A stretch of 64,000 bases of DNA, taken from the NCBI GenBank assembly GCA_963676835.2, contig CAXXFF010000002.1, forward strand, positions 992,001 through 1,056,000, in the 5' to 3' direction. Both the position numbers and the translations under genes were made by a program. Under the pieces are notes generated by a model, which made no database searches, was not told the origin of the DNA, and saw only the letters and a program-made list of their open reading frames with translations. Positions 1 through 64,000 of the stretch are shown here, in pieces (position 1 is the first letter of the stretch; each line of letters starts with the position of its first letter). This stretch comes from Marispirochaeta sp. (GTDB lineage: Bacteria; Spirochaetota; Spirochaetia; JC444; Marispirochaetaceae).

Positions 1-341
1 GCACCGATCTGAATACAATGGTTTTATACAGGCATCCGGCATTCTCTCTTCCTTTTGTTATGTCAAAATATATAAATATGGGAATGGATGTCCCGGCTGT
101 TTTCAAAGCCTGTACTGAAACACCAGCAGAATTGCTGGGGATGTCCGGTCAGATTGGAACACTTGCAGCCGGCTCAATCGCTGATGTTGCAGTCTTTAAG
201 CTGGAAGACTGTGCGGTGAAGTTTTATGATGATCTGGATAATTCATTTGAGGGGAATAAGGTTCTTGCTCCCCAGCTGACAATAAAGGATGGTACCATAT
301 TCTATCGGGATCTCCGTTTTTCAAATGAACTTAACCGTTGA
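1..341 (+). CDS. Amidohydrolase/dihydroorotase-like metallohydrolase, C-terminal part (5' end outside window)
   Basis: Frame is open upstream of ATG18 (TDLNTM). C-terminal amidohydrolase pattern T.TPAELLG...GTLAAGSIADVAVF...LTIKDG. Confidence 0.75.
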   Translation, partial: TDLNTMVLYRHPAFSLPFVMSKYINMGMDVPAVFKACTETPAELLGMSGQIGTLAAGSIADVAVFKLEDCAVKFYDDLDNSFEGNKVLAPQLTIKDGTIFYRDLRFSNELNR

Positions 342-372
342 TGGTTTGATACGGGTGTAACATTCCGTTAGA

Positions 373-2688
373 ATGCGGTCAGGCTCTGATAATGTGATAG
401 TGGACAGTTTCAAAATCAAGTACAAACCTCTCAGTGTATTCTACCGGACTTTGGTCATCCTGATACTGGTAATGATCATCCCTATGGTGATGGCTGTTTC
501 CATTATTTCCCGTTCTGTTATTTCCGCAATTGAGCAGCAATCCTATACATCAAATATTAATCTGCTGCAGAAAACCAGTAAGGTTGTTGATACAATCATG
601 CTGCATACCGACCAGGTCCTGCAGCAGGTGTGCAATGATCCGGATATCATCCATATGGTAGTAGCGCCTGAAGACAACGGCATGGAAATGTATGGAGATA
701 CAATCGCCGCATTGAGGAAAATACAGTTACTGAATGAGTATATTCATTCAGTCTATTTATATCGGGCCTATGATGATCTTATCATAAGTTCGGATGGCGA
801 GGTTTCTACCGGGGATGAATTTTTTGATATTGGATGGAGGATCCCTTTCCGGCAGATATTTGTAGGTACCAGGCAGATGAAAAGGCGAACCATTCAGGAA
901 CCTTCTGAGACTGCAAACTGCATTACGTTAATCCGGAATATTCCGTACAGCTCCTGGAGTAAAATCGGAGGTATTATAGTAAATCTTGATGCGGATAAAT
1001 TGTATGATCTGATTGCTTTAAGCCATGACGATCCAGGTGAAATCTTTGTTCTGGATCGCGATGGCGATTTCCTGCTTAAGCGAAAATCTATCAATGAAAG
1101 TTTTAACAGATATCTGGCCTTCAACTCACTGATGAAATTCAATACCGGTTACCAGGCGGTATATTCAGGCGATGAAGAAAAACTGATTGCATATATATCT
1201 TCAACTCTCAATTACTGGAGATATGTATATGTGGTTCCTCTGATTGAACTACAGAGAGCCGTAAAAAGCATCTCGCTGCTTATGTATGTTGTCATGATCG
1301 TCTACATCTTCTTCGCTCTGGGAGTTTCATTTCTTGTTTCGAATGGATTGTATCGGCCTGTAAAAAAGCTGTTGAATACCTTGCAGATTGGCGAACTTGG
1401 CACAATGCCAGGAACCGGTAATGAATTCGATCTGATTGATACTGCGTACAAGGATGTTATCAACAGGAATGTTGTAATGAAAGAGGATTTTAAAAAAATT
1501 GAACCCTTCATCAGAGAACACTTTTTTCTGGATCTGATTAAAAAGCAGATATTTGCACCCGGAGAAATTCAGCAGAAAATGGATATTCTCAATGTATCCT
1601 TTGAATACCGAAACTTCATAGCAGTTATTGCGGAGGTTGATGATTATAAAAGCTATATACAGAGCGTTGATGAACAGGATGTTAAGGTCCAGATGGCCTA
1701 CCTTATCGATCTTCTTAACGATCTGGTCGCAAGTTATTATTCAGGACTGTGTTTCGGACTAACTGAGAATAAGGTTGTTATTATTTTTAATCTTAATCAG
1801 CGTTCACTCTCGGCTATGATTCAGCAGGAAATGTATGATTTTGTCATGGAAACCAATAAGCGTATTTCTCATGAGTTTCCGTTTTCCCTTACTTTCGGAA
1901 TTGGAGAGATACATGTGGATGTTGAAAATATATGGCGGTCATTCCATGAGGCGGAGAAGGCGCTGAACCATAAGCTTTTTGTTGGAAGAAATCAGACAAT
2001 TTTTTTCAGTGATATTGCAGAAGAGATAAACGGTATCCGGTATCATTTCTATGAAAAAAATATTGCCCTTATGAATCTTTTGAGTACAGGCACAATTGAA
2101 GGGGTAAACAGTATTATTGATGAAATAATGGAAATGCCCAGCACCACTTTAATGTCATACACCGATTTTCTGCGGGAAATCGGTACGATGCTCCACCTGT
2201 TTACCGGCTTTCTTGTGAAAAGGGGAATTCCTGTTGATAAAGTATTTGACGGCAGAAAAAGTCCATTTGCGGAACTTGAAGGAATGGAAACAATAGATGA
2301 TATAAGAATATGGGTTAAAGGGATCTGTGCAAAAGCTGCTGAGGAAGTTTGTCGGGGGCGGGACACAAAAGTCGATAAATACTCCAGTATGATGGTCGAA
2401 TTTATCAAGGATAATTTTCATGATGACATCACCTTATATGATCTTTCTGTACATGTTGGATTGAGTACAGCGTATACAAGTAAAATATTTAAAGATACGG
2501 TGGGCAGTAATTTCACTGAATATGTAAGTACCCTGCGTATAGATGAAGCAAAACAACTTTTGTCGGAAAACAAACTTTCAATAAAAGAAATTGCATACAA
2601 GGTGGGGTTTAACAGTATTTATACATTCCTTAGAACCTTTAAGAAATTTGAGAATATTTCACCGGGACAATACAGATCCATCCTGTAG
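373..2688 (+). CDS. Membrane-anchored AraC-family regulator with Cache-like extracellular domain
   Basis: Two TM segments flank a periplasmic region. C-terminal AraC HTH (LSTAYTSKIFK...RIDEAKQLL...IAYKVGFNSIYTFLRTFKK...SPGQYR). Confidence 0.85.
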   Translation: MRSGSDNVIVDSFKIKYKPLSVFYRTLVILILVMIIPMVMAVSIISRSVISAIEQQSYTSNINLLQKTSKVVDTIMLHTDQVLQQVCNDPDIIHMVVAPEDNGMEMYGDTIAALRKIQLLNEYIHSVYLYRAYDDLIISSDGEVSTGDEFFDIGWRIPFRQIFVGTRQMKRRTIQEPSETANCITLIRNIPYSSWSKIGGIIVNLDADKLYDLIALSHDDPGEIFVLDRDGDFLLKRKSINESFNRYLAFNSLMKFNTGYQAVYSGDEEKLIAYISSTLNYWRYVYVVPLIELQRAVKSISLLMYVVMIVYIFFALGVSFLVSNGLYRPVKKLLNTLQIGELGTMPGTGNEFDLIDTAYKDVINRNVVMKEDFKKIEPFIREHFFLDLIKKQIFAPGEIQQKMDILNVSFEYRNFIAVIAEVDDYKSYIQSVDEQDVKVQMAYLIDLLNDLVASYYSGLCFGLTENKVVIIFNLNQRSLSAMIQQEMYDFVMETNKRISHEFPFSLTFGIGEIHVDVENIWRSFHEAEKALNHKLFVGRNQTIFFSDIAEEINGIRYHFYEKNIALMNLLSTGTIEGVNSIIDEIMEMPSTTLMSYTDFLREIGTMLHLFTGFLVKRGIPVDKVFDGRKSPFAELEGMETIDDIRIWVKGICAKAAEEVCRGRDTKVDKYSSMMVEFIKDNFHDDITLYDLSVHVGLSTAYTSKIFKDTVGSNFTEYVSTLRIDEAKQLLSENKLSIKEIAYKVGFNSIYTFLRTFKKFENISPGQYRSIL

Positions 2689-2694
2689 GGAAGA

Positions 2695-3630
2695 ATGAAG
2701 AAAAAAAGCGTTGTATACATTTTTGTGCTGCTCGGAGTTCTCCTTATTATTCCTCTTTTTAATCGGTATTTTGAACTGCGCAGGAAGGTCCCGGAAGTTG
2801 TTTCAATCCCTGTGATACGGCACAACGATTCCCCGTCTGTTGATATAAGAGTTCTAAAAATTGCTCACCAGTTCTCAGAGTATTCCCCGAAGCATCTGGC
2901 GATCATAGAACAGTTTATTCCTCTGGTACAGGAAGGCAGCAGAGGGAAAATTGTCGTGGAAGTATATCCGGCAAATCAGCTGGGAGATGAGGAGATAATT
3001 GTTCAGGGGCTTTCTTGTGGGACTATTGAGATGGCTGTTTCCGGGCAGTCGCTGCTTGAAGAGGAATTGTCGGATATAAAGATGAGCGATGAACTGCTTG
3101 CAAGAGTTTCTTTTTTTACCAGAGATGCCGGCTACAGGTGTCTCTATTGGAGTTTCAACGGGTTTAAGCAGTTATTTCTATTTGACAGCCCATTAGGTGA
3201 AAGTGAACAGACTTTCCGCCGGCTCGATCCGCATGATGCCAGGGTGCGTCACTATACAGATCTTCTGTTTAGCTCTGCCGATCTGAATTTCTCCTTTGAA
3301 AGCGACCCGGCAGAAGGAGCCGTCGGGAAGGGGGCGCTATTTCTTTATGAAGGAACGCTTCAGGAAAGTATGTATGCTTCTTTCTGGGATAGTCTTAAAG
3401 CTGTAATTCTCAGTAATCATCAGACAGACATCCAGATGTATATGGTGAGTGAGCGGTTCTGGAATACATTATCCAATCCCGAAAAAGAGTTGCTGAATAG
3501 CGCAGTACGTCATACCGAGCTGTACGAGACTGAACTTCTTCAGAGGTATGAGAGTGATATACTCAAGGATTGGGAGGAAAACCAGGTCTTTATTTTGCCA
3601 GTTATGCCTGAATCACCGGATCCTGAATAG
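2695..3630 (+). CDS. TRAP DctP-like solute-binding protein (divergent)
   Basis: N-terminal TM. LKIAHQ...SRGKIVVEVYPANQLGDE and SERFWNTLS..EK motifs typical of DctP. No dctQM nearby. Confidence 0.65.
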   Translation: MKKKSVVYIFVLLGVLLIIPLFNRYFELRRKVPEVVSIPVIRHNDSPSVDIRVLKIAHQFSEYSPKHLAIIEQFIPLVQEGSRGKIVVEVYPANQLGDEEIIVQGLSCGTIEMAVSGQSLLEEELSDIKMSDELLARVSFFTRDAGYRCLYWSFNGFKQLFLFDSPLGESEQTFRRLDPHDARVRHYTDLLFSSADLNFSFESDPAEGAVGKGALFLYEGTLQESMYASFWDSLKAVILSNHQTDIQMYMVSERFWNTLSNPEKELLNSAVRHTELYETELLQRYESDILKDWEENQVFILPVMPESPDPE

Positions 3631-3719
3631 GTGACAAATCAAAGGGTATTATCCATCCCTTTTGCAATTTCACATCTTCTCCGCTACACTTCATCATATT
3701 CACAATGCAGGAGGAATTT

Positions 3720-3968
3720 ATGGAATACCAGTTGGTGGCAATTAAAATTGACCAGAGAGAAGATGCAGCAACGGCGGTGCAGAAAGAACTGACCGCATTC
3801 GGCTGTAATATTAAAGTGCGCCTGGGGCTGCATGATCTGCCCGAGGGTGCCTGTGATCCCGCGGGACTGATTGTCCTTCAGGTTGTGGCAATAGAAAGCG
3901 AGCTCTCCGGATTTCTTTCCGGCCTCAACGGAATTGAAGGCGTTTCTGCAAAGTCACTGACAATCTGA
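3720..3968 (+). CDS. Small ACT/NikR-C-like protein (resembles TM1266-type putative regulator)
   Basis: AGGAGG RBS before ATG3720. VQKELTAFGCNIKVRLGLH...C...GLIVL pattern. Confidence 0.55.
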   Translation: MEYQLVAIKIDQREDAATAVQKELTAFGCNIKVRLGLHDLPEGACDPAGLIVLQVVAIESELSGFLSGLNGIEGVSAKSLTI

Positions 3969-4019
3969 TTGACAGCTGCCTCTCTAGACTGTATTTTATG
4001 TGTACACATATAACACATA
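3969..4019 (+). promoter_or_regulatory. Sigma70 promoter and palindromic operator of the TA pair
   Basis: TTGACA(3969)-17bp-TATTTT(3992). Perfect palindrome TATGTGTACACATA at 3997-4010, plus an extra half-site ACACATA at 4013-4019. Confidence 0.6.
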
Positions 4020-4042
4020 AAATACTGAGTCAGGGAGGCGGC

Positions 4043-4282
4043 ATGAATATTACCTTATCCGCAGACAGTGAATTAATCCGCAAAGCCCGGGAATATGCCC
4101 GGCGGCATAATTCCTCCCTGAATAAAATGATACGCGGGTATCTTGAAAAGATAACCAGTGAGATGGATTTTCAGACAGCCGCAGAAGAATTCAGATCTAT
4201 CTGCTCAGAACATGCCGGGGAGTCAGCTCCCGGGTACTACTTCAAGCGTGAAGATGAATACTCCCGTCATGGAAAGGTGTGA
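4043..4282 (+). CDS. DUF6364-like ribbon-helix-helix antitoxin
   Basis: GGGAGG RBS before ATG4043. MNITLSADSELIRKAREYARRHNSSLNKMIRGYL looks RHH-like. Overlaps the PIN gene. Confidence 0.75.
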   Translation: MNITLSADSELIRKAREYARRHNSSLNKMIRGYLEKITSEMDFQTAAEEFRSICSEHAGESAPGYYFKREDEYSRHGKV

Positions 4283-4701
4283 TGGGGAAGGTTTTTATCG
4301 ATACCAATATTCTTACCTATGCCAATGACCGTCGAGATCCGGTAAAACAGCAGGCTGCCATGCAGCTTGTCTCAGACCTGATTGAATCGGGAGATGGGGT
4401 AGTCTCAACCCAGGTTCTGCAGGAATATGCAAATGTTGCGGTTTCAAAGCTCGGACAGTCCGAGGATGTTGTTCTTCGACAGATATACCTTCTGGAAAAG
4501 CTTGAAGTAGTGCTGCAGTCTCCGGCAATGATCAGGCGGGCGGTGGAAATTCGCAAAACCTACAACATCAACTTCTGGGATGCATGTATAGTAAGTAATG
4601 CTGAGTTTGCGGAATGCAGTACTATTATTTCAGAAGATCTCAACACCGGTCAGTTCTATTCCGGTATCCGGGTTGTAAATCCATTTTCCGAATCCATATA
4701 A
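4279..4701 (+). CDS. PIN-domain (VapC-like) toxin
   Basis: VFIDTNIL, STQVLQEY, FWDACI, ISEDL, NPF acidic PIN motifs. Confidence 0.9.
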   Translation: MMGKVFIDTNILTYANDRRDPVKQQAAMQLVSDLIESGDGVVSTQVLQEYANVAVSKLGQSEDVVLRQIYLLEKLEVVLQSPAMIRRAVEIRKTYNINFWDACIVSNAEFAECSTIISEDLNTGQFYSGIRVVNPFSESI

Positions 4702-4713
4702 AACAGGGAAAAC

Positions 4714-5598
4714 ATGCCTACATCAGTTAAAACACACTACATCGGGCTTCTTGCCGGAGTTCTCTGTATCAGCTTCTCTGCGGTCTTTGTAAAGCTTGCG
4801 GGGGTTGAGCCTACCTTAAGCGCTTTCTACCGCTGCTTCTATTCGTCTATAGTTTTGTTTACCATTGGAATTATCCGTGGAGAGCACAGGAAAGCCCGCC
4901 GGGTTTGGGTGATTCCTGCTTTGCTTGGCGGTTTGAGTCTGGCGACGGATATGATTATCTGGCACAAGACTATCATCTATATCGGTGCGGGCCCTGCAAC
5001 TATCCTGGCAAACAGTCAGGTGGTGTTTATGGGGCTCATCGGTTTTCTGGTCTTAAAAGAGCGGATCTCTATCTGGTTTCCTCTTTTTATTCCCTTTATT
5101 TTCTACGGAATGTATCTGACTATTCCCGACAGCCAGATTATGGTCTCCCCCGGGCTGGGTTTCTTTCTCGGAATTCTTGTGGGGATTTCCTATACCGGCT
5201 TTCTTTTTGCCCTCCGCTATGCAAAGGAGAAGTCAGACGGGGATTATCCGGAGATTTTTTCCCTGGCGGTCTTTGTGGCTGCCACCGGTTTCTTTGTGGG
5301 GCTCTGGGGCGGCGCTGTTGAACACCTCGATTTTATTGTCACATCCTGGACGAGTCAGCTCTACCTGGTACTTATTGCCCTGGTTGCCCAGAGCCTCGGC
5401 TGGATTCTGATAAAGGCAAACATAACCCGGATTCCATCCCACCAGGGCAGCCTTATGCTGCTGGTTCAGCCCATGCTGACCATGTTCTGGGGCTTTCTTA
5501 TTCTGAGTGAACCACTGACGCCTGTACAGATTACCGGAATGGTCATGGCCCTCGGGCTTATTGCGCTGTATCAGCTGAAGCTTGCACCGGGAGAGTAG
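4714..5598 (+). CDS. DMT/EamA family transporter
   Basis: About 10 TM segments in two repeats. AFYR, GFLVLKERIS and GFLILSEPLT motifs. Confidence 0.88.
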   Translation: MPTSVKTHYIGLLAGVLCISFSAVFVKLAGVEPTLSAFYRCFYSSIVLFTIGIIRGEHRKARRVWVIPALLGGLSLATDMIIWHKTIIYIGAGPATILANSQVVFMGLIGFLVLKERISIWFPLFIPFIFYGMYLTIPDSQIMVSPGLGFFLGILVGISYTGFLFALRYAKEKSDGDYPEIFSLAVFVAATGFFVGLWGGAVEHLDFIVTSWTSQLYLVLIALVAQSLGWILIKANITRIPSHQGSLMLLVQPMLTMFWGFLILSEPLTPVQITGMVMALGLIALYQLKLAPGE

Positions 5599-5645
5599 GA
5601 AATTTTACCATTCCTAATTGAACAGCAAAAGGGTATACTGTTTTT

Positions 5646-5881
5646 ATGCCTACTGTATTGCAGATAGATGGATACAGGTTCTTTTTTATTCCAGTGACAG
5701 ACCGGAGCCTATTCATATTCATGTAGAAAAAGGAAATGGATCGGCGAAAATCTGGATCTCTCCTGTTCGTCTCCAGTACAGCCATGGCTTCAACAGCAGA
5801 GAATTAAATCAAATTCTTTCGATAGTGCAAGATCATCAGAATGTTATAATGGAGGCCTGGAATGAGTTTTTTGGTGACTGA
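5646..5881 (+). pseudogene. DUF4160 (HicA-like toxin) gene frameshifted at a T-run
   Basis: ATG5646 gives MPTVLQIDGYRFFF, then stops early. YSSDRPEPIHIHVEKG...EAWNEFFG continues in another frame. The switch is at the T6 run 5682-5687. Confidence 0.7.
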
Positions 5882-6179
5882 AATTGAAATTTCTAATGCT
5901 GTAAACGTCGCAATTGATGATGAAAGGCTTTCAGTTTCTCTGGATGATGGCAGAACCATTTCTGTTCCTGTCAGCTGGTATCCCCGGCTATTGCATGGGA
6001 CCAATGAAGAGCGTAACAACTTCAGGTTTATCGGCAACGGAAGCGGAATTAACTGGCCGGACCTTGATGAAGATATAAGTGTGCAGGGATTGCTGGCGGG
6101 TCGGCATTCAGTTGAAAGCCAGAAGTCTCTGAATAAATGGCTGGAAAAACGAACAACCCGGGAAGTTTCCGGTGATTAA
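5862..6179 (+). CDS. DUF2442 domain protein (putative antitoxin)
   Basis: LSVSLDDGRTISVPVSWYPRL...GINWPDLDEDISVQGLL. Overlaps the DUF4160 3' end. Confidence 0.88.
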   Translation: MSFLVTEIEISNAVNVAIDDERLSVSLDDGRTISVPVSWYPRLLHGTNEERNNFRFIGNGSGINWPDLDEDISVQGLLAGRHSVESQKSLNKWLEKRTTREVSGD

Positions 6180-6228
6180 GTATTGTTGCCGATTATAAAC
6201 TTCGTAGTTTTTAGTATACATTTTACCA

Positions 6229-6804
6229 ATGAGCGCAAACGTATTCAAATCACTTAAACTCTTCCGCTACAACAAGCAGGCGAAAAAAGCCTATATCGAT
6301 ATCAGTCTGGATACCTACCGTGAGATTTACAACGAATGGGATTTCAGTCCCCAGATTAAGAAAGATCTCGATGGAGATTTGCTGGAGTTCCTGAAGGGGA
6401 GTGCCGAGGAGATCCCGGATAACTACAAGATAGAAATTGTCTGTCATCTGCCTGAGAATATCCGCAACCCGGAGCGGGAGCAGATCAGTACCGAAAGCTT
6501 CAGGAATATATTCCGCTATAATATCCGCCGCCTCGATTTTAAACTGAAGCGCAAAAACAAAGAGATGGCCTTCTATGCTGTTGCCGGTTTGATTCTTATT
6601 ACCCTGGGAAATCTCGTCTCCAAAAGTGCGATTCTTCCGGCGGAAATTATCGGCGAAGGCTTCTATATCGGCGGCTGGGTGCTCTTCTGGGAGTTGTTCT
6701 CCAGTATATTTTTTAATCATAACGAGTTCAGAAATGAACGGCAGGATTTAAAGCGGCTCTATTCTGCGGATATTTCATATCATTATATCCAGGGGAAAGA
6801 ATAA
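6229..6804 (+). CDS. Conserved hypothetical membrane protein
   Basis: 191 aa with two C-terminal TM helices (EGFYIGGWVLFWE). Confidence 0.65.
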   Translation: MSANVFKSLKLFRYNKQAKKAYIDISLDTYREIYNEWDFSPQIKKDLDGDLLEFLKGSAEEIPDNYKIEIVCHLPENIRNPEREQISTESFRNIFRYNIRRLDFKLKRKNKEMAFYAVAGLILITLGNLVSKSAILPAEIIGEGFYIGGWVLFWELFSSIFFNHNEFRNERQDLKRLYSADISYHYIQGKE

Positions 6805-6821
6805 TCACTGTTCCTGCCCGA

Positions 6822-6868
6822 GGGAGAGAGATATCAAAATTGACATCTCTCTCCCCGGGGAGTAGAAT
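6822..6868 (+). promoter_or_regulatory. 16-bp inverted repeat overlapping a sigma70 promoter
   Basis: GGGAGAGAGATATCAA(6822-6837)/TTGACATCTCTCTCCC(6840-6855), one mismatch. TTGACA(6840)-17bp-TAGAAT(6863), 8 nt before ATG6877. Confidence 0.6.
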
Positions 6869-6876
6869 CCAGTTAA

Positions 6877-7932
6877 ATGTCTGGAGTCAGAAACCTAATA
6901 CGCCTGCTGATGATACTCGTTTTTTCATCCGGTCTGGCCCTTGCCGCTGAAACCTATACCCTGGTTGTGGTTCACAGCTACGAAGAGGATCATGTCTGCG
7001 GGTCTCCCCAGCATGAGGGGATCGTCTCTGCCTTGAGGGATGCAGGTATTTCTGAATACCGGGAGAATCTTAAGGTAGTCTCCTGTTTTATGGATACCAA
7101 ACGTCGCAATAACACGCCGGAGCTGATTGCCCGGGAAGCGGCGGCAGCCCTCAGGCTCATAGAAGAGTCAGACCCGGATATTGTTGTAACCATAGATGAC
7201 AATGCCTTCAGGCATGTGGGCATACAGCTTCTTGGAACCGGGATTCCTGTACTTTTTTCCGGCGTTAACGGACAGATTGAAGACTATATCAGCCAATACG
7301 GCATAGCATATTCACGGGATGTTCCGGGCAAGAATATAAGCGGAGTATACGAGAAGCTCCACCTTGAAGATGCCGTGCGTGTCCATTCGGTTATCTTTCC
7401 CGATTTTCGCAAAATCAGATTCTTCGTCGATACCTCACCCACCGGCCTGGCCATTCAGAAACAGATTGAACATGAGCAGGAAGGTTTCGGGGCATACTGT
7501 CAGTGGGATATGAAGATTGCCCATTCCTGGGAAGAGTACCGGCAGTTGATTGAAGAGACCAACCGGGACCCCTCCATCGACGCAATATATCCTGCAGTAA
7601 CTCTTCTGAAGGACAGTGGCGGTACCACCTATACTGCAGAAGAGCTTATTCCCTGGACGGCACAGCATGCGGCAAAGCCGTCCCTGGCAATAAACTTCAG
7701 CTATGTACGGTTTGGAATTTTCGGCGGCGCGGCGGTTGATTTTGTTGCCATGGGGTATCAGGTGGGCGCCATGGCTGTGGATGTTCTCCGGGGGAACCCG
7801 GTGGGAACCCTGCCCATTCGTGATGCCGATAAATACGCTCTTGCTTTTAACCTTAAACGTGCCAAAGCTCTGGGCATTGAGGTCCCCGTAGATATTATTA
7901 TGGAGGCTGACGAGCTGGTGCTTGATGAATAA
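6877..7932 (+). CDS. ABC-type substrate-binding protein (ABC_sub_bind-like), probable sensor partner
   Basis: Signal peptide. VVVHSY, MDTKR, DDNAF, IPVLFSGVN, NISGVYE and C-terminal FNLKRAKALGIEVP. Overlaps the kinase gene. Confidence 0.8.
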   Translation: MSGVRNLIRLLMILVFSSGLALAAETYTLVVVHSYEEDHVCGSPQHEGIVSALRDAGISEYRENLKVVSCFMDTKRRNNTPELIAREAAAALRLIEESDPDIVVTIDDNAFRHVGIQLLGTGIPVLFSGVNGQIEDYISQYGIAYSRDVPGKNISGVYEKLHLEDAVRVHSVIFPDFRKIRFFVDTSPTGLAIQKQIEHEQEGFGAYCQWDMKIAHSWEEYRQLIEETNRDPSIDAIYPAVTLLKDSGGTTYTAEELIPWTAQHAAKPSLAINFSYVRFGIFGGAAVDFVAMGYQVGAMAVDVLRGNPVGTLPIRDADKYALAFNLKRAKALGIEVPVDIIMEADELVLDE

Positions 7933-10615
7933 CTCCGTTAAGCAGCGCGGACGGCCTTTTTCCCGCTTTGTTGCCAATCTTCTCTTTGTGTTTGAGATTG
8001 CAATCCTCGCTGCTGTTTTTGCTGTTATGTATCCGGGGCTTTCCGCCGGGTATGAGCAGGACTACCTGAGCAGTCTTAATCTCCAGCTGGCAGAACTGAA
8101 TCAGATCCTCCAGAATCGTCAGAGTCAGATAGAACGGGAACTAACGGAGTTGACCCTGAGCAACTCCATCCGGGTAAGCCTTATGCTCGGTATGGATTCC
8201 CAGACCAATGAATTCATGCTGCAGCGCTATAACAAGCTCAGCGGTGTTGAACTGTATATCCAGCAGGGAAAACAGTATTTTCCCCAGGGTGTTCCGGATC
8301 TGGAACGGTATCAGGCAATTTTCAAGGCCCTTTCGTATCAGTCCGGTATATCGCTTCTTCCCATGCAGCGGGTTAACGGCGGCCCGCCTGTGGTCCTGGC
8401 GTCTGCACCTATTAAGCGGCAGGAAACAGAGCTTGGAACAGCTCTGGCTCTCTATGATCCGGCAGAGGATGAAGAGTTTCTTGACCATTTTGCAAGAAAG
8501 AAATTTTCACACCTGATTTTTACCGATGATGAAGGAGCTCTGGATATTATTACCGGAATGCCTCTGGATGTGGAAATTCGTAATGGTGTTGCAGTCAACA
8601 AGGCCGCCCCAACTATTGCAGGGTACTCCTCTGTCTCCAGAGTCATGCCCTGGAAGGAGTTTCCGGGAATTTTTCTGGTCTACAGCATGGCCCCGGTGGA
8701 TAGGCAGAAGAGTGACTTCCTGCGTCTGTTTATCTATCTTTCCGTGGCAATTCTGCTGCTTACCATGGTTGTTGTTGCAATAATAAACCGCAATATAAAC
8801 AAGCAGATTCGACGGCTGGCAAATGACGCATTCAGTCTGGCTACCTCAGAATCCTCCGACAAGCTTCTTGTTCAGAACCTTCATTTTGATGAGTTCAATA
8901 CCCTGGCGCAGGCATTTAACCAGCTTCTGGAAAAACGGAAGGATGCCGAAGCCCGGGTTAAGCAGGTCAATGAGCAGCTGGAAAAAAGGGTGGTAAAGCG
9001 GACATCTCAGCTGGCAGCGATGAACTCTCAGTTGAAGCATGAAATTGATGACAGAATCCGTATAGAAGGAGACCTTAAGCAGGCGAAGGATCTGGCCGAA
9101 GAAGCCAGCCGGCTTAAAAGTCAGTTTCTTGCCAATGTGTCCCACGAAATACGTACACCCCTGCACTGTATCATCGGGTTCTGCGATATCCTGCAGCAGC
9201 AGGATCATGATGGTTCACTGAATACTCAGGTGTCAGCTATTCTTCGGGAATCACAAATGCTTCTGGCAATTATCAATGATCTTCTGGATCATACGAAAAT
9301 TGAAGCGGGTAAAATGGTTCTTGAAAATGCCCCCTTTTATCTTCCGGATCTTCTGTTCTCCGTAATTACCAGTGCAGAGAGTCAGGCGGAGGGTAAGGGG
9401 CTGGCTCTTTTTCTGGATTACCCGGAATCCCTGGATGCTGTCTTTTCCGGCGACCGTCTGAGGCTTCATCAGGTGCTGAATAACCTGGTTAATAACGCGG
9501 TCAAGTTTACCCACACCGGCTCGGTCCATCTAAAGGCGGAAGTAGAATCTTCCGCTGATGAGGGGCTCACCGTCTGTTTTTCCGTAATAGATACCGGAAT
9601 CGGAATCCCCGAAGAAAAGCAGCAGTCCATCTTTAACAGTTTTACCCAGGCAGACGGCAGTACAACCCGTAAATACGGGGGTACCGGCCTCGGGACAACC
9701 ATTGCCTTCGATCTTGTTCAACTTATGGGCGGCACGTTAAAACTGCACAGCATGGTGAATAAAGGGTCGGAGTTTACCTTTACCATATACCTTCCCTTTG
9801 CGGCGGACCAGGAGAGGGTTCTGCTGTCTGCAGACAACAGCAAAGCTGATTCTGTCGGCCGGAAACTTATCCGCGGAGACGCTTATACCCTGCTGCTTGT
9901 GGAGGACTACCTGACAAACCGGCAGGTTGCGCTGCACCATCTGGAGAGTCTCGGCTACAGTGTCGAAACCGCTGAGGATGGTATCCAGGCCCTCGAAAAA
10001 TGCGCCACCAGGAGCTATGACCTTATTCTTATGGATCTGCAAATGCCGAGGATGGGTGGTTCCGAAGCCAATCAGAAACTGAAACTGGGGGACGGCCTCA
10101 ATTCCAATACTCCTGTTATTGCCCTGACAGCCAATGCTGAACAGGATATTGTTGCAGTTTGTAAAAGCGAAGGCTTTGCTGATGTTATACTCAAACCGGT
10201 AAGGAGAACTCCTTTTCTGCTGAAAATCCAGCAGGTTCTCCAGGGCGATGCCGGGGACAGTGAGGGTTCCATCTCTGTGAATGAACCCGAAGGCTTCTTC
10301 AACTACCCGGCTCTTCTGGATGAGTTTGATCATGATGAAGTACTTGTGCGGCAGTTGCTTACAGAGTTTATGCGGGAGTCGGGAGAGAGCCTTGAAAAAA
10401 TGTCGAAATCCCTTGCGGAAGAGAATCTTGAGGCCTTCCGTTTTGAGGCTCACCGCATAAAAGGGGGAAGCCGCAACATGACAGCCGCAGGACTTGCCCG
10501 GGCTGCTGAAGGTGCTGAAAAGGCGGCCAAGGCAGGCGATTCTGATTCTGCCCGGGAGTTTGCCGGGACTTGCACAGAAGAGTATCATCGGCTGGTTTCC
10601 TATCTGGGGTTTTAA
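7925..10615 (+). CDS. Hybrid sensor histidine kinase (HAMP-HisKA-HATPase-REC-Hpt)
   Basis: [53 protein letters not shown]. Confidence 0.93.
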   Translation: MNNSVKQRGRPFSRFVANLLFVFEIAILAAVFAVMYPGLSAGYEQDYLSSLNLQLAELNQILQNRQSQIERELTELTLSNSIRVSLMLGMDSQTNEFMLQRYNKLSGVELYIQQGKQYFPQGVPDLERYQAIFKALSYQSGISLLPMQRVNGGPPVVLASAPIKRQETELGTALALYDPAEDEEFLDHFARKKFSHLIFTDDEGALDIITGMPLDVEIRNGVAVNKAAPTIAGYSSVSRVMPWKEFPGIFLVYSMAPVDRQKSDFLRLFIYLSVAILLLTMVVVAIINRNINKQIRRLANDAFSLATSESSDKLLVQNLHFDEFNTLAQAFNQLLEKRKDAEARVKQVNEQLEKRVVKRTSQLAAMNSQLKHEIDDRIRIEGDLKQAKDLAEEASRLKSQFLANVSHEIRTPLHCIIGFCDILQQQDHDGSLNTQVSAILRESQMLLAIINDLLDHTKIEAGKMVLENAPFYLPDLLFSVITSAESQAEGKGLALFLDYPESLDAVFSGDRLRLHQVLNNLVNNAVKFTHTGSVHLKAEVESSADEGLTVCFSVIDTGIGIPEEKQQSIFNSFTQADGSTTRKYGGTGLGTTIAFDLVQLMGGTLKLHSMVNKGSEFTFTIYLPFAADQERVLLSADNSKADSVGRKLIRGDAYTLLLVEDYLTNRQVALHHLESLGYSVETAEDGIQALEKCATRSYDLILMDLQMPRMGGSEANQKLKLGDGLNSNTPVIALTANAEQDIVAVCKSEGFADVILKPVRRTPFLLKIQQVLQGDAGDSEGSISVNEPEGFFNYPALLDEFDHDEVLVRQLLTEFMRESGESLEKMSKSLAEENLEAFRFEAHRIKGGSRNMTAAGLARAAEGAEKAAKAGDSDSAREFAGTCTEEYHRLVSYLGF

Positions 10616-10763
10616 ACCGATTCTGCTTTTTTTCCTTTTTTCGCTGTCACAAGCCAATTCCACGAAAACAACCGGCATGTATTCATCGACTGCGTCAGGC
10701 CGTTTCCGATCTGACAGCCTGACTAAACTTGACTGTCTGAATAAGGGAATGTACCTTTACCGG

Positions 10764-11428
10764 ATGAATAAAAAATTGAGAAAAACGAGTCATTCCTTTC
10801 ATGCAGGATTTACCGGAACTCTGCTGATTACCGGGGTATTTACCAGTATCATTGCCACAGCTCTTATGAATAATGCATCTTCTCTGGTGAATGATTTTAA
10901 CCTGGTTATAGCGAGTATTGTCTTTCAGCTTCTGACTGCTCTGGGTGCCGTGGGAATTGCCCTTACCCTGTTCTACATGAGAAAAGTCCCGGGGCTGCAG
11001 TCAGTGCGGTTGCATTTCGCAGTATAGAAGCTGTGTTTTATGCACTTTCCGCACTTTTTCTTACAGGACTCCTTGGTAATGCTCTGAGCGGCGTATCTGA
11101 GTCTTCTTCCAGCCTTTTCTCTTTCATATGGAATTTGCGGGATGCAGCAAATTTTATCGTCGGAGTCTGGTTTTTCTCCTTTGGATCTACTGCATATTAC
11201 TTTGCCCTGTATAAAAACAGGATGATTCCTGTATGGCTTTCCATTTGGGGCGGAATCGGGATTCTTCTTGTCTTCAGCACTTCTTTGGCAGTTTTGATCA
11301 TCGGTCCACCGTATACAATCAGCGGCCTTCTGAGCCTGCTTGCTTTGCCCATTGCCCTTCAGGAGATTGTACTTGGGATATATCTTATTGTTAAAGGATT
11401 CCAGCAGGAGGTAAAAAATGACGGATAA
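10764..11428 (+). pseudogene. DUF4386-like membrane protein, frameshifted
   Basis: First frame runs MNKK...GAVGIAL. Second frame resumes YPVLHEKSPG...AFRSIEAVFY...IPVWLSIWG...QEIVLGIYLIVKGF. Switch near 10958-10964. Confidence 0.65.
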
Positions 11429-11765
11429 AGAGTTAAAAGTTGTGTTTCACATTGATGAGCCGGAAAAGTGGAAGCTGTTGCTGGGGAATGTTCAGAACCT
11501 GATCAATGCAGCAGAGGGGTTTGAAGCGATAGCTGTTGTTGCAAACTCAGCAGCCGTAAAGGGTTATCTCAGGGATGATCCGGGTTTTGGAAACCGAATG
11601 CAGAAACTCGTAGATCAGGGAGTCCGTTTCTGTGCCTGTAATAATGCGCTGAACGGGTTGAATATAAAGTCAGAACAGCTTTTTTCCTTTGTCGAAATAG
11701 TTCCCGCAGGGGTTAAGGAGATTGTCGATTTGCAGATGCAGGCATACGCTTATATAAAACCCTGA
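11418..11765 (+). CDS. DsrE family protein
   Basis: KVVFHIDE, GNVQNL, VVAN, GVRFCACNNAL, VPAGV..IVDLQ..YAYIKP. Confidence 0.85.
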   Translation: MTDKELKVVFHIDEPEKWKLLLGNVQNLINAAEGFEAIAVVANSAAVKGYLRDDPGFGNRMQKLVDQGVRFCACNNALNGLNIKSEQLFSFVEIVPAGVKEIVDLQMQAYAYIKP

Positions 11766-11856
11766 TTAAGCTGCTCAACCCGAATTTTCTTTTTAATTAT
11801 TACCTGCATTTTTTAGCATTTCCTTACCGGTTTTACTATGATTTGATCAGAGGATC

Positions 11857-14800
11857 ATGGGAAAAATCGAGGTAGAACACTTTTTTACTCATTGCTGTCG
11901 GCCGCTTGGCCGATACCTTCTTGTTTCCCTGCTGTTTTTTATAATCCTCTCCTGTTCTCCTTCATCTCCGCTGGTAGGAACTGCACAGACTGAACAGCCT
12001 CTCAATAATGAGTTTATCGCCCGGCTGACCCCGGAAGAACAGACCTGGCTGAAGAACCATAACTCTTTTTCCTTAGGGATAATGAATGCCTGGCCCCCTA
12101 TGAATTTTGTAAATCCCAATGGTGTCCCCGACGGCATAGGGGTTGATTATATTCAGGCTCTCAATCGCCGGCTGGATTGTGAGATTACTCTGGTGCCGGC
12201 TCCCTTTGCTCAAAACCTTGAGGCAGCGAAAGCACGGAAAATTGATGCATTAATGGATGTGACCCCCAAGCCTGAGCGGGAGGAGTTTCTTTACTTTACC
12301 GGGGAATATCTGAATATTCCCCATGTTATTGTGGCGAGGATTAATGGGCCCCGCTTTGCCTTTGAAAAGGATCTTTCAGGCCATACACTGGCTCTGGAAA
12401 AGGGATTTTATAACGTAACCTACTTCAGCCAGAAGTATCCTCACCTGGTAATCCAGGAATACCCCGATACCGCCCGGGCTCTGGGGGCTGTTTCCCGGGG
12501 CGAGGCTGACGCCTATGTAGGCAACCGGGCAGTGGCTGCCTGGATTATGGAAAAAGAGCTGATTACAAATCTGCAGTTTATGGGCAGGGCAGATAAGGAG
12601 GGCTCTGTCCTTACCATTGGCGTCCGGAAAGACTGGCCGCTTCTGGCATCAATACTTGATAAGGCTCTGGAAGATCTGCGCCCTGCCGAGATCCATGATA
12701 TTCACCAGAACTGGACTGGATTTTCATCTCAAACCACCCGGGACGACAGCGGGCCCGAAGTTTCTGAAGGCACCGGAGGGTCCGAGCTTCTGACTTCAGC
12801 GGAAAAGGAGTGGCTGGAAGCACATAAAGGGATAACTTTGGGCATCGGTGCAAGCTGGCAGCCTTTTGTTTTTGAGAAGAGTGACGGCAGTCTTGAAGGC
12901 TTTGATGTGGACTACCTGGCAGCCATTAACCGTCTGACCGGCGCTGATATTAAACTTGTCGCCGGTCAATGGAAAGATATTGTCCAGATGGGGGAGGGCC
13001 GGGCGATTGACGGACTGGCTGAATCGGCAGTTACACCCCAACGGGCTGAAAAATTCAATTTTTCTACAAGCTATAATATTACTGAATATGCGGCAGCTAC
13101 AGTCCCTGAAACTGCTGCTGAATTTCGCGGACCATCTGATCTGAAAGGAAAGAGGATAGCCCACCTTAATGGAAATATCTGGACAGGAAAAATACTTAAT
13201 TCAATTGACCGGGTGCAGATACTCGAGGCGGATTCCGAGACAGAAGCTTTTAGGCTGGTATTGCAGGATAAAGCCGATTTCGCCCTGATTCCGGTACATC
13301 AGTTTGGAGCTCTCCGGGAAATTTACCATCAGTCACTCTCATTTGCCTATGTATTTACCCAGGATGAGTATGTGCTGAACTCTGTGTATTCCATCCGCAA
13401 TGACTGGCCGGAACTGGTGACAATACTCAACAAGGCGATTTCTGCAATCAGCATTACCGAAAAACAGCTGATGTATGAAAAATGGATTCCCGCACCCACC
13501 GGTATCCTTCAGGCAGCATCGCATAATCATCTGCAGTTTCAGATAGGCCTGTTTCTGCTGAAGAGTATCGGCCTTGTTTTCATTGTAATGATGGCTGGCA
13601 TTTTCATCGCCTGGATGGTAAAAGGCAGGCCGAAACAGCTCTCCATTCGTGATTCAATGTTTGTTATATCTTTTATTTTTGCCTCCCTTATTGTGTCCAG
13701 CGGTGTCTTTGTGCTGCTCCTTTCCCAGACCCACGAGCATGAAGATGAGATTACCGATAGAAATCTTGAGTCGTTGAACCTTGCCTTTGAATTGAAACAG
13801 TCTTCGGACGATCTCACCCGTTTTGCCAGGACCTACACAGTTACCTCCGACCCCAAATACGAGTATTTCTACAGAAAAATTGATGCGATTCGTGATGGAA
13901 GGCAGGCGCACCCTGCTGAGTTCAATTTGTTTTACTGGGACTACATATCTGCAGACCTGCTTGCCTTCAATCAGCAGGGTTCTACTTACAGTATTGAAGA
14001 GCAGATGAACTCTCTTGGTCTTACGGATGAAGAAAAGTTCAAGCTCTATGAAGCCAAAAAAGAGTCTGAAGCCCTTATGCATATGGAGAATACCGCCATG
14101 AATGCGGTAAAGGGGCTCTACCGCGATTCCAGCGGCCAGTTTACCATCAATGCTGATCCCAACCCGGCTATGGCCAGGGAACTGCTGCACAGCCAGGAAT
14201 ACAACCAGGCAAAAGCCCGGATAATGACTCCTATTGACCAGTTTTTCTCACTGCTTAAGACAAGAATGGACCGGGATGAGAATCAGCTGCACACCCGCAA
14301 TCAGGGGGTTATATTCGGCATAGCCCTTCTGGTCGGCATAACCATCGCCTTTTCCATCTATATTTTTTACCAGATGAGACTCCGGATTATTCTACCCCTC
14401 TCGGCGGTGGAAAAAGGGGTTAAGGAAGTAAAAAAAGGTAATTTCTCACATGCCATTGAGATCAAACATCATGATGAAATCGGTTCCCTGGCAGCAGTCT
14501 TCAACTCAATGTCCCGGAGTATTGAGGAACGTACCTCCCGCTTGACTGCCACCATAGAGTCCACCACTGACGGTATTCTGGTGGTAGATCTGAATCAGAA
14601 GGTTACCTCCTATAACACCAGGTTTCTGGATATCTGGAATATCGACAGGACCCTCGCCGAGGCAGGAAATGATGATGAGCTGCTTGCCCAGTGTGTAGTT
14701 CAGCTGAAGGATCCCGATGCCTTTATTGACAGTGTGAAGCAGCTGTATGCACACCCGGAAGCAACAGATTTTTCCACCCTGTTTTTGGGTGACGGCCGTA

Positions 14801-17157
14801 TTCTTGAGCGCTATTCCCAGCCCCAGAGAATAGGTGAAAAAATTCTCGGCAGGGTATGGAGCTTCCGGGATGTTACCGCAACCCGTATGGCGGAGCAGGC
14901 CCTGAAAGAGGCCAAGGACGCCGCCGAGGTTGCCACCAGGGCAAAAAGCGATTTCCTTGCCAATATGAGCCACGAAATACGCACTCCCATGAACGCCATA
15001 ATTGGTATGAGCAATCTGGCCCTTAAAACTGATCTGAACGATAAACAGCGGGATTACCTTTTAAAAATAGATCAGTCGTCCAAGGCTCTTCTGAATATTA
15101 TCAACGACATTCTGGATTTTTCAAAGATTGAAGCGGGGAAACTGGAGATCGAGTCGGTTCCCTTCTTCCTGGATGATGTGCTTGAGAACCTTACCAGCAT
15201 GGTAAGCGTCCATACCAGGGAAAAAGGCCTTGAGTTTGTCTATAACATTGTTCCGGATTTTCCCCAGAAACTTGTTGGAGATCCCCTGCGTCTTGGACAG
15301 ATATTGCTGAATCTGTGCAGCAACGCGGTGAAATTTACCGAAACCGGCGGCGTTGTTGTCTCTGCGGATGTTGAGAGTCGGGATGAAAGCGGCCTGATTG
15401 CCCGGTTCAGTATTCGCGATACCGGGGTCGGCATGAATCCGGAACAGCAGAAAAAGCTGTTCCAGTCCTTTTCCCAGGCAGATACATCTACCACCAGAAA
15501 ATACGGCGGCACCGGGCTGGGCCTTGCAATTAGCCGGAATCTTGCGGGATTAATGGGCGGCGGTATCGGAGTAACCTCTGTTCCAGGCAAGGGAAGTACC
15601 TTCTGGTTCACCGTACACTTGGGGCTGCACGATAAATCAAAACCGGATAAGGAGAAATACTCAGTTCTGGCTTCAGACTTGAAAGGTACCAGGATCCTGA
15701 TTGTTGATGATAACGAAGATGCCCGAAACTCTCTTAAAATGATGTGCGAGAGCTTCGGCTTTGAGGTTATCACGGCGGTAAACGGATTCGAGGCTATAAG
15801 CATGCTTGAGGCACCCGAAGAAAAAGAGACTCCCCTTGTTCTGATGGATCTCAAAATGCCGGGAATAGACGGCTTTGAGACTACCCGGCGAATAATCGCA
15901 AGTGAGAAAGTGAAAGTAAAACCGACGATTATTATGCTCACAGCATATGGCCGGGAAGAGCTTATGGTGCAGGCTTCAGAGGTGGGTATAGAGGCTTTTC
16001 TGGTTAAGCCCGTAAGCCAGTCCCTGCTTTTTGAAACCATTATGGCTACCTTCGGAAAAGAGATTAAAGTTCGTTCTCAGCGGCTTCCCGGGCAGACTGT
16101 TCTGCCGGAGAATTTTGACTCCCTTCGGGGTGCCCGTATTCTTCTGGTCGAGGATAACCAGTTGAATCAGCAGGTTGCCCGTGAGCTTTTGGAGGATGAA
16201 GGCTTCCATGTTTTTCTTGCTGAGAACGGCCGGCTGGCGGTGGACGCGGTGGCAGAGGCGGAACCGGATTTCTACGATATTGTTCTTATGGATCTTCAAA
16301 TGCCCGAAATGGACGGTTATGAAGCCACCCGGGAGCTGAGAAAAAATCCAGAGCTGCAAAAACTCCCGGTCATTGCCATGACCGCCGACGCCATGGACGG
16401 TGTGGCAGACAGGGTTCTTCAGGCAGGTATGAATGACTATGTATCAAAGCCTATCGAACTGGAAAACCTTTTCCATGTGCTCTCTTCCTGGATTAAGCCC
16501 GGCAGCCGGGAGCTGCCAGAAGGATATACTCCTCCGGATTTCGCAGCAGGGGATTTACCGGAAAAGCTGCCGGTGATTGATGGAATTGATACTGCTGATG
16601 GATTAAGCCGGGTAGGCGGAAACCTTAAGCGTTATGTAAAGGTACTGGAACAGTTTGTGGAGAATCAGGGACAGGTGGAATCTGCACTGAACCAGTCGGT
16701 GGAGAAAGAAGACTGGGAAACTGCTGTTCGTCTTGCACATACGTTAAAGGGAATTGCAGGAACCATCGGAGCATCGGAACTGCAGAAACTGGCGGCAGAA
16801 CTTGAAAAGAGTTTAAAAGCGGAGACCCTGACTGTTTTAGATGAGCAGATAAGTGCGGTGGGAACCATGGTGGCAGAAACCGTAGCTGCTATATCGACAG
16901 GTCTGCGGGATGTGCCGGATATGGTTCCGCCGAACCATGAGAGTGAATCCCTTAAGCAGCTTGCGGACAGTCTGAGGGAGCTTCTCCTTGAGGACGACTC
17001 AAAGGCGGCTGATGTAATAGAGCAGATGATTAACGCCGCAGAAGGATTGCCCCTGGCACAGCAGCTTGCCGCAATTCAGGCGGATATTCGGGATATAGAG
17101 TACCAGGGGGCACTGGAAAAACTTGATGAACTTGAGATAAAGGATCTGGAGGATTGA
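11857..17157 (+). CDS. Large hybrid histidine kinase (2x PBPb, HAMP, PAS, HisKA, HATPase, 2x REC, Hpt)
   Basis: Two LT.EE..WL..H / WPP PBPb repeats. [22 protein letters not shown], two MDL.MP receivers, AHTLKGIAG. Confidence 0.93.
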
Positions 17158-17158
17158 T

Positions 17159-18250
17159 ATGGGCAAAGTACTGATTGTAGATGATACTGCAGAAAACCGT
17201 GAGATTTTCAAAGGACTCCTCGAAGCGGATCATACTATTTACCTGGCGAAAAACGGTGAGCAGGGAATTCAGCTGGCCCGTAAACGGGAACCGGACCTTA
17301 TTTTGATGGACGTAATGATGCCGGTTATGGACGGGTATGAAGCATGTAAAGTACTGAAAGAAGATGCTTCCACCCGGGATATTCCCCTGATCTTTCTTAC
17401 CTCCATGTCCGAGGAGGAGGATGAGACCAAAGGACTCGGCCTTGGGGCGGTGGACTATGTAACCAAACCTGTCCGACCTTCAATATTGCGGGAGCGGGTC
17501 AAGAATCATCTGGAACTGAAACATTCAAGAGATCTTCTCAAGCGGCAGAACGAGGTGCTGGAAGAGCGGGTACTTGAGCGCACCCGGCAGATGGAAGAGC
17601 TTCAGGATGTAACCATGGTTGCCATGGGCGCCCTTGCGGAATCCCGGGATCCGGAGACGGGCAACCATATCCGGCGGACCCAGCACTATATAAAAGCCCT
17701 GGCCATGCATCTGAAGGATCATCCCGGATTCGGGGGATTTTTTGAACCGGGAATAATCACCTCCCTCTATAAATCTGCTCCTCTACATGATATCGGCAAG
17801 GTCGGTGTTCCCGATGAAATTCTGCTTAAGCCAGGCAAGCTGACTCCTGAGGAATTTGATATTATGAAGATGCATACGGTCCATGGCCGTGATGCAATTG
17901 CGGCGGCCGAAGGTTCCATGATAGTAGCCGATGATTTTCTTATCTTCGCAAAAGAGATTGCCTATATGCATCACGAAAAATGGGATGGATCGGGCTATCC
18001 CCTTGGGCTCAAAGGTGATGATATTCCTATCTCAGCCCGGCTTATGGCCGTTGCCGATGTATATGATGCTCTTATAAGCAAGCGTGTTTACAAGCCGGCC
18101 TTTCCCCACGAAAAAGCTGTTTCCATAATTGCAGAGGGACGGGGCTCCCATTTTGATCCGGACATGACCGATGCCTTTATGGAAATACAGGAAGAGTTCA
18201 AGCAGATTGCCGGTAAGTTTACCGATAGTGAAGGAGCACTAAAGTCATAA
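17159..18250 (+). CDS. Response regulator with HD-GYP c-di-GMP phosphodiesterase domain (RpfG-like)
   Basis: N-terminal REC. ETGNH, LHDIGK, HHEKWDGSGYP, ADVYDAL. Confidence 0.93.
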   Translation: MGKVLIVDDTAENREIFKGLLEADHTIYLAKNGEQGIQLARKREPDLILMDVMMPVMDGYEACKVLKEDASTRDIPLIFLTSMSEEEDETKGLGLGAVDYVTKPVRPSILRERVKNHLELKHSRDLLKRQNEVLEERVLERTRQMEELQDVTMVAMGALAESRDPETGNHIRRTQHYIKALAMHLKDHPGFGGFFEPGIITSLYKSAPLHDIGKVGVPDEILLKPGKLTPEEFDIMKMHTVHGRDAIAAAEGSMIVADDFLIFAKEIAYMHHEKWDGSGYPLGLKGDDIPISARLMAVADVYDALISKRVYKPAFPHEKAVSIIAEGRGSHFDPDMTDAFMEIQEEFKQIAGKFTDSEGALKS

Positions 18251-18337
18251 GTACTGCATTCAGGAACAATTCCTTTTTCTTGCGTAATATAATTCCTCAT
18301 GAGAAAATAGATGTACTGCTATATATGAGGGTAGTAC

Positions 18338-19711
18338 ATGCATTTTGATCATTCCACCTTGGAGTTTATTATTGAAGGCTCAAACCTTGGAACCTGGGAG
18401 TGGAATGTTCAGACCGGAGAAACCGTCTTTAACCGGCGATGGGCGGAAATTGTCGGATACAGCCTTGAAGAACTTGCCCCGATATCAATAGAAACATGGA
18501 AAGAGCTGACTCATCCCGAAGATCTGGAAAAAGCAGGGGTTAAACTGCAGGCCCATTTCAGGGGTAAAGCAGAGTTCTATGAAATGGAACTCCGGATGCG
18601 TCACAAGGACGGTCACTGGGTGTGGGTTCTCGACCGGGGCAAGGTTTACACCCGAACGGAAGCAGGTGATCCGGAATGGGTCTACGGATCACATCAGGAT
18701 ATTTCCATGCAGAAAGAACTGGAGTTTCGGCTTAAGCAGAGTGAGGAAAAGTTCCAGAAAACCTTTATAACAAATCCTGCAATATCCGGCTTGAGTGATA
18801 TAGAGACCGGCTGCTATGTAGAGGTAAACCCGGCATTTTATGCGCAGCTTGGCTTTGAGGAAGGTGAGGTTATCGGCAGGCGGGCAACAGACCTTCTCAA
18901 ACTGGACCCTGGATTCAGGGAACCTGCATTAGCGCAGATGAAGGAAAATGGTGCTGTGTATAATCTGGAAACTTCCATTACCAGAAAAGACGGTAGTGTC
19001 ATGGACGTTCTTGTTTCAGCCAACATCCTGGAACTGCAGGGCCGGAAATACAATTTTACCACCGCCATCGATATTTCCCGGCAAAAGGAAGCGGAAAGAG
19101 CGCTCCAGAAAAGTCTGGAGGAAAAAGAGCTTTTAATGCGGGAGATGAACCACCGCATCAAGAATAATCTTCTTCTTGTTTCATCGCTCATAAGCCTTGA
19201 ATGTATGAACAGCCAGAAGGACGCGGATCTTGGTAATCTGAAAAACCGCATAGATGCCATTGGCCTTATTCATGAAACCCTTCTGAAGGATAAAGACCTG
19301 AAAACGGTAAACATCCGGACATACATAGAAAATCTGTTGGCAAATATTTTTGAACATTTTGTTCAATATTCTGTCACGGTGAATAATGATGTGGAGCCAA
19401 CGGAGATTTCCACGGATAAAACAATCCCCATCGGCCTTATTGTAAATGAAATTGCCACAAATGCAGTAAAGCATGGTCTTCAGGAAGGAGACCACGCGGT
19501 ATTTAATATAAAAATGGCCAGCCCCGATGAGGATGGTATGGTTGAATTGCGGATATCCGATAACGGCGACCCGCTCCCGGACAATCTCGATTTTGAGCAT
19601 CCCCGGAGTACCGGTCTGCAGCTGATCCAATCATTGGTTATGCAGCTGGGTGGAACCATTCAGCTTACCCGGTCGCCCCATGCGGAATACCGGATATATT
19701 TTTCTCTATAG
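18338..19711 (+). CDS. PAS-PAS sensor histidine kinase (HisKA_2 type)
   Basis: PAS_3 (GTWEW, HPED, RMRHKDGHWVW), EMNHRIKNNL, NEIATNAVKHG. Confidence 0.9.
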   Translation: MHFDHSTLEFIIEGSNLGTWEWNVQTGETVFNRRWAEIVGYSLEELAPISIETWKELTHPEDLEKAGVKLQAHFRGKAEFYEMELRMRHKDGHWVWVLDRGKVYTRTEAGDPEWVYGSHQDISMQKELEFRLKQSEEKFQKTFITNPAISGLSDIETGCYVEVNPAFYAQLGFEEGEVIGRRATDLLKLDPGFREPALAQMKENGAVYNLETSITRKDGSVMDVLVSANILELQGRKYNFTTAIDISRQKEAERALQKSLEEKELLMREMNHRIKNNLLLVSSLISLECMNSQKDADLGNLKNRIDAIGLIHETLLKDKDLKTVNIRTYIENLLANIFEHFVQYSVTVNNDVEPTEISTDKTIPIGLIVNEIATNAVKHGLQEGDHAVFNIKMASPDEDGMVELRISDNGDPLPDNLDFEHPRSTGLQLIQSLVMQLGGTIQLTRSPHAEYRIYFSL

Positions 19712-19744
19712 TGGGTGCTTAAATATTATAAAAACAATCAGCTA

Positions 19745-19796
19745 TAGACATCCTGCTTAATTGACAGTATCTTTTGGTTATACCCCCAGGGGGTAT
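19745..19796 (+). promoter_or_regulatory. Sigma70 promoter with CsoR/RcnR-type operator
   Basis: TAGACA(19745)-17bp-TATCTT(19768), followed by the perfect inverted repeat ATACCCCC-A-GGGGGTAT at 19780-19796. Confidence 0.75.
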
Positions 19797-19810
19797 GTGA
19801 GAGGTGCAAT

Positions 19811-19948
19811 ATGAAGCGAATTTTTACCACAATCAGATTACGCTGGATCAAATATCTTGAAAAACTTGCCAAAGTGAATGAGGAGCTTTACGGCAATAAG
19901 CGGCTGGATTGCTGTGATATGAACAAAACACGGCACCCGGGTGCCTGA
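19811..19948 (+). CDS. 45-aa LDCC-motif putative metal-binding peptide (missing from the ORF track)
   Basis: GAGGTG RBS. Translation MKRIFTTIRLRWIKYLEKLAKVNEELYGNKRLDCCDMNKTRHPGA. Lies between the operator and the oxidase. Confidence 0.75.
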   Translation: MKRIFTTIRLRWIKYLEKLAKVNEELYGNKRLDCCDMNKTRHPGA

Positions 19949-19962
19949 CGCAGTGTATCCCT

Positions 19963-21336
19963 GTGAAAGACACAGTTAGATACGTGAATCTGCTTATAAG
20001 CCTTCTGCTGCTTGCAGGAAGTTTTCTGTGGGCAGATTCCGATTCCACGTCTTTACCTGTTCCCCCTCTGATAAATGGCAGCTCTGTCACCCTGAATATA
20101 CAAAACGGCAGTCTCCAGCTGCCCTTTGGTACCAGTGATACCCTTGGTTTCAATGGAAACTATCTCGGGCCGACAATCAGATTTTCCAGAGGAGATTCCG
20201 CGAATATACAGGTTAATAACGGCCTTAATGAGGATACAACCGTTCACTGGCATGGTCTTCATGTTCCGGCGGAGTACGATGGCGGGCCGCATCAGATTGT
20301 CAAAGCCGGAGAAAGCTGGAATCCGGAATTCCGGATTAACCAGAGCGCTGCAACCCTGTGGTACCATCCGCATCTTATGGGAAAAACGGCGGAGCAGGTA
20401 TACCGGGGCCTGGCAGGAATGTTTATAATTGATGATTCATATTCGGATTCGCTGCCGATTCCCCGGGATTACGGAGTAAACGATATTCCCCTGATACTGC
20501 AGGACCGGAGGATTGACCGGAGCGGAAAGTTCTCCTACCAGCCCTCCCGGCCGGATGTTGTCCATGGGTATACCGGCAACATTATGCTGGTTAACGGTGC
20601 GTATCAGCCTGTTCTCGATACATATCAGGGAACCTACCGTTTCCGGATTCTTAACGGATCAAACTCATCGGTCTACCGTCTGTCATTTTCAGATAAAATT
20701 CAGTTTACCGTAATCGCTTCGGATGGAGGCTTTCTTCCCCGGTCTGTTTCGGCCTCTACTCTGATAATCTCCCCGGGAGAACGCTTTGAGATTCTTGCTG
20801 ATTTCCGGAAAAACGGAGACCGGACACTGAATGTGGAAGTTCTGGGAGGTCCTGCATACACTGCCATGACGGTTCGTACCGGTTCCGCGGCAGGCCGTTA
20901 TTTTCCCCACCCCCGGAGGTTCGACTATGTTCATCCGGATTACTCAGCGCCGGGCCTGGCCATGCGGGAATTCAATATGGAAACCCGGATGATGGGCTCA
21001 TTTACCATAAACGGGCAGCAGATGCGTATGGATAAAATAAACTTCAGCCTTAAATCCGGCAGCGAAGAAATCTGGACTGTACGGAATGTAGGTATGGGCA
21101 TGATGAATATTGTTCACTCCTTTCATGTTCATGATACCCAGTTTACTGTTCTCTCTTATAACGGGCGCAAACCCGATCCCCTGTATCAGGGGCCCAAGGA
21201 TACTATCCTGCTTTCCCCGGGGGACGAAGCTGTTATAGGGGTAAGCTTTCGTGATTACACCGGCGTCTATATGTATCATTGTCATCTTCTGGAGCATGAA
21301 GACTCGGGAATGATGGGCCAGTTTCTGGTGGAGTAG
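19963..21336 (+). CDS. Multicopper oxidase (CueO/SufI family)
   Basis: All four Cu motifs: HWHG, WYHPH, HSFHVH, HCHLLEHEDSGMM. Sec-like signal peptide. Confidence 0.93.
   Translation: MKDTVRYVNLLISLLLLAGSFLWADSDSTSLPVPPLINGSSVTLNIQNGSLQLPFGTSDTLGFNGNYLGPTIRFSRGDSANIQVNNGLNEDTTVHWHGLHVPAEYDGGPHQIVKAGESWNPEFRINQSAATLWYHPHLMGKTAEQVYRGLAGMFIIDDSYSDSLPIPRDYGVNDIPLILQDRRIDRSGKFSYQPSRPDVVHGYTGNIMLVNGAYQPVLDTYQGTYRFRILNGSNSSVYRLSFSDKIQFTVIASDGGFLPRSVSASTLIISPGERFEILADFRKNGDRTLNVEVLGGPAYTAMTVRTGSAAGRYFPHPRRFDYVHPDYSAPGLAMREFNMETRMMGSFTINGQQMRMDKINFSLKSGSEEIWTVRNVGMGMMNIVHSFHVHDTQFTVLSYNGRKPDPLYQGPKDTILLSPGDEAVIGVSFRDYTGVYMYHCHLLEHEDSGMMGQFLVE
21303..21336 (+). repeat. Left copy of direct repeat (oxidase 3' end, attL-like)
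   Basis: CTCGGGAATGATGGGCCAGTTTCTGGTGGAGTAG. The 29-bp core 21307-21335 is identical to 29095-29123. Confidence 0.9.
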
Positions 21337-21930
21337 CTGGGGTTTGATCGTTAATTGCAGTATGGACTTGTTATTGCAATTGATAATTTGTAGTGAGATG
21401 AAAAACTGAAACCTCCCTAATCGAAGAATAGAATCATTAAGTTCAAATCTCAGAATGTTATCTTCTTTGATTCAATAATGTTATTACAAGAAAACATTGT
21501 TTTTAAGTGATAGTGTTTACATAAAGCTCGCTGTGATAAAAGTTCTCTTCATAAGACTATTTACTTGTTATATATTCAGAGGTCATCTATTGAGTTTGAG
21601 ACTTAGTGGTTTTATGAAAACATGGATCAGTGAATTATCTCCTATAGCCTGATCAATTGCTATTAGTTGTATAATGTGATCACCCGACCAATCCATTTGA
21701 TAAATCATCTTTAGATTAGTTATTCGGACAAGACGCTTTTTGAGATAAAGTTGTAAAATTTGGTATATAGATTTTTAAAAATTTCTTTTTAAGATCAAAA
21801 ATATAGTCATAAGTAACTATAGAGTTTCGCATTTGTGGTTTTAATGATCAATAAAAAGACTGCCAATCGTTCATGCAAAATGTTTAGGATTATGACACTT
21901 AATTAATTTAATCATGGATATAAATTTTAA

Positions 21931-22000
21931 TTGACAATGCCATAGGGTGATGTATAATGAATTTACTTGTACAACAAGTGACTTAGAGGTAGTACAACCA
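21931..22000 (+). promoter_or_regulatory. Sigma70 promoter with FadR-type operators
   Basis: TTGACA(21931)-16bp-TATAAT(21953). Palindrome ACTTGT-ACA-ACAAGT at 21965-21979 and a weaker second site GTAGTACAACCA near 21989-22000. Confidence 0.7.
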
Positions 22001-22021
22001 AAAAATTTTTGGGAGATATTG

Positions 22022-22717
22022 ATGAAGGGCGAGAAGATAAGAGCAGGAGAACAAATTTTTACGTATTTGAAGGACGAAATACAAAATGGGAAAATATCTC
22101 CTGGTGATAAACTCCCTTCGGAAAATGAAATTGCAGAAAAATATAATGTAAGCAGGAATACAGTTAGAGATGCAATCAATAAGCTTGCGGCTCTTGGCAT
22201 TGTTGAAACATTTCATGGAAAAGGCACTTTTATTAAAGAAATAAAGGTGAATGATGAGATAGATGGTTTAATACCGCATTTTGTTAGAGAATCCAGTGAC
22301 TATTTATCCATGATGAATTTACGGATTGCAATAGAGACTCAGGCAGTTTATCTCGCTGCAGTCAATTCAACTTATCAGGATGTTGACGCAATAGAAGCCA
22401 TCCTTTTAGATCTGGAAAATCATCGTGATGATCTTGAATATTATTCTAATAAGGATATGGATTTTCACAATAAAATTATTGAATGTAGTGGGAATAAATT
22501 GTTTTACTCAATGCTTCAGATTGTAAGGCGTGTTCTAGATGATGTGATGATAGATTTCATTGTTGACTTTGGAAACTATGAAAGCATTTCAGCACACAGA
22601 AAAATATTTGAAGCAATTAAAACAGCCAATCCGGAAAAAGCTAGTAAGCATATGCATCAGCATCTGCAGATAGTTGTTAATCGCTATTTCTATATTTTCA
22701 AGCAGGAAAAGAAATAA
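22022..22717 (+). CDS. GntR/FadR family transcriptional regulator
   Basis: PGDKLPSENEIAEKYNVSRNTVRDA...GKGTF wHTH and FCD domain (DMDFH, SGNK). GGGAG RBS before ATG22022. Confidence 0.92.
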   Translation: MKGEKIRAGEQIFTYLKDEIQNGKISPGDKLPSENEIAEKYNVSRNTVRDAINKLAALGIVETFHGKGTFIKEIKVNDEIDGLIPHFVRESSDYLSMMNLRIAIETQAVYLAAVNSTYQDVDAIEAILLDLENHRDDLEYYSNKDMDFHNKIIECSGNKLFYSMLQIVRRVLDDVMIDFIVDFGNYESISAHRKIFEAIKTANPEKASKHMHQHLQIVVNRYFYIFKQEKK

Positions 22718-22741
22718 GAGCTAAAAGGGATGGCGTAGAGA

Positions 22742-24244
22742 ATGAGTATGAATACACTAATTGAATTTCGAAATATAACGAAAAAATTTCCTGGTGTTAC
22801 TGCCTTAAATAATGTCAGCCTATCACTGGTTAGAGGTGAGGTTCATGTTTTACTCGGAGAAAATGGCGCAGGAAAATCTACACTTATGAAAGTTTTATCA
22901 GGTGCTATTACTCCTGATATGGGAGAGGTTCTTCTCGAAGGGCAACCCATTATAAATAATTCTCCTATAAAAGCACAAGATCTTGGTATATCTATGATAT
23001 ATCAAGAGTTAAATCTTATCCCAGAGTTGTCTGTAATGGAAAATATCTTTTTAGGTTCAGAGGAAAAGGGCAAATCCAATTTTCTACTAAATAAAAAAAG
23101 AATGTATAAGAAAACAGTTGAGCATTTGTCAGAGTTGAATTTAAAAGTGGATCCGAGAATTCCGATTAAAGAATTGGGTGCTGGGACACAGCAGATGATA
23201 GAAATAGCAAAAGCCATTTCGAAAGATTCAAAGGTGCTTGTGCTGGATGAGCCGACTAGTTCTCTTACCGATTCAGAAATTGTTGAATTGTTTAGAATTA
23301 TCAAAGTGTTAAAAAATCGCGGTGTCGGGATGTTTTATATTTCACATCGATTAGAAGAGATTTCTGAAGTTGGTGACTCAGTCTCAATTCTACGTGATGG
23401 TGAGAAAATCAGCAGTAATAAAATTTCTGATTTAACAATGGATGAGATGATTGAGCAGATTGCCGGTAGAAAGATTACTAATCTTTTTCCGCATACGAGG
23501 AAGAAGCGCGGCCAATGTGTTCTTGATGTAAAGAATTGTTCAGGCGATGGATTTACTGATATTAATCTTCAAGTATTTTCGGGAGAAATAGTAGGGTTGT
23601 CAGGGCTGGTCGGTGCCGGAAGGACAGAGCTGGCCAGAGCGATTTTTGGAATTGATGATTACTACCATGGTGAAATCCTGGTTGAAGGCAAGAAAGTAGT
23701 AAAGAAAAATACACGGAAAGCTGTGCGACAGGGAATTGGACTTGTTCCGGAAGATCGAAAGGAACAAGGGCTATCCCTACAGAAAAGTATAAGGGAGAAT
23801 TCTGTTGTAAGCGTACTGAAAAAAATTCATCAAAAAGGATTCATCAATGTTGGGAGAGAGAAAAAGATATGTCATGAATATGTAAGAAACCTCTCTATCG
23901 CAACCCCATCAATTGAAAAGCTTACGGGATTTTTAAGTGGAGGTACACAGCAGAAAGTTGTTATCTCAAAATGGCTTATGGCAGGGTTAAAACTTTTCAT
24001 TTTCGATGAACCAACACGAGGAATAGATGTAGGTGCTAAGAGTGAAATCTACAGCATTATGGATGGACTTGTTGAACAAGGTGCTGCAATACTAATGATA
24101 TCTTCAGATCTACCGGAAATACTCGGGATGAGTGACAGAGTGTATGTCATGTCCTCTGGGAACATTAAAGGAACTATGGATATTGAGGACGCTGATCAGA
24201 CAAAAATACTACAAATTGCATACTCACATAAAGGAGGTAATTAA
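22742..24244 (+). CDS. Sugar ABC transporter ATP-binding protein (RbsA/MglA type)
   Basis: GENGAGKST, LDEPT, second domain LSGGTQQKV, DEPTRGIDVGAK. Confidence 0.95.
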   Translation: MSMNTLIEFRNITKKFPGVTALNNVSLSLVRGEVHVLLGENGAGKSTLMKVLSGAITPDMGEVLLEGQPIINNSPIKAQDLGISMIYQELNLIPELSVMENIFLGSEEKGKSNFLLNKKRMYKKTVEHLSELNLKVDPRIPIKELGAGTQQMIEIAKAISKDSKVLVLDEPTSSLTDSEIVELFRIIKVLKNRGVGMFYISHRLEEISEVGDSVSILRDGEKISSNKISDLTMDEMIEQIAGRKITNLFPHTRKKRGQCVLDVKNCSGDGFTDINLQVFSGEIVGLSGLVGAGRTELARAIFGIDDYYHGEILVEGKKVVKKNTRKAVRQGIGLVPEDRKEQGLSLQKSIRENSVVSVLKKIHQKGFINVGREKKICHEYVRNLSIATPSIEKLTGFLSGGTQQKVVISKWLMAGLKLFIFDEPTRGIDVGAKSEIYSIMDGLVEQGAAILMISSDLPEILGMSDRVYVMSSGNIKGTMDIEDADQTKILQIAYSHKGGN

Positions 24245-25282
24245 ATGTCAGACTTTAAGATTCAGAACAAGCTGATAGTTCATGTCTTACGAATTAATCG
24301 AAGAATGCCAAATTCGATTTATATATTTATTGTTGTGTTTCTTGGGTTATCAATGAGCGTCAACAATTTTTTCTCAGCAACTAATTTAGCCACCTTGTTG
24401 GAGCAGACCTGTATTCTATCATTACTAAGTGTTGCAATGTCACTTGCAATCATTTCTGCTGGAATAGATTTATCTGTTGGTGGGATTGTGTCATTTGCCG
24501 GAATTATTATGGCTTTGATGGTAAGCAGTGGGATCAATACCGTATTCGCTGTGATTGTGGGAATTTTTGCAGCACTAATCTTTGGTCTGCTGAATGGTTT
24601 GATAGTGGTTAAAATGAAAGTCGTACCTTTTATCGCTACTTTTGGAATGATGGGTGTTGCACAGGGAATAGCAAATCTTCTTTCTAATAAAAGGGCAATC
24701 TATTTGAATGAAGACAACGGGAATATCATAATACATTTTCTGCAGAACAAGTTGATCGAGATCAATATTGGAGATGGCGCCTTTAGTATCAATATGATTG
24801 TCATCATTACAATTTTATCAATAGCGTTGATCATATTTATTTACAAAAAGACTCAACTGGGTTTGTACCTCTATGCAATAGGAGGGAACAGAGAAGCAGC
24901 AAAACTTTCTCATATACGAGTAGATATGTGGAATATCGGCGTTTATGTAATTACCGGATTAATAGCTGGGATAGCCGCATTACTTATGGTGCTTCGTTTA
25001 AACAGTGCTCAACCAACTGCAGGTGATGGCTTGGAATTTCAAGCAGTTGTGGCAGCTGTTCTTGGAGGTAATGATCTTAAAGGAGGAAAAGGCAGTATTG
25101 CTGGTGCTATACTTGGAGCATTTTCTGTATATGCGTTGAAGAACGGGTTAGCATTGGCTGGTGTTAACAGTTTCCTGATCATGATAATACTCGGTGCTGT
25201 TCTTGTTATTGGAATGGTCTTAAATACACTTGCATCAAATCACAATTTTTCTAAGAAATATGTAACAAGGGGAATGGAATGA
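24245..25282 (+). CDS. Sugar ABC transporter permease (RbsC type)
   Basis: GIDLSVG, PFIATFG, YAIGGNREAA, AAVLGG. Confidence 0.92.
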   Translation: MSDFKIQNKLIVHVLRINRRMPNSIYIFIVVFLGLSMSVNNFFSATNLATLLEQTCILSLLSVAMSLAIISAGIDLSVGGIVSFAGIIMALMVSSGINTVFAVIVGIFAALIFGLLNGLIVVKMKVVPFIATFGMMGVAQGIANLLSNKRAIYLNEDNGNIIIHFLQNKLIEINIGDGAFSINMIVIITILSIALIIFIYKKTQLGLYLYAIGGNREAAKLSHIRVDMWNIGVYVITGLIAGIAALLMVLRLNSAQPTAGDGLEFQAVVAAVLGGNDLKGGKGSIAGAILGAFSVYALKNGLALAGVNSFLIMIILGAVLVIGMVLNTLASNHNFSKKYVTRGME

Positions 25283-26286
25283 AATCCTCAAAGATCCGAC
25301 TTGGAATTAAGTCTGCCTTATATAACTTTTCAACCTTATGGATATTACTTGTAATACTTATATTCTTTTCGGTTACAGGCCGGGGATTTGTTAGTGGAGG
25401 TAATATTTCAAATATTATCAATCAGGCTTCGTTTCTTTGTATTATAGGTGTTGCTCAATTAATTGTGATTCTGGCTGGTGGAGTTGATCTTTCTATTGGC
25501 TCAATTATGGCACTGTCTACAGTCTTATGTGGACCGATGTTTCTGGCGAAAAGCAATACATTTTTTCTTATTCCTGTTCTTCTTACATTACTATTTGGAG
25601 GTCTCGTTGGACTCATAAATGGCCTAATGGTTACCAAGTTAAAAATACCTGCATTTCTTGCAACCTTCGCAGTTATGTATGCCGCACGCGGTGCTGCATG
25701 GTTGTATATAGGTAAAGGTGTCTACTATGGAATAAACAAATCAATAAGATACTGGGCAACCGGATGTCTTTTTAATATTGGTAGTTTTCGGGTCACCGTA
25801 CCTATACTGGTTGTTCTACTCTTTCTGGTGATTATGTCTTTCTTTCTTAAGAAAACGATTCTTGGACGGGAGATATATTTTACTGGTGCAAATAAAACTG
25901 CAGCATGTTTTGCTGGTATCCCTGCACATAATATTATTATCTGGTCACATGTATTGAGTGGGTTGATTTCCAGTTTTGCAGGAATAATGTATGTTGCAAG
26001 AATAAATGCTGCCGATGCAAATCTTGGTGTGACATATCACTTTGATGCAATATCGGTTGCCTTGATTGGTGGAGCAGTTTTCTCTGGTGGTTCAGGCAGT
26101 GTCTGGGGTGTTGCCGGAGGAGCTCTGATAATTTCAATCATTCAAAGTGGAATGAATAACTTGAGAGTCCCTACCGAACTTCAGACTGCCTTCCTTGGTT
26201 TGGTTATTATTGTGGCTGTATTTCTTAATCAATACTTACAAACAAAGCAAATGTCTCTGGAAGATAAGCAGATAGAGAAAGCATGA
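25279..26286 (+). CDS. Sugar ABC transporter permease (RbsC type)
   Basis: GGVDLSIG, IPAFLATF, GREIY.TGAN, IGGA.FSGGSG. Confidence 0.92.
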   Translation: MKSSKIRLGIKSALYNFSTLWILLVILIFFSVTGRGFVSGGNISNIINQASFLCIIGVAQLIVILAGGVDLSIGSIMALSTVLCGPMFLAKSNTFFLIPVLLTLLFGGLVGLINGLMVTKLKIPAFLATFAVMYAARGAAWLYIGKGVYYGINKSIRYWATGCLFNIGSFRVTVPILVVLLFLVIMSFFLKKTILGREIYFTGANKTAACFAGIPAHNIIIWSHVLSGLISSFAGIMYVARINAADANLGVTYHFDAISVALIGGAVFSGGSGSVWGVAGGALIISIIQSGMNNLRVPTELQTAFLGLVIIVAVFLNQYLQTKQMSLEDKQIEKA

Positions 26287-26335
26287 ATATTTTAACTCCT
26301 CTTCCTTAAGGGAGAGATAAAATTCAGGAGGAAAT

Positions 26336-27289
26336 ATGAAATCACGTGTATTGGTCGTTATGGGAGTGGTGTGTCTGTTACTTGGCTTGCTTGGCTGTAA
26401 TGGAGGAGTGGAAAGCGGCAGTGTAGTATCGCAGGCACAGGAAAGTGCAAAGAACTACAAAATCGCATTTATTGTTAAGAGTCTTCAGTCCCCATTTTTT
26501 ATCAATATGATGGAAGCTGCAGAACAGGCAGATGAGGATTATCCGGAAATCACTGTGGATGTAAGTGCACCTCAGACACCTTTCAATATTGATGAACAAA
26601 TTCAACTGGTAGAACAAGCAATAACAAACAAAGTTGATGCTATTGTTATTACACCTTGTGATTCGGTTGGTATAGGACCTGCAATCAAGAAGGCAAATGA
26701 AGCCGGAATCATTGTAATTACGCCTAATACGAAATCAGCGACTGGGAAAATTACTGCCTTTGTTGGTGTGGAAAACTATAATGTTGGATATGACCTTGGT
26801 GTTGCCTTATGTGAAAAACTAGATGGAGAAGGAAATGTACTTCTTATGGAGGGTAAAGCTGGGAATTCCACCTCAGAAGAGCGTGCCAAGGGGTTTAAAG
26901 CAGCAGTTCAAACATACTCCAGAATAACTTTGCTTGATAGCCAACCGGCAGACTGGGAACGGGCAAAAGGTATGACTGTTATGGAAAACTGGCTGCAGCG
27001 TTATAAAGAGATCGATGGTATTTTGACTCTTACTAAAGATATGGGTCTAGGTGCAATTGAAGCGATAAAGGCTGCCGGACGTGACCAGGAAATTGTTTCG
27101 GTTACTTTTGACGTAGATGATGATGTGCTGGATGCTATAAAAAATGGAGATCTTTATGCTTCTGGTAATCAGAATGAGAAAAGTCAGGCTTATGTTGCTG
27201 TTACAAGTGCATTATTTACTTTGAAAGGGTATAAAGTTGACGATTCCCAGATTCTTCCCATTTCAATTGTGACAGCAGAAGATATTTAA
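26336..27289 (+). CDS. Sugar ABC transporter substrate-binding lipoprotein (RbsB type)
   Basis: Lipobox LLGC. SPFF, VDAIVITP, ERAKGF, ADWER. Confidence 0.92.
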   Translation: MKSRVLVVMGVVCLLLGLLGCNGGVESGSVVSQAQESAKNYKIAFIVKSLQSPFFINMMEAAEQADEDYPEITVDVSAPQTPFNIDEQIQLVEQAITNKVDAIVITPCDSVGIGPAIKKANEAGIIVITPNTKSATGKITAFVGVENYNVGYDLGVALCEKLDGEGNVLLMEGKAGNSTSEERAKGFKAAVQTYSRITLLDSQPADWERAKGMTVMENWLQRYKEIDGILTLTKDMGLGAIEAIKAAGRDQEIVSVTFDVDDDVLDAIKNGDLYASGNQNEKSQAYVAVTSALFTLKGYKVDDSQILPISIVTAEDI

Positions 27290-27367
27290 ACATGGTGTTG
27301 ATCTGCGGGAATAGTCTCAAAAAGATATTCCTGCAGACACAAAATACTTCAATAGGAGATACAAAAA

Positions 27368-28483
27368 ATGAGCTTACTGGATAAATGGATTACAACCGAA
27401 GAACCATCAATATTTTTCGAGAACACAGAAGTCGGACAGTTGAAGAAAAAGATATGGGATGCTTCTGAGTGTGAAATAGAAGATATCTTGCAGGAATACG
27501 ATATCCCTTCTGACCCCGAGCTGGGAAAACCCAATACATATATACAAACGACAAACCGGAACCTGGCAATTGAGAAGAGGCGGAAGAACGATATAGTATT
27601 TATTCCAGTCGGATGTTCTGAAAATCATGGTATCCATGCCAATACTGGTCTAGATACCTTTATGGTGACACAGATAGTGGAAGGTTTGCGGCGTTATACA
27701 GCAAAAAAAGGGCATGAGTGTAATATAGCATTTACACCATTGAATTACGGGGGGCATCCACATCACCATGTTGGCATGCCTGGTACTATTATTATGCCTC
27801 ATGAAGTTGTTGTTGAAACTCTAATCTATACAATGCTTGGTTTATGGAATGATGGATACCGAAAGATTTTACTGATAAATAATCATGGTCATCTGTGGAT
27901 GCTGGAGTCAGCGATTCAGGAGTTCTGTAAAAGATATCAGCTTCCCGGTATTTTCAGGGTAATAGACTGGCATCGTGCAATCCGGGAATTCTTTGTACCG
28001 GTTGATCGTGGGGACAGTTTTGAAACAACCTTTATTCATGCTGATGAAATTGAAACATCCATGGCGTTATTGTTGTTTAAAGGAATGATCGATATGAAAG
28101 TTGTTCAGGATGCATGGCCAGTAAATCTGCTTCCGGGTGGTCACTTGGATGTGTCTGTTGACACATATCGAAGACCGTGCAGGTGGTCGGAGGGCGAAGG
28201 TCATTCTGCAATAGAAATTAAGGGAACTCCTGAAGGAGTGGTCGGTGCACCCAGTAAAGCAGATCCTAAAAAGGCAAAACGTCCGATGGCTGCAATACTT
28301 AAATATCTTACTCTTTTACACGATCAAATTCTTGAGGCATATCCGGCAGGAGAAGTTCCGTCTGTTGAGATGACAACGTTGAGAACTGAAGAGGAAATGG
28401 AACCTTATCTGCGTGAACCTCTTTCGGATGGCTGGAAGTCTGTATATCAGTTGCCAAAAATTGGCGCATTTGAAAAACTTTAA
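27368..28483 (+). CDS. Creatininase-family hydrolase, IolN (3-dehydro-scyllo-inosose hydrolase)-like
   Basis: IPVGCSENHG, D..., HPHHHVGMPGT, NNHGH, FIHADEIETS, PEGVVG, EPLSDGW. These recall Thermotoga IolN. Confidence 0.75.
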   Translation: MSLLDKWITTEEPSIFFENTEVGQLKKKIWDASECEIEDILQEYDIPSDPELGKPNTYIQTTNRNLAIEKRRKNDIVFIPVGCSENHGIHANTGLDTFMVTQIVEGLRRYTAKKGHECNIAFTPLNYGGHPHHHVGMPGTIIMPHEVVVETLIYTMLGLWNDGYRKILLINNHGHLWMLESAIQEFCKRYQLPGIFRVIDWHRAIREFFVPVDRGDSFETTFIHADEIETSMALLLFKGMIDMKVVQDAWPVNLLPGGHLDVSVDTYRRPCRWSEGEGHSAIEIKGTPEGVVGAPSKADPKKAKRPMAAILKYLTLLHDQILEAYPAGEVPSVEMTTLRTEEEMEPYLREPLSDGWKSVYQLPKIGAFEKL

Positions 28484-28524
28484 CACGGTGTCAGTAGTAG
28501 TGCGAATTCTGGAGGATTATTTCT

Positions 28525-28956
28525 ATGTTTGAAAAACTTGAGCACACTGCATTAAGTGTTGAGGATATTGAAAGATCACTGAAGTTTTACTGTGAGCTTC
28601 TTGGGTTTACGGTTCTGAAGAGATTGGAGCCAGATCCTGCGCTTCCTCAAGGTAAAGTATTAGATTTACAAGAAGATGCTGGAGCAAAGATTGCACATCT
28701 TGAATTGGGTGGTGTAATGCTTGAACTTTTTCAATTCGTTAAACCTCTTGGTAAGCCGCTTCCAAAAGAGTTTACTCAAGCAGATCATGGGTTTACACAC
28801 ATTGCATTGAAAACTCAGGATACTAAGGCTGCTTACCAGTACCTGGTTGATAGAGACGTGGAGTTTTATAGTGAGCCAGTAGAGTTTAGGCCTGGGGTTT
28901 GGATATGTTTTTTCCGTGGGCCTGATGGAGAAACTATAGAATTACGGCAGACATAA
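28525..28956 (+). CDS. VOC/glyoxalase family protein (methylmalonyl-CoA epimerase-like)
   Basis: HTALSVEDIERSLKFY..LLGF, LELFQF, GFTHIAL, FFRGPDGETIEL. Confidence 0.88.
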   Translation: MFEKLEHTALSVEDIERSLKFYCELLGFTVLKRLEPDPALPQGKVLDLQEDAGAKIAHLELGGVMLELFQFVKPLGKPLPKEFTQADHGFTHIALKTQDTKAAYQYLVDRDVEFYSEPVEFRPGVWICFFRGPDGETIELRQT

Positions 28957-28986
28957 ATTATACTCTTATTAGTCACCTCATAATCA

Positions 28987-29020
28987 AAAAAGGATAGAAT
29001 CAAAAATAGTCTATCCTTTT
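28987..29020 (+). terminator. Probable intrinsic terminator of the island operon
   Basis: Stem AAAAGGATAGA...TCTATCCTTTT followed by T-rich sequence. Confidence 0.65.
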
Positions 29021-29090
29021 ATTTATGTACGAATACTGACGATTTTTATTCATAATTTGAGATTGGTCTTAAACGATAATCTAAGATGTT

Positions 29091-29124
29091 CTCCGGAATG
29101 ATGGGCCAGTTTCTGGTGGAGTAA
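29091..29124 (+). repeat. Right copy of direct repeat (attR-like)
   Basis: CTCCGGAATGATGGGCCAGTTTCTGGTGGAGTAA, still reading SGMMGQFLVE*. Confidence 0.9.
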
Positions 29125-29297
29125 GTGGAGTATAAAAATAGATCCCGCTACCCTTTGTACTTGTTTTATGTACCGCCGAAAAAATAGGAACAGCCTATAT
29201 TTCTATTGGATGTGGGCGTAATGTAAGGTTTACCCAGATATTCTCCGGGAGTAAAAAAAATTGCAGTTGCGGGCCCTGTTTGTGCTACTATTCAAAT

Positions 29298-30398
29298 ATG
29301 CAGTCGGATATGCAGGAGAGCCGGAACAGCCTTGATCTCCACTTGATTGATAACGCTACGGGAAAGCTTCCCGAGGTTATCGGCGAGATCGATGATCTGG
29401 TGAAGATTGCCGCTAACGGGGATCTTCCCATGCAGGACAGGATCGAAGCCTATGAGGATATTATCGCCTCCGAGGTCGGGGATACCGCCATGCTCCGGGC
29501 CAGGAACATAGAACGTCAGTTTAACTTCCGTCAGCTGTTTCTCAAGTTTGAGGGATCAAATCCATCGGGTTCGCACAAGGACCGGATAGCCTTTGCCCAG
29601 GTGAACGATGCCCTCCGCCGGGGGTATGAAAAGATTGTATTTGCCACCTGCGGCAACTACGGTGTGGCCCTTGCTTTTGCTGCATCCCTCGCGGGGATAG
29701 CCTGCAAAATCTATATCCCAACAGCCTATCATCCCCAGCGGATCCCTGAGATGAAGACCTGGGATGCAGAGATTGTCCGGGCAGGTAATGACTACGAAGA
29801 GGCGGTGTACCTCTCCAGCAGGGAAGCCTTTGACGGGGATTATTACGATGCCAACCCGGGCGGGCAGAATACAGATCTTCAGCTGAAGGCATACGGGGAA
29901 ATCGCCTATGAAATTTATGATGAACTGAGGGATGCTCCCGCGGCGGTGGCAGTTCCGGTCTCCAACGGTACGACCCTGACAGGTATCTACCGGGGATTTG
30001 TGACTCTTTACCGGCGGGGAAAAACTTCCCGGATACCGAAAATTATCGCCGGGTCCACCTCCAACAAGAATCCTATAATTGTCTCATTCAAAAAAAACCT
30101 GGACTCCTGTGAAGATCTTAATCCGGCAAAAATTAAGGAGTCTCCCATAAACGAACCTCTTATAAACTGGCATTCCATCGACGGCACTATGGCTCTGACC
30201 TCTATACGCAACACAGGTGGCTGGGCATCGGATGCGCCGGATAAAAAGATGGCGGAATATGCGGGCTATATAAAAAAACATGAAGGCCTGTCGGTTATTC
30301 CCGCCTCCACCGCAGGGCTGATTGCCCTTTTGGAGTGGAACGCAAAAGAGGCGCTGCCGGGGGACCGCTATGTAGCAGTCCTTACGGGAAGGAGATAA
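29298..30398 (+). CDS. PLP-dependent fold-type II enzyme (threonine synthase-like)
   Basis: LFLKFEGSNPSGSHKDR (PLP lysine), ATCGNYG, VPVSNGTT, VAVLTG. Confidence 0.85.
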   Translation: MQSDMQESRNSLDLHLIDNATGKLPEVIGEIDDLVKIAANGDLPMQDRIEAYEDIIASEVGDTAMLRARNIERQFNFRQLFLKFEGSNPSGSHKDRIAFAQVNDALRRGYEKIVFATCGNYGVALAFAASLAGIACKIYIPTAYHPQRIPEMKTWDAEIVRAGNDYEEAVYLSSREAFDGDYYDANPGGQNTDLQLKAYGEIAYEIYDELRDAPAAVAVPVSNGTTLTGIYRGFVTLYRRGKTSRIPKIIAGSTSNKNPIIVSFKKNLDSCEDLNPAKIKESPINEPLINWHSIDGTMALTSIRNTGGWASDAPDKKMAEYAGYIKKHEGLSVIPASTAGLIALLEWNAKEALPGDRYVAVLTGRR

Positions 30399-30400
30399 GC

Positions 30401-31471
30401 ATGAAACCCGAAGGAAACGCGGTTGTCTACTGCGAAGGGGCATTTACAACAACCTATGGAAAAACCGCCCATGGACTGGTGCGCTTTACCGAGCGCTACC
30501 GGGTGGTGGCTGTAATAGACAGTACCTGCGCCGGCAGAGATGCCGGTGAGGTCCTGGAGCATAGGCCGAAAGATATTCCCCTGATTGAATCTCTTGAAGC
30601 TGCCTTTGATCTTGCCGCGGAGCGGGGGCTTCCCCTGACCCATTTTGTAATCGGTCTTGCTACCGACGGGGGATATGTAACGGATGAAATCCGTGCCGCA
30701 GCCCGGGAAGCTCTGGAAGCAGGCTTGAATGTCGATTCGGGACTGCACGACTATCTTGGGGAAGATGAGGCCTTAATGACACTGGCTGCATCGAAAAAAG
30801 TACAAATCCGGGATATCCGCAAAGCCCCGGCAGATGCAAATCATATGTTTTCGGGTCGCATAAGTGAGGTAGGTGCTCTGCGGGTTGCCCTGCTGGGCAC
30901 CGATTCGGCTGTCGGCAAGCGCACCACCGCCTGGAAAATGGCCCATGGGCTGCAGCAGAAAGGCTATTCTGCGGAGTTTATCGGAACCGGGCAGACTGCC
31001 TGGCTTCAGGGCGCTGAGTTCAGCATTGTGCTGGACAGCCTGATAAACGACTATGTCAGCGGTGAGCTTGAGAATGTGGTTCTGCGGGCCTGGGATGCAA
31101 AGCAGATGGACTTTGCCATTATTGAAGGACAGGGAAGTCTTATGAACCCCGGCTATCCCGGCGGGTTTGAGATACTGGCTGCCTGCAGACCGGACTGCAT
31201 CATTATGCAGCATGCTCCTGCGCGACTTGAGTACGACGGCTTTGCCGGATATCCGGTTGATTCAATTGAAGATCAGATATTTCTGGCGGAGTTCCTGTCA
31301 AAAAAGAAGGTAGTTGCCGTTACGGTTAATGATGAGAATATCTCTGTTGAAAATATTGATCAGGAATGTGAAAAGCTCAGGGATCGAACCGGCCTTCCGG
31401 TAGTTGCTCCTCTGCATCATAGCCTTGATCCTGTTATTTCTTGTCTGGAAGAACTCCGTCGGGCCAAATGA
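30401..31471 (+). CDS. DUF1611 protein (DgcN-like, putative D-amino acid N-acetyltransferase)
   Basis: GKTAHGLVRF, SGLH, GTDSAVGKRTT, GTGQT, IEGQGSL. Confidence 0.88.
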   Translation: MKPEGNAVVYCEGAFTTTYGKTAHGLVRFTERYRVVAVIDSTCAGRDAGEVLEHRPKDIPLIESLEAAFDLAAERGLPLTHFVIGLATDGGYVTDEIRAAAREALEAGLNVDSGLHDYLGEDEALMTLAASKKVQIRDIRKAPADANHMFSGRISEVGALRVALLGTDSAVGKRTTAWKMAHGLQQKGYSAEFIGTGQTAWLQGAEFSIVLDSLINDYVSGELENVVLRAWDAKQMDFAIIEGQGSLMNPGYPGGFEILAACRPDCIIMQHAPARLEYDGFAGYPVDSIEDQIFLAEFLSKKKVVAVTVNDENISVENIDQECEKLRDRTGLPVVAPLHHSLDPVISCLEELRRAK

Positions 31472-32529
31472 AAATAACCTCTGTTGAACTTATCCGGCTC
31501 TCTATGGAGATGGCGGAGCCGTATCAGGTGGCCTACAACACCTTTACCAGGGCGGAGAATATTCTTATTCGGATTACCGCCGGAGGGATAGACGGCTGGG
31601 GCTGTATTGCCCCCGACCCTGATGTTACCGGTGAAGATCTTTTGGAAATTCACGGGACAGCAGAAACAATTCTGCCCGGACTTTTGAAGGGTGAAGATGC
31701 CATGCGCCGGGCTTTTATTCTGAACAGACTGAGAAAGCAGACTCCCGGCCTGTTCAGCCTTCATTCTGGAGTTGATATCGCCCTCTGGGATCTGCTGGGA
31801 AAAAAGGCGGGACTGCCGGTTTGGAAGATTCTCGGCGGTTACCGGGAAAAGATAAAAACCAGTGTAACCATCGGTATCTGCGGAGTGCCGGATACGATCA
31901 AACAGGCGGATGCGTTTCTTCGGGAGGGCTGGCAGATACTCAAAATTAAAGGCGGATTGAATGTGGAAACTGATATTATCCGCCTTCATGAATTGCGGGG
32001 AAAATACGGGCAGAAGCTGCGTATCCGCTTTGATGCCAACCAGGGCTATTCCCAGGAGGAGGCCCTGTACTTTGTTGAAAAGACACGGGAGCTTCAGGTT
32101 GAGCTTTTGGAGCAGCCGACCCGGAAGTCCCGGCCGGACCTGTTGGGAATTGTTACCCGGGGATCGGCAATCCCCATAATGGCCGATGAAAGCCTGGTCT
32201 CTCTGGTTGATGCCTTCCATCTGGTAAAACATGGGCTGGTGGATCTGATGAATATAAAGCTGATGAAGACCGGGGGAATTACCGAAGCAGTACAGGTCGA
32301 TGCCGTTGCGCGGGCTGCCGGTGTGGAGGTTATGGTGGGATGTATGGATGAGGCCGCCCTCGGAGTAGCTGCAGGGCTTCATTTTGCCCTGAGCCGTAAA
32401 AACATCCGCTTTGCCGATCTGGACGGCCATTTCGGCCTTAAGGGCGATCCCTCTGCCGGACTCATTGCAAGCAGAAACGGCTATCTGTACCCATCCAACA
32501 ATCCGGGCTTCGGGTGGGCCGGGTTGTAG
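31468..32529 (+). CDS. Enolase-superfamily dipeptide epimerase (AEE/DgcA-like)
   Basis: KIK, DANQG, EQP, DES, NIKLMK, GCM, DLD. ATGA overlap with DUF1611. Confidence 0.9.
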   Translation: MKITSVELIRLSMEMAEPYQVAYNTFTRAENILIRITAGGIDGWGCIAPDPDVTGEDLLEIHGTAETILPGLLKGEDAMRRAFILNRLRKQTPGLFSLHSGVDIALWDLLGKKAGLPVWKILGGYREKIKTSVTIGICGVPDTIKQADAFLREGWQILKIKGGLNVETDIIRLHELRGKYGQKLRIRFDANQGYSQEEALYFVEKTRELQVELLEQPTRKSRPDLLGIVTRGSAIPIMADESLVSLVDAFHLVKHGLVDLMNIKLMKTGGITEAVQVDAVARAAGVEVMVGCMDEAALGVAAGLHFALSRKNIRFADLDGHFGLKGDPSAGLIASRNGYLYPSNNPGFGWAGL

Positions 32530-32653
32530 TCGCCGGATATCAGCGGCCTGTATTTTTAGAACTGTAATCCGTCAGTTCCATTACTGTTGTAATAAAATAG
32601 AGAGGTATGTTGTGTTCATCACGCCGGAATACGGCACTCACTTCCCTGAAATG

Positions 32654-33604
32654 CTATAATAGCAAAAAAAATAAATATCCAGTATAAATCACAATAAAAA
32701 TCAGACCTTCCCATCTTTCCAACTTTCGCCCTTTGCCTGTAAAAATGAAAGCGAACAATAAAATGCTTATGAAAATATTCAATAAAGCGTCATAAAATGT
32801 ATCTCTCAAAACAGGCAGTGGATTCACAACCGCAGTTAATCCTAGGATAAAGAACACATTAAATATATTTGAACCGACCACGTTGCCTATGGCAATGTCT
32901 ACATTCTTTTTTCTGACTGCAACTATTGAAGTTGCCAGTTCTGGTAATGATGTTCCTATGGAAACTATGGTAAGTGCGATAACTCTTTCAGAAATACCTA
33001 AATTCCTCGCAAAACCGGATGCTGAATCAACTACAATTTTTCCACCAAATATCAGGAGAGAAAAGCCCAAAGCCAATAGCAGAAATGTAATAGGTAGCGA
33101 ATAGTCTTTTACTTCTATATCTTCTGCAATCTCATTATTTAAGGTCAATTTAATATTGTATGAAATAAATACTAGAAAAAACAGCAATAGAATAATACCG
33201 TCAACTCTTGAAATAATTGAGATATCTGACTTGTCTATCACCACATCATTACCTAATACAAAAATCACCACTGCAGCCAATAAACAAAGCGGGATTTCAA
33301 TCCATGTTGTGTTGGTTTTTACAACTAGCGGGGTGATAACTGCAGAGATACCCAATATTCCTAGAATATTAAAAATATTGCTGCCTAAAATGTTCCCCAG
33401 TGCAATATCTGTATTATTATTAATCGCAGCAAATATATTGACTACCAATTCCGGAGCTGATGTTCCAAACGCTACTATTGTTAATCCGATCACAATGTTT
33501 GGTATATTCAATCTTTTAGCAATTGCTGAAGCGCTATTTACCAAAAAATCGGCACCAGAAATGAGTAAAGCAAATCCAATCAATATAAAAAACACATTTA
33601 GCAT
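32654..33604 (-). CDS. Calcium/sodium antiporter (YrbG/CaCA family)
   Basis: Two alpha repeats: GTSAPEL/GNILGSNIFN and GTSLPEL/GNVVGSNIFN. Confidence 0.93.
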   Translation of the reverse strand: MLNVFFILIGFALLISGADFLVNSASAIAKRLNIPNIVIGLTIVAFGTSAPELVVNIFAAINNNTDIALGNILGSNIFNILGILGISAVITPLVVKTNTTWIEIPLCLLAAVVIFVLGNDVVIDKSDISIISRVDGIILLLFFLVFISYNIKLTLNNEIAEDIEVKDYSLPITFLLLALGFSLLIFGGKIVVDSASGFARNLGISERVIALTIVSIGTSLPELATSIVAVRKKNVDIAIGNVVGSNIFNVFFILGLTAVVNPLPVLRDTFYDALLNIFISILLFAFIFTGKGRKLERWEGLIFIVIYTGYLFFLLL

Positions 33605-33877
33605 ATCATTTGCCTCAAAAAATAATTGTTCTAGTTTATTATACTATTCTCGAGCTATAGTTGGCGAGAGCTGAAGCTATTCATTACATCTTCCTGTATC
33701 TTATCTGCCGAAATACCAGGGAGGCCAAGTACGATATACAGTTTCCATGTATAACAACATCTTCTATTCCGGTGGCTCTCTGCTTCTCTTCACGTCAATA
33801 TACCTCACATGAGGTATTTTCTTCTGCTTTTCCGGATCATAAAATAATGCGGTCAGTAAAAACGGAAGGAGAAATGT

Positions 33878-34300
33878 ATGCTTACAAAAGAAGCCATCGG
33901 AGAAAATATTGTTATTGCAGAGATAAAAACAGACTCGTGTATTTCCAATGCCGAAGGGAAGTTCAATGAGCGGGATCTTGCTGTTGCCTTTACCGAAGCT
34001 CTGCAGAAACAGCTGGAAAAACGTAAGTTCTCTGTCGGTTCCGGCGGGAAGGTCGTAATTGAGGGCGAACTTACCAAGGTTGATATCGGTAACCGTTTTA
34101 TCCGCTATATTACCTTAAGCTTTTCCGGAAAAGTTCATGTGGCATTCAAAGGAAAGGTTATGCAGGATGGCAATGTCCTGCGCGAGTTTGATATAGAAGT
34201 TCCCCATACTTCAATGAGCTGGATTCATACTCCCCGGTTTCTCTGCACCCAGGCTGCCAAAGGCTGTGCCTTAAAGCTTGCCAAAATGTTCGAGAAATAA
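33878..34300 (+). CDS. Hypothetical protein (DUF4410-like)
   Basis: AAGGAG RBS. IEGELTKVDIGNRFIRY pattern. Confidence 0.55.
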   Translation: MLTKEAIGENIVIAEIKTDSCISNAEGKFNERDLAVAFTEALQKQLEKRKFSVGSGGKVVIEGELTKVDIGNRFIRYITLSFSGKVHVAFKGKVMQDGNVLREFDIEVPHTSMSWIHTPRFLCTQAAKGCALKLAKMFEK

Positions 34301-34303
34301 GCC

Positions 34304-34633
34304 ATGGATTCCAGGCCCAAAGCTCTAATAGAACTTAAATCCGGAAAGATTCCCAGGGAACAGATTGTCAGCCAGGCGGTTGAAATGGGTGCAGATCGGG
34401 AAGAGGCGGAAAGGCTGTATCTGCAGCTGATGCGGAAAAAGCACAAGCTCTACTCCCGCTTAACCTTCTGGGGCGCCGTGGCTCTTGCGGTGGGGCTGCT
34501 AGTCTCCTGGGTTGGCACCAGTTCGGACGCCTATATCTACTTCTACTACTGGGGCCCCATAGTTGCGGGAGCCCTTGTGTGCATAAGCGGGGTTGTTCTC
34601 AAGCAGAAACTGCGGGCGGTGGAAAGAGACTGA
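34304..34633 (+). CDS. Hypothetical membrane protein
   Basis: Two TM helices (YYWGPIVAG). Starts 3 nt after the previous gene. Confidence 0.6.
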   Translation: MDSRPKALIELKSGKIPREQIVSQAVEMGADREEAERLYLQLMRKKHKLYSRLTFWGAVALAVGLLVSWVGTSSDAYIYFYYWGPIVAGALVCISGVVLKQKLRAVERD

Positions 34634-34652
34634 GTTTTCAGAGAGCTAATCC

Positions 34653-35354
34653 TTATACGTTGAAAACGGTGTAATACCGTTCAAACTCGGACAGAGAGCT
34701 TGTTTCCAGTTTTGCACAGATATTCTTCCGGTGGGTCCGGACGGTGTGGTAGGAAATCTTCAGCAGTTCGCCGATGGTTTTCGACTCCTTGCCGTTTACC
34801 ACCAGGGAGAGTATCTCTTTTTCTCTTTCCGTCAGAGATTGATAGCGGTGGTAATTCCTGTTGTAAAACTCGTAGCTGCTTTCAATTATTGATGTAATAA
34901 ATGACTCTTCGGCGAGGGTCTCCAGGGGCTGACTGAATGAGAGTACCTTATCCGGTCCGTAGAGTTTCGAACTGGTATAAAATAGCTGAAACGGCAGTTT
35001 CTTTCGGGGGTAGTGGAGCCTCTGCAGGTGGCTGTACAGGCGGTCTTTATTTTCCGGCTGGAGAAAAAACTCACGCTTTTTTAAAAAGGTATGCTGGCTT
35101 TTAGTGTCGGTTATCTCTTCCAGAAATGCGGGGCCTAGGTTTATTATCTCATACAGGTCACGCTCGAAAATATCCAGGGCTTTATTGGAAAGATAAAGAA
35201 TCCCTCCGTTTGTATTGCTGTTGAGGTGAATGTATCCGGGAATCAGTTCTCCCATCTCATCGAAGCTGACAATCCCCTTTTTCTCAAGAATCTCGCAGTA
35301 GCTTAAATCCATCCGCGCCCGGGCAATCATTTCAGCTTCGGTATACTTTTTCAT
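34653..35354 (-). CDS. LuxR-type HTH regulator with PAS-like N-terminus
   Basis: LTEREKEIL...G.ESKTIGELLKISYHTVRTHRKNI..KL. Confidence 0.85.
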   Translation of the reverse strand: MKKYTEAEMIARARMDLSYCEILEKKGIVSFDEMGELIPGYIHLNSNTNGGILYLSNKALDIFERDLYEIINLGPAFLEEITDTKSQHTFLKKREFFLQPENKDRLYSHLQRLHYPRKKLPFQLFYTSSKLYGPDKVLSFSQPLETLAEESFITSIIESSYEFYNRNYHRYQSLTEREKEILSLVVNGKESKTIGELLKISYHTVRTHRKNICAKLETSSLSEFERYYTVFNV

Positions 35355-35475
35355 GCTGCGCAATACTATCACATTTATTACGTTTTTGTAAAATCAAGAC
35401 AGGCTTGTTCGGATGTACTGACTGGAAGAAACAGGAAAACTTGCAGATTTGAAGCCGATTCCCTATATTTATAGG

Positions 35476-36867
35476 GTGAAAACAGAAAAACAGCTGAAAG
35501 TAGTAATTTTATCTATTTTTTTCCTGCAGATTCTTTTGAGCTCCTGCACTCCCGGCAAGGATAGTGAAGCAGGGGGTTCTTTCGGAAATATGTCGCCTGA
35601 GAATCCTCAGGTGCTTGTGGTCTGGAACCACGAATACCCCACCTATAATCAGGCCATGCGGGAAAAATGGATTCCCGAGTTTGAGGCATCCCATCCGGGG
35701 GTTACAATACAGTACGAAGTTTTTCCCTATTCCGGAGATATTGTCACCTTCGATACCAAGCTGCTGACCTCAGTTTCCGGCGGGACCGGGCCGGATGTCT
35801 GGTCCATGGCAAGTCACAATTTTTCCCAGGCCGGATATATCGATCTTGGTTTGATTTTCCCTCTGGATCCTGCGGTTTTCGGATACGAATCAACCGAAGA
35901 GATGGTAAAAGACTATCCTCCCCGGACTCTGGATGTTTTTTTGCGGGATAACAAGCTCTATGCCCTTATTGGTGAATTGACCAGCCTCTCTCTGTTTTAC
36001 AATAAAACCATGTTCCGGGAGACCGGGATTCCATATCTGCCGGAGGACCGTCCGGTAAGCTGGCAAACCATAGCGGATATCAGTCAGCAGCTGCTGGAGC
36101 TGAATCCCGAAACAGGTACCCCGGAGAAGATGGGCTATCAGTTCGGGTTCTTTGCCAACTATCCAGCCCTCGAATGGTACATCCAGGATTTTTATCCGGT
36201 CATGCGGCAGTTCGGACAGCACGAACTCTTTCTTGACGGGGCTCCTGCGGGAAATACCCCGGCCATGATAAGCGCCCTGCGCCTTTTTTATGATTTTACC
36301 CATACCTATAAAGCCTACGATCCCTATTTTGTCACCAACTGGTTTGAGGATTTTGCATCCGGCAGGGTGGCAATGGTAACTGCAGGATCCTGGTATCCCT
36401 CGGTTATTAAAAATATCAATCCCGAAATTGATTTCGGCTGTGTGCCTCACCCGGTTACCAATCTGGATAATACAGATACCTATCATTCCATTATGTATTC
36501 CTTCGGATGGGCGGTGAATGCCGGAGCAGAACCGGAACTGCAGAAAACCGGGCAGGAGTTTATTGCCTTTATTCTGGGCAAAAAAGGTGAAATAGAGCAG
36601 GCTAACTGGTGGCTTGAAAATGTCGGAATGTTTCAACCCCGAATAGACTTTCTTGAGTCGTCTGATTTTCTGCGGGTTGTGGCTGAAGATCCATGGATGA
36701 AGCAGTTTGTTGATATCTTCGATAGCTTTTCGGTGGACTATTATCAGCATTCGTCCAGTGAAGAAGGCAGAGCACTTGTCCGGGCTATAAACCGGGTGGT
36801 GTATAACCGGATGCAGCCACGGGAGAGCGCGGATCTTCTGCAGAATGAGCTCCTGCTTATGCAGTAA
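35476..36867 (+). CDS. Extracellular solute-binding lipoprotein (family 1)
   Basis: Lipobox LSSC. FEASHPGVTI, GPDV, LFYNKTMF, FASGRVAM..AGSW. Confidence 0.85.
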   Translation: MKTEKQLKVVILSIFFLQILLSSCTPGKDSEAGGSFGNMSPENPQVLVVWNHEYPTYNQAMREKWIPEFEASHPGVTIQYEVFPYSGDIVTFDTKLLTSVSGGTGPDVWSMASHNFSQAGYIDLGLIFPLDPAVFGYESTEEMVKDYPPRTLDVFLRDNKLYALIGELTSLSLFYNKTMFRETGIPYLPEDRPVSWQTIADISQQLLELNPETGTPEKMGYQFGFFANYPALEWYIQDFYPVMRQFGQHELFLDGAPAGNTPAMISALRLFYDFTHTYKAYDPYFVTNWFEDFASGRVAMVTAGSWYPSVIKNINPEIDFGCVPHPVTNLDNTDTYHSIMYSFGWAVNAGAEPELQKTGQEFIAFILGKKGEIEQANWWLENVGMFQPRIDFLESSDFLRVVAEDPWMKQFVDIFDSFSVDYYQHSSSEEGRALVRAINRVVYNRMQPRESADLLQNELLLMQ

Positions 36868-36873
36868 ATACGG

Positions 36874-38724
36874 TTGTATCGTGTGACAGAATATCTCTGG
36901 AAAAAGTGGAATAATCTCTCCATCGGCAGCAAGATAAGTCTCTCCTTCGGTGTTGTTCTGCTCATTGTTATCCTTGAGTTTTCAATCGGTACAACCGGGC
37001 TTATTCGTATACAGAAGGTTGATGATACAATCTTAAGCGCCGCAACAAGTCAGCGTCTGGTTCTTACTGTCAGCCGTAACTGGGAGAGGGTTAAACGGTT
37101 CAGTGCACTGTTTTTTCTTCAGTATCCGGAACTCGGGCCAGACCGGAGTTTTTCCATGTTTGCCCTGCCTGCGGGCAGCAGTATTGATGAGATTATCCGG
37201 GATATGGTGCAGCTGAAACAGACTGCAGAACAGGCAGAAGCCTCACATTTTCTCAGCAGAAATATTGGACTGATAAACAGGATCCTGGATAATACCGACT
37301 TGTACCTGCAGGGATTCAAGCAGGGATCAGCTCTGGTGCGCCAGTCCGCAGTCGACGGTAACGGTAAGTCACTGGCGCGGGTAATTAAGGAAAAAGAAGA
37401 TACCCTGAAAAATCTTGATCAGGATATTGAAGCTGAAATAGCTGCATTGCTGGCCAGTTTTCAGGAAGAGGTTCGTAATGCCGAGCAGCGAATCTCGGAT
37501 ATCCGCCATCAGACAACACTTATGTTTGTGGCCATGATTATTCTAAGTATTCTTGCAATCATTTTCATCTCTCTGATCCTGAGGCAGAGTATTACCCGGA
37601 AAATAGTTGGTTTAACCCGGGCAGCAGAGACCCTTGAAGAGGGAGATTTGAGCATCGTTCTGCCGGTAAGCAGCAATGATGAACTGGGTCGTCTCTACGG
37701 AACTTTCAACACCATGGCCGGAAAACTTCAGAAGATATTTACCCGTCTGACGGTTTTGCATCAGGCCAGCTACAATGTTTCCGATAACCTTGATGAACAG
37801 CATGTAATTGAGGTTTCTCTTGAAGCAGTACAGAAAATCTGCAGTCCCGAATTTGCCTGTATATGGCTGCTTGAAAACGGAACCCCGGTTGTAAAGGGCT
37901 GCCGGGGAGATTCCGGGCGGGGAGAGAAGCGGTCCCCCTTTTTGGATTTTCAGGATGACAGTATACCTCTTGATGCCCGCTGCTGGGAAAGTGAGGTTCG
38001 TAATGTTGTTAATGAAACTGATACCTCAGCTGAGGCGGTGATTCCTCTTGTCCTGGGAGACCGCTTTCTCGGGGTGCTGCATATTCAGTCGGGGAAACAG
38101 GATTTCTTCAGTAAGGATGTAGTTGAGATTCTTGAGCTGCTTTCTGCCCATACTGCGCTGGGCATAACCAATTCCCGGCGTTTTGATGAGAAGGACCGTC
38201 AGGCCAGGATCGATCTGCTTACGGGTTTGAACAATCGCCGGGGAATGTACGAATATGGAACCCGGGATATCCAACGCTGTTTAAGGTTGGGGCGGCCGGT
38301 CTCGGCTATTTTCATGGATATAGATTTTTTCAAGCAGTTTAATGACCGGTACAGCTATGAAACGGGAGATCTTGTTCTGCAGCGAGTTTCGGCAGTTTTT
38401 AAGGAGAGTATGCGCAGTATCGATATCCTGTCCCGTTTCGGAGGGGAAGAGTTTGTTGCCATACTCCCGGAGCTGGAACTGAAAGATGCGGTTGAAGTAG
38501 CCGAGCGTCTGCGCAGGACGATAAATGAGCAGAAGATATATTCAGATTTTGGTGAACTTTCCATAACAGTAAGCCTGGGCGTTGCCGCAGCGGGAGAAAC
38601 TTCCGGGGATTTTCCGGGAACAGATGCTGCTGTATATCTGGATAAACTGTTGGCAGAGGCCGGACTGCTTCTGCACAAGGCAAAAGAGAACGGCCGTAAC
38701 AGAGTGGAGTCCGGAATAGAATAG
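36874..38724 (+). CDS. Diguanylate cyclase (TM-HAMP-GAF-GGDEF)
   Basis: DLLTGLNNRR, DIDFFKQFND, RSID I-site, RFGGEEF. Confidence 0.9.
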   Translation: MYRVTEYLWKKWNNLSIGSKISLSFGVVLLIVILEFSIGTTGLIRIQKVDDTILSAATSQRLVLTVSRNWERVKRFSALFFLQYPELGPDRSFSMFALPAGSSIDEIIRDMVQLKQTAEQAEASHFLSRNIGLINRILDNTDLYLQGFKQGSALVRQSAVDGNGKSLARVIKEKEDTLKNLDQDIEAEIAALLASFQEEVRNAEQRISDIRHQTTLMFVAMIILSILAIIFISLILRQSITRKIVGLTRAAETLEEGDLSIVLPVSSNDELGRLYGTFNTMAGKLQKIFTRLTVLHQASYNVSDNLDEQHVIEVSLEAVQKICSPEFACIWLLENGTPVVKGCRGDSGRGEKRSPFLDFQDDSIPLDARCWESEVRNVVNETDTSAEAVIPLVLGDRFLGVLHIQSGKQDFFSKDVVEILELLSAHTALGITNSRRFDEKDRQARIDLLTGLNNRRGMYEYGTRDIQRCLRLGRPVSAIFMDIDFFKQFNDRYSYETGDLVLQRVSAVFKESMRSIDILSRFGGEEFVAILPELELKDAVEVAERLRRTINEQKIYSDFGELSITVSLGVAAAGETSGDFPGTDAAVYLDKLLAEAGLLLHKAKENGRNRVESGIE

Positions 38725-38748
38725 TTCGTAGACTGAGTTCAGGCAGGG

Positions 38749-39471
38749 TTACTTCTTTCTTGAACCAATATATTCAAGCCAGTAGGGAATCCCCCGGGAT
38801 GAGGCAAGTTTATGCATTTTTCTGAATCCCCTGCCGTAGTCTTTGTGCCGGTCTTTAAAGAAACCCTGCATAAGGTAGGCAGCTTCCGGTTCTTTCCTGG
38901 TTCTTAGAATCAGCCAGGCTGCAAGGTTGCAGCTTCCTTCCACCAGGGCCGGGGAGGCGTCGGTTATTCCCCTGCTGTAAAACCAGATATGCATAAGTTC
39001 ATGGGCGCAGGTAGAGATAAAGCTGACACGGGGGAGCCCGTTGAGCAGAAATATCTGCAGGTCAAACTGCCGAATTTTCCCGTTGAACAGGCTTCGCCTG
39101 AACCGTGCAGTTCCCTGTTTTTCTCTTCCTGTTCTGTCCAGGCGCTTAAGATCCAACCGGTCTATCAGGGCGAACCCGGGTTTGAAGGGCTTAATCACAA
39201 TACCCATCTTTTCAAGGCCGGTGTAGGTTTCCATAAGAATAGTCTTCCCTTCCGCTACATCCTTCACAGCTGCCTTATCGCAGAGAGCACAGATAGCCTG
39301 TCCGTCGCTCAATGTTTTTCCGCCCCCGGTGCTCTCTTTGCTGATAAAGCGTCCGCAATAGGGGCATGCCGGGGTTTGCCGGTAATGGGCGGCACATACG
39401 CTGTTACCCCAGTAATCCCGGTAGTATCTGCCTGTGATGGTATGATTGTTGTGAATGCAAACGGGGTTCAT
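38749..39471 (-). CDS. LIM-like zinc finger plus DA1-like zinc peptidase
   Basis: C..H, CAAH, CPYC, CALC ligands. LNGLP...AHELMH.W, EGSCN, YGRGFR. Confidence 0.75.
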   Translation of the reverse strand: MNPVCIHNNHTITGRYYRDYWGNSVCAAHYRQTPACPYCGRFISKESTGGGKTLSDGQAICALCDKAAVKDVAEGKTILMETYTGLEKMGIVIKPFKPGFALIDRLDLKRLDRTGREKQGTARFRRSLFNGKIRQFDLQIFLLNGLPRVSFISTCAHELMHIWFYSRGITDASPALVEGSCNLAAWLILRTRKEPEAAYLMQGFFKDRHKDYGRGFRKMHKLASSRGIPYWLEYIGSRKK

Positions 39472-39739
39472 GCTCTTTGAGAGTACAATAAATCATCTAT
39501 AATAGCGAATTCTCCTAATCCTAACTAAAAAACTAAAAAAACATTGACAACTGGAAAAACCACTGTTTAAATAGAAATATATCAATATATAAATACTTAA
39601 ATACACGAAAATTTTGGCTGGAAATGTAAAAAAAACGGGCGATTTTCTTTCGCTTTTGTTTTGCTGGAACTACGATTAAGGGTGCTTAACGCTCTGAAAA
39701 CTTGAGAATAGTCACTTTTTATATATATGGAGGATATGT

Positions 39740-40231
39740 GTGAAGGTTAAAACTGCCCTTGTTTCTGTTGTACTGGGGCTGCTTCTCTGGCTTGGCCTTA
39801 ATGGCAGGCTGGATCCGGCAATTCTTGCTGCCGGTGCCGTGGTGGTGCTGGTTACAGCGGCATTCCATGTCAACTCAGCGGTGTTTGGAGAGTTGAAACT
39901 GACACCAAAGGCGCTGTTTGCGCTTATTGCGTGGTTTATTGTTTTTATTACAGAACTCATCAAATCCAACATTGATGTGATGTTCCGGGTAATAACACCG
40001 GAAGTAAAAATCAATCCTGCCATTGTAGAGGTGAAAACCAGGCTTACCTCACCCCTGGGACGGCTTGTTCTGGCAAACTCAATTACCCTTACTCCCGGAA
40101 CCCTGACAGCGGACATTAAGAATGACAGCCTTTTTATCCACTGGATTGACGCATCTTCCACCGATGTAGAGGGAGCTACAAAGGCAATCGTCGCAAAGTT
40201 TGAAAAATATCTGGAGGTGGTCTTTGGCTGA
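39740..40231 (+). CDS. Mrp/Mbx subunit MnhE-like (MbxA)
   Basis: ELIKSNIDV, INPAIV, LANSITLTPGT, LFIHWID. Confidence 0.9.
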   Translation: MKVKTALVSVVLGLLLWLGLNGRLDPAILAAGAVVVLVTAAFHVNSAVFGELKLTPKALFALIAWFIVFITELIKSNIDVMFRVITPEVKINPAIVEVKTRLTSPLGRLVLANSITLTPGTLTADIKNDSLFIHWIDASSTDVEGATKAIVAKFEKYLEVVFG

Positions 40232-40484
40232 TCAAATACTTATGGCCGCGGTCCTGATCTCTCTGGTTAGTATCGGGATTATTCTTATCCGTTTTATTAT
40301 GGGGCCTTCTGTGCTGGACAGGGTGGTTGCCTTCGATACCGCCGGTATCATAGCTATCTCCCTGATCGTTCTATTGGCTCATATACTGGACCGCTTTATT
40401 TATGTAGATGTTGCCCTGGTTTACGGGCTCCTCAGTTTTATCGGTGTCCTGGTTGTTGCCAGGTATCATGAGAGGGGGCTGTAA
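40224..40484 (+). CDS. MnhF-like subunit (MbxB)
   Basis: RFIMGPSVLDRVVAFD, DVALVYGLLSFIG. TTG start after GGAGGTG. Confidence 0.88.
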   Translation: MADQILMAAVLISLVSIGIILIRFIMGPSVLDRVVAFDTAGIIAISLIVLLAHILDRFIYVDVALVYGLLSFIGVLVVARYHERGL

Positions 40485-40858
40485 TGGAGATGGCAGGTGC
40501 TGTTTTTGCTCTGATCGGGTCGATAATTTTCTTTTTCAGCGCTCTGGGGCTTATCCGTATGCCGGATTTATATAACCGGATACAGACAGGTACCAAGGCG
40601 ACAACCCTGGGAACCATAGTGTTGTCCATCGGAATCGCACTTCTTCATCCGGAATGGACCTGGAAACTGATCATTCTGATTCTCTTCATTGTCCTCACAA
40701 ACCCCATATCCTCCCATGTGGTTGCCCGGGGTGCCCACTACAGCGGACAGGAAATGACCGGGAAGACTGTAGCCGATGCGCTTTCAAAAGAGGAAGAAGA
40801 GGAAAAGAAAGAAAAGGAAAAGAAAGAAGAGAAAAAGAAAGAGGAGGTGAAGGGATGA
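40484..40858 (+). CDS. MnhG-like subunit (MbxC)
   Basis: GLIRMPDLYNRIQTGTKATTLG, TNPISSH. K/E-rich tail. Confidence 0.9.
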   Translation: MEMAGAVFALIGSIIFFFSALGLIRMPDLYNRIQTGTKATTLGTIVLSIGIALLHPEWTWKLIILILFIVLTNPISSHVVARGAHYSGQEMTGKTVADALSKEEEEEKKEKEKKEEKKKEEVKG

Positions 40859-41115
40859 CCATTGTTTTTGCAGTAGTGGCGCTCTTTACCCTTGGCACCG
40901 CTTTCTATGCTGTGGCAGTAAAGGACAGAATCGTTGCGGTGCTGTCCGCCGGGGCTTCCGGACTTTTTGCCTCTATCCTCTTCATCATGATGGCCGCCCC
41001 CGACGTGGCCATGACGGAAGCGGCCATAGGCAGCGGTCTTACCACCTTCATCTTTTTCTTTGCCCTTAGAAAAGTAAATGAAGGAAAGGTAAAAGGAGGG
41101 CAGAAAAATGGTTAG
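40855..41115 (+). CDS. DUF4040/MbhD-like subunit (MbxD)
   Basis: AAPDVAMTEAAIGSGL. ATGA overlap with the previous gene. Confidence 0.85.
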   Translation: MTIVFAVVALFTLGTAFYAVAVKDRIVAVLSAGASGLFASILFIMMAAPDVAMTEAAIGSGLTTFIFFFALRKVNEGKVKGGQKNG

Positions 41116-41815
41116 AAAAGGCTTTGTTCTTCTTATGATCATTGCCCTGGGCTTTATGCTCTGGGATTTTGCCGGGAACTATGCAGGTAAAGATTCCCTG
41201 CCTGAAGTTTCTGCTCACTATATAGAGAAGGGTCCCCGTGAGCTTGGTGCGGTTAATGTGGTGACTTCCGTGGTTGTCACTTACCGGGGACTGGATACCC
41301 TGGGTGAGGTTACCATTTTATTCGCCGCAGCTGCGGTGGTCGGCCTGCTGCTGCATCTGGGGGGCAATGAAAACCCCCGGCGGCGGGAAGCAAGCGAGCT
41401 TCTGAAAACCGGAAGTGCCCTGTTGTTCCCTCTTATTCTGCTTTTCGGTGTGTATGTTTTTATCAATGGTCACCTTACACCGGGAGGCGGGTTCCAGGGG
41501 GGCGCAATAATCGCTTCCGCGGTGGTGCTCTCTGTTCTGGCGGACCCCAATAAAAAAGCAGGACACACGGTCCTCTCTGTAATTGAGTCCCTTTCCGGAC
41601 TTGCCTACGTCGGTCTTGGTGCCGCCGGAGCCTTTCTGATGGTAAACGGCTTTCTGGATAACCGTCTTCTGCCCCTGGGCGAATATGGATCGCTTGTCAG
41701 TGCCGGACTTATTCCGGTCATTTACTGCCTCGTAGGGCTGAAGGTCGGCTCGGAACTCAGTTCTGTGGTTATCGGATTTAAAGGTGAGTCGGCAGACAAA
41801 GGAGGTGCAGAATAA
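41108..41815 (+). CDS. MnhB-like subunit (MbhE+F-type)
   Basis: NVVTSVVVTYRGLDTLGE, GHLTPGGGFQGG, GLKVG. Confidence 0.9.
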   Translation: MVRKGFVLLMIIALGFMLWDFAGNYAGKDSLPEVSAHYIEKGPRELGAVNVVTSVVVTYRGLDTLGEVTILFAAAAVVGLLLHLGGNENPRRREASELLKTGSALLFPLILLFGVYVFINGHLTPGGGFQGGAIIASAVVLSVLADPNKKAGHTVLSVIESLSGLAYVGLGAAGAFLMVNGFLDNRLLPLGEYGSLVSAGLIPVIYCLVGLKVGSELSSVVIGFKGESADKGGAE

Positions 41816-42165
41816 TGATTGGCACCATCGCAATTTCCACCGGTTCCCTGCTGATTCTCATCGGACTCTGGTGTCTTCTGTCCAATAAAGACATGATCCG
41901 CATGATTGTCGGATTCTCCATCTTTGATCTGGGTGTACACGTTGTCATGCTCAGCATCGGGTATATCAATGGAGGAACCGCCCCGATTATCGAAAGCCTT
42001 TCTGATACCGGTACGACCTATGTAGATCCGGTACCCCAGGCTCTGGTGCTTACCGCTATTGTAATCGGCCTGGGCATTACCGCATTTATGCTTACCTATG
42101 CGGTAAACATGTACGAAAAGAAAGGCAGCCTCCATATCGACAAATATGAGGAGTTAAAATGGTAA
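41815..42165 (+). CDS. MnhC-like subunit (MbxG)
   Basis: APII, DPVPQALVLTAIVIG. Confidence 0.92.
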   Translation: MIGTIAISTGSLLILIGLWCLLSNKDMIRMIVGFSIFDLGVHVVMLSIGYINGGTAPIIESLSDTGTTYVDPVPQALVLTAIVIGLGITAFMLTYAVNMYEKKGSLHIDKYEELKW

Positions 42166-45100
42166 ACCCCATCTATCTTATTGTCATTGCCCTGGGTACC
42201 GCCTTTCTCCTCGGGCTCTTCAGAAAAGCGGCGCCCTCTCTACGCTCAGGAATTACCCTGCTGGCCCTTGCGGGTATGACGGCGGTCTCCGCGGCCTGGG
42301 CCTATGGAATACTCTTTGCCGGTGCAGAAGGCATCCAGGTATTCACCGCCGGATTCAAGCCGCCCCTCTCCATTAATCTTTATATGGGCAGAGCCGAAGC
42401 GGTGCTCCTGGTACTGGTAAACCTTACGGCATTCTTCAGCATGCTGTTCCTGGCAAAAGAGGTGAAGAGCACCTCAAGCTATATGCTCATGCTGCTGATG
42501 GTTTTTGTAACCGGACTCAACGGCGTGGTTATGACCCGGGACCTCTTTAACCTTTTTGTGTTTATCGAGATTGTCAGTATTGCTTCCGCCGGTCTGATCC
42601 CCTTAAAGGGCAGCCTGAAACAGCTCAGTGCGGGTTTCAAGTTCGTTATCGCCGGCGCCCTTGCCAGCGGTTTTATGCTCATCGGCATAATTTTTGTCTA
42701 CTACTCCACAGGCTCCCTCAACCTGGATGTAATCGCTTCCGGTATGACCCCCGCTCTGGCATCCGCCGGCTTCGTGGGGATTTTCCTGGTCTTTATCGGG
42801 GTTGTGATGGAGCTCAAACCCTTCCCGGTTAACGGCTGGGGTCTGGATGTCTACGAAGCATCTCTTCCTCCGGTAGCAGCCCTTGTAGCCGCGGGAACCG
42901 CCAGCGTCATGTTCTATGCCTTTACCAAGGTTATGGCCCTTACCGGCGGACTCCTCATCGGAGCCGCGGTTGTTATCGGTGCTCTTACCTTTGTGGGAAT
43001 GAACGTGCTGGCTCTAAAGCAGGATAAAGCACAGCGGCTTCTTGGCTATTCCTCCATCAGTCAGATGGGCCTGCTTCTTATGGCCTATGGTCTGCTGCGT
43101 CAGACAGGAAGCGAAAATGCCGAGCTGATTGTCTTCGGCCTGCTTATTACCCACGCCCTGGCCAAGGCTGCCCTCTTCTGGCTCGCCGGGATTGTGGAAA
43201 AAGAGAATATAAAAGAGTGGGCCATTATCCGTAAGAACCCCCTGGCTCTTATAGCCATGATTATGGCGGTATTCGGCCTTACCGCCTTTCCGCCCTTTCC
43301 CTCCTTCTTTGCCAAGTGGGAGCTGGTAATGGCACTGGCAGCCAAAGGGGGCTTCGGTTTTATAACAGTGATTCTGGTAGGGTCCTTTCTGGAAGCGGTC
43401 TATCTATTCCGCTGGCTGGGATACGCCCTGAAGCTGGACTTTAATCCTGGGGAAGAGGCCAACACCTCTGCTCTGTCCGCCCTGCCTTCACTGCTCTTCG
43501 GCCTGACTCTTGTCGGGCTGGGGTACCTGATGGGTACAGACTACGGTCTTTCCTGGATACCTCTGGCTGCGGTTTTAGGCTTTCTGGTTATCGATAAGAT
43601 TGACTCAAGAATCAAAACCACTCTTGCTCTGGTAATAATCGGCGCCTGGGGCTATCTGAACTACGAAAGCTACCTGGGGGATCTGTTCAAGACAATTTTT
43701 GCCGGGGTTTTTATCGGCGGAGCATTTCTTACTACTCTATCAGGCTACTATTACAAAGGGCGCAGGGGGGGATTCCACGCCTCCACAATGTCCATGTTCT
43801 TCGGCCTCTTTATGCTGCTCTCTGCGGAAACCATGCTTCAGTTTTTCTACGGTTGGGAGTTTATGGCCATCGGTTCCTACTTCCTGCTTATCCGGGGAAA
43901 GAAATCCATGCCCCACGGCTACAGCTACCTCATGTTCAGCATCGGCGGTTCCTTCGCCATGCTCATGGGCTTCGCCATGGCCTATCTCTCCAGCGGTTCT
44001 GCCGGCATGGATGCCCTGTTTCATATCACCGTGTATCCCGCAGTGGCCTACTCCCTGATGCTCATCGGCTTTATGACCAAGACCGCCACCATGGGATTTC
44101 ATACCTGGCTTCCCGGAGCCCACGGCGAGGCGGTTGCGGATATTCACTTCATGGCTTCAGCTATTCTGCTTAAGGCAGGAGTTCTGGGAATGATCTATGT
44201 ACTGTTGGGTATGGATCTCTCCATGTCCTACAGCCGCTGGATACTCATGACCATGGGCTGGCTGGGAATATTGAGCTCCCTCATCGGCAACGTCAACGCC
44301 GCCTTCCAGGAGAGCGCCAAGCGGCTTCTGGCCTGGTCCAGTATCGGACAGCTCGGGTACATTGTGTTCGGCCTCTCCACCATGAGCCATATGGGATGGC
44401 TGATCGCTCTCTCTCTTTCCATTACCCACTTCCTGTACAAGGGTATTCTCTTTCTGATAATCGGTGGAATCTCACTGAAGCTCGGAACCCCCATGATGTA
44501 CAAGATGGGCGGCCTGATCCGGCGCATGCCCTTCAGCTTCCTTGCGGTGCTGATTGCCATTATTACTCTTTCCGGTATCCCCCCACTTGTGGGATTTACC
44601 GCCAAGTGGATTCTCTACAATGTAACCGTGGGTAACGGTCTCTATTTTCAGGGCGTTATCGCCTCTTTCGCAGGCCTTGTGGCATTCCTCTACCTGTTCC
44701 GTCTGATTTTCTCAATCTTTCTGGGACAGCTGAAGGACGAGCATCGCAAGGTCGGGGAGATCAATATCTGGTTCCTGATCCCTGTGTATCTGCTTATCTG
44801 CTACATCATGGTTGTCTCCTTCCTGCCGGGTACTCTTCTCGGACCCATCGGGGACAAGCTTATGGCCTTCTTCCCGGATAATCCCATTATCTGGACCGGC
44901 TATCTGGCCAGTTCCGAGTTGGGCTACTTCAACGGCACCATGATTATGAATGTCTTTATGACCCTGTTTGCCATCAACTTTCTTATTCTCTTTTTCTTCA
45001 ATAAAAAGCGGGCCCAGAAGGTTGAACAGTTCAATATTGTCTACGCCGCCGAGAGGCCGGCACGGCCGGAAACAACCCACTTTGCCTATAACTTCTTTGC

Positions 45101-45290
45101 CCCTTACAGAAGGGCCGTCGGGGTACTGGAGTATCCCTTTGTGACAAAGTTCTGGAACGGCCTGAGTGATATTCTGCATGCCCTTGGAGGCTTATTCCGC
45201 AGGGTATACACCGGCAACGGCCAGACCTATCTGCTGCAGATGGTGGTTTTTGTTGTGGTCACCTACCTGCTGACCAAAGGAGGAATGTAA
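42159..45290 (+). CDS. Fused double antiporter-like subunit (MnhD/NuoL-M-N family; MbxH+H')
   Basis: Two proton-antiporter modules (DLFNLFVFIEI...LLGYSSISQMG and FFYGWEFM...RLLAWSSIGQLG) plus a lateral-helix-like C-terminus (YTGNGQTY). Confidence 0.88.
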   Translation: MVNPIYLIVIALGTAFLLGLFRKAAPSLRSGITLLALAGMTAVSAAWAYGILFAGAEGIQVFTAGFKPPLSINLYMGRAEAVLLVLVNLTAFFSMLFLAKEVKSTSSYMLMLLMVFVTGLNGVVMTRDLFNLFVFIEIVSIASAGLIPLKGSLKQLSAGFKFVIAGALASGFMLIGIIFVYYSTGSLNLDVIASGMTPALASAGFVGIFLVFIGVVMELKPFPVNGWGLDVYEASLPPVAALVAAGTASVMFYAFTKVMALTGGLLIGAAVVIGALTFVGMNVLALKQDKAQRLLGYSSISQMGLLLMAYGLLRQTGSENAELIVFGLLITHALAKAALFWLAGIVEKENIKEWAIIRKNPLALIAMIMAVFGLTAFPPFPSFFAKWELVMALAAKGGFGFITVILVGSFLEAVYLFRWLGYALKLDFNPGEEANTSALSALPSLLFGLTLVGLGYLMGTDYGLSWIPLAAVLGFLVIDKIDSRIKTTLALVIIGAWGYLNYESYLGDLFKTIFAGVFIGGAFLTTLSGYYYKGRRGGFHASTMSMFFGLFMLLSAETMLQFFYGWEFMAIGSYFLLIRGKKSMPHGYSYLMFSIGGSFAMLMGFAMAYLSSGSAGMDALFHITVYPAVAYSLMLIGFMTKTATMGFHTWLPGAHGEAVADIHFMASAILLKAGVLGMIYVLLGMDLSMSYSRWILMTMGWLGILSSLIGNVNAAFQESAKRLLAWSSIGQLGYIVFGLSTMSHMGWLIALSLSITHFLYKGILFLIIGGISLKLGTPMMYKMGGLIRRMPFSFLAVLIAIITLSGIPPLVGFTAKWILYNVTVGNGLYFQGVIASFAGLVAFLYLFRLIFSIFLGQLKDEHRKVGEINIWFLIPVYLLICYIMVVSFLPGTLLGPIGDKLMAFFPDNPIIWTGYLASSELGYFNGTMIMNVFMTLFAINFLILFFFNKKRAQKVEQFNIVYAAERPARPETTHFAYNFFAPYRRAVGVLEYPFVTKFWNGLSDILHALGGLFRRVYTGNGQTYLLQMVVFVVVTYLLTKGGM

Positions 45291-45291
45291 G

Positions 45292-46230
45292 ATGGAGTTT
45301 CAGTACATACACATACTCTATGCAGCCATAACCATCTTTATAACCATTAACTATGGTCTACTGCTGCAGGGAATAATCGGAAAGATTTATGCCCGGGTAG
45401 GCAAGCGGCGGGGAATCCGCATCTATCAGCCCTGGATCAATATTATCCGCCAGTGGGTAACCCGTTCATCAATTCACCACGGCATAATGTATTATCTGGG
45501 GCCGGTTTTCCGCTTTACCGGCGGAGGAGGAATCCTTATCTTCCTGCCCCTGGTCTACGGCGCTCCGTTGTTCTCTTCCTTTGTGGGAACCGGGGACCTG
45601 CTGCTGGTGCTCTACTTTATGTTCATCGGAACCCTGGGCATGGCCCTGGGCGGCGGTGAGGCGGGGCATCCCTATTCGGCCATCGCCGTAACCCGCGGAC
45701 TCTCCCAGGTAACCGCCGCGGAGGTACCGCTGGTACTGGCCATTTTCTCCATCTCAATCCAGTACGGAACCATGGATGTGATGAAGATTGTCGGAGCCCA
45801 GCAGGGAAGCTTTCTTAACTGGACCCTCTTTACCAACCCCCTGGCAACGGCGGCGGCAATGATCGCCTTTCTGGGATCCATGATGCGGAGCCCCTTTGAT
45901 GTGGTTCTTGCTCCCCAGGAAATTCCCATCGGACCTCCCACGGAGTATCAGTCCCAGTTTCTGGCCATGCTTATGACCAACCGTACTATCTTTCCCGTGG
46001 CCAAGACGGTGTTCTACGTGAACCTCTTTTTCGGCGGAGTTGCCCTCTATGACAATTATCTGCTGACCTTTCTGGTTTTCTTTCTCAAGACCTTCCTGGT
46101 CTATATGTGGTCCGTATTTGTGGGAGTCTCCTTTCCCCGCTTCCGGGTGGAGCAGAGTATCCGCTTCTTTCTTAAATGGCCCCTGCTCATCGGGGCGGCT
46201 GCGGTAATTGCGGCCCAGATAAGGTATTGA
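45292..46230 (+). CDS. NuoH-like membrane subunit (MbxM)
   Basis: ARVGKRRG...QP, PFDVVLAPQEIPIGPPTEY, PRFRVEQ. Confidence 0.9.
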   Translation: MEFQYIHILYAAITIFITINYGLLLQGIIGKIYARVGKRRGIRIYQPWINIIRQWVTRSSIHHGIMYYLGPVFRFTGGGGILIFLPLVYGAPLFSSFVGTGDLLLVLYFMFIGTLGMALGGGEAGHPYSAIAVTRGLSQVTAAEVPLVLAIFSISIQYGTMDVMKIVGAQQGSFLNWTLFTNPLATAAAMIAFLGSMMRSPFDVVLAPQEIPIGPPTEYQSQFLAMLMTNRTIFPVAKTVFYVNLFFGGVALYDNYLLTFLVFFLKTFLVYMWSVFVGVSFPRFRVEQSIRFFLKWPLLIGAAAVIAAQIRY

Positions 46231-46232
46231 TT

Positions 46233-46898
46233 ATGGCAAAGATGAATTACAGCAAACGAAAAGCCGATCTGGAGCGGCGGACCGTCACCGGACCGGAGGG
46301 TGAGGTATTCGAAGTTGATCCCATGAAGGATTACTTCTGCGAGGCTCCTCCAAAGGTCTATAAGCCCTCCAAACTGACCCCCCTGGAAAAGTTCTACAAC
46401 TGGTGCCGGGCGGAGTCCATCTATATTCTCGGCTTTGGAACCGGCTGCGGCGCAATTGAGATGCGCCCCCTTATGAGCCCCATGTATGACGCCTACCGTT
46501 ACGGCGTTCACTGGCGGCCCACCCCCAGGCAATCCACGGTATTTGTCATCGGCGGATACGCCTCGGTAAAAACCATCAAGCGGATTGTCCGCAGCTACGA
46601 ACAGATGCCCGGGCCCAAGTATGTTCTGGCGGTCTGCAGCTGCACCATTAATGGCGGCATGTACTGGGATTCCTACAACACCATCAACCGGCTGGATCAT
46701 TATATTCCGGTGGATATCTATGTTACCGGCTGCATGCCCCGGCCGGAGGCAATTCTCGATTCTGTAGAGGCCCTCAAGAAACGAATTAAAGAAGGACGGG
46801 CGGAAGGGCAGAACAAGTATGCGGAAAACTTCGAATGGTACAAGGCAAACCAGAAACAGATTATCAAGGACTGGGATATGCCGGACTACAACTGGTAA
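46233..46898 (+). CDS. NuoB-like Fe-S subunit (MbxJ)
   Basis: GTGCGAIE, TPRQS, YEQMPGPKYV, SCTINGG, PVDIYVTGCMPRPE. Confidence 0.9.
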   Translation: MAKMNYSKRKADLERRTVTGPEGEVFEVDPMKDYFCEAPPKVYKPSKLTPLEKFYNWCRAESIYILGFGTGCGAIEMRPLMSPMYDAYRYGVHWRPTPRQSTVFVIGGYASVKTIKRIVRSYEQMPGPKYVLAVCSCTINGGMYWDSYNTINRLDHYIPVDIYVTGCMPRPEAILDSVEALKKRIKEGRAEGQNKYAENFEWYKANQKQIIKDWDMPDYNW

Positions 46899-46910
46899 GG
46901 AGGTTAATGG

Positions 46911-47471
46911 ATGGAAACGATTATTGAAAATATCAAGAAACAGTTCAGCCTGTCCGACGTCACCTCCGCCCACGGGTACTTTATTACCTGTGAAAAGAAG
47001 GATGCCGTCAGTCTGCTGACTTACCTGAAAAACGTGGAAGGCTTTAAACACCTGGTGCTGATAACCGCGGTGGACTGGATCGAAGACGGACGCTTTCAGC
47101 TGACCTATCTGCTGAATAATCCGGTAATGAAGAAGGAGCTGGGGGTCCGGACATTTATCGAACGGAGTGTCTGGCCGGAAGAATCCGAAATGGATACCGC
47201 CCACCATCTCTGGCCGGCTGCCAAGACCTACCAGCGGGAGCTGCATGAAATGTTCGGTATCGATTTTCCCGGCAGTCCCGAGATCAATGAACCCCTGATT
47301 CTTGAATACTGGGATGATATTCCTCCCTACAGAAAGGACTTCGATACGAAGAAATACTCTGAAGAGACCTACTTTCCCCGGGAGGGCAGAAGCACCAATG
47401 ATCCTGCTGAGTACATGAAAGCTAAGCTCTATCCCCGGGAGGGGGAGAAGACAAAAAAGGGGGATGCCTAG
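46911..47471 (+). CDS. NuoC-like subunit (MbxK)
   Basis: ITAVDW, YQRELHEMFGIDFPG, PP.RKDF. Confidence 0.9.
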   Translation: METIIENIKKQFSLSDVTSAHGYFITCEKKDAVSLLTYLKNVEGFKHLVLITAVDWIEDGRFQLTYLLNNPVMKKELGVRTFIERSVWPEESEMDTAHHLWPAAKTYQRELHEMFGIDFPGSPEINEPLILEYWDDIPPYRKDFDTKKYSEETYFPREGRSTNDPAEYMKAKLYPREGEKTKKGDA

Positions 47472-47557
47472 CATGGGACCCTTTTTTAGTCGAATAGCGG
47501 TAGAGTGTTTTCCGCATCAGCGGAAAAGTACTCGAGAGCGATATAAGGAAAAGAAAG

Positions 47558-48739
47558 ATGCTTGATTACGGCGAAAAGAACCGGGAACTCTTCCCCGAAA
47601 CGAAGAGCGACGGCACCATCGATATAGATCTCTCTTCCGGAAAGTTCACCAAGCTCTGGCATGGACCCAACCATCCGGGAATTACCGGAAATATGTCCCT
47701 GGAGCTGACCCTGTTAGGTGATGAGATTATGGAGTCCAAAACCCATGTGGGCTATCTGCACCGGGGGTTTGAGAAGCTGATGGAGCGGCGCCGCTTTATC
47801 AACAACTTCCCCTTGGTCTGCCGGGTATGTGTACCGGAGCCGGACTTCAATGAGTACTGCTATGCCGCGGCCCTTGAAGAGCTTGCCGGGGTTGAGGTCC
47901 CGGAGAAAGCCCTGTGGATCCGCACCCTGATTCTGGAAATGGCCCGGCTGCAGTCATATTTAATGTGGATCGGCGGACAGGCCGGTGCCTTCGGTATGGG
48001 CATGGTTGGACAGTGGACCTTATGGGCCCGAGACCGGGTACTGCAGATGTTTGAGGAACTCACCGGCGGACGCATCTATCATATCTTTATTCTCCCTGGC
48101 GGTGTGCGCAACAATCTTACCGAAGGCTTCAAGGGCCGGATGCTGGAGACCCTCAATGACGTGGTTTCCATACTCAACGATGTGGAACGGGTTCTCTTCA
48201 ACAACGCGGTGTTTAAAAAACGTGCCGTAGGCCTCGGGGTGATTGATCCCGACTGGGTGGATGAGTACGGCATAACCGGCCCCAACGCCCGGGCGGCGGG
48301 TGTCCCGAAGGACGTGAGAAAAGACAACCCTTACGTAAAATATGCGGAGCTCGATTTTGAGCCGGTAACCGGCACGGACTCGGATGTCTATACCCGGGCC
48401 CGGGTCCGCTTTGATGACTGCCTGATGACCGTGGATCTTATCCGTCAGATTCTGGACAGGATCCCGGAAAAAGGTGAGTTCAAGGCAAAGATGCCCAGTA
48501 TGCTCCACTGGAAAATCCCCGCCGGCGAAACCTATAAAAAAGCGGAATGTACCCGTGGTGAGTACGGCTACTACATTGTAACCGACGGCTCCGGTTATCC
48601 CCGCAGGGTCAATGTCCGTGGGCCTTCATACACCCATGCGGTAACCCTGGCAGAAAAGATGCTGGTCAACGCAAACCTTGCGGATGTGGCGGGTACCCTG
48701 GTATCCCTGCATACCTATCCGCCGGAAGTGGAGAGATAA
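47558..48739 (+). CDS. NuoD-like subunit (MbxL), lacking the NiFe-binding motifs
   Basis: GPNHP, GYLHRGFEK, RVCVPEPD, E.TRGE, R.RGPS. C-terminus SLHTYPPEVER has no CxxC. Confidence 0.9.
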   Translation: MLDYGEKNRELFPETKSDGTIDIDLSSGKFTKLWHGPNHPGITGNMSLELTLLGDEIMESKTHVGYLHRGFEKLMERRRFINNFPLVCRVCVPEPDFNEYCYAAALEELAGVEVPEKALWIRTLILEMARLQSYLMWIGGQAGAFGMGMVGQWTLWARDRVLQMFEELTGGRIYHIFILPGGVRNNLTEGFKGRMLETLNDVVSILNDVERVLFNNAVFKKRAVGLGVIDPDWVDEYGITGPNARAAGVPKDVRKDNPYVKYAELDFEPVTGTDSDVYTRARVRFDDCLMTVDLIRQILDRIPEKGEFKAKMPSMLHWKIPAGETYKKAECTRGEYGYYIVTDGSGYPRRVNVRGPSYTHAVTLAEKMLVNANLADVAGTLVSLHTYPPEVER

Positions 48740-48740
48740 G

Positions 48741-50597
48741 ATGGGAAGTTCACCAAAATTCAGTTTCAAAGATGTTCTCTACCCCTTTACGGTCTGGAAG
48801 AACATTCTCAAAGAGCCGGTAACCCTTAAGCACCCGGAAAAACGGGAGGGATCCGACCGCTACCGGGGCTTTCATACCAACGATATCACCAAGTGCATTG
48901 GCTGCGGCACCTGCGAGGAAATCTGCCAGAATGCCGCCATCGACCTGGTCCCCTGTGAGGGAGTCGAAGCAAAGCCGGGAGATTCCGGCCTGCGTCCCCG
49001 GGTGGACTACGGCCGCTGCTGCTGGTGTGCCCTCTGTGTTGATGTCTGTACAACCAACTCCCTCGGAATGTCCAACAACTTCCGCTGGGCTGTAGAAGGC
49101 GAGAATCAGGGAGAGGGCAATGAAGCCAACGGCACTCCCGATGACTACCGCTTTATAATCGGTGCGGAGGAGAAGTCCTGGGATAGCGCGGAAAAGGGCT
49201 ATAAAAAGCCTGAGGATTACGATCTGACTCCTCCCGAGCGGGTTGCCATGGATCATCTCTCCGTGGATGAACGGGCTGACTCCTTTATCGAAATGATGAA
49301 GGGCTATTCGAAGGAACAGGCCCTGAAAGAGGCAGACCGCTGCGTTGAGTGCGGTCTCTGCACGGCCACCTGTCCCGCCCACATGGGAATCCCTGCCTAT
49401 ATAAAGGCCATCCGGGAGGATGATCTCGAAGAAGGTTTAAGAATTCTCTATGAAACCAACCCCCTGCCGGAGGTCTGCGGCCGTATCTGTACCCACAAAT
49501 GCGAGACCGTCTGTTCCATCGGTCATAAGGGCGATCCCCTTTCAATCCGCTGGCTCAAGCGCTACATCGCCGACAATGTACCGGCGGAAAAGTACAAGGA
49601 GATTCTTGGAACCTCAAAGCTTGCCAAAAACGGCATGAAGGTGGCGATTGTAGGATCCGGTCCTTCCGGCCTGTCCGCTGCCCACTATCTCTCCCTGATG
49701 GGCTATCAGGTAACCATTTTCGAAGCCCTGCCGGAAGCAGGCGGAATGATGCGCTATGGAATACCGGAATACCGGCTTCCCTATGATCAGATCGACAAGG
49801 ATATAAACTATATTGTCTCTCTGGGCGTGGAGATCCGTACCAACTGCAAAGTCGGTAAAGAGGTTTCCCTTGAGGATCTGCACCGTGATTATGACGCTGT
49901 CTTTGCGGGCACCGGTCTGCATCTGGGCCGCTCCACCCGGCTGGAAAACTCGGACCATAAAAAGGTGCTTCAGTCTATCGACCTGCTGCGGAAAATCAGT
50001 CTGGGAGAAGAGGTTCCCGTACCGGAAAAGATCGTGGTAATCGGCGGCGGAAACGTAGCCATGGATATTACCCGCTCTCTGGCCCGCTTCCAGCGGCAGA
50101 AATACGGCAAGGTGAATATTGTCACCACCTGTCTTGAGCCCGCCGACGGCATGCTGGCAGATGACGAAGAGGTTGAAGAGGCCCAGGAGGAGGGAGCTAT
50201 GATTACCCCCGCCTACGGCCCCCAGCGGATAGAGATTATCGATGAGGAGAATGTAAAAGGGCTCCATGTTGCCAAGTGTCTGGCCATCTTCGATGAGGAG
50301 AAACGCTTTAACCCCTCCTTCGACCTGAATGATACCCGCTTCTATGAGGCGGACATGATTGTTGAGTCCATCGGACAGGCCTCGGATATTACCTACATTC
50401 CCGAGCAGGTAATGAACGATCTGGAACTCAGCCCCCGCCGTCAGGTTGTGGCCGATCCGGACTGGCAGGTAAAGGGTGTGCCCTGGCTCTTTGTGGGAGG
50501 CGACATTGCCAAAGGCCCGGATGTTATTACAGGAATTTCCACCGGCCATCTGGCGGCAGTAGGAATTGACCGTTATCTTCAGGAGGGTAAAAAATGA
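48741..50597 (+). CDS. NuoI-like 2x[4Fe-4S] domain fused to a GltD/SudA-like FAD/NAD(P) oxidoreductase
   Basis: YRGFH...CIGCGTCEEIC, CCWCALCVDVC, then EADRCVECGLC...CP, CGRIC...C, GSGPSG, YGIPEYRL, GGGNVAMD. Confidence 0.9.
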   Translation: MGSSPKFSFKDVLYPFTVWKNILKEPVTLKHPEKREGSDRYRGFHTNDITKCIGCGTCEEICQNAAIDLVPCEGVEAKPGDSGLRPRVDYGRCCWCALCVDVCTTNSLGMSNNFRWAVEGENQGEGNEANGTPDDYRFIIGAEEKSWDSAEKGYKKPEDYDLTPPERVAMDHLSVDERADSFIEMMKGYSKEQALKEADRCVECGLCTATCPAHMGIPAYIKAIREDDLEEGLRILYETNPLPEVCGRICTHKCETVCSIGHKGDPLSIRWLKRYIADNVPAEKYKEILGTSKLAKNGMKVAIVGSGPSGLSAAHYLSLMGYQVTIFEALPEAGGMMRYGIPEYRLPYDQIDKDINYIVSLGVEIRTNCKVGKEVSLEDLHRDYDAVFAGTGLHLGRSTRLENSDHKKVLQSIDLLRKISLGEEVPVPEKIVVIGGGNVAMDITRSLARFQRQKYGKVNIVTTCLEPADGMLADDEEVEEAQEEGAMITPAYGPQRIEIIDEENVKGLHVAKCLAIFDEEKRFNPSFDLNDTRFYEADMIVESIGQASDITYIPEQVMNDLELSPRRQVVADPDWQVKGVPWLFVGGDIAKGPDVITGISTGHLAAVGIDRYLQEGKK

Positions 50598-51034
50598 GCG
50601 AAGTACAAATTTCCGATATTCTTAAATACTCCATAAAAATTGAACACGAAAGCATGCTCTTTTATCAGGATGCTGCTCCCGGAGCACAAGGAGAAGAGGT
50701 TAAGACTCTGCTTACTGAACTGGCAGATGAAGAGGTAAAGCATGAAGCACGTCTGAGTAAACTGCTGGATGAGCTCGAAGACGGCGCTGCTGCCGGCTTT
50801 GATCACAACTCCATGAAGAAGCTGATCCAGACCAGTGAGATTCCTTCGGGCGCTGACGAAGAGGCTGTACTGACAGTTGCCCTGGAGCGGGAGGTGAACA
50901 CCAGGGATTTCTACGGGCAGGTTTCCACCCTGACTAACCTCGATGCCAATGTTGTTGATGTCTTTGATATGCTCTACAAACAGGAATCGGGACATGTTTT
51001 AAGAATTTCAGGACTGCTGAAAAAGCTGTCCTGA
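50594..51034 (+). CDS. Ferritin-like (rubrerythrin diiron domain) protein
   Basis: E...FY, EEVKH, E...FY, QESGH diiron pattern. No rubredoxin domain. Confidence 0.85.
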   Translation: MSEVQISDILKYSIKIEHESMLFYQDAAPGAQGEEVKTLLTELADEEVKHEARLSKLLDELEDGAAAGFDHNSMKKLIQTSEIPSGADEEAVLTVALEREVNTRDFYGQVSTLTNLDANVVDVFDMLYKQESGHVLRISGLLKKLS

Positions 51035-51054
51035 TAGTCAGTTTTCTTCCACTG

Positions 51055-51091
51055 AAAGAGCTTTCGTACAGACATGCGGAAGCTCTTTTTT
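51055..51091 (+). terminator. Intrinsic terminator of the Mbx-like operon
   Basis: Stem AAAGAGCTTTCGTA...TGCGGAAGCTCTTT followed by a T run. Confidence 0.8.
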
Positions 51092-51153
51092 ATTGAATGT
51101 ACACGTAGCTTTCATGTATGAAATAAATTATCATTATTTATGGTTAGCTGCAG

Positions 51154-52932
51154 ATGATAGAAAGCTTCAGTATTGAATACAATAAAAGAGGTGACCTTGA
51201 TCCTCTGAAATACCGCCTCGATAAATATTCTCCGAAAAATACACTTATTCAGGTTTTTTCCGGAAAGCCTGATCTGGCGGATATTGAAGAGGTTCTTGAA
51301 GACATTACCACCACCTATCCCGGAGTTCCTGTTATCGGGACAACTACTGCCGGTGAAATAATGGACGGGAATGTTTCAGATGGAAAGATTATCATCAGTT
51401 TTTTATTGTTCAATGATACTGCAGTTCAGTCTATTTTTATTAATCAGAATGATGATCTTGCCCTGGCCGGGCGTACCATTGGCGAGGCCTTTGCTTCCCT
51501 TGATCCCCGGGCTGTAATAGTCTTCGGCTGTGGTATTAAGGATAAGCGCACCATTGACGGATCTCCGCTGATTGCCGAACTTCAGCGCAAGCTGCCGCAA
51601 ACAGTCCTTGCCGGGGCGCAGGCCGGTGATAATGGTGCAGCCCTTTCTACCTTTGTGTTTACCGAATCGGGTATTACCGGGAATGGAGTTGCCGCAGCAG
51701 CTCTTTCGGGGGAACATCTTATTGTCAACAATCAGTATGATCTTGCCTGGATACCCATAGGCAAGAGCCTTACCATTACCAAAGCCAAAGGGCGCCGGGT
51801 ATATACCATAGATAACCAGACTCCCTATGATCTGTACAAGCATTATCTTGGACAGGCCGTAGCAGATGGGCTTCCCCTTTCTGCGGTAGATTTTCCCCTT
51901 ATGATCGAAAGGGATGGGATAACCATGGCTGTCCATGCCATGGGAGTAAACGATGACGGCTCTTTCGACTATATTCACAGCTTTCATACCGGGGAACAGC
52001 TTAAATTCGGGTTCTGCCATGCCGGACTGCTTGCTCTCAGTGCCCAGGAGACCTATGAGCACCTCAGTGAGCAACCGGTGGAAGCGGCATTTATGTACAG
52101 CTGTGTATCCAGAAAATGGATTCTCGGTGAGGATATTGATGTTGAGGTCTGCCCTGTAGGACAGATAGCACCCCTCTCCGGTTTTTTTGCCTATGGAGAA
52201 TATTTTTCTCTTCCGTCGGGAAAGAGCTTCTTTTTCAGTCAGACAATGACGGTACTGGGGCTGGCGGAACAGGACCGCAGTATTCCTCCCAATATTGAAA
52301 ATGGCCAGTTCTGTCCCGATAGAACCGAATCCCGTCAGCTGAAGACTTTAAAAGCTCTTCACCGTCTGGTGGAAACTTCAGCCCGGGAGATAGAAGAGAT
52401 TAATACTGAGCTGTTCCAGCTTGCTCAGAAGGATTCCCTTACCGGATTGTATAACCGCCGCTATCTGGATGCTCAGTTTGCTCTTGAAATAAAACGGGCC
52501 GGCAGGACCAGAAAACCACTTTCGGTAATTCTGATGGATGTTGACTATTTTAAACTCTACAATGATACCTATGGACATGTGGCCGGCGATAACTGCCTGC
52601 GGGGAATGGCTCTTGAGGTAAAGAAAATTCTGAAACGGCCGGTAGATCTTTTTGCCCGCTATGGGGGTGAAGAGTTTATCTGTGTTCTGCCCGAAACCGA
52701 CGGTGAAGGTGCACTGCACATAGCTGAACAGATACAAAAAAGCATACAAAACCTATCCTTCATTCATAGTGAGTCAAAGGTTTCGGATTTTGTCACAGTC
52801 TCCATGGGAATTATCACCGCCCGCCGGGTGGATAACAGTATGACCCAGGACTTTTTTATCAAAGCCTGTGATGCAAAACTTTATGAGGCAAAAGCTGCCG
52901 GAAGAAACTGTGTTATGTCAGGTGAATTGTAA
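51154..52932 (+). CDS. FIST-domain diguanylate cyclase
   Basis: IGTTTAGEI, AGDN, YSCVSR, GFFAYGEY (FIST). DSLTGLYNRR, RPVD, RYGGEEF. Confidence 0.9.
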   Translation: MIESFSIEYNKRGDLDPLKYRLDKYSPKNTLIQVFSGKPDLADIEEVLEDITTTYPGVPVIGTTTAGEIMDGNVSDGKIIISFLLFNDTAVQSIFINQNDDLALAGRTIGEAFASLDPRAVIVFGCGIKDKRTIDGSPLIAELQRKLPQTVLAGAQAGDNGAALSTFVFTESGITGNGVAAAALSGEHLIVNNQYDLAWIPIGKSLTITKAKGRRVYTIDNQTPYDLYKHYLGQAVADGLPLSAVDFPLMIERDGITMAVHAMGVNDDGSFDYIHSFHTGEQLKFGFCHAGLLALSAQETYEHLSEQPVEAAFMYSCVSRKWILGEDIDVEVCPVGQIAPLSGFFAYGEYFSLPSGKSFFFSQTMTVLGLAEQDRSIPPNIENGQFCPDRTESRQLKTLKALHRLVETSAREIEEINTELFQLAQKDSLTGLYNRRYLDAQFALEIKRAGRTRKPLSVILMDVDYFKLYNDTYGHVAGDNCLRGMALEVKKILKRPVDLFARYGGEEFICVLPETDGEGALHIAEQIQKSIQNLSFIHSESKVSDFVTVSMGIITARRVDNSMTQDFFIKACDAKLYEAKAAGRNCVMSGEL

Positions 52933-52950
52933 ACTGCCCGCAACTCAGCG

Positions 52951-54906
52951 TTACTTCTCAATCCGGTTTCTTCCCCGGTTTTTGGCAACATAGAGAAGTT
53001 CATCCGCCCTGCTTACCATTTTAGACGAGCTTTCTCCCAGATTCTCAGCAACGCCGCCGCTGATGGTTATTTTCCTGTTGGTATCAAATTCCCAGGTAAC
53101 TTTAGAAACCAGCTCCCGCAGTCTGTCTGCAAGATCATATGCTTCTTTCAATCCTGTTTCCGGAAGCACAACAAGAAATTCTTCTCCTCCGTACCTGCCG
53201 ATAATGTCGGTTTCTCTCAGGTTGTTTTTAATAACCTCCACAGTTTTCAACAGGACAAGGTCGCCAATCTGGTGCCCGTAACAGTCATTTACACTTTTAA
53301 AAAAGTCGATATCAAATAAAATGATGGAGAGACTGTTGTTATATCGGGTACTTCTCTTCACTTCTTCTTCGAGATACCCGCTGATGTACTTCTTGTTGAA
53401 AATCATGGTCAGGCCGTCTCTTATTGAGATATACCTCAGGGATTCCAGGGCCTTTTCTGCAATTGCTTCTTTCTCTTTCAGCCGCTCCGTCATGACATTA
53501 AAATAGTTGGTGACATCTCCCATTTCCGAGCCTATGTCTGATTCCAGTTTCTGTATCCCGTCTACTTTACTGTTTTCGATGATTTGTCTCATTGAGTTTG
53601 AAAGTTCAATGACGCTGGAGCATGACCCGTGTTCCGCGATATTCAAGCCGATCTTCTCATGCTCCGGCGAGACCCTGACCGGTATGAATCTTTTTATTCC
53701 CGCAAGGATAAGAAATGAAAGTCCAAATCCCCAGACAAAGCAGGTAATGACTCCGATACCCTGAATGCCGATCAGTTCGAGTCTGGTGTGGCTGAGTTCG
53801 GTAAGGATGCTGTTTTTTATAAAGACTCCGGTGGCAATGGTACCCCATACACCGGCAAAAGCGTGAACAGGAACAGCGGAAACAACATCATCAATACCTG
53901 CTTTTTCAAGCAGGTTCGTACCGTAGTAGACAATCAAACCGGCGACGATTCCGATTACCAGGGATGCGCCGGAGGGAACATAGGCACATCCTGCGGTGAT
54001 GGCAACCAGCCCTGCAATCACCCCGTTGATGATCATCTCCGGTTCCGGAAGCCTGCTTTTACCCATGGACATGCTTAAAAACATGGAGGTTATTCCCCCG
54101 AAGGAGGCTGCAATAATAGTATTCAGTACAATCTGTGCAACCCCGGGATCTGCTTCCAGAGAACTTCCGCCGTTAAAGCCGAACCAGGCGAAAAAGAGAA
54201 TAAAGGTACCCAGATAGGCAAATACAATATTGTGCCCCTGAATTTTCTGGGGAGTACCATCGGCAGCAAATCTACCCGTACGGGGACCGATTACAATCGC
54301 GCCGGCCAGGCCCACCCAGCCGCCGATGGAATGCACAACGCTTGATCCTGCAAAATCGAGAAAGCCCAGATTCTGCAGCCAGCCGGCCTGGTTTTCGTAG
54401 AAGAGTCCCCCCCAGGCCCAGTGGCCGAAAATAGGATAAATAAGCGCTGATGTAATAAAGGACATTATCAGATAGGTACTGAATTTTGCCCGCTCCGCCA
54501 CAACTCCGGAATCGATGGTTGCCGCGGTACCTACAAAAACAGCCTGAAAAGTAAAAAAGGTTGCTTTCCAGCTGTCATCATTAAAGGAGGTGAAAAAATC
54601 AGAAATACCCACAAGGCCGAGAAAAGATCTGCCGAACATCAGTCCGTACCCGATAAACCAGAAGGCGGCAATGGAGAAGATAAAGTCCGTAAGGTTTTTG
54701 ATGGCGACATTTATTGAGTTCTTCGCTCGTGAAAGTCCTGTTTCCAGGGCCATGAATCCTGCCTGCATAAGGAACACCAGCATTGCGGAGACTAGAACCC
54801 AGAGGATGTCGTCAAGAGATTTGCCGTTTGAAATACCTTCTGTAATTCCCTGGGAAAAGAGCGGATTCAGTAAAAGCAGCAGTGCGGGAACAAGGAGGTA
54901 TCGCAT
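52951..54906 (-). CDS. amt: Ammonium transporter (Amt) fused to a GGDEF domain
   Basis: FLMQAGF..LE, DFAGSSVVH, WFGFNGGS, GLVAITAG, DDVV..VPVH. C-terminal RETD...RYGGEEF. Confidence 0.92.
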   Translation of the reverse strand: MRYLLVPALLLLLNPLFSQGITEGISNGKSLDDILWVLVSAMLVFLMQAGFMALETGLSRAKNSINVAIKNLTDFIFSIAAFWFIGYGLMFGRSFLGLVGISDFFTSFNDDSWKATFFTFQAVFVGTAATIDSGVVAERAKFSTYLIMSFITSALIYPIFGHWAWGGLFYENQAGWLQNLGFLDFAGSSVVHSIGGWVGLAGAIVIGPRTGRFAADGTPQKIQGHNIVFAYLGTFILFFAWFGFNGGSSLEADPGVAQIVLNTIIAASFGGITSMFLSMSMGKSRLPEPEMIINGVIAGLVAITAGCAYVPSGASLVIGIVAGLIVYYGTNLLEKAGIDDVVSAVPVHAFAGVWGTIATGVFIKNSILTELSHTRLELIGIQGIGVITCFVWGFGLSFLILAGIKRFIPVRVSPEHEKIGLNIAEHGSCSSVIELSNSMRQIIENSKVDGIQKLESDIGSEMGDVTNYFNVMTERLKEKEAIAEKALESLRYISIRDGLTMIFNKKYISGYLEEEVKRSTRYNNSLSIILFDIDFFKSVNDCYGHQIGDLVLLKTVEVIKNNLRETDIIGRYGGEEFLVVLPETGLKEAYDLADRLRELVSKVTWEFDTNRKITISGGVAENLGESSSKMVSRADELLYVAKNRGRNRIEK

Positions 54907-55147
54907 TCCTTCTCCTCAGTGGAAAATTGGTTTAGGCTTGGTTTATGTTAACTTCATCGGGGGAGTTAAGCAGCAAGCATAGATTAACATAATTACATTG
55001 CAAAAAGCGTACCATATACGTGTTGATATATTAATTCATTTATAGATAAGCATTTATAACCATTCTGTATAGCTCAGTGGCTGTTCGGTGGGCGTAAAGC
55101 TACAATTTTGAGGTTCCGGAATATTGTTTTTTACTTTCAGGTAAAAA

Positions 55148-55909
55148 CTACAGGGTAATTCTGTCTCCCGCATGAAATACGGTAACCGGCAGTCTGTCGC
55201 TCATATGTTTAAGGGTCGGGAAATCGATGCAGTGCATGGGATAGAAGAACTCCATATTCTTTTTCTCAAACCATGATACAGTCTCTACGACTGTTTCCCG
55301 GTTGTCATCAAACAGGTGCATGCCGCCGATAACTCCTCTCAAGGGTTGACCGGTAACCTCTTCCGCCTGAATACAGATATTTGCAATACCCGAATGGGAA
55401 CATCCGCTGATAACAATACAGCCTTTATCTGTTTTCAGAGCCAGGGCGGAATCTTCCCGCATGGGATCATCGTTATGCATTCCACTTTCGAAGGGGGTTT
55501 TCCTGGGGATTTGTCCGAGAAAAAACAGCCCGTCACCTATTTCAAGCGCTTCGGCTGAGAGTTCCAGGGTATAGCGTTTCTCTAAAAGGGCTTTCAGCCC
55601 GGCCGGCAATTTTTCCATAAGTTCCGGATGGGCGTACAGCTTTGTGCCGGGAGAGGGGGTAAAAAATTCCAGGCCGTCAGCATGATCCCAGTGGTGATGA
55701 GACAGGGTAACTCCGTTTACTGAAGCCAGGTCTGACTGCATATGTTCTGCATTCTTGAGAAAAAGTCCGGAGGGTCCGCCGTCGAGAAGGATGTGCTGCT
55801 TCTGCCAGTGTATCAACAGGCTCAATCCCCATTCCGCCTGACAGGTCCGGGCATGTTGTCTGCCTACGGTATTTTCCATCAGTATATCTACAGTCAGAGT
55901 GTTACTCAT
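55148..55909 (-). CDS. MBL-fold metallo-hydrolase
   Basis: AEWGLS, LSHHHWDHADG, SGCSHSG, GGMHL, PMHC. Confidence 0.88.
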   Translation of the reverse strand: MSNTLTVDILMENTVGRQHARTCQAEWGLSLLIHWQKQHILLDGGPSGLFLKNAEHMQSDLASVNGVTLSHHHWDHADGLEFFTPSPGTKLYAHPELMEKLPAGLKALLEKRYTLELSAEALEIGDGLFFLGQIPRKTPFESGMHNDDPMREDSALALKTDKGCIVISGCSHSGIANICIQAEEVTGQPLRGVIGGMHLFDDNRETVVETVSWFEKKNMEFFYPMHCIDFPTLKHMSDRLPVTVFHAGDRITL

Positions 55910-56061
55910 GCTTTTCTCTCTCCAGTGTGGATGCAGTTATTGATTTATAGTATCATTATTATTAGGCGAAGGTATAGCGTCGATATGGGGTGGATTATTG
56001 TTGCTCCCAACCTAAAAATCACGGTCTTCTTTTTCGTATCAAGGGGCATACTTGAACAGGG

Positions 56062-56994
56062 TTATTCAGTATTAAACACGGTGCAGCAGTTTCTGCCGTT
56101 TTTTTTCGATTCGTACAGACCCAGATCTGCCCGTTTAATAAAAGTCTCAATACTGTCGTTAGCATTCATCTGGGTAATACCGAAACTGGCGGTAATACGA
56201 AGGTTTTTAAGAATATCGGATTTTTCAATTAATATACGAAGTCTGTCCGCTACCTTCCGTGCGTCTATTGCCTGGGTGTACTGAAGGACAATGATGAATT
56301 CCTCTCCGCCGTATCGTACAAAACAATTTTCGCCGCGTATTGATTCGCTGATAATTTTAGATACCCTCACTAACACAATATCACCGTAATCATGGCCGAA
56401 ATTGTCATTAACTCGTTTGAAGTAATCAATGTCCAGCATAATGAGACTCAGGGGAAGCTTTTTTCTTTTGGCCAGAGGCATAGCCTGTGATAGATGCTCA
56501 ACCAGAAAGCGTCTGTTGAATACACCTGTAAGGTCATCTTTTCTGGTTAGTTCAGCGATTTTTTTATTGGCTTTCTCCAGCTGTGCATTCTTTTTGCCAA
56601 GTTCTCTGAGGAGGTTATTTGTATCGTTTGCAATACTGCTGAACGACGAAAGTGCATCTGTTTCTTCTGCATTCACCAGCTCTGATGCAATAATAATTTT
56701 CTGATCTATTTGTGCAGCTACAATTTTAAATTTTCTACAGTCTGGTTTGATGGGAACGTCATACATGGACAGGATGCGGCCGGTTTTCAGGTTACCCATA
56801 AATTCAGTTTTGTCGATCTCAAGGTAGGCGAAAATATCCGTATTGTTCAAATTGCTATTGTGAACGATTTGTTTAAAATATTTATTGGAACAGAGGATCT
56901 TAAAATCAACATCACATACACAATAGGCTACCAGGTTCAGGTTGTTGAATAATTCGATCAGTCCGCCTTGGGTCTGGCAGAATATACTATTCAT
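56062..56994 (-). CDS. Diguanylate cyclase (PAS-like, coiled coil, GGDEF)
   Basis: DDLTGVFNRR, DIDYFKRVND, RYGGEEF. ATG56994 overlaps the 3' end of the upstream gene. Confidence 0.88.
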   Translation of the reverse strand: MNSIFCQTQGGLIELFNNLNLVAYCVCDVDFKILCSNKYFKQIVHNSNLNNTDIFAYLEIDKTEFMGNLKTGRILSMYDVPIKPDCRKFKIVAAQIDQKIIIASELVNAEETDALSSFSSIANDTNNLLRELGKKNAQLEKANKKIAELTRKDDLTGVFNRRFLVEHLSQAMPLAKRKKLPLSLIMLDIDYFKRVNDNFGHDYGDIVLVRVSKIISESIRGENCFVRYGGEEFIIVLQYTQAIDARKVADRLRILIEKSDILKNLRITASFGITQMNANDSIETFIKRADLGLYESKKNGRNCCTVFNTE

Positions 56995-58078
56995 TTGTGT
57001 GGTCCGCAATTTCGTCCGCTTTGTTACGGGCATCTTCAAAACTGTATGCTATGTAATCTGCGTGGACAACTGTCGCAAGTTCCGGGAACTGGCGAAGGAG
57101 GTATCCCCCCAGAAAAACAGTGATCCTGCTTAATTCCTGATCCTCTTTTATGTGGTTTACCAGATCTATTACCTGATCAAGATTAAATGCCATTGTTATG
57201 GAAATCCCGAGAACATCGGGGGAGAATGATTTAAGTATCGCGATTACATCCTTAGTTGGTGTATTTGCCCCCAGATAGTGAACATCCCACCCGTCGAGCT
57301 CAAACATGTTTGCTATCATCCATGCGCCAATCTCATGAAACTCATTGGGTGCGGAGGTTATTAACATTTTTCCCTTCACCGCGTCCGGTACCTTCACATG
57401 CTGATAAAATGATGCAAGGATCCGGGAAACAATCGCGGAGGCAAGGTGTTCTTCTGCAACCGATATTTCTCCAAGCTCCCACTTCTTTCCTATCTGATAC
57501 ATAACCGGCTGGATCAAATTAAGATAGAAATCAGCAATATCAGCATCCTTGGCCAGATAGTCATTAACAATTGAGAAAACATCCTTCTGTCTTCCGGAGA
57601 TAAGTGAAGCTAAAAGTTTTTCCTGAAGAGGGGGCAACTGTGTAGGCCAGCTTTCTGTTTGTAACTGTTGAGAGAGGGCAATTGTTCTGGAGTGCTTTTC
57701 AATAAGCAGTTCATAGATTTTTACCAGTTCTTCTTTATCAAGCCCGGTTAGGGTTTGTTCTGCTGCAAGTCTCCAAAGCTTAAAGGCTGCAAGGAAGTAG
57801 TCATACCTGAATCCCTGATTATGGTACGCTCTGTATACCCAGGGCAGGGTGTGAAACAGTAAAGAGAAGTCTCCCAGCAGCAGTACCGTATTCATATAGG
57901 CAATATGATTTCTCTGCTGATCCAGCATGGTGGGGATGTTTATTTCACCGCCAATGAGAGCCGCAGTCTCAGAATTGTTCATCATCATGCTGTTAACTTT
58001 CTGCAGCAGCAGGTCTTTGTTTTGTTTTACCGTCTGTTTAAGACTTTCGGTAACTATAATGTTGTTTATATCACTCAT
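56987..58078 (-). CDS. Cobalamin-binding domain protein (B12-binding_2 + B12-binding)
   Basis: IGKKWELGEISVAEEHLAS, EFHEIG, YLGANTP, GIS, GG. Start could be up to 58126. Confidence 0.88.
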   Translation of the reverse strand: MSDINNIIVTESLKQTVKQNKDLLLQKVNSMMMNNSETAALIGGEINIPTMLDQQRNHIAYMNTVLLLGDFSLLFHTLPWVYRAYHNQGFRYDYFLAAFKLWRLAAEQTLTGLDKEELVKIYELLIEKHSRTIALSQQLQTESWPTQLPPLQEKLLASLISGRQKDVFSIVNDYLAKDADIADFYLNLIQPVMYQIGKKWELGEISVAEEHLASAIVSRILASFYQHVKVPDAVKGKMLITSAPNEFHEIGAWMIANMFELDGWDVHYLGANTPTKDVIAILKSFSPDVLGISITMAFNLDQVIDLVNHIKEDQELSRITVFLGGYLLRQFPELATVVHADYIAYSFEDARNKADEIADHTNE

Positions 58079-58147
58079 GGACGCGTTCCAGCTTTCTATT
58101 ATAGGTGATGGATCATGAGAAATCAAAAATTCTGCAGGTGTAAGATT

Positions 58148-58939
58148 TCAGGTGCTGAGCTTGAGAATCCTCATGGCTCCCTGGACTACCAGAATAAAAA
58201 CAATAGTACCTACAATCAGATCCGGAATTCCTGTATTCAGGAGATATACCAGAGACCCGGCAATAATTACCCCCAGATTGATAATTATATCGTTGGAGGT
58301 AAAAATCATACTGGCCCGCATATGTGCTTCACGGCTTTTAGACTTTTGCAGAATGTACAGACAGGCAGAATTTGCAGATAGTGCCATAAGTGAAAGGATG
58401 ATCATGGCCAGAAACTCCGGCATCAATTCAGCGGCGATAAATCTTCTGATAACTTCTGCCATTCCAATCAGAGCCAGAATCAGCTGAAAAATCCCCGCAA
58501 GTCTGGAAATACGATTCTTAAGAATCAGTGTACCGCCTACAGCAAACAGGCTGATGGCATAAACAAATGAGTCGGCCAGCATATCAAGGCTGTCTGCAAC
58601 CAGGCCCATGGACTGTGCGATCAATCCGAATACCATTTCAAGGATAAAAAAGGAGAAATTAATTATCAGAACCTGCCATAAAATTCTGCGCTGATTATTT
58701 TCCTCGGCAAACTGGGGCTTTTCAACCTCTTCAGAAGCAATCATCCTTCCGCCAAGATTCAGATCGAGTATTGAAGAGGAAATCTCTGCAAGTTTCCCTG
58801 TGTGATAAACAAAGATCCGTCGCTGGGCAATATCAAAATCTATATGTTGTATTTCATTAAAGCCTTCCAGTTTTATTCGAATCAGATTTTCCTCGGAAGG
58901 GCAGTCCATTTTTTCTATGCGATATTCTGTTTTCTGCAT
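58148..58939 (-). CDS. Cation transporter (CDF-like) with N-terminal HMA-like domain
   Basis: MDCPSEE, INFSFF..E, ADSLDMLAD, SNDIIIN, PDL. Confidence 0.88.
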   Translation of the reverse strand: MQKTEYRIEKMDCPSEENLIRIKLEGFNEIQHIDFDIAQRRIFVYHTGKLAEISSSILDLNLGGRMIASEEVEKPQFAEENNQRRILWQVLIINFSFFILEMVFGLIAQSMGLVADSLDMLADSFVYAISLFAVGGTLILKNRISRLAGIFQLILALIGMAEVIRRFIAAELMPEFLAMIILSLMALSANSACLYILQKSKSREAHMRASMIFTSNDIIINLGVIIAGSLVYLLNTGIPDLIVGTIVFILVVQGAMRILKLST

Positions 58940-59003
58940 TACATCCTCATATATACTATCCTAGCTGCTTACAATGTTACCGTCATTTCGCAAAAGTATG
59001 CTT

Positions 59004-59831
59004 CTACCACATGATAATCTCGGTTTTATCTTCTTCACTTGCAATATTAAACTGAAAGTAGTACTGAAGCCCGTTCTTCGAAGCCTGTGTTATATCCGGA
59101 ATAAACAGGGATTCTTCCTGTTTCAGGTTTGCGGTTTCAATATCAAGGGAGTAGATTAAATGGTTTTCATCAGTATCGTCCATTTTGGTTTCAAGGGGAG
59201 TGATTGTCAGTACTCCGTTTCGGTTCAGCCCGCTCTGCAGATTCAGGAAGCTGGAAAAATAGAGTTTTCCTGCTCTCCAACCGATCAGCCCGACTGTTCC
59301 CGGATATACATTGGTTGACATAATGGTATCTCCATCACGGCTTACCTTTATATCCGGGTGACCTTCTCCCGATGCATCCGTCGCCCAGCTTCTGCTTTCG
59401 GGATCATAGTCGACTGCCCAGCGCTGATCGGCCGAGCTGAACCGTATGTAGTCGAACCGGTAATCCGGTATAAACGAGAGGCTTGTAAAGTCAAAACAGG
59501 CAACTCCCTCCGGGCATTCTGCACATTTTTCTGCAAGGATAATTAAACCGGAGTCGTCGACGGTCCATTCCACATCCCGGATCTCCAGGTAATCCGGTAC
59601 TGTAACCTGAATAATACTCTTTAGGGGTTCCGCTTCAATTATACAGATTCCACTTCCAGCCTCGTTCGTTGTGACCAATGCAAGCCGGTTCCCGGTGTTG
59701 GCCCATGACCAGGTCTGAAGTCTACCTTCAACAGTAATTCTGGCGGGGTATTCCGGTGTATCTGACAGAAGGGGTGTCTGAGTAAGTGTCAGCAGGAAAA
59801 AGAAGCTGATAATGTGGTTCGATCTGATCAT
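59004..59831 (-). CDS. Hypothetical exported protein (beta-propeller-like repeats possible)
   Basis: Signal peptide. WSWANTGNRLA and VEWTVDDSGLI segments. Confidence 0.55.
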   Translation of the reverse strand: MIRSNHIISFFFLLTLTQTPLLSDTPEYPARITVEGRLQTWSWANTGNRLALVTTNEAGSGICIIEAEPLKSIIQVTVPDYLEIRDVEWTVDDSGLIILAEKCAECPEGVACFDFTSLSFIPDYRFDYIRFSSADQRWAVDYDPESRSWATDASGEGHPDIKVSRDGDTIMSTNVYPGTVGLIGWRAGKLYFSSFLNLQSGLNRNGVLTITPLETKMDDTDENHLIYSLDIETANLKQEESLFIPDITQASKNGLQYYFQFNIASEEDKTEIIMW

Positions 59832-59989
59832 ATTGAAAGTTTTTCCTCTGGAAAATTAACCTGTTTTGTCTCTGTCTAATATAAGCTTCCAGCTTCATCT
59901 GGAATAGAGGCAATTTGACAAACCTGCTGGAAGCATTAAGCTTAGTGTAATAACCCGTACTGCGGGTTGTCCTAAATAAGGAAGCACAA

Positions 59990-62113
59990 TTGTCCGGAAG
60001 CAGGGAAAACATTAAAACATTACTTCTTGTAGAAGATGAAGTTTTAATCGCCATGGGTAAACAGGTAGAGTTGGAAAGGTATGGATATCAGGTGGTTCTT
60101 GCGAATACCGGCGAGAAGGCTGTTGCCCGTGTTAAGGACGATCCGGCCATCGACCTTGTTCTTATGGATATAGATTTAGGCCCTGGAATAGACGGAACAG
60201 AATCAGCTGAGTTGATTCTCAAGGACCGGGAAATTCCAATAGTCTTCCTCTCAAGTCACATGGAACCGGAAATTGTAGAAAAGACCGAGATAATCACATC
60301 TTACGGTTATGTAGTGAAAAGTTCAAACATTACAGTTCTTGATGCTTCCATTAAAATGGCTTTCAAACTTTTTGACGCCAACATGAAAATTGAAGAAAGT
60401 AATGAAAAGCAGAAAACCATGCTGTCCAACATTACGGATGTAATCAGTATTATTGACGCTGAGGGAAAAGTTCAGTATATCAGCCCCAATATTCAAAAGT
60501 GGTTTGGCTGGTCTACGGAAGAGATGACAGGATCAAGTGGTTTCCAGAATATACACCCCGATGATCTTCAGCGTGCACAAGCTGTGTTTGCTTCAGTTGT
60601 CAGACAGCATGCTGCCGTAAAAACAATTAACTTAAAATACAGATGTGCAGACGCATCATACAAACCTATAGAACTCTCATGCCTGAATCTAATGAACGAT
60701 CCGGCTATAAACGGGGTTCTGATAAATTACCGGGATATTTCCCAGCGGATAAAATATGAAGACAGGAATACTGCAAATCTTAATTCACTGATAAATAATC
60801 GCCAGGAGTCTATCTGGTCTATCGATAGAGATTATAACTACATTATCCTGAACGATTTTTTTAAAAAAGCGTATTATGATGTTTATGCTACCTACCTGAT
60901 AAAAGGTACAAATGCTCTGGATGCGCTTCCTGCCGACCAGTTGGTGTTGTGGAAATCAATGTACGATACTGCACTATCAGGCGAGTCTGTTGTCTTCGAG
61001 TTTAAAAATCCGAAAGATCAGTTATATCAAGTTTCCTTGAATCCTATTATTACAAATAATATTGTTACCGGAGTAACCGCATTAAGTGTGGATATTACTG
61101 AACAAAGAAGGATTGAAGAACTTGCATTAGAGAGTAATGAAAAATACAAATTAGTGTTTGATAACAGCATGGACGGTATTCTTTTTACGGCTCCAGACGG
61201 TTCAATTATCTCGGCAAACACCAGGGCTTGCGAAATCCTGGAGAGTTCCGAATCTGCGCTTATAGAGAAAGGACGCGGAGGGGTTGTAGATGTCAACGAT
61301 CCACGGCTGCCCGGGGCTTTATCCCAAAGAGAAGAGCTGGGGTATTTTAACGGTGAACTCTCCTTCCTTCGAGGGAACGGTGAGGTTATTCCCGTAGAAC
61401 TTACGTCCTGTATTTTTCTCGATCGTGAACAAAGAAAACGAAGTTATATTTCCTTCAAGGAACTCAGTGAGATAAAAACAAAAGAGAGAGAGCTTGAGAA
61501 AGCACTTGAAGAAAAAGAGTATCTGATGAAAGAGATGAATCATCGGGTAAAAAATAATTTATTCATGGTCTCTTCGCTTCTGAGTATGAAAAATTTATCA
61601 CTGGGTGAGCAGGTCGATCTGTCAGATATAATAAGTCAAATTGATGCAATTACAATTATACATGAGAAGCTTTCCTATCAGTCGGAAAATATTGATCAGA
61701 TTGATTTGGCGGACTATATAGAGGAACTGCTTTCATCGGTTTTCTCTCTGAACAATGCTCCTGTTCAGGTTGAGCAAAGAGTTCCGAAATTTCTAATAGA
61801 TGCGCGCTCAGCAATAGCTATTGGACTTATTGTAAATGAGCTCGCAACTAATGCAGTAAAACACGGGTTCAGTAACAGTTCCGACCCACGGTTTATTATA
61901 GAATTTAAACAAGCCCTATCTGCGGAAAAAAGGTTTGTGTTAACGGTGTCTCATACCGGAGATCCTTTCCCTGACGATATTGATTTCAGTAATACTCAAA
62001 CACTTGGATTAAGGTTGATATCCGCTCTGGTGGAACAGCTGTCAGGAGAATTTGAGTTGAAGCGACGGCCACATCCTGAATTTACTATCCGCTTTCCTTT
62101 AGAAAGATCGTAA
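59990..62113 (+). CDS. REC-PAS-PAS-PAS histidine kinase (HisKA_2 type)
   Basis: LLLVEDE, LMDIDLG, three PAS domains, EMNHRVKNNL, NELATNAVKHG. Confidence 0.9.
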   Translation: MSGSRENIKTLLLVEDEVLIAMGKQVELERYGYQVVLANTGEKAVARVKDDPAIDLVLMDIDLGPGIDGTESAELILKDREIPIVFLSSHMEPEIVEKTEIITSYGYVVKSSNITVLDASIKMAFKLFDANMKIEESNEKQKTMLSNITDVISIIDAEGKVQYISPNIQKWFGWSTEEMTGSSGFQNIHPDDLQRAQAVFASVVRQHAAVKTINLKYRCADASYKPIELSCLNLMNDPAINGVLINYRDISQRIKYEDRNTANLNSLINNRQESIWSIDRDYNYIILNDFFKKAYYDVYATYLIKGTNALDALPADQLVLWKSMYDTALSGESVVFEFKNPKDQLYQVSLNPIITNNIVTGVTALSVDITEQRRIEELALESNEKYKLVFDNSMDGILFTAPDGSIISANTRACEILESSESALIEKGRGGVVDVNDPRLPGALSQREELGYFNGELSFLRGNGEVIPVELTSCIFLDREQRKRSYISFKELSEIKTKERELEKALEEKEYLMKEMNHRVKNNLFMVSSLLSMKNLSLGEQVDLSDIISQIDAITIIHEKLSYQSENIDQIDLADYIEELLSSVFSLNNAPVQVEQRVPKFLIDARSAIAIGLIVNELATNAVKHGFSNSSDPRFIIEFKQALSAEKRFVLTVSHTGDPFPDDIDFSNTQTLGLRLISALVEQLSGEFELKRRPHPEFTIRFPLERS

Positions 62114-62238
62114 GATCCTTCAGCGGTATAAATACACTCTTAAATCTAATAATTAAACCATTGCCACAGTCTATTTATGCTACTATATGTGAGCATCATT
62201 GTGAGTTTAGTTCAACATCGCAGCATAGGGAGGCGTTT

Positions 62239-63273
62239 ATGCGTGCACTGGTAAAGTTTAAAGAAGGCTATGATGGTCTTGAGATACGGGATATGCCGAT
62301 CCCGGTTCCGAAGGCTAATGAGGTTCTGGTAAAGGTTCATTCCTGCGGGGTCTGCGGTACGGACCTGAAAATACAGGAAGACGGTTTTCCCTATACACCT
62401 CCGGTAATCATCGGGCATGAGTTTTCCGGAACCATTGAATCTGTCGGTTCCGCGGTAAACGGCTGGGCTCCCGGGGAGAGGGTAATTGCAGAACAGCATT
62501 TTCATCATTGCGGTAAATGTGAGTACTGCCTCACCGGCAGGCGTCAGTTTTGTCCTTCGAAGAAATCTCCCGGATATTTTTCCGACGGTGCTTTTACTGA
62601 GTACATTGCGGTGGAAGAGTCCCTTCTTCATAAAATTCCTGAAAACCTGACCTTTGAGCAGGCCGCCCTGGTTGAGCCCATGGGTATTGCCGCATCTGCA
62701 ATTCTCGGTAAAGCCGGGGTAAATCCCGGAGAGTTTGTAGTAATTCTGGGTACCGGGCCCATTGCCCTACTTGCCCTTCAGATGGTGAAGGCTGCAGGAG
62801 CATCCCATGTGGTGACCACCGGGCTTGATGCGGATGAAGATTCCCGCTTCAAGGCGGCCCTCGCATTCGGTGCTGATATGACCATAAATGTTCAGCGGCA
62901 GGATCCTGTAGCTGTGGTAAAAGAGACTACCGGCGGTAAAATGGCCGACCTGGTTATCGACCTGTCCGGGGCTGCACCGGCGATTCTCTCCGGATTCAAC
63001 ATGCTCAAAAAAGACGGCCGCTTCTGTGCAATCGGTCTTCCCCATGGAAATGTGAACTTTCCCTGGGCTGATGCTGTGCTCAAAGCGGTTACGGTCTTCT
63101 TCAGTTTCAGCTCCGATTTCCGCGCCTGGGAACGTTGTCTTCAGATGATGTCGGATGGAAAGATAAAAACCGACGGATTTACCGATAACTGCTATCCACT
63201 GGAAAAATGGTCCGAGGCTCTGGATATGGCCAGAAGCGGAAAGGCGCTGAAGGTGATAATTCAGCCGAGTTGA
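62239..63273 (+). CDS. Zinc-dependent MDR dehydrogenase (sorbitol/threonine dehydrogenase-like)
   Basis: CGVCGTD, GHEFSG, CGKCEYC...C, GTGPIA. GGGAGG RBS. Confidence 0.9.
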   Translation: MRALVKFKEGYDGLEIRDMPIPVPKANEVLVKVHSCGVCGTDLKIQEDGFPYTPPVIIGHEFSGTIESVGSAVNGWAPGERVIAEQHFHHCGKCEYCLTGRRQFCPSKKSPGYFSDGAFTEYIAVEESLLHKIPENLTFEQAALVEPMGIAASAILGKAGVNPGEFVVILGTGPIALLALQMVKAAGASHVVTTGLDADEDSRFKAALAFGADMTINVQRQDPVAVVKETTGGKMADLVIDLSGAAPAILSGFNMLKKDGRFCAIGLPHGNVNFPWADAVLKAVTVFFSFSSDFRAWERCLQMMSDGKIKTDGFTDNCYPLEKWSEALDMARSGKALKVIIQPS

Positions 63274-63290
63274 GACCTTCGGAATATTGC

Positions 63291-63340
63291 TGCAAGGTGT
63301 AAGCCCGGTATCATTTACCGTAACAGGATTACACCTTGCA
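63291..63340. terminator. Hairpin between convergent genes
   Basis: TGCAAGGTGTAA(63291-63302)/TTACACCTTGCA(63329-63340) with an inner CGGTA/TACCG stem. Confidence 0.55.
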
Positions 63341-63372
63341 TTTAAAAAAGTCAGAAAAGAAAGATAGACTGC

Positions 63373-64000
63373 TTACGCTTTTTCTCCCCGTGCCAGCCGT
63401 ACATGGGAGTCGGCCATCTCGTAACCGGCTGCCTGGGCACAGGCGGTATTCAGATCCAGGGCAGTAACTGCTGCGGCACAAATCTCCGCAAGACGCATTA
63501 CATGATTATTATCCTCGGGACTGGTTCCGCATCCGGCGCAGTCGATCAGCGAGAGGGCTTCTTTCGCTGTTCCGAAGGCTGCTCCTCCGCCGATGGTGGC
63601 CACTTCAAGAGAGGGGAGAGAGGCGGTAAAGCGCAGATTGTCTCCAATCTCCTCGGCCTGAATAAAGCAGCTGGAAGAGGTGATTACCTGTGCAAGATCC
63701 TGTCCGGTGGCGGCAAAGAACGCCGCAATGGTATTGGCGGCATTTACATTAAAACCAGTCAGTGTACCGCTGAAAGATGAGCCAAGGTAGCATTTATGAA
63801 AAACCACCTTCTCGACACTTCTCGGGGTAACACCTTTCTTGAATACCTCGGTAAGGACCTCTGCGGGAACTATCACTTCAGTCTCAACGGATTTTCCCCT
63901 GCCGTTTAACACATTTATATGGGCAGCTTTTTTGTCGGTGCAGACATTGCTGCTGATGGTTACCAGCTTCCAGCCTTCTTTCCGCTTCAGAACCTCACGG
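63373..64000 (-). CDS. Class I HMG-CoA reductase-like protein, C-terminal part (5' end outside window)
   Basis: Frame open to the window edge. SSNVCTDKKAAHINVLNGRGKSV, AAN...ATGQD.AQ, LPSLEVATIGGG, C-terminal SH. Confidence 0.85.
   Translation of the reverse strand, partial: REVLKRKEGWKLVTISSNVCTDKKAAHINVLNGRGKSVETEVIVPAEVLTEVFKKGVTPRSVEKVVFHKCYLGSSFSGTLTGFNVNAANTIAAFFAATGQDLAQVITSSSCFIQAEEIGDNLRFTASLPSLEVATIGGGAAFGTAKEALSLIDCAGCGTSPEDNNHVMRLAEICAAAVTALDLNTACAQAAGYEMADSHVRLARGEKA

What the first reader, a model, noticed from the sequence alone, without database searches (positions are those of the whole stretch)
39740..51091. Complete Mrp-Mbx/Mbs-like ion-pumping complex with a built-in NAD(P)H module and ferritin-like partner
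Seen: 13 co-oriented genes ending at one terminator, in the order MnhE, F, G, DUF4040, B, C, H+H', NuoH, B, C, D, NuoI-GltD, ferritin-like. There is no NiFe site and no NuoEFG or NuoA. Known: the order matches Thermococcales Mbs (ferredoxin-driven sulfane sulfur reductase), and Thermotogae have an Mbx cluster with a GltD-like gene whose reaction is not established. Inference: a complex I relative that exchanges electrons with NAD(P)H through the fused flavin domain and couples an unknown reaction at the NuoB/D pocket to Na+/H+ translocation. This is the strongest candidate for an undescribed system here.
Basis: partly seen in the sequence, partly recalled or inferred. Interest (0 to 1): 0.82.

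Follow-up and report, generated by a model that had tools for sequence, protein, structure and literature searches.

The report
NADH-linked bacterial Mbx/MBS-type ion pump
Thirteen intact neighbouring genes encode a membrane complex related to the archaeal sulfur-respiring enzyme MBS, with a flavoprotein built on that likely lets it burn NADH to cut polysulfide while moving ions; the design is widespread in bacteria and was described in 2015, but its chemistry appears untested.

Summary
In detail: 13 intact + strand genes (39740-51034) in MBS order, ending at a terminator. It is not an undescribed system. A 2015 paper already describes the 'mbx-like' operon with a GltD-type subunit and a terminal rubrerythrin (PMC4758237). 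The NuoI-GltD fusion is in 74 of 80 related genome loci, the other six ending at a contig edge. This scan noted it eight times before on other DNA. The NuoD-like subunit groups with Thermococcales MBS (99/95). The MBS-type three-cysteine cluster motif is kept, and the quinone residues and NiFe ligands are absent. The flavin domain has CLE where NfnB has YRR, and Lys for NfnB's Glu ligand, which points to a non-bifurcating NAD(H) port rather than NADP(H). Best reading (about 0.5): NADH:polysulfide oxidoreductase with weak ion coupling. Substrate, direction and pumping are untested. The ferritin-like gene keeps all six diiron ligands and is fused to the flavoprotein in some relatives. New member of a known, uncharacterised kind.

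The parts
39740..40231 (+). MbsA / MnhE-like subunit, 163 aa
   Evidence: PF01899 E 1e-34; 45% to the MBS-type locus L088
40224..40484 (+). MbsB / MrpF-like subunit, about 86 aa (likely TTG start after GGAGG)
   Evidence: PF04066; start read from sequence
40484..40858 (+). MbsC / MnhG-like subunit; the MBS helix-break proline motif is kept
   Evidence: PF03334, NF009314 above cut-off; alignment
40855..41115 (+). MbsD / MbhD (DUF4040) subunit; conserved Glu motif kept
   Evidence: PF13244; alignment
41108..41815 (+). MbsE (MbhE + MnhB) subunit, 235 aa
   Evidence: PF20501 + PF04039
41815..42165 (+). MbsG / MnhC-like subunit; Asp at the place of MBS's Glu
   Evidence: PF00420; alignment
42159..45290 (+). 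Fused MbsH + MbsH' antiporter-like subunit, 1043 aa. H' keeps Glu567, Lys641, Lys672, Lys816. H keeps Glu137, Glu218, Lys386 but lacks the helix-8 Lys (MbsH K250) and has an extra Lys220
   Evidence: Best PDB hits 6u8y_H and 6u8y_X; conservation in 59 homologs
45292..46230 (+). MbsM / NuoH membrane anchor; keeps equivalents of MbsM D196, E203, E211, lacks E104 and E193, has invariant Glu144
   Evidence: 6u8y_M the only PDB hit at E<1e-15; 67 homologs
46233..46898 (+). MbsJ / NuoB, 221 aa: three canonical cluster cysteines (C72, C137, C167), Gly69 in place of MbsJ C25, and an extra Cys135 found only in the nearest relatives
   Evidence: 6u8y_J best hit; three Cys 72 of 72, no Cys at the C25 position 72 of 72, extra Cys 10 of 72
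46911..47471 (+). MbsK / NuoC, 186 aa
   Evidence: PF00329
47558..48739 (+). MbsL / NuoD, 393 aa: no NiFe motifs; Thr43 and Val92 where complex I has the quinone-binding His38 and Tyr87; C91 kept, C385 equivalent is Tyr387
   Evidence: 6u8y_L best hit, 325 bits against 200 for Nqo4; Thr and Val 80 of 80; tree
48741..50597 (+). MbsN-GltD fusion, 618 aa: two ferredoxin-type [4Fe-4S] motifs, then a GltD/NfnB/StnC-type FAD domain with two more clusters; Lys273 at NfnB's Glu ligand; C464-L465-E466 at NfnB's YRR
   Evidence: PRK13984 846 bits, cut-off 946; PDB alignments; Lys 71 of 71, Glu 71 of 71
50594..51034 (+). Ferritin-like (rubrerythrin family) diiron protein, 146 aa, no cysteines and so no rubredoxin domain; E17, E47, H50, E100, E131, H134 intact
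   Evidence: PF02915; all six invariant in 52 of 52 aligned relatives
51054..51091 (+). Intrinsic terminator-like hairpin with U run
   Evidence: -19.5 kcal/mol, z -5.2, 0 of 200 shuffles fold as well

Best explanation
This operon encodes a bacterial MBS-type (mbx-like) membrane complex that likely oxidises NADH at its fused flavin domain and uses the electrons to cut polysulfide at an open iron of the NuoB cluster, with a predicted small ion gradient as the gain. Shown: gene content, fusion, MBS kinship and the residue patterns. Inferred steps: (1) NADH gives a hydride to FAD in the GltD domain (CLE for YRR means no 2'-phosphate pocket); the Lys-type cluster marks a plain, non-bifurcating port. 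(2) Electrons run through the two GltD clusters and the two NuoI clusters to the NuoB cluster. (3) That cluster, with three cysteine ligands as in MBS, reduces an internal S-S bond in the NuoB/NuoD/NuoH chamber. (4) Turnover drives the H/H' subunits, and the Mrp module swaps H+ for Na+. The drop from NADH to polysulfide is only about 12 kJ/mol per two electrons (from recalled potentials of -320 and -260 mV), against 41 for ferredoxin-fed MBS. So at most about one ion per turnover is expected and the reaction should be reversible. The ferritin-like protein is likely an accessory that takes electrons from the flavin to remove peroxide, or supplies iron to the labile site.
For: NuoD-like subunit in one clade with Thermococcales MBS, 99/95, apart from Nuo, Fpo and NiFe group 4 (anchor L088 matches 6u8y_L at 813 bits). 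6U8Y chains are the best solved relatives of NuoD, NuoB, H/H' and NuoH. MBS catalysis needs the three-Cys cluster and not C25, C85 or C385 (PMC7684303), so the residues lost here are the dispensable ones. Quinone His/Tyr absent in 80 of 80 relatives. YRR marks NADP(H) and its loss NAD(H) in the related DsrL enzymes (PMC7596348); Glu for Arg in 71 of 71, while the genome's own NfnB keeps YRR. Lys at this place belongs to the non-bifurcating StnC port (PMC10482914). T. maritima mbxA rises 4.36-fold with sulfur (PMC9431562). The host carries a YeeE, rhodanese and CoA-disulfide-reductase-like cluster elsewhere, plus FeFe hydrogenases, RnfC and NfnAB, the make-up of a fermenter that could use a sulfur electron sink.
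Against: No biochemistry of a GltD-fused complex turned up in nine literature searches. The only published functional reading for this architecture is the opposite one, NAD(P)+ reduction. The driving force is small for a complex with two antiporter-like domains. The window's NuoB has an extra Cys135 two residues before a ligand (10 of 72 relatives) that might close the open iron site. No sulfur gene lies next to this operon; among 108 related loci only 3 have a persulfide-reductase-like neighbour and 9 an ArsR regulator that scores far below the BigR cut-off. The clade is distant from MBS (NuoD 41% identical to L088), and many hosts are proteobacteria, which by general knowledge make quinones.
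Confidence: 0.5

Rival explanations
1. The same chemistry runs backwards in the cell: ion inflow drives oxidation of sulfide or short polysulfides at the NuoB cluster and reduction of NAD+, giving NADH cheaply.
For: The near-equilibrium energetics allow it (recalled potentials). Many of the 80 loci come from groups known as sulfur oxidisers, such as Thiohalocapsa, Sedimenticola, Chromatiaceae and Magnetovibrio (titles; physiology recalled). The Riftia symbiont's Mrp-Mbx genes are co-expressed with the rTCA cycle. AvDsrL-1A, a related flavoprotein, is biased to NAD+ reduction.
Against: This host looks like a fermenter with NADH to spare. The Riftia paper lists the direction as unknown. Co-expression shows neither substrate nor direction.
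Confidence: 0.15
2. It is a ferredoxin:NAD(P)+ oxidoreductase, as proposed in 2015: reduced ferredoxin feeds the NuoI clusters and the flavin domain reduces NAD+, with ion pumping.
For: Stated in PMC4758237. GltD-type domains work both ways. Ferredoxin could still reach the NuoI clusters.
Against: The proposal rests on the older view of Pyrococcus Mbx, since replaced by sulfane reduction. Electrons going from NuoI to a flavin fused to NuoI would bypass the NuoB/D/H site where coupling starts, yet that site is the most conserved part. The genome already has RnfC.
Confidence: 0.12
3. It is an alternative NADH:quinone oxidoreductase, the GltD domain standing in for NuoEFG and (mena)quinone entering the chamber.
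For: The MBS chamber opening is as wide as complex I's. The genome has no other complex I core and has a MenA-like prenyltransferase, below cut-off. The drop to menaquinone would easily power two pumps (recalled).
Against: His38 and Tyr87 equivalents are missing in 80 of 80 and the tandem cysteines in 72 of 72. MenB is below cut-off and MqnA/D is not found in a 97% complete genome. The tree puts it away from Nuo and Fpo.
Confidence: 0.13
4. The main job is oxidant removal or iron handling: NADH reduces the diiron protein through the flavin domain, and the membrane arm is secondary.
For: A rubrerythrin-family gene follows directly in 56 of 68 loci scanned, all six ligands are invariant, and the domain is fused to the flavoprotein in L120.
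Against: Eight Bacteroidales-type loci have a dihydroorotate-dehydrogenase-like gene there instead, and many wider loci have nothing. The fused tail of L105 has lost most ligands. It does not explain the conserved NuoB/D/H pocket.
Confidence: 0.07

Closest known systems
[quoted passage not shown]
   Same: Whole Mrp set plus NuoH/B/C/D, a GltD-related flavoprotein at the NuoI position, and a terminal rubrerythrin. Magnetococcus mbxL is 70% identical to the NuoD-like protein.
   Different: The flavoprotein is fused to NuoI, not substituted for it. The cofactor signature is NAD(H) here. H and H' are one chain. PRK13984 score is 846, under the 946 cut-off. The paper's proposed function differs from the reading here.
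[quoted passage not shown]
   Same: Gene order and subunit set, three-Cys NuoB cluster motif, no NiFe site, no quinone His/Tyr, same NuoD clade.
   Different: MBS has a free MbsN fed by ferredoxin, separate H and H', and no ferritin-like gene among the BLAST hits of the MBS-type loci. The window lacks MbsJ C25, MbsL C385, MbsH K250 and MbsM E104/E193, and has an extra NuoB Cys.
StnC / NfnABC-type GltD domain (PDB 8OH5, 9N5U) and NfnB (5JCA, 4YLF)
   Same: FAD plus two [4Fe-4S] fold, the flavin Arg, and Lys at the cluster as in StnC.
   Different: No YRR phosphate pocket, no NfnA or StnAB partner in the operon; it is wired to a membrane arm instead.
Respiratory complex I (Nuo) and Fpo
   Same: Homologous NuoB, C, D, H, I, K and antiporter-like subunits; a pyridine-nucleotide input module on the NuoI end.
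   Different: No NuoA or NuoEFG, a full Mrp Na+ module, no tandem cysteines, no His38/Tyr87, separate clade.

Membership tests
mbx-like operon (PMC4758237) | Complete Mrp antiporter set followed by NuoH, B, C, D | tested here: met
mbx-like operon (PMC4758237) | GltD-related flavoprotein at the NuoI position | tested here: met
   one ORF in 74 of 80 related loci
mbx-like operon (PMC4758237) | Often ends with rubrerythrin | tested here: met
   PF02915; 56 of 68 relatives
NCBIfam PRK13984 equivalog | Score at or above 946 bits | tested here: not met
   846 bits, full length, by far the best family
MBS (P. furiosus) | Subunits A-N in MBS order with two antiporter-like subunits | tested here: met
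   (H and H' fused)
MBS (P. furiosus) | NuoD-like subunit in the MbsL clade | tested here: met
   25-row clade, 99/95; order of branches inside unresolved
MBS (P. furiosus) | No NiFe site, no quinone His38/Tyr87 | tested here: met
MBS (P. furiosus) | Proximal [4Fe-4S] with three Cys and one open iron | tested here: inconclusive
   Three canonical Cys and no C25 equivalent fit; the extra Cys135 has unknown geometry
MBS (P. furiosus) | Free MbsN taking electrons from ferredoxin | tested here: not met
   N is fused to a GltD domain
MBS (P. furiosus) | Charged axis residues of MbsH (E138, E219, K250, H330, K393) | tested here: not met
   Three of five kept; K250 absent in 59 of 59 fused homologs, present in 6 of 6 MBS-type loci
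MBS (P. furiosus) | Polysulfide reduction and ion pumping | not testable with these tools
   needs purified enzyme or vesicles
Complex I (Nuo) | NuoA, NuoEFG, tandem Cys in NuoB, His38/Tyr87 in NuoD | tested here: not met
Group 4 [NiFe] hydrogenase (Mbh, Hyc) | Two CxxC motifs in the large subunit | tested here: not met
   one of four cysteines; separate clade
NfnAB bifurcating transhydrogenase | NfnA partner, Glu-ligated cluster, YRR motif | tested here: not met
   Lys and CLE instead; the genome's NfnAB lies elsewhere

The most novel reading that the evidence does not exclude
A reversible, near-equilibrium NAD(H):polysulfide ion pump. It conserves energy from NADH in fermenters such as this host, and run backwards it gives sulfur-oxidising bacteria NADH straight from sulfide at the cost of about one ion, bypassing quinones and complex I. 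Lineages have swapped its cofactor pocket between NAD and NADP, and a dedicated diiron protein guards or reloads the open iron.
Probability: 0.22. Interest if true: 0.75.

Novelty: new member of a known kind. Interest (0 to 1): 0.33.

Why it matters
As a locus it is ordinary: one of very many copies of a design described in 2015. The family still matters because no assay of it was found. If it couples NADH and polysulfide to ion movement, it is a respiratory chain in one enzyme for quinone-poor anaerobes and possibly an overlooked reverse-electron route in sulfur oxidisers. The residue map makes the question testable: NAD versus NADP types within one genus, a non-bifurcating port, an MBS-type open iron, and an altered pump subunit.

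Tried and rejected
(1) Idea that the helix-8 Lys of H is lost whenever GltD is fused, as an adjustment to low driving force: it fit the first sets but failed in the wider sample, where 6 of 17 GltD-fused loci keep the Lys. It is a lineage trait. (2) Extra NuoB cysteine as a family feature: only 10 of 72 relatives have it. (3) Nfn-type bifurcation: rejected on Lys for Glu and no NfnA in the operon; the flavin Arg is kept but StnC has it too. (4) Sulfur genes beside the operon: none in the window, few in relatives. (5) Expression: no RNA holder listed, which says nothing either way. (6) Whether the ferritin-like protein binds the flavin domain was not modelled and stays open. (7) The first tree of 123 rows did not finish; 69 rows were used for the quick tree and 40 chosen rows for the careful tree. 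No named Thermotoga, Mbh or Ehr sequence was in either tree. (8) The 2018 MBS characterisation paper was not held. Searches returned nothing; others returned one paper each. Subscription reviews may hold more on this family.
Full report
Observation. The region holds 13 intact genes on the + strand from 39740 to 51034. Pfam and NCBIfam assign them, in order, to MnhE, MrpF, MnhG, MbhD, MbhE/MnhB, MnhC, a 1043-residue protein with two antiporter-like domains, NuoH, NuoB, NuoC, NuoD, a ferredoxin-plus-GltD fusion and a rubrerythrin-family protein. A hairpin with a U run follows at about 51054-51091 (z -5.2, 0 of 200 shuffles). The flanking genes are signalling proteins and a divergent DA1-like gene. 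The nearest named homologs are from Spirochaetales. The genome has a separate Mrp operon and no second NuoB, C, D or H copy.

It is widespread. A scan of species genomes found 299 stretches encoding a relative of the NuoD-like protein and kept the best 80. In 74 of the 80, NuoI and GltD lie in one reading frame; the other six end at a contig edge. Hosts include spirochaetes, Bacteroidales, Deltaproteobacteria and many Proteobacteria. In a phylum sample, 27 of 301 genomes matched at E<=1e-60. I fetched 20 of the 29 places outside the own genome, all from the top-scoring group, and all 20 had the fusion. The gene after the fusion was rubrerythrin-like in 56 of 68 proteins scanned, dihydroorotate-dehydrogenase-like in 8, and something else in 4.

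It is described. [quoted passage not shown] PMC9431562 (passages) reports a 13-subunit T. maritima MBX whose mbxA rises 4.36-fold with sulfur, and assumes ferredoxin as donor. PMC11636981 (passages) names a putative Mrp-Mbx in Riftia symbionts, co-expressed with the rTCA cycle, direction unknown. Nine searches showed no biochemical study of a GltD-fused complex; the library lacks most subscription journals. Passages of PMC8165549, PMC6349859 and bioRxiv 10.1101/536078 added nothing on this fusion. This scan's earlier notes list eight similar findings in other genomes; I had reached the paper and the NAD motif before reading them.

Kinship. The best solved relatives of NuoD, NuoB, H/H' and NuoH are chains of P. 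furiosus MBS. For an anchor I fetched ten metagenome loci by an MbsL motif; L088 matches 6u8y_L at 813 bits. In a careful tree of 40 chosen NuoD-like rows the window falls in a 25-row clade with four MBS-type rows (99/95), apart from E. coli NuoD, FpoD and NiFe-motif proteins. Inside that clade the order is open, and GltD-fused lineages sit in two of its branches, so MBS may have lost the flavin domain or others gained it.

The reaction pocket. In MBS the proximal cluster has three cysteines and its open iron is the catalyst; MbsJ C25 and MbsL C85/C385 are dispensable, and the quinone residues His38 and Tyr87 are absent (PMC7684303, parts 1-4 of 7 of the text read). The window's NuoB keeps the three cysteines (72 of 72 relatives) and has no cysteine at the C25 place (72 of 72). 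NuoD has Thr and Val for His38 and Tyr87 (80 of 80) and Tyr for C385 (79 of 80). One caveat: an extra cysteine two residues before the second ligand occurs in the window and in 10 of 72 relatives. Its geometry is unknown and it might cap the iron.

The flavin domain. It aligns with NfnA of NfnABC, NfnB and StnC. Where NfnB has Tyr-Arg-Arg it has Cys-Leu-Glu; the Glu is invariant in 71 of 71 close relatives. In DsrL, YRR goes with NADP(H) and its replacement with NAD(H) (PMC7596348, passages), so NAD(H) is inferred. The genome's own NfnB keeps YRR. The family has both types: 7 of 28 wider spirochaete loci carry YRR, two of them in the window's own genus. At NfnB's cluster-ligating Glu the domain has Lys in 71 of 71, as in StnC, whose FAD does not bifurcate (PMC10482914, passages).

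The membrane arm. H' keeps its Glu and three Lys; H keeps Glu137, Glu218 and Lys386 but lacks the helix-8 Lys of MbsH in 59 of 59 fused homologs and has an invariant Lys220 instead. Six of six MBS-type loci keep that Lys. The loss does not track the fusion: 6 of 17 other GltD-fused loci keep it. NuoH keeps three of MBS's five acidic residues and adds an invariant Glu144. The small Mrp subunits are 41-47% identical to their MBS-type counterparts. Ion translocation is therefore likely but its stoichiometry cannot be read off.

The ferritin-like gene. All six diiron ligands (pattern recalled) and two tyrosines are invariant in 52 of 52 aligned relatives, and the window's protein has no cysteine. 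In L120 the domain is fused to the end of the NuoI-GltD chain (PF02915 E 4e-8; profile probability 98%). L105 has a degenerate tail of the same kind (93%); a similar tail in L107 had no Pfam hit. This links it to the flavoprotein by gene fusion. Physical binding was not modelled, and many loci lack the gene.

Host context. The genome (97% complete) has RnfC, NfnAB, GltD, six FeFe-hydrogenase-like matches, and a cluster of YeeE, rhodaneses and a CoA-disulfide-reductase-like protein scoring below cut-off. MenB is below cut-off and MqnA/D is not found, but a MenA-like gene is present. The one molybdopterin enzyme found is DmsA-like, not a polysulfide reductase. This fits a fermenter that handles sulfane sulfur and leaves a scavenged menaquinone possible.

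Mechanism and verdict. The best reading is NADH to FAD to four [4Fe-4S] clusters to an open-iron cluster that cleaves polysulfide, coupled to ion movement (0.5). From recalled potentials the drop is about 12 kJ/mol per two electrons, the same as the MBS paper gives for MBH and far below its 41 for MBS, so low stoichiometry and reversibility are expected. Rivals are reverse operation (0.15), quinone reduction (0.13), ferredoxin:NAD+ (0.12) and oxidant removal (0.07). It works like MBS by inference but is not filed as MBS, because the ferredoxin-entry feature and one pump residue set were tested and not met. It is a new member of the described mbx-like kind. Interest 0.33.

Noticed in passing
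L017:13153-14133 and L018, L025, L038, L044, L052, L059, L062: In these Bacteroidales-type loci the gene after the NuoI-GltD fusion is a PRK07565 dihydroorotate-dehydrogenase-like protein instead of the ferritin-like gene. GltD plus an FMN barrel recalls the PreT/PreA layout (recalled).
   Followed up: partly
L101, L102 (G001, G004), L103, L104, L115-L117: The same operon with a YRR (NADP-type) flavin domain; two are in the window's own genus with NuoD only 63-65% identical, so cofactor types differ within a genus.
   Followed up: partly
L120:10458-12746, L105:4202-6439, L107:3061-5349: NuoI-GltD chains of about 750 aa with a C-terminal tail that is ferritin-like in L120, degenerate in L105 and unassigned in L107.
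   Followed up: partly
L014, L101, L102, L104, L106, L108, L118, L124, L132: An ArsR-family regulator with cysteines lies beside the operon in 9 of 108 loci; in the three scanned, BigR is the best specific family but at 50-56 bits against a cut-off of 155.
   Followed up: partly
G035 (L105, L106); G047 (L126, L132); G180 (L118, L127): Some spirochaete-phylum genomes carry two different copies of the complex from separate branches.
   Followed up: no
window 39544-39572: A perfect TTGACA with a 4-of-6 second hexamer 17 bases on, about 170 bases before the first gene; not listed by the promoter scan.
   Followed up: no
window 47475-47557: The one large gap in the operon folds into a hairpin without a U run (z -2.2, 6 of 200 shuffles); perhaps a processing or stabilising element, perhaps chance.
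   Followed up: partly
window 52951-54906 (-): Ammonium transporter fused to a GGDEF domain.
   Followed up: no
window 38749-39471 (-): Divergent gene with a DA1-like zinc-peptidase domain and Cys-rich motifs, a family better known from plants (plant link recalled).
   Followed up: no
window 56062-58126 (-): A B12-binding protein next to a GGDEF protein.
   Followed up: no
L111:5044-10202 (G000:C2 about 159-164 kb): YeeE-type transporter, CoA-disulfide-reductase-rhodanese protein and two multi-rhodanese proteins in one cluster.
   Followed up: partly
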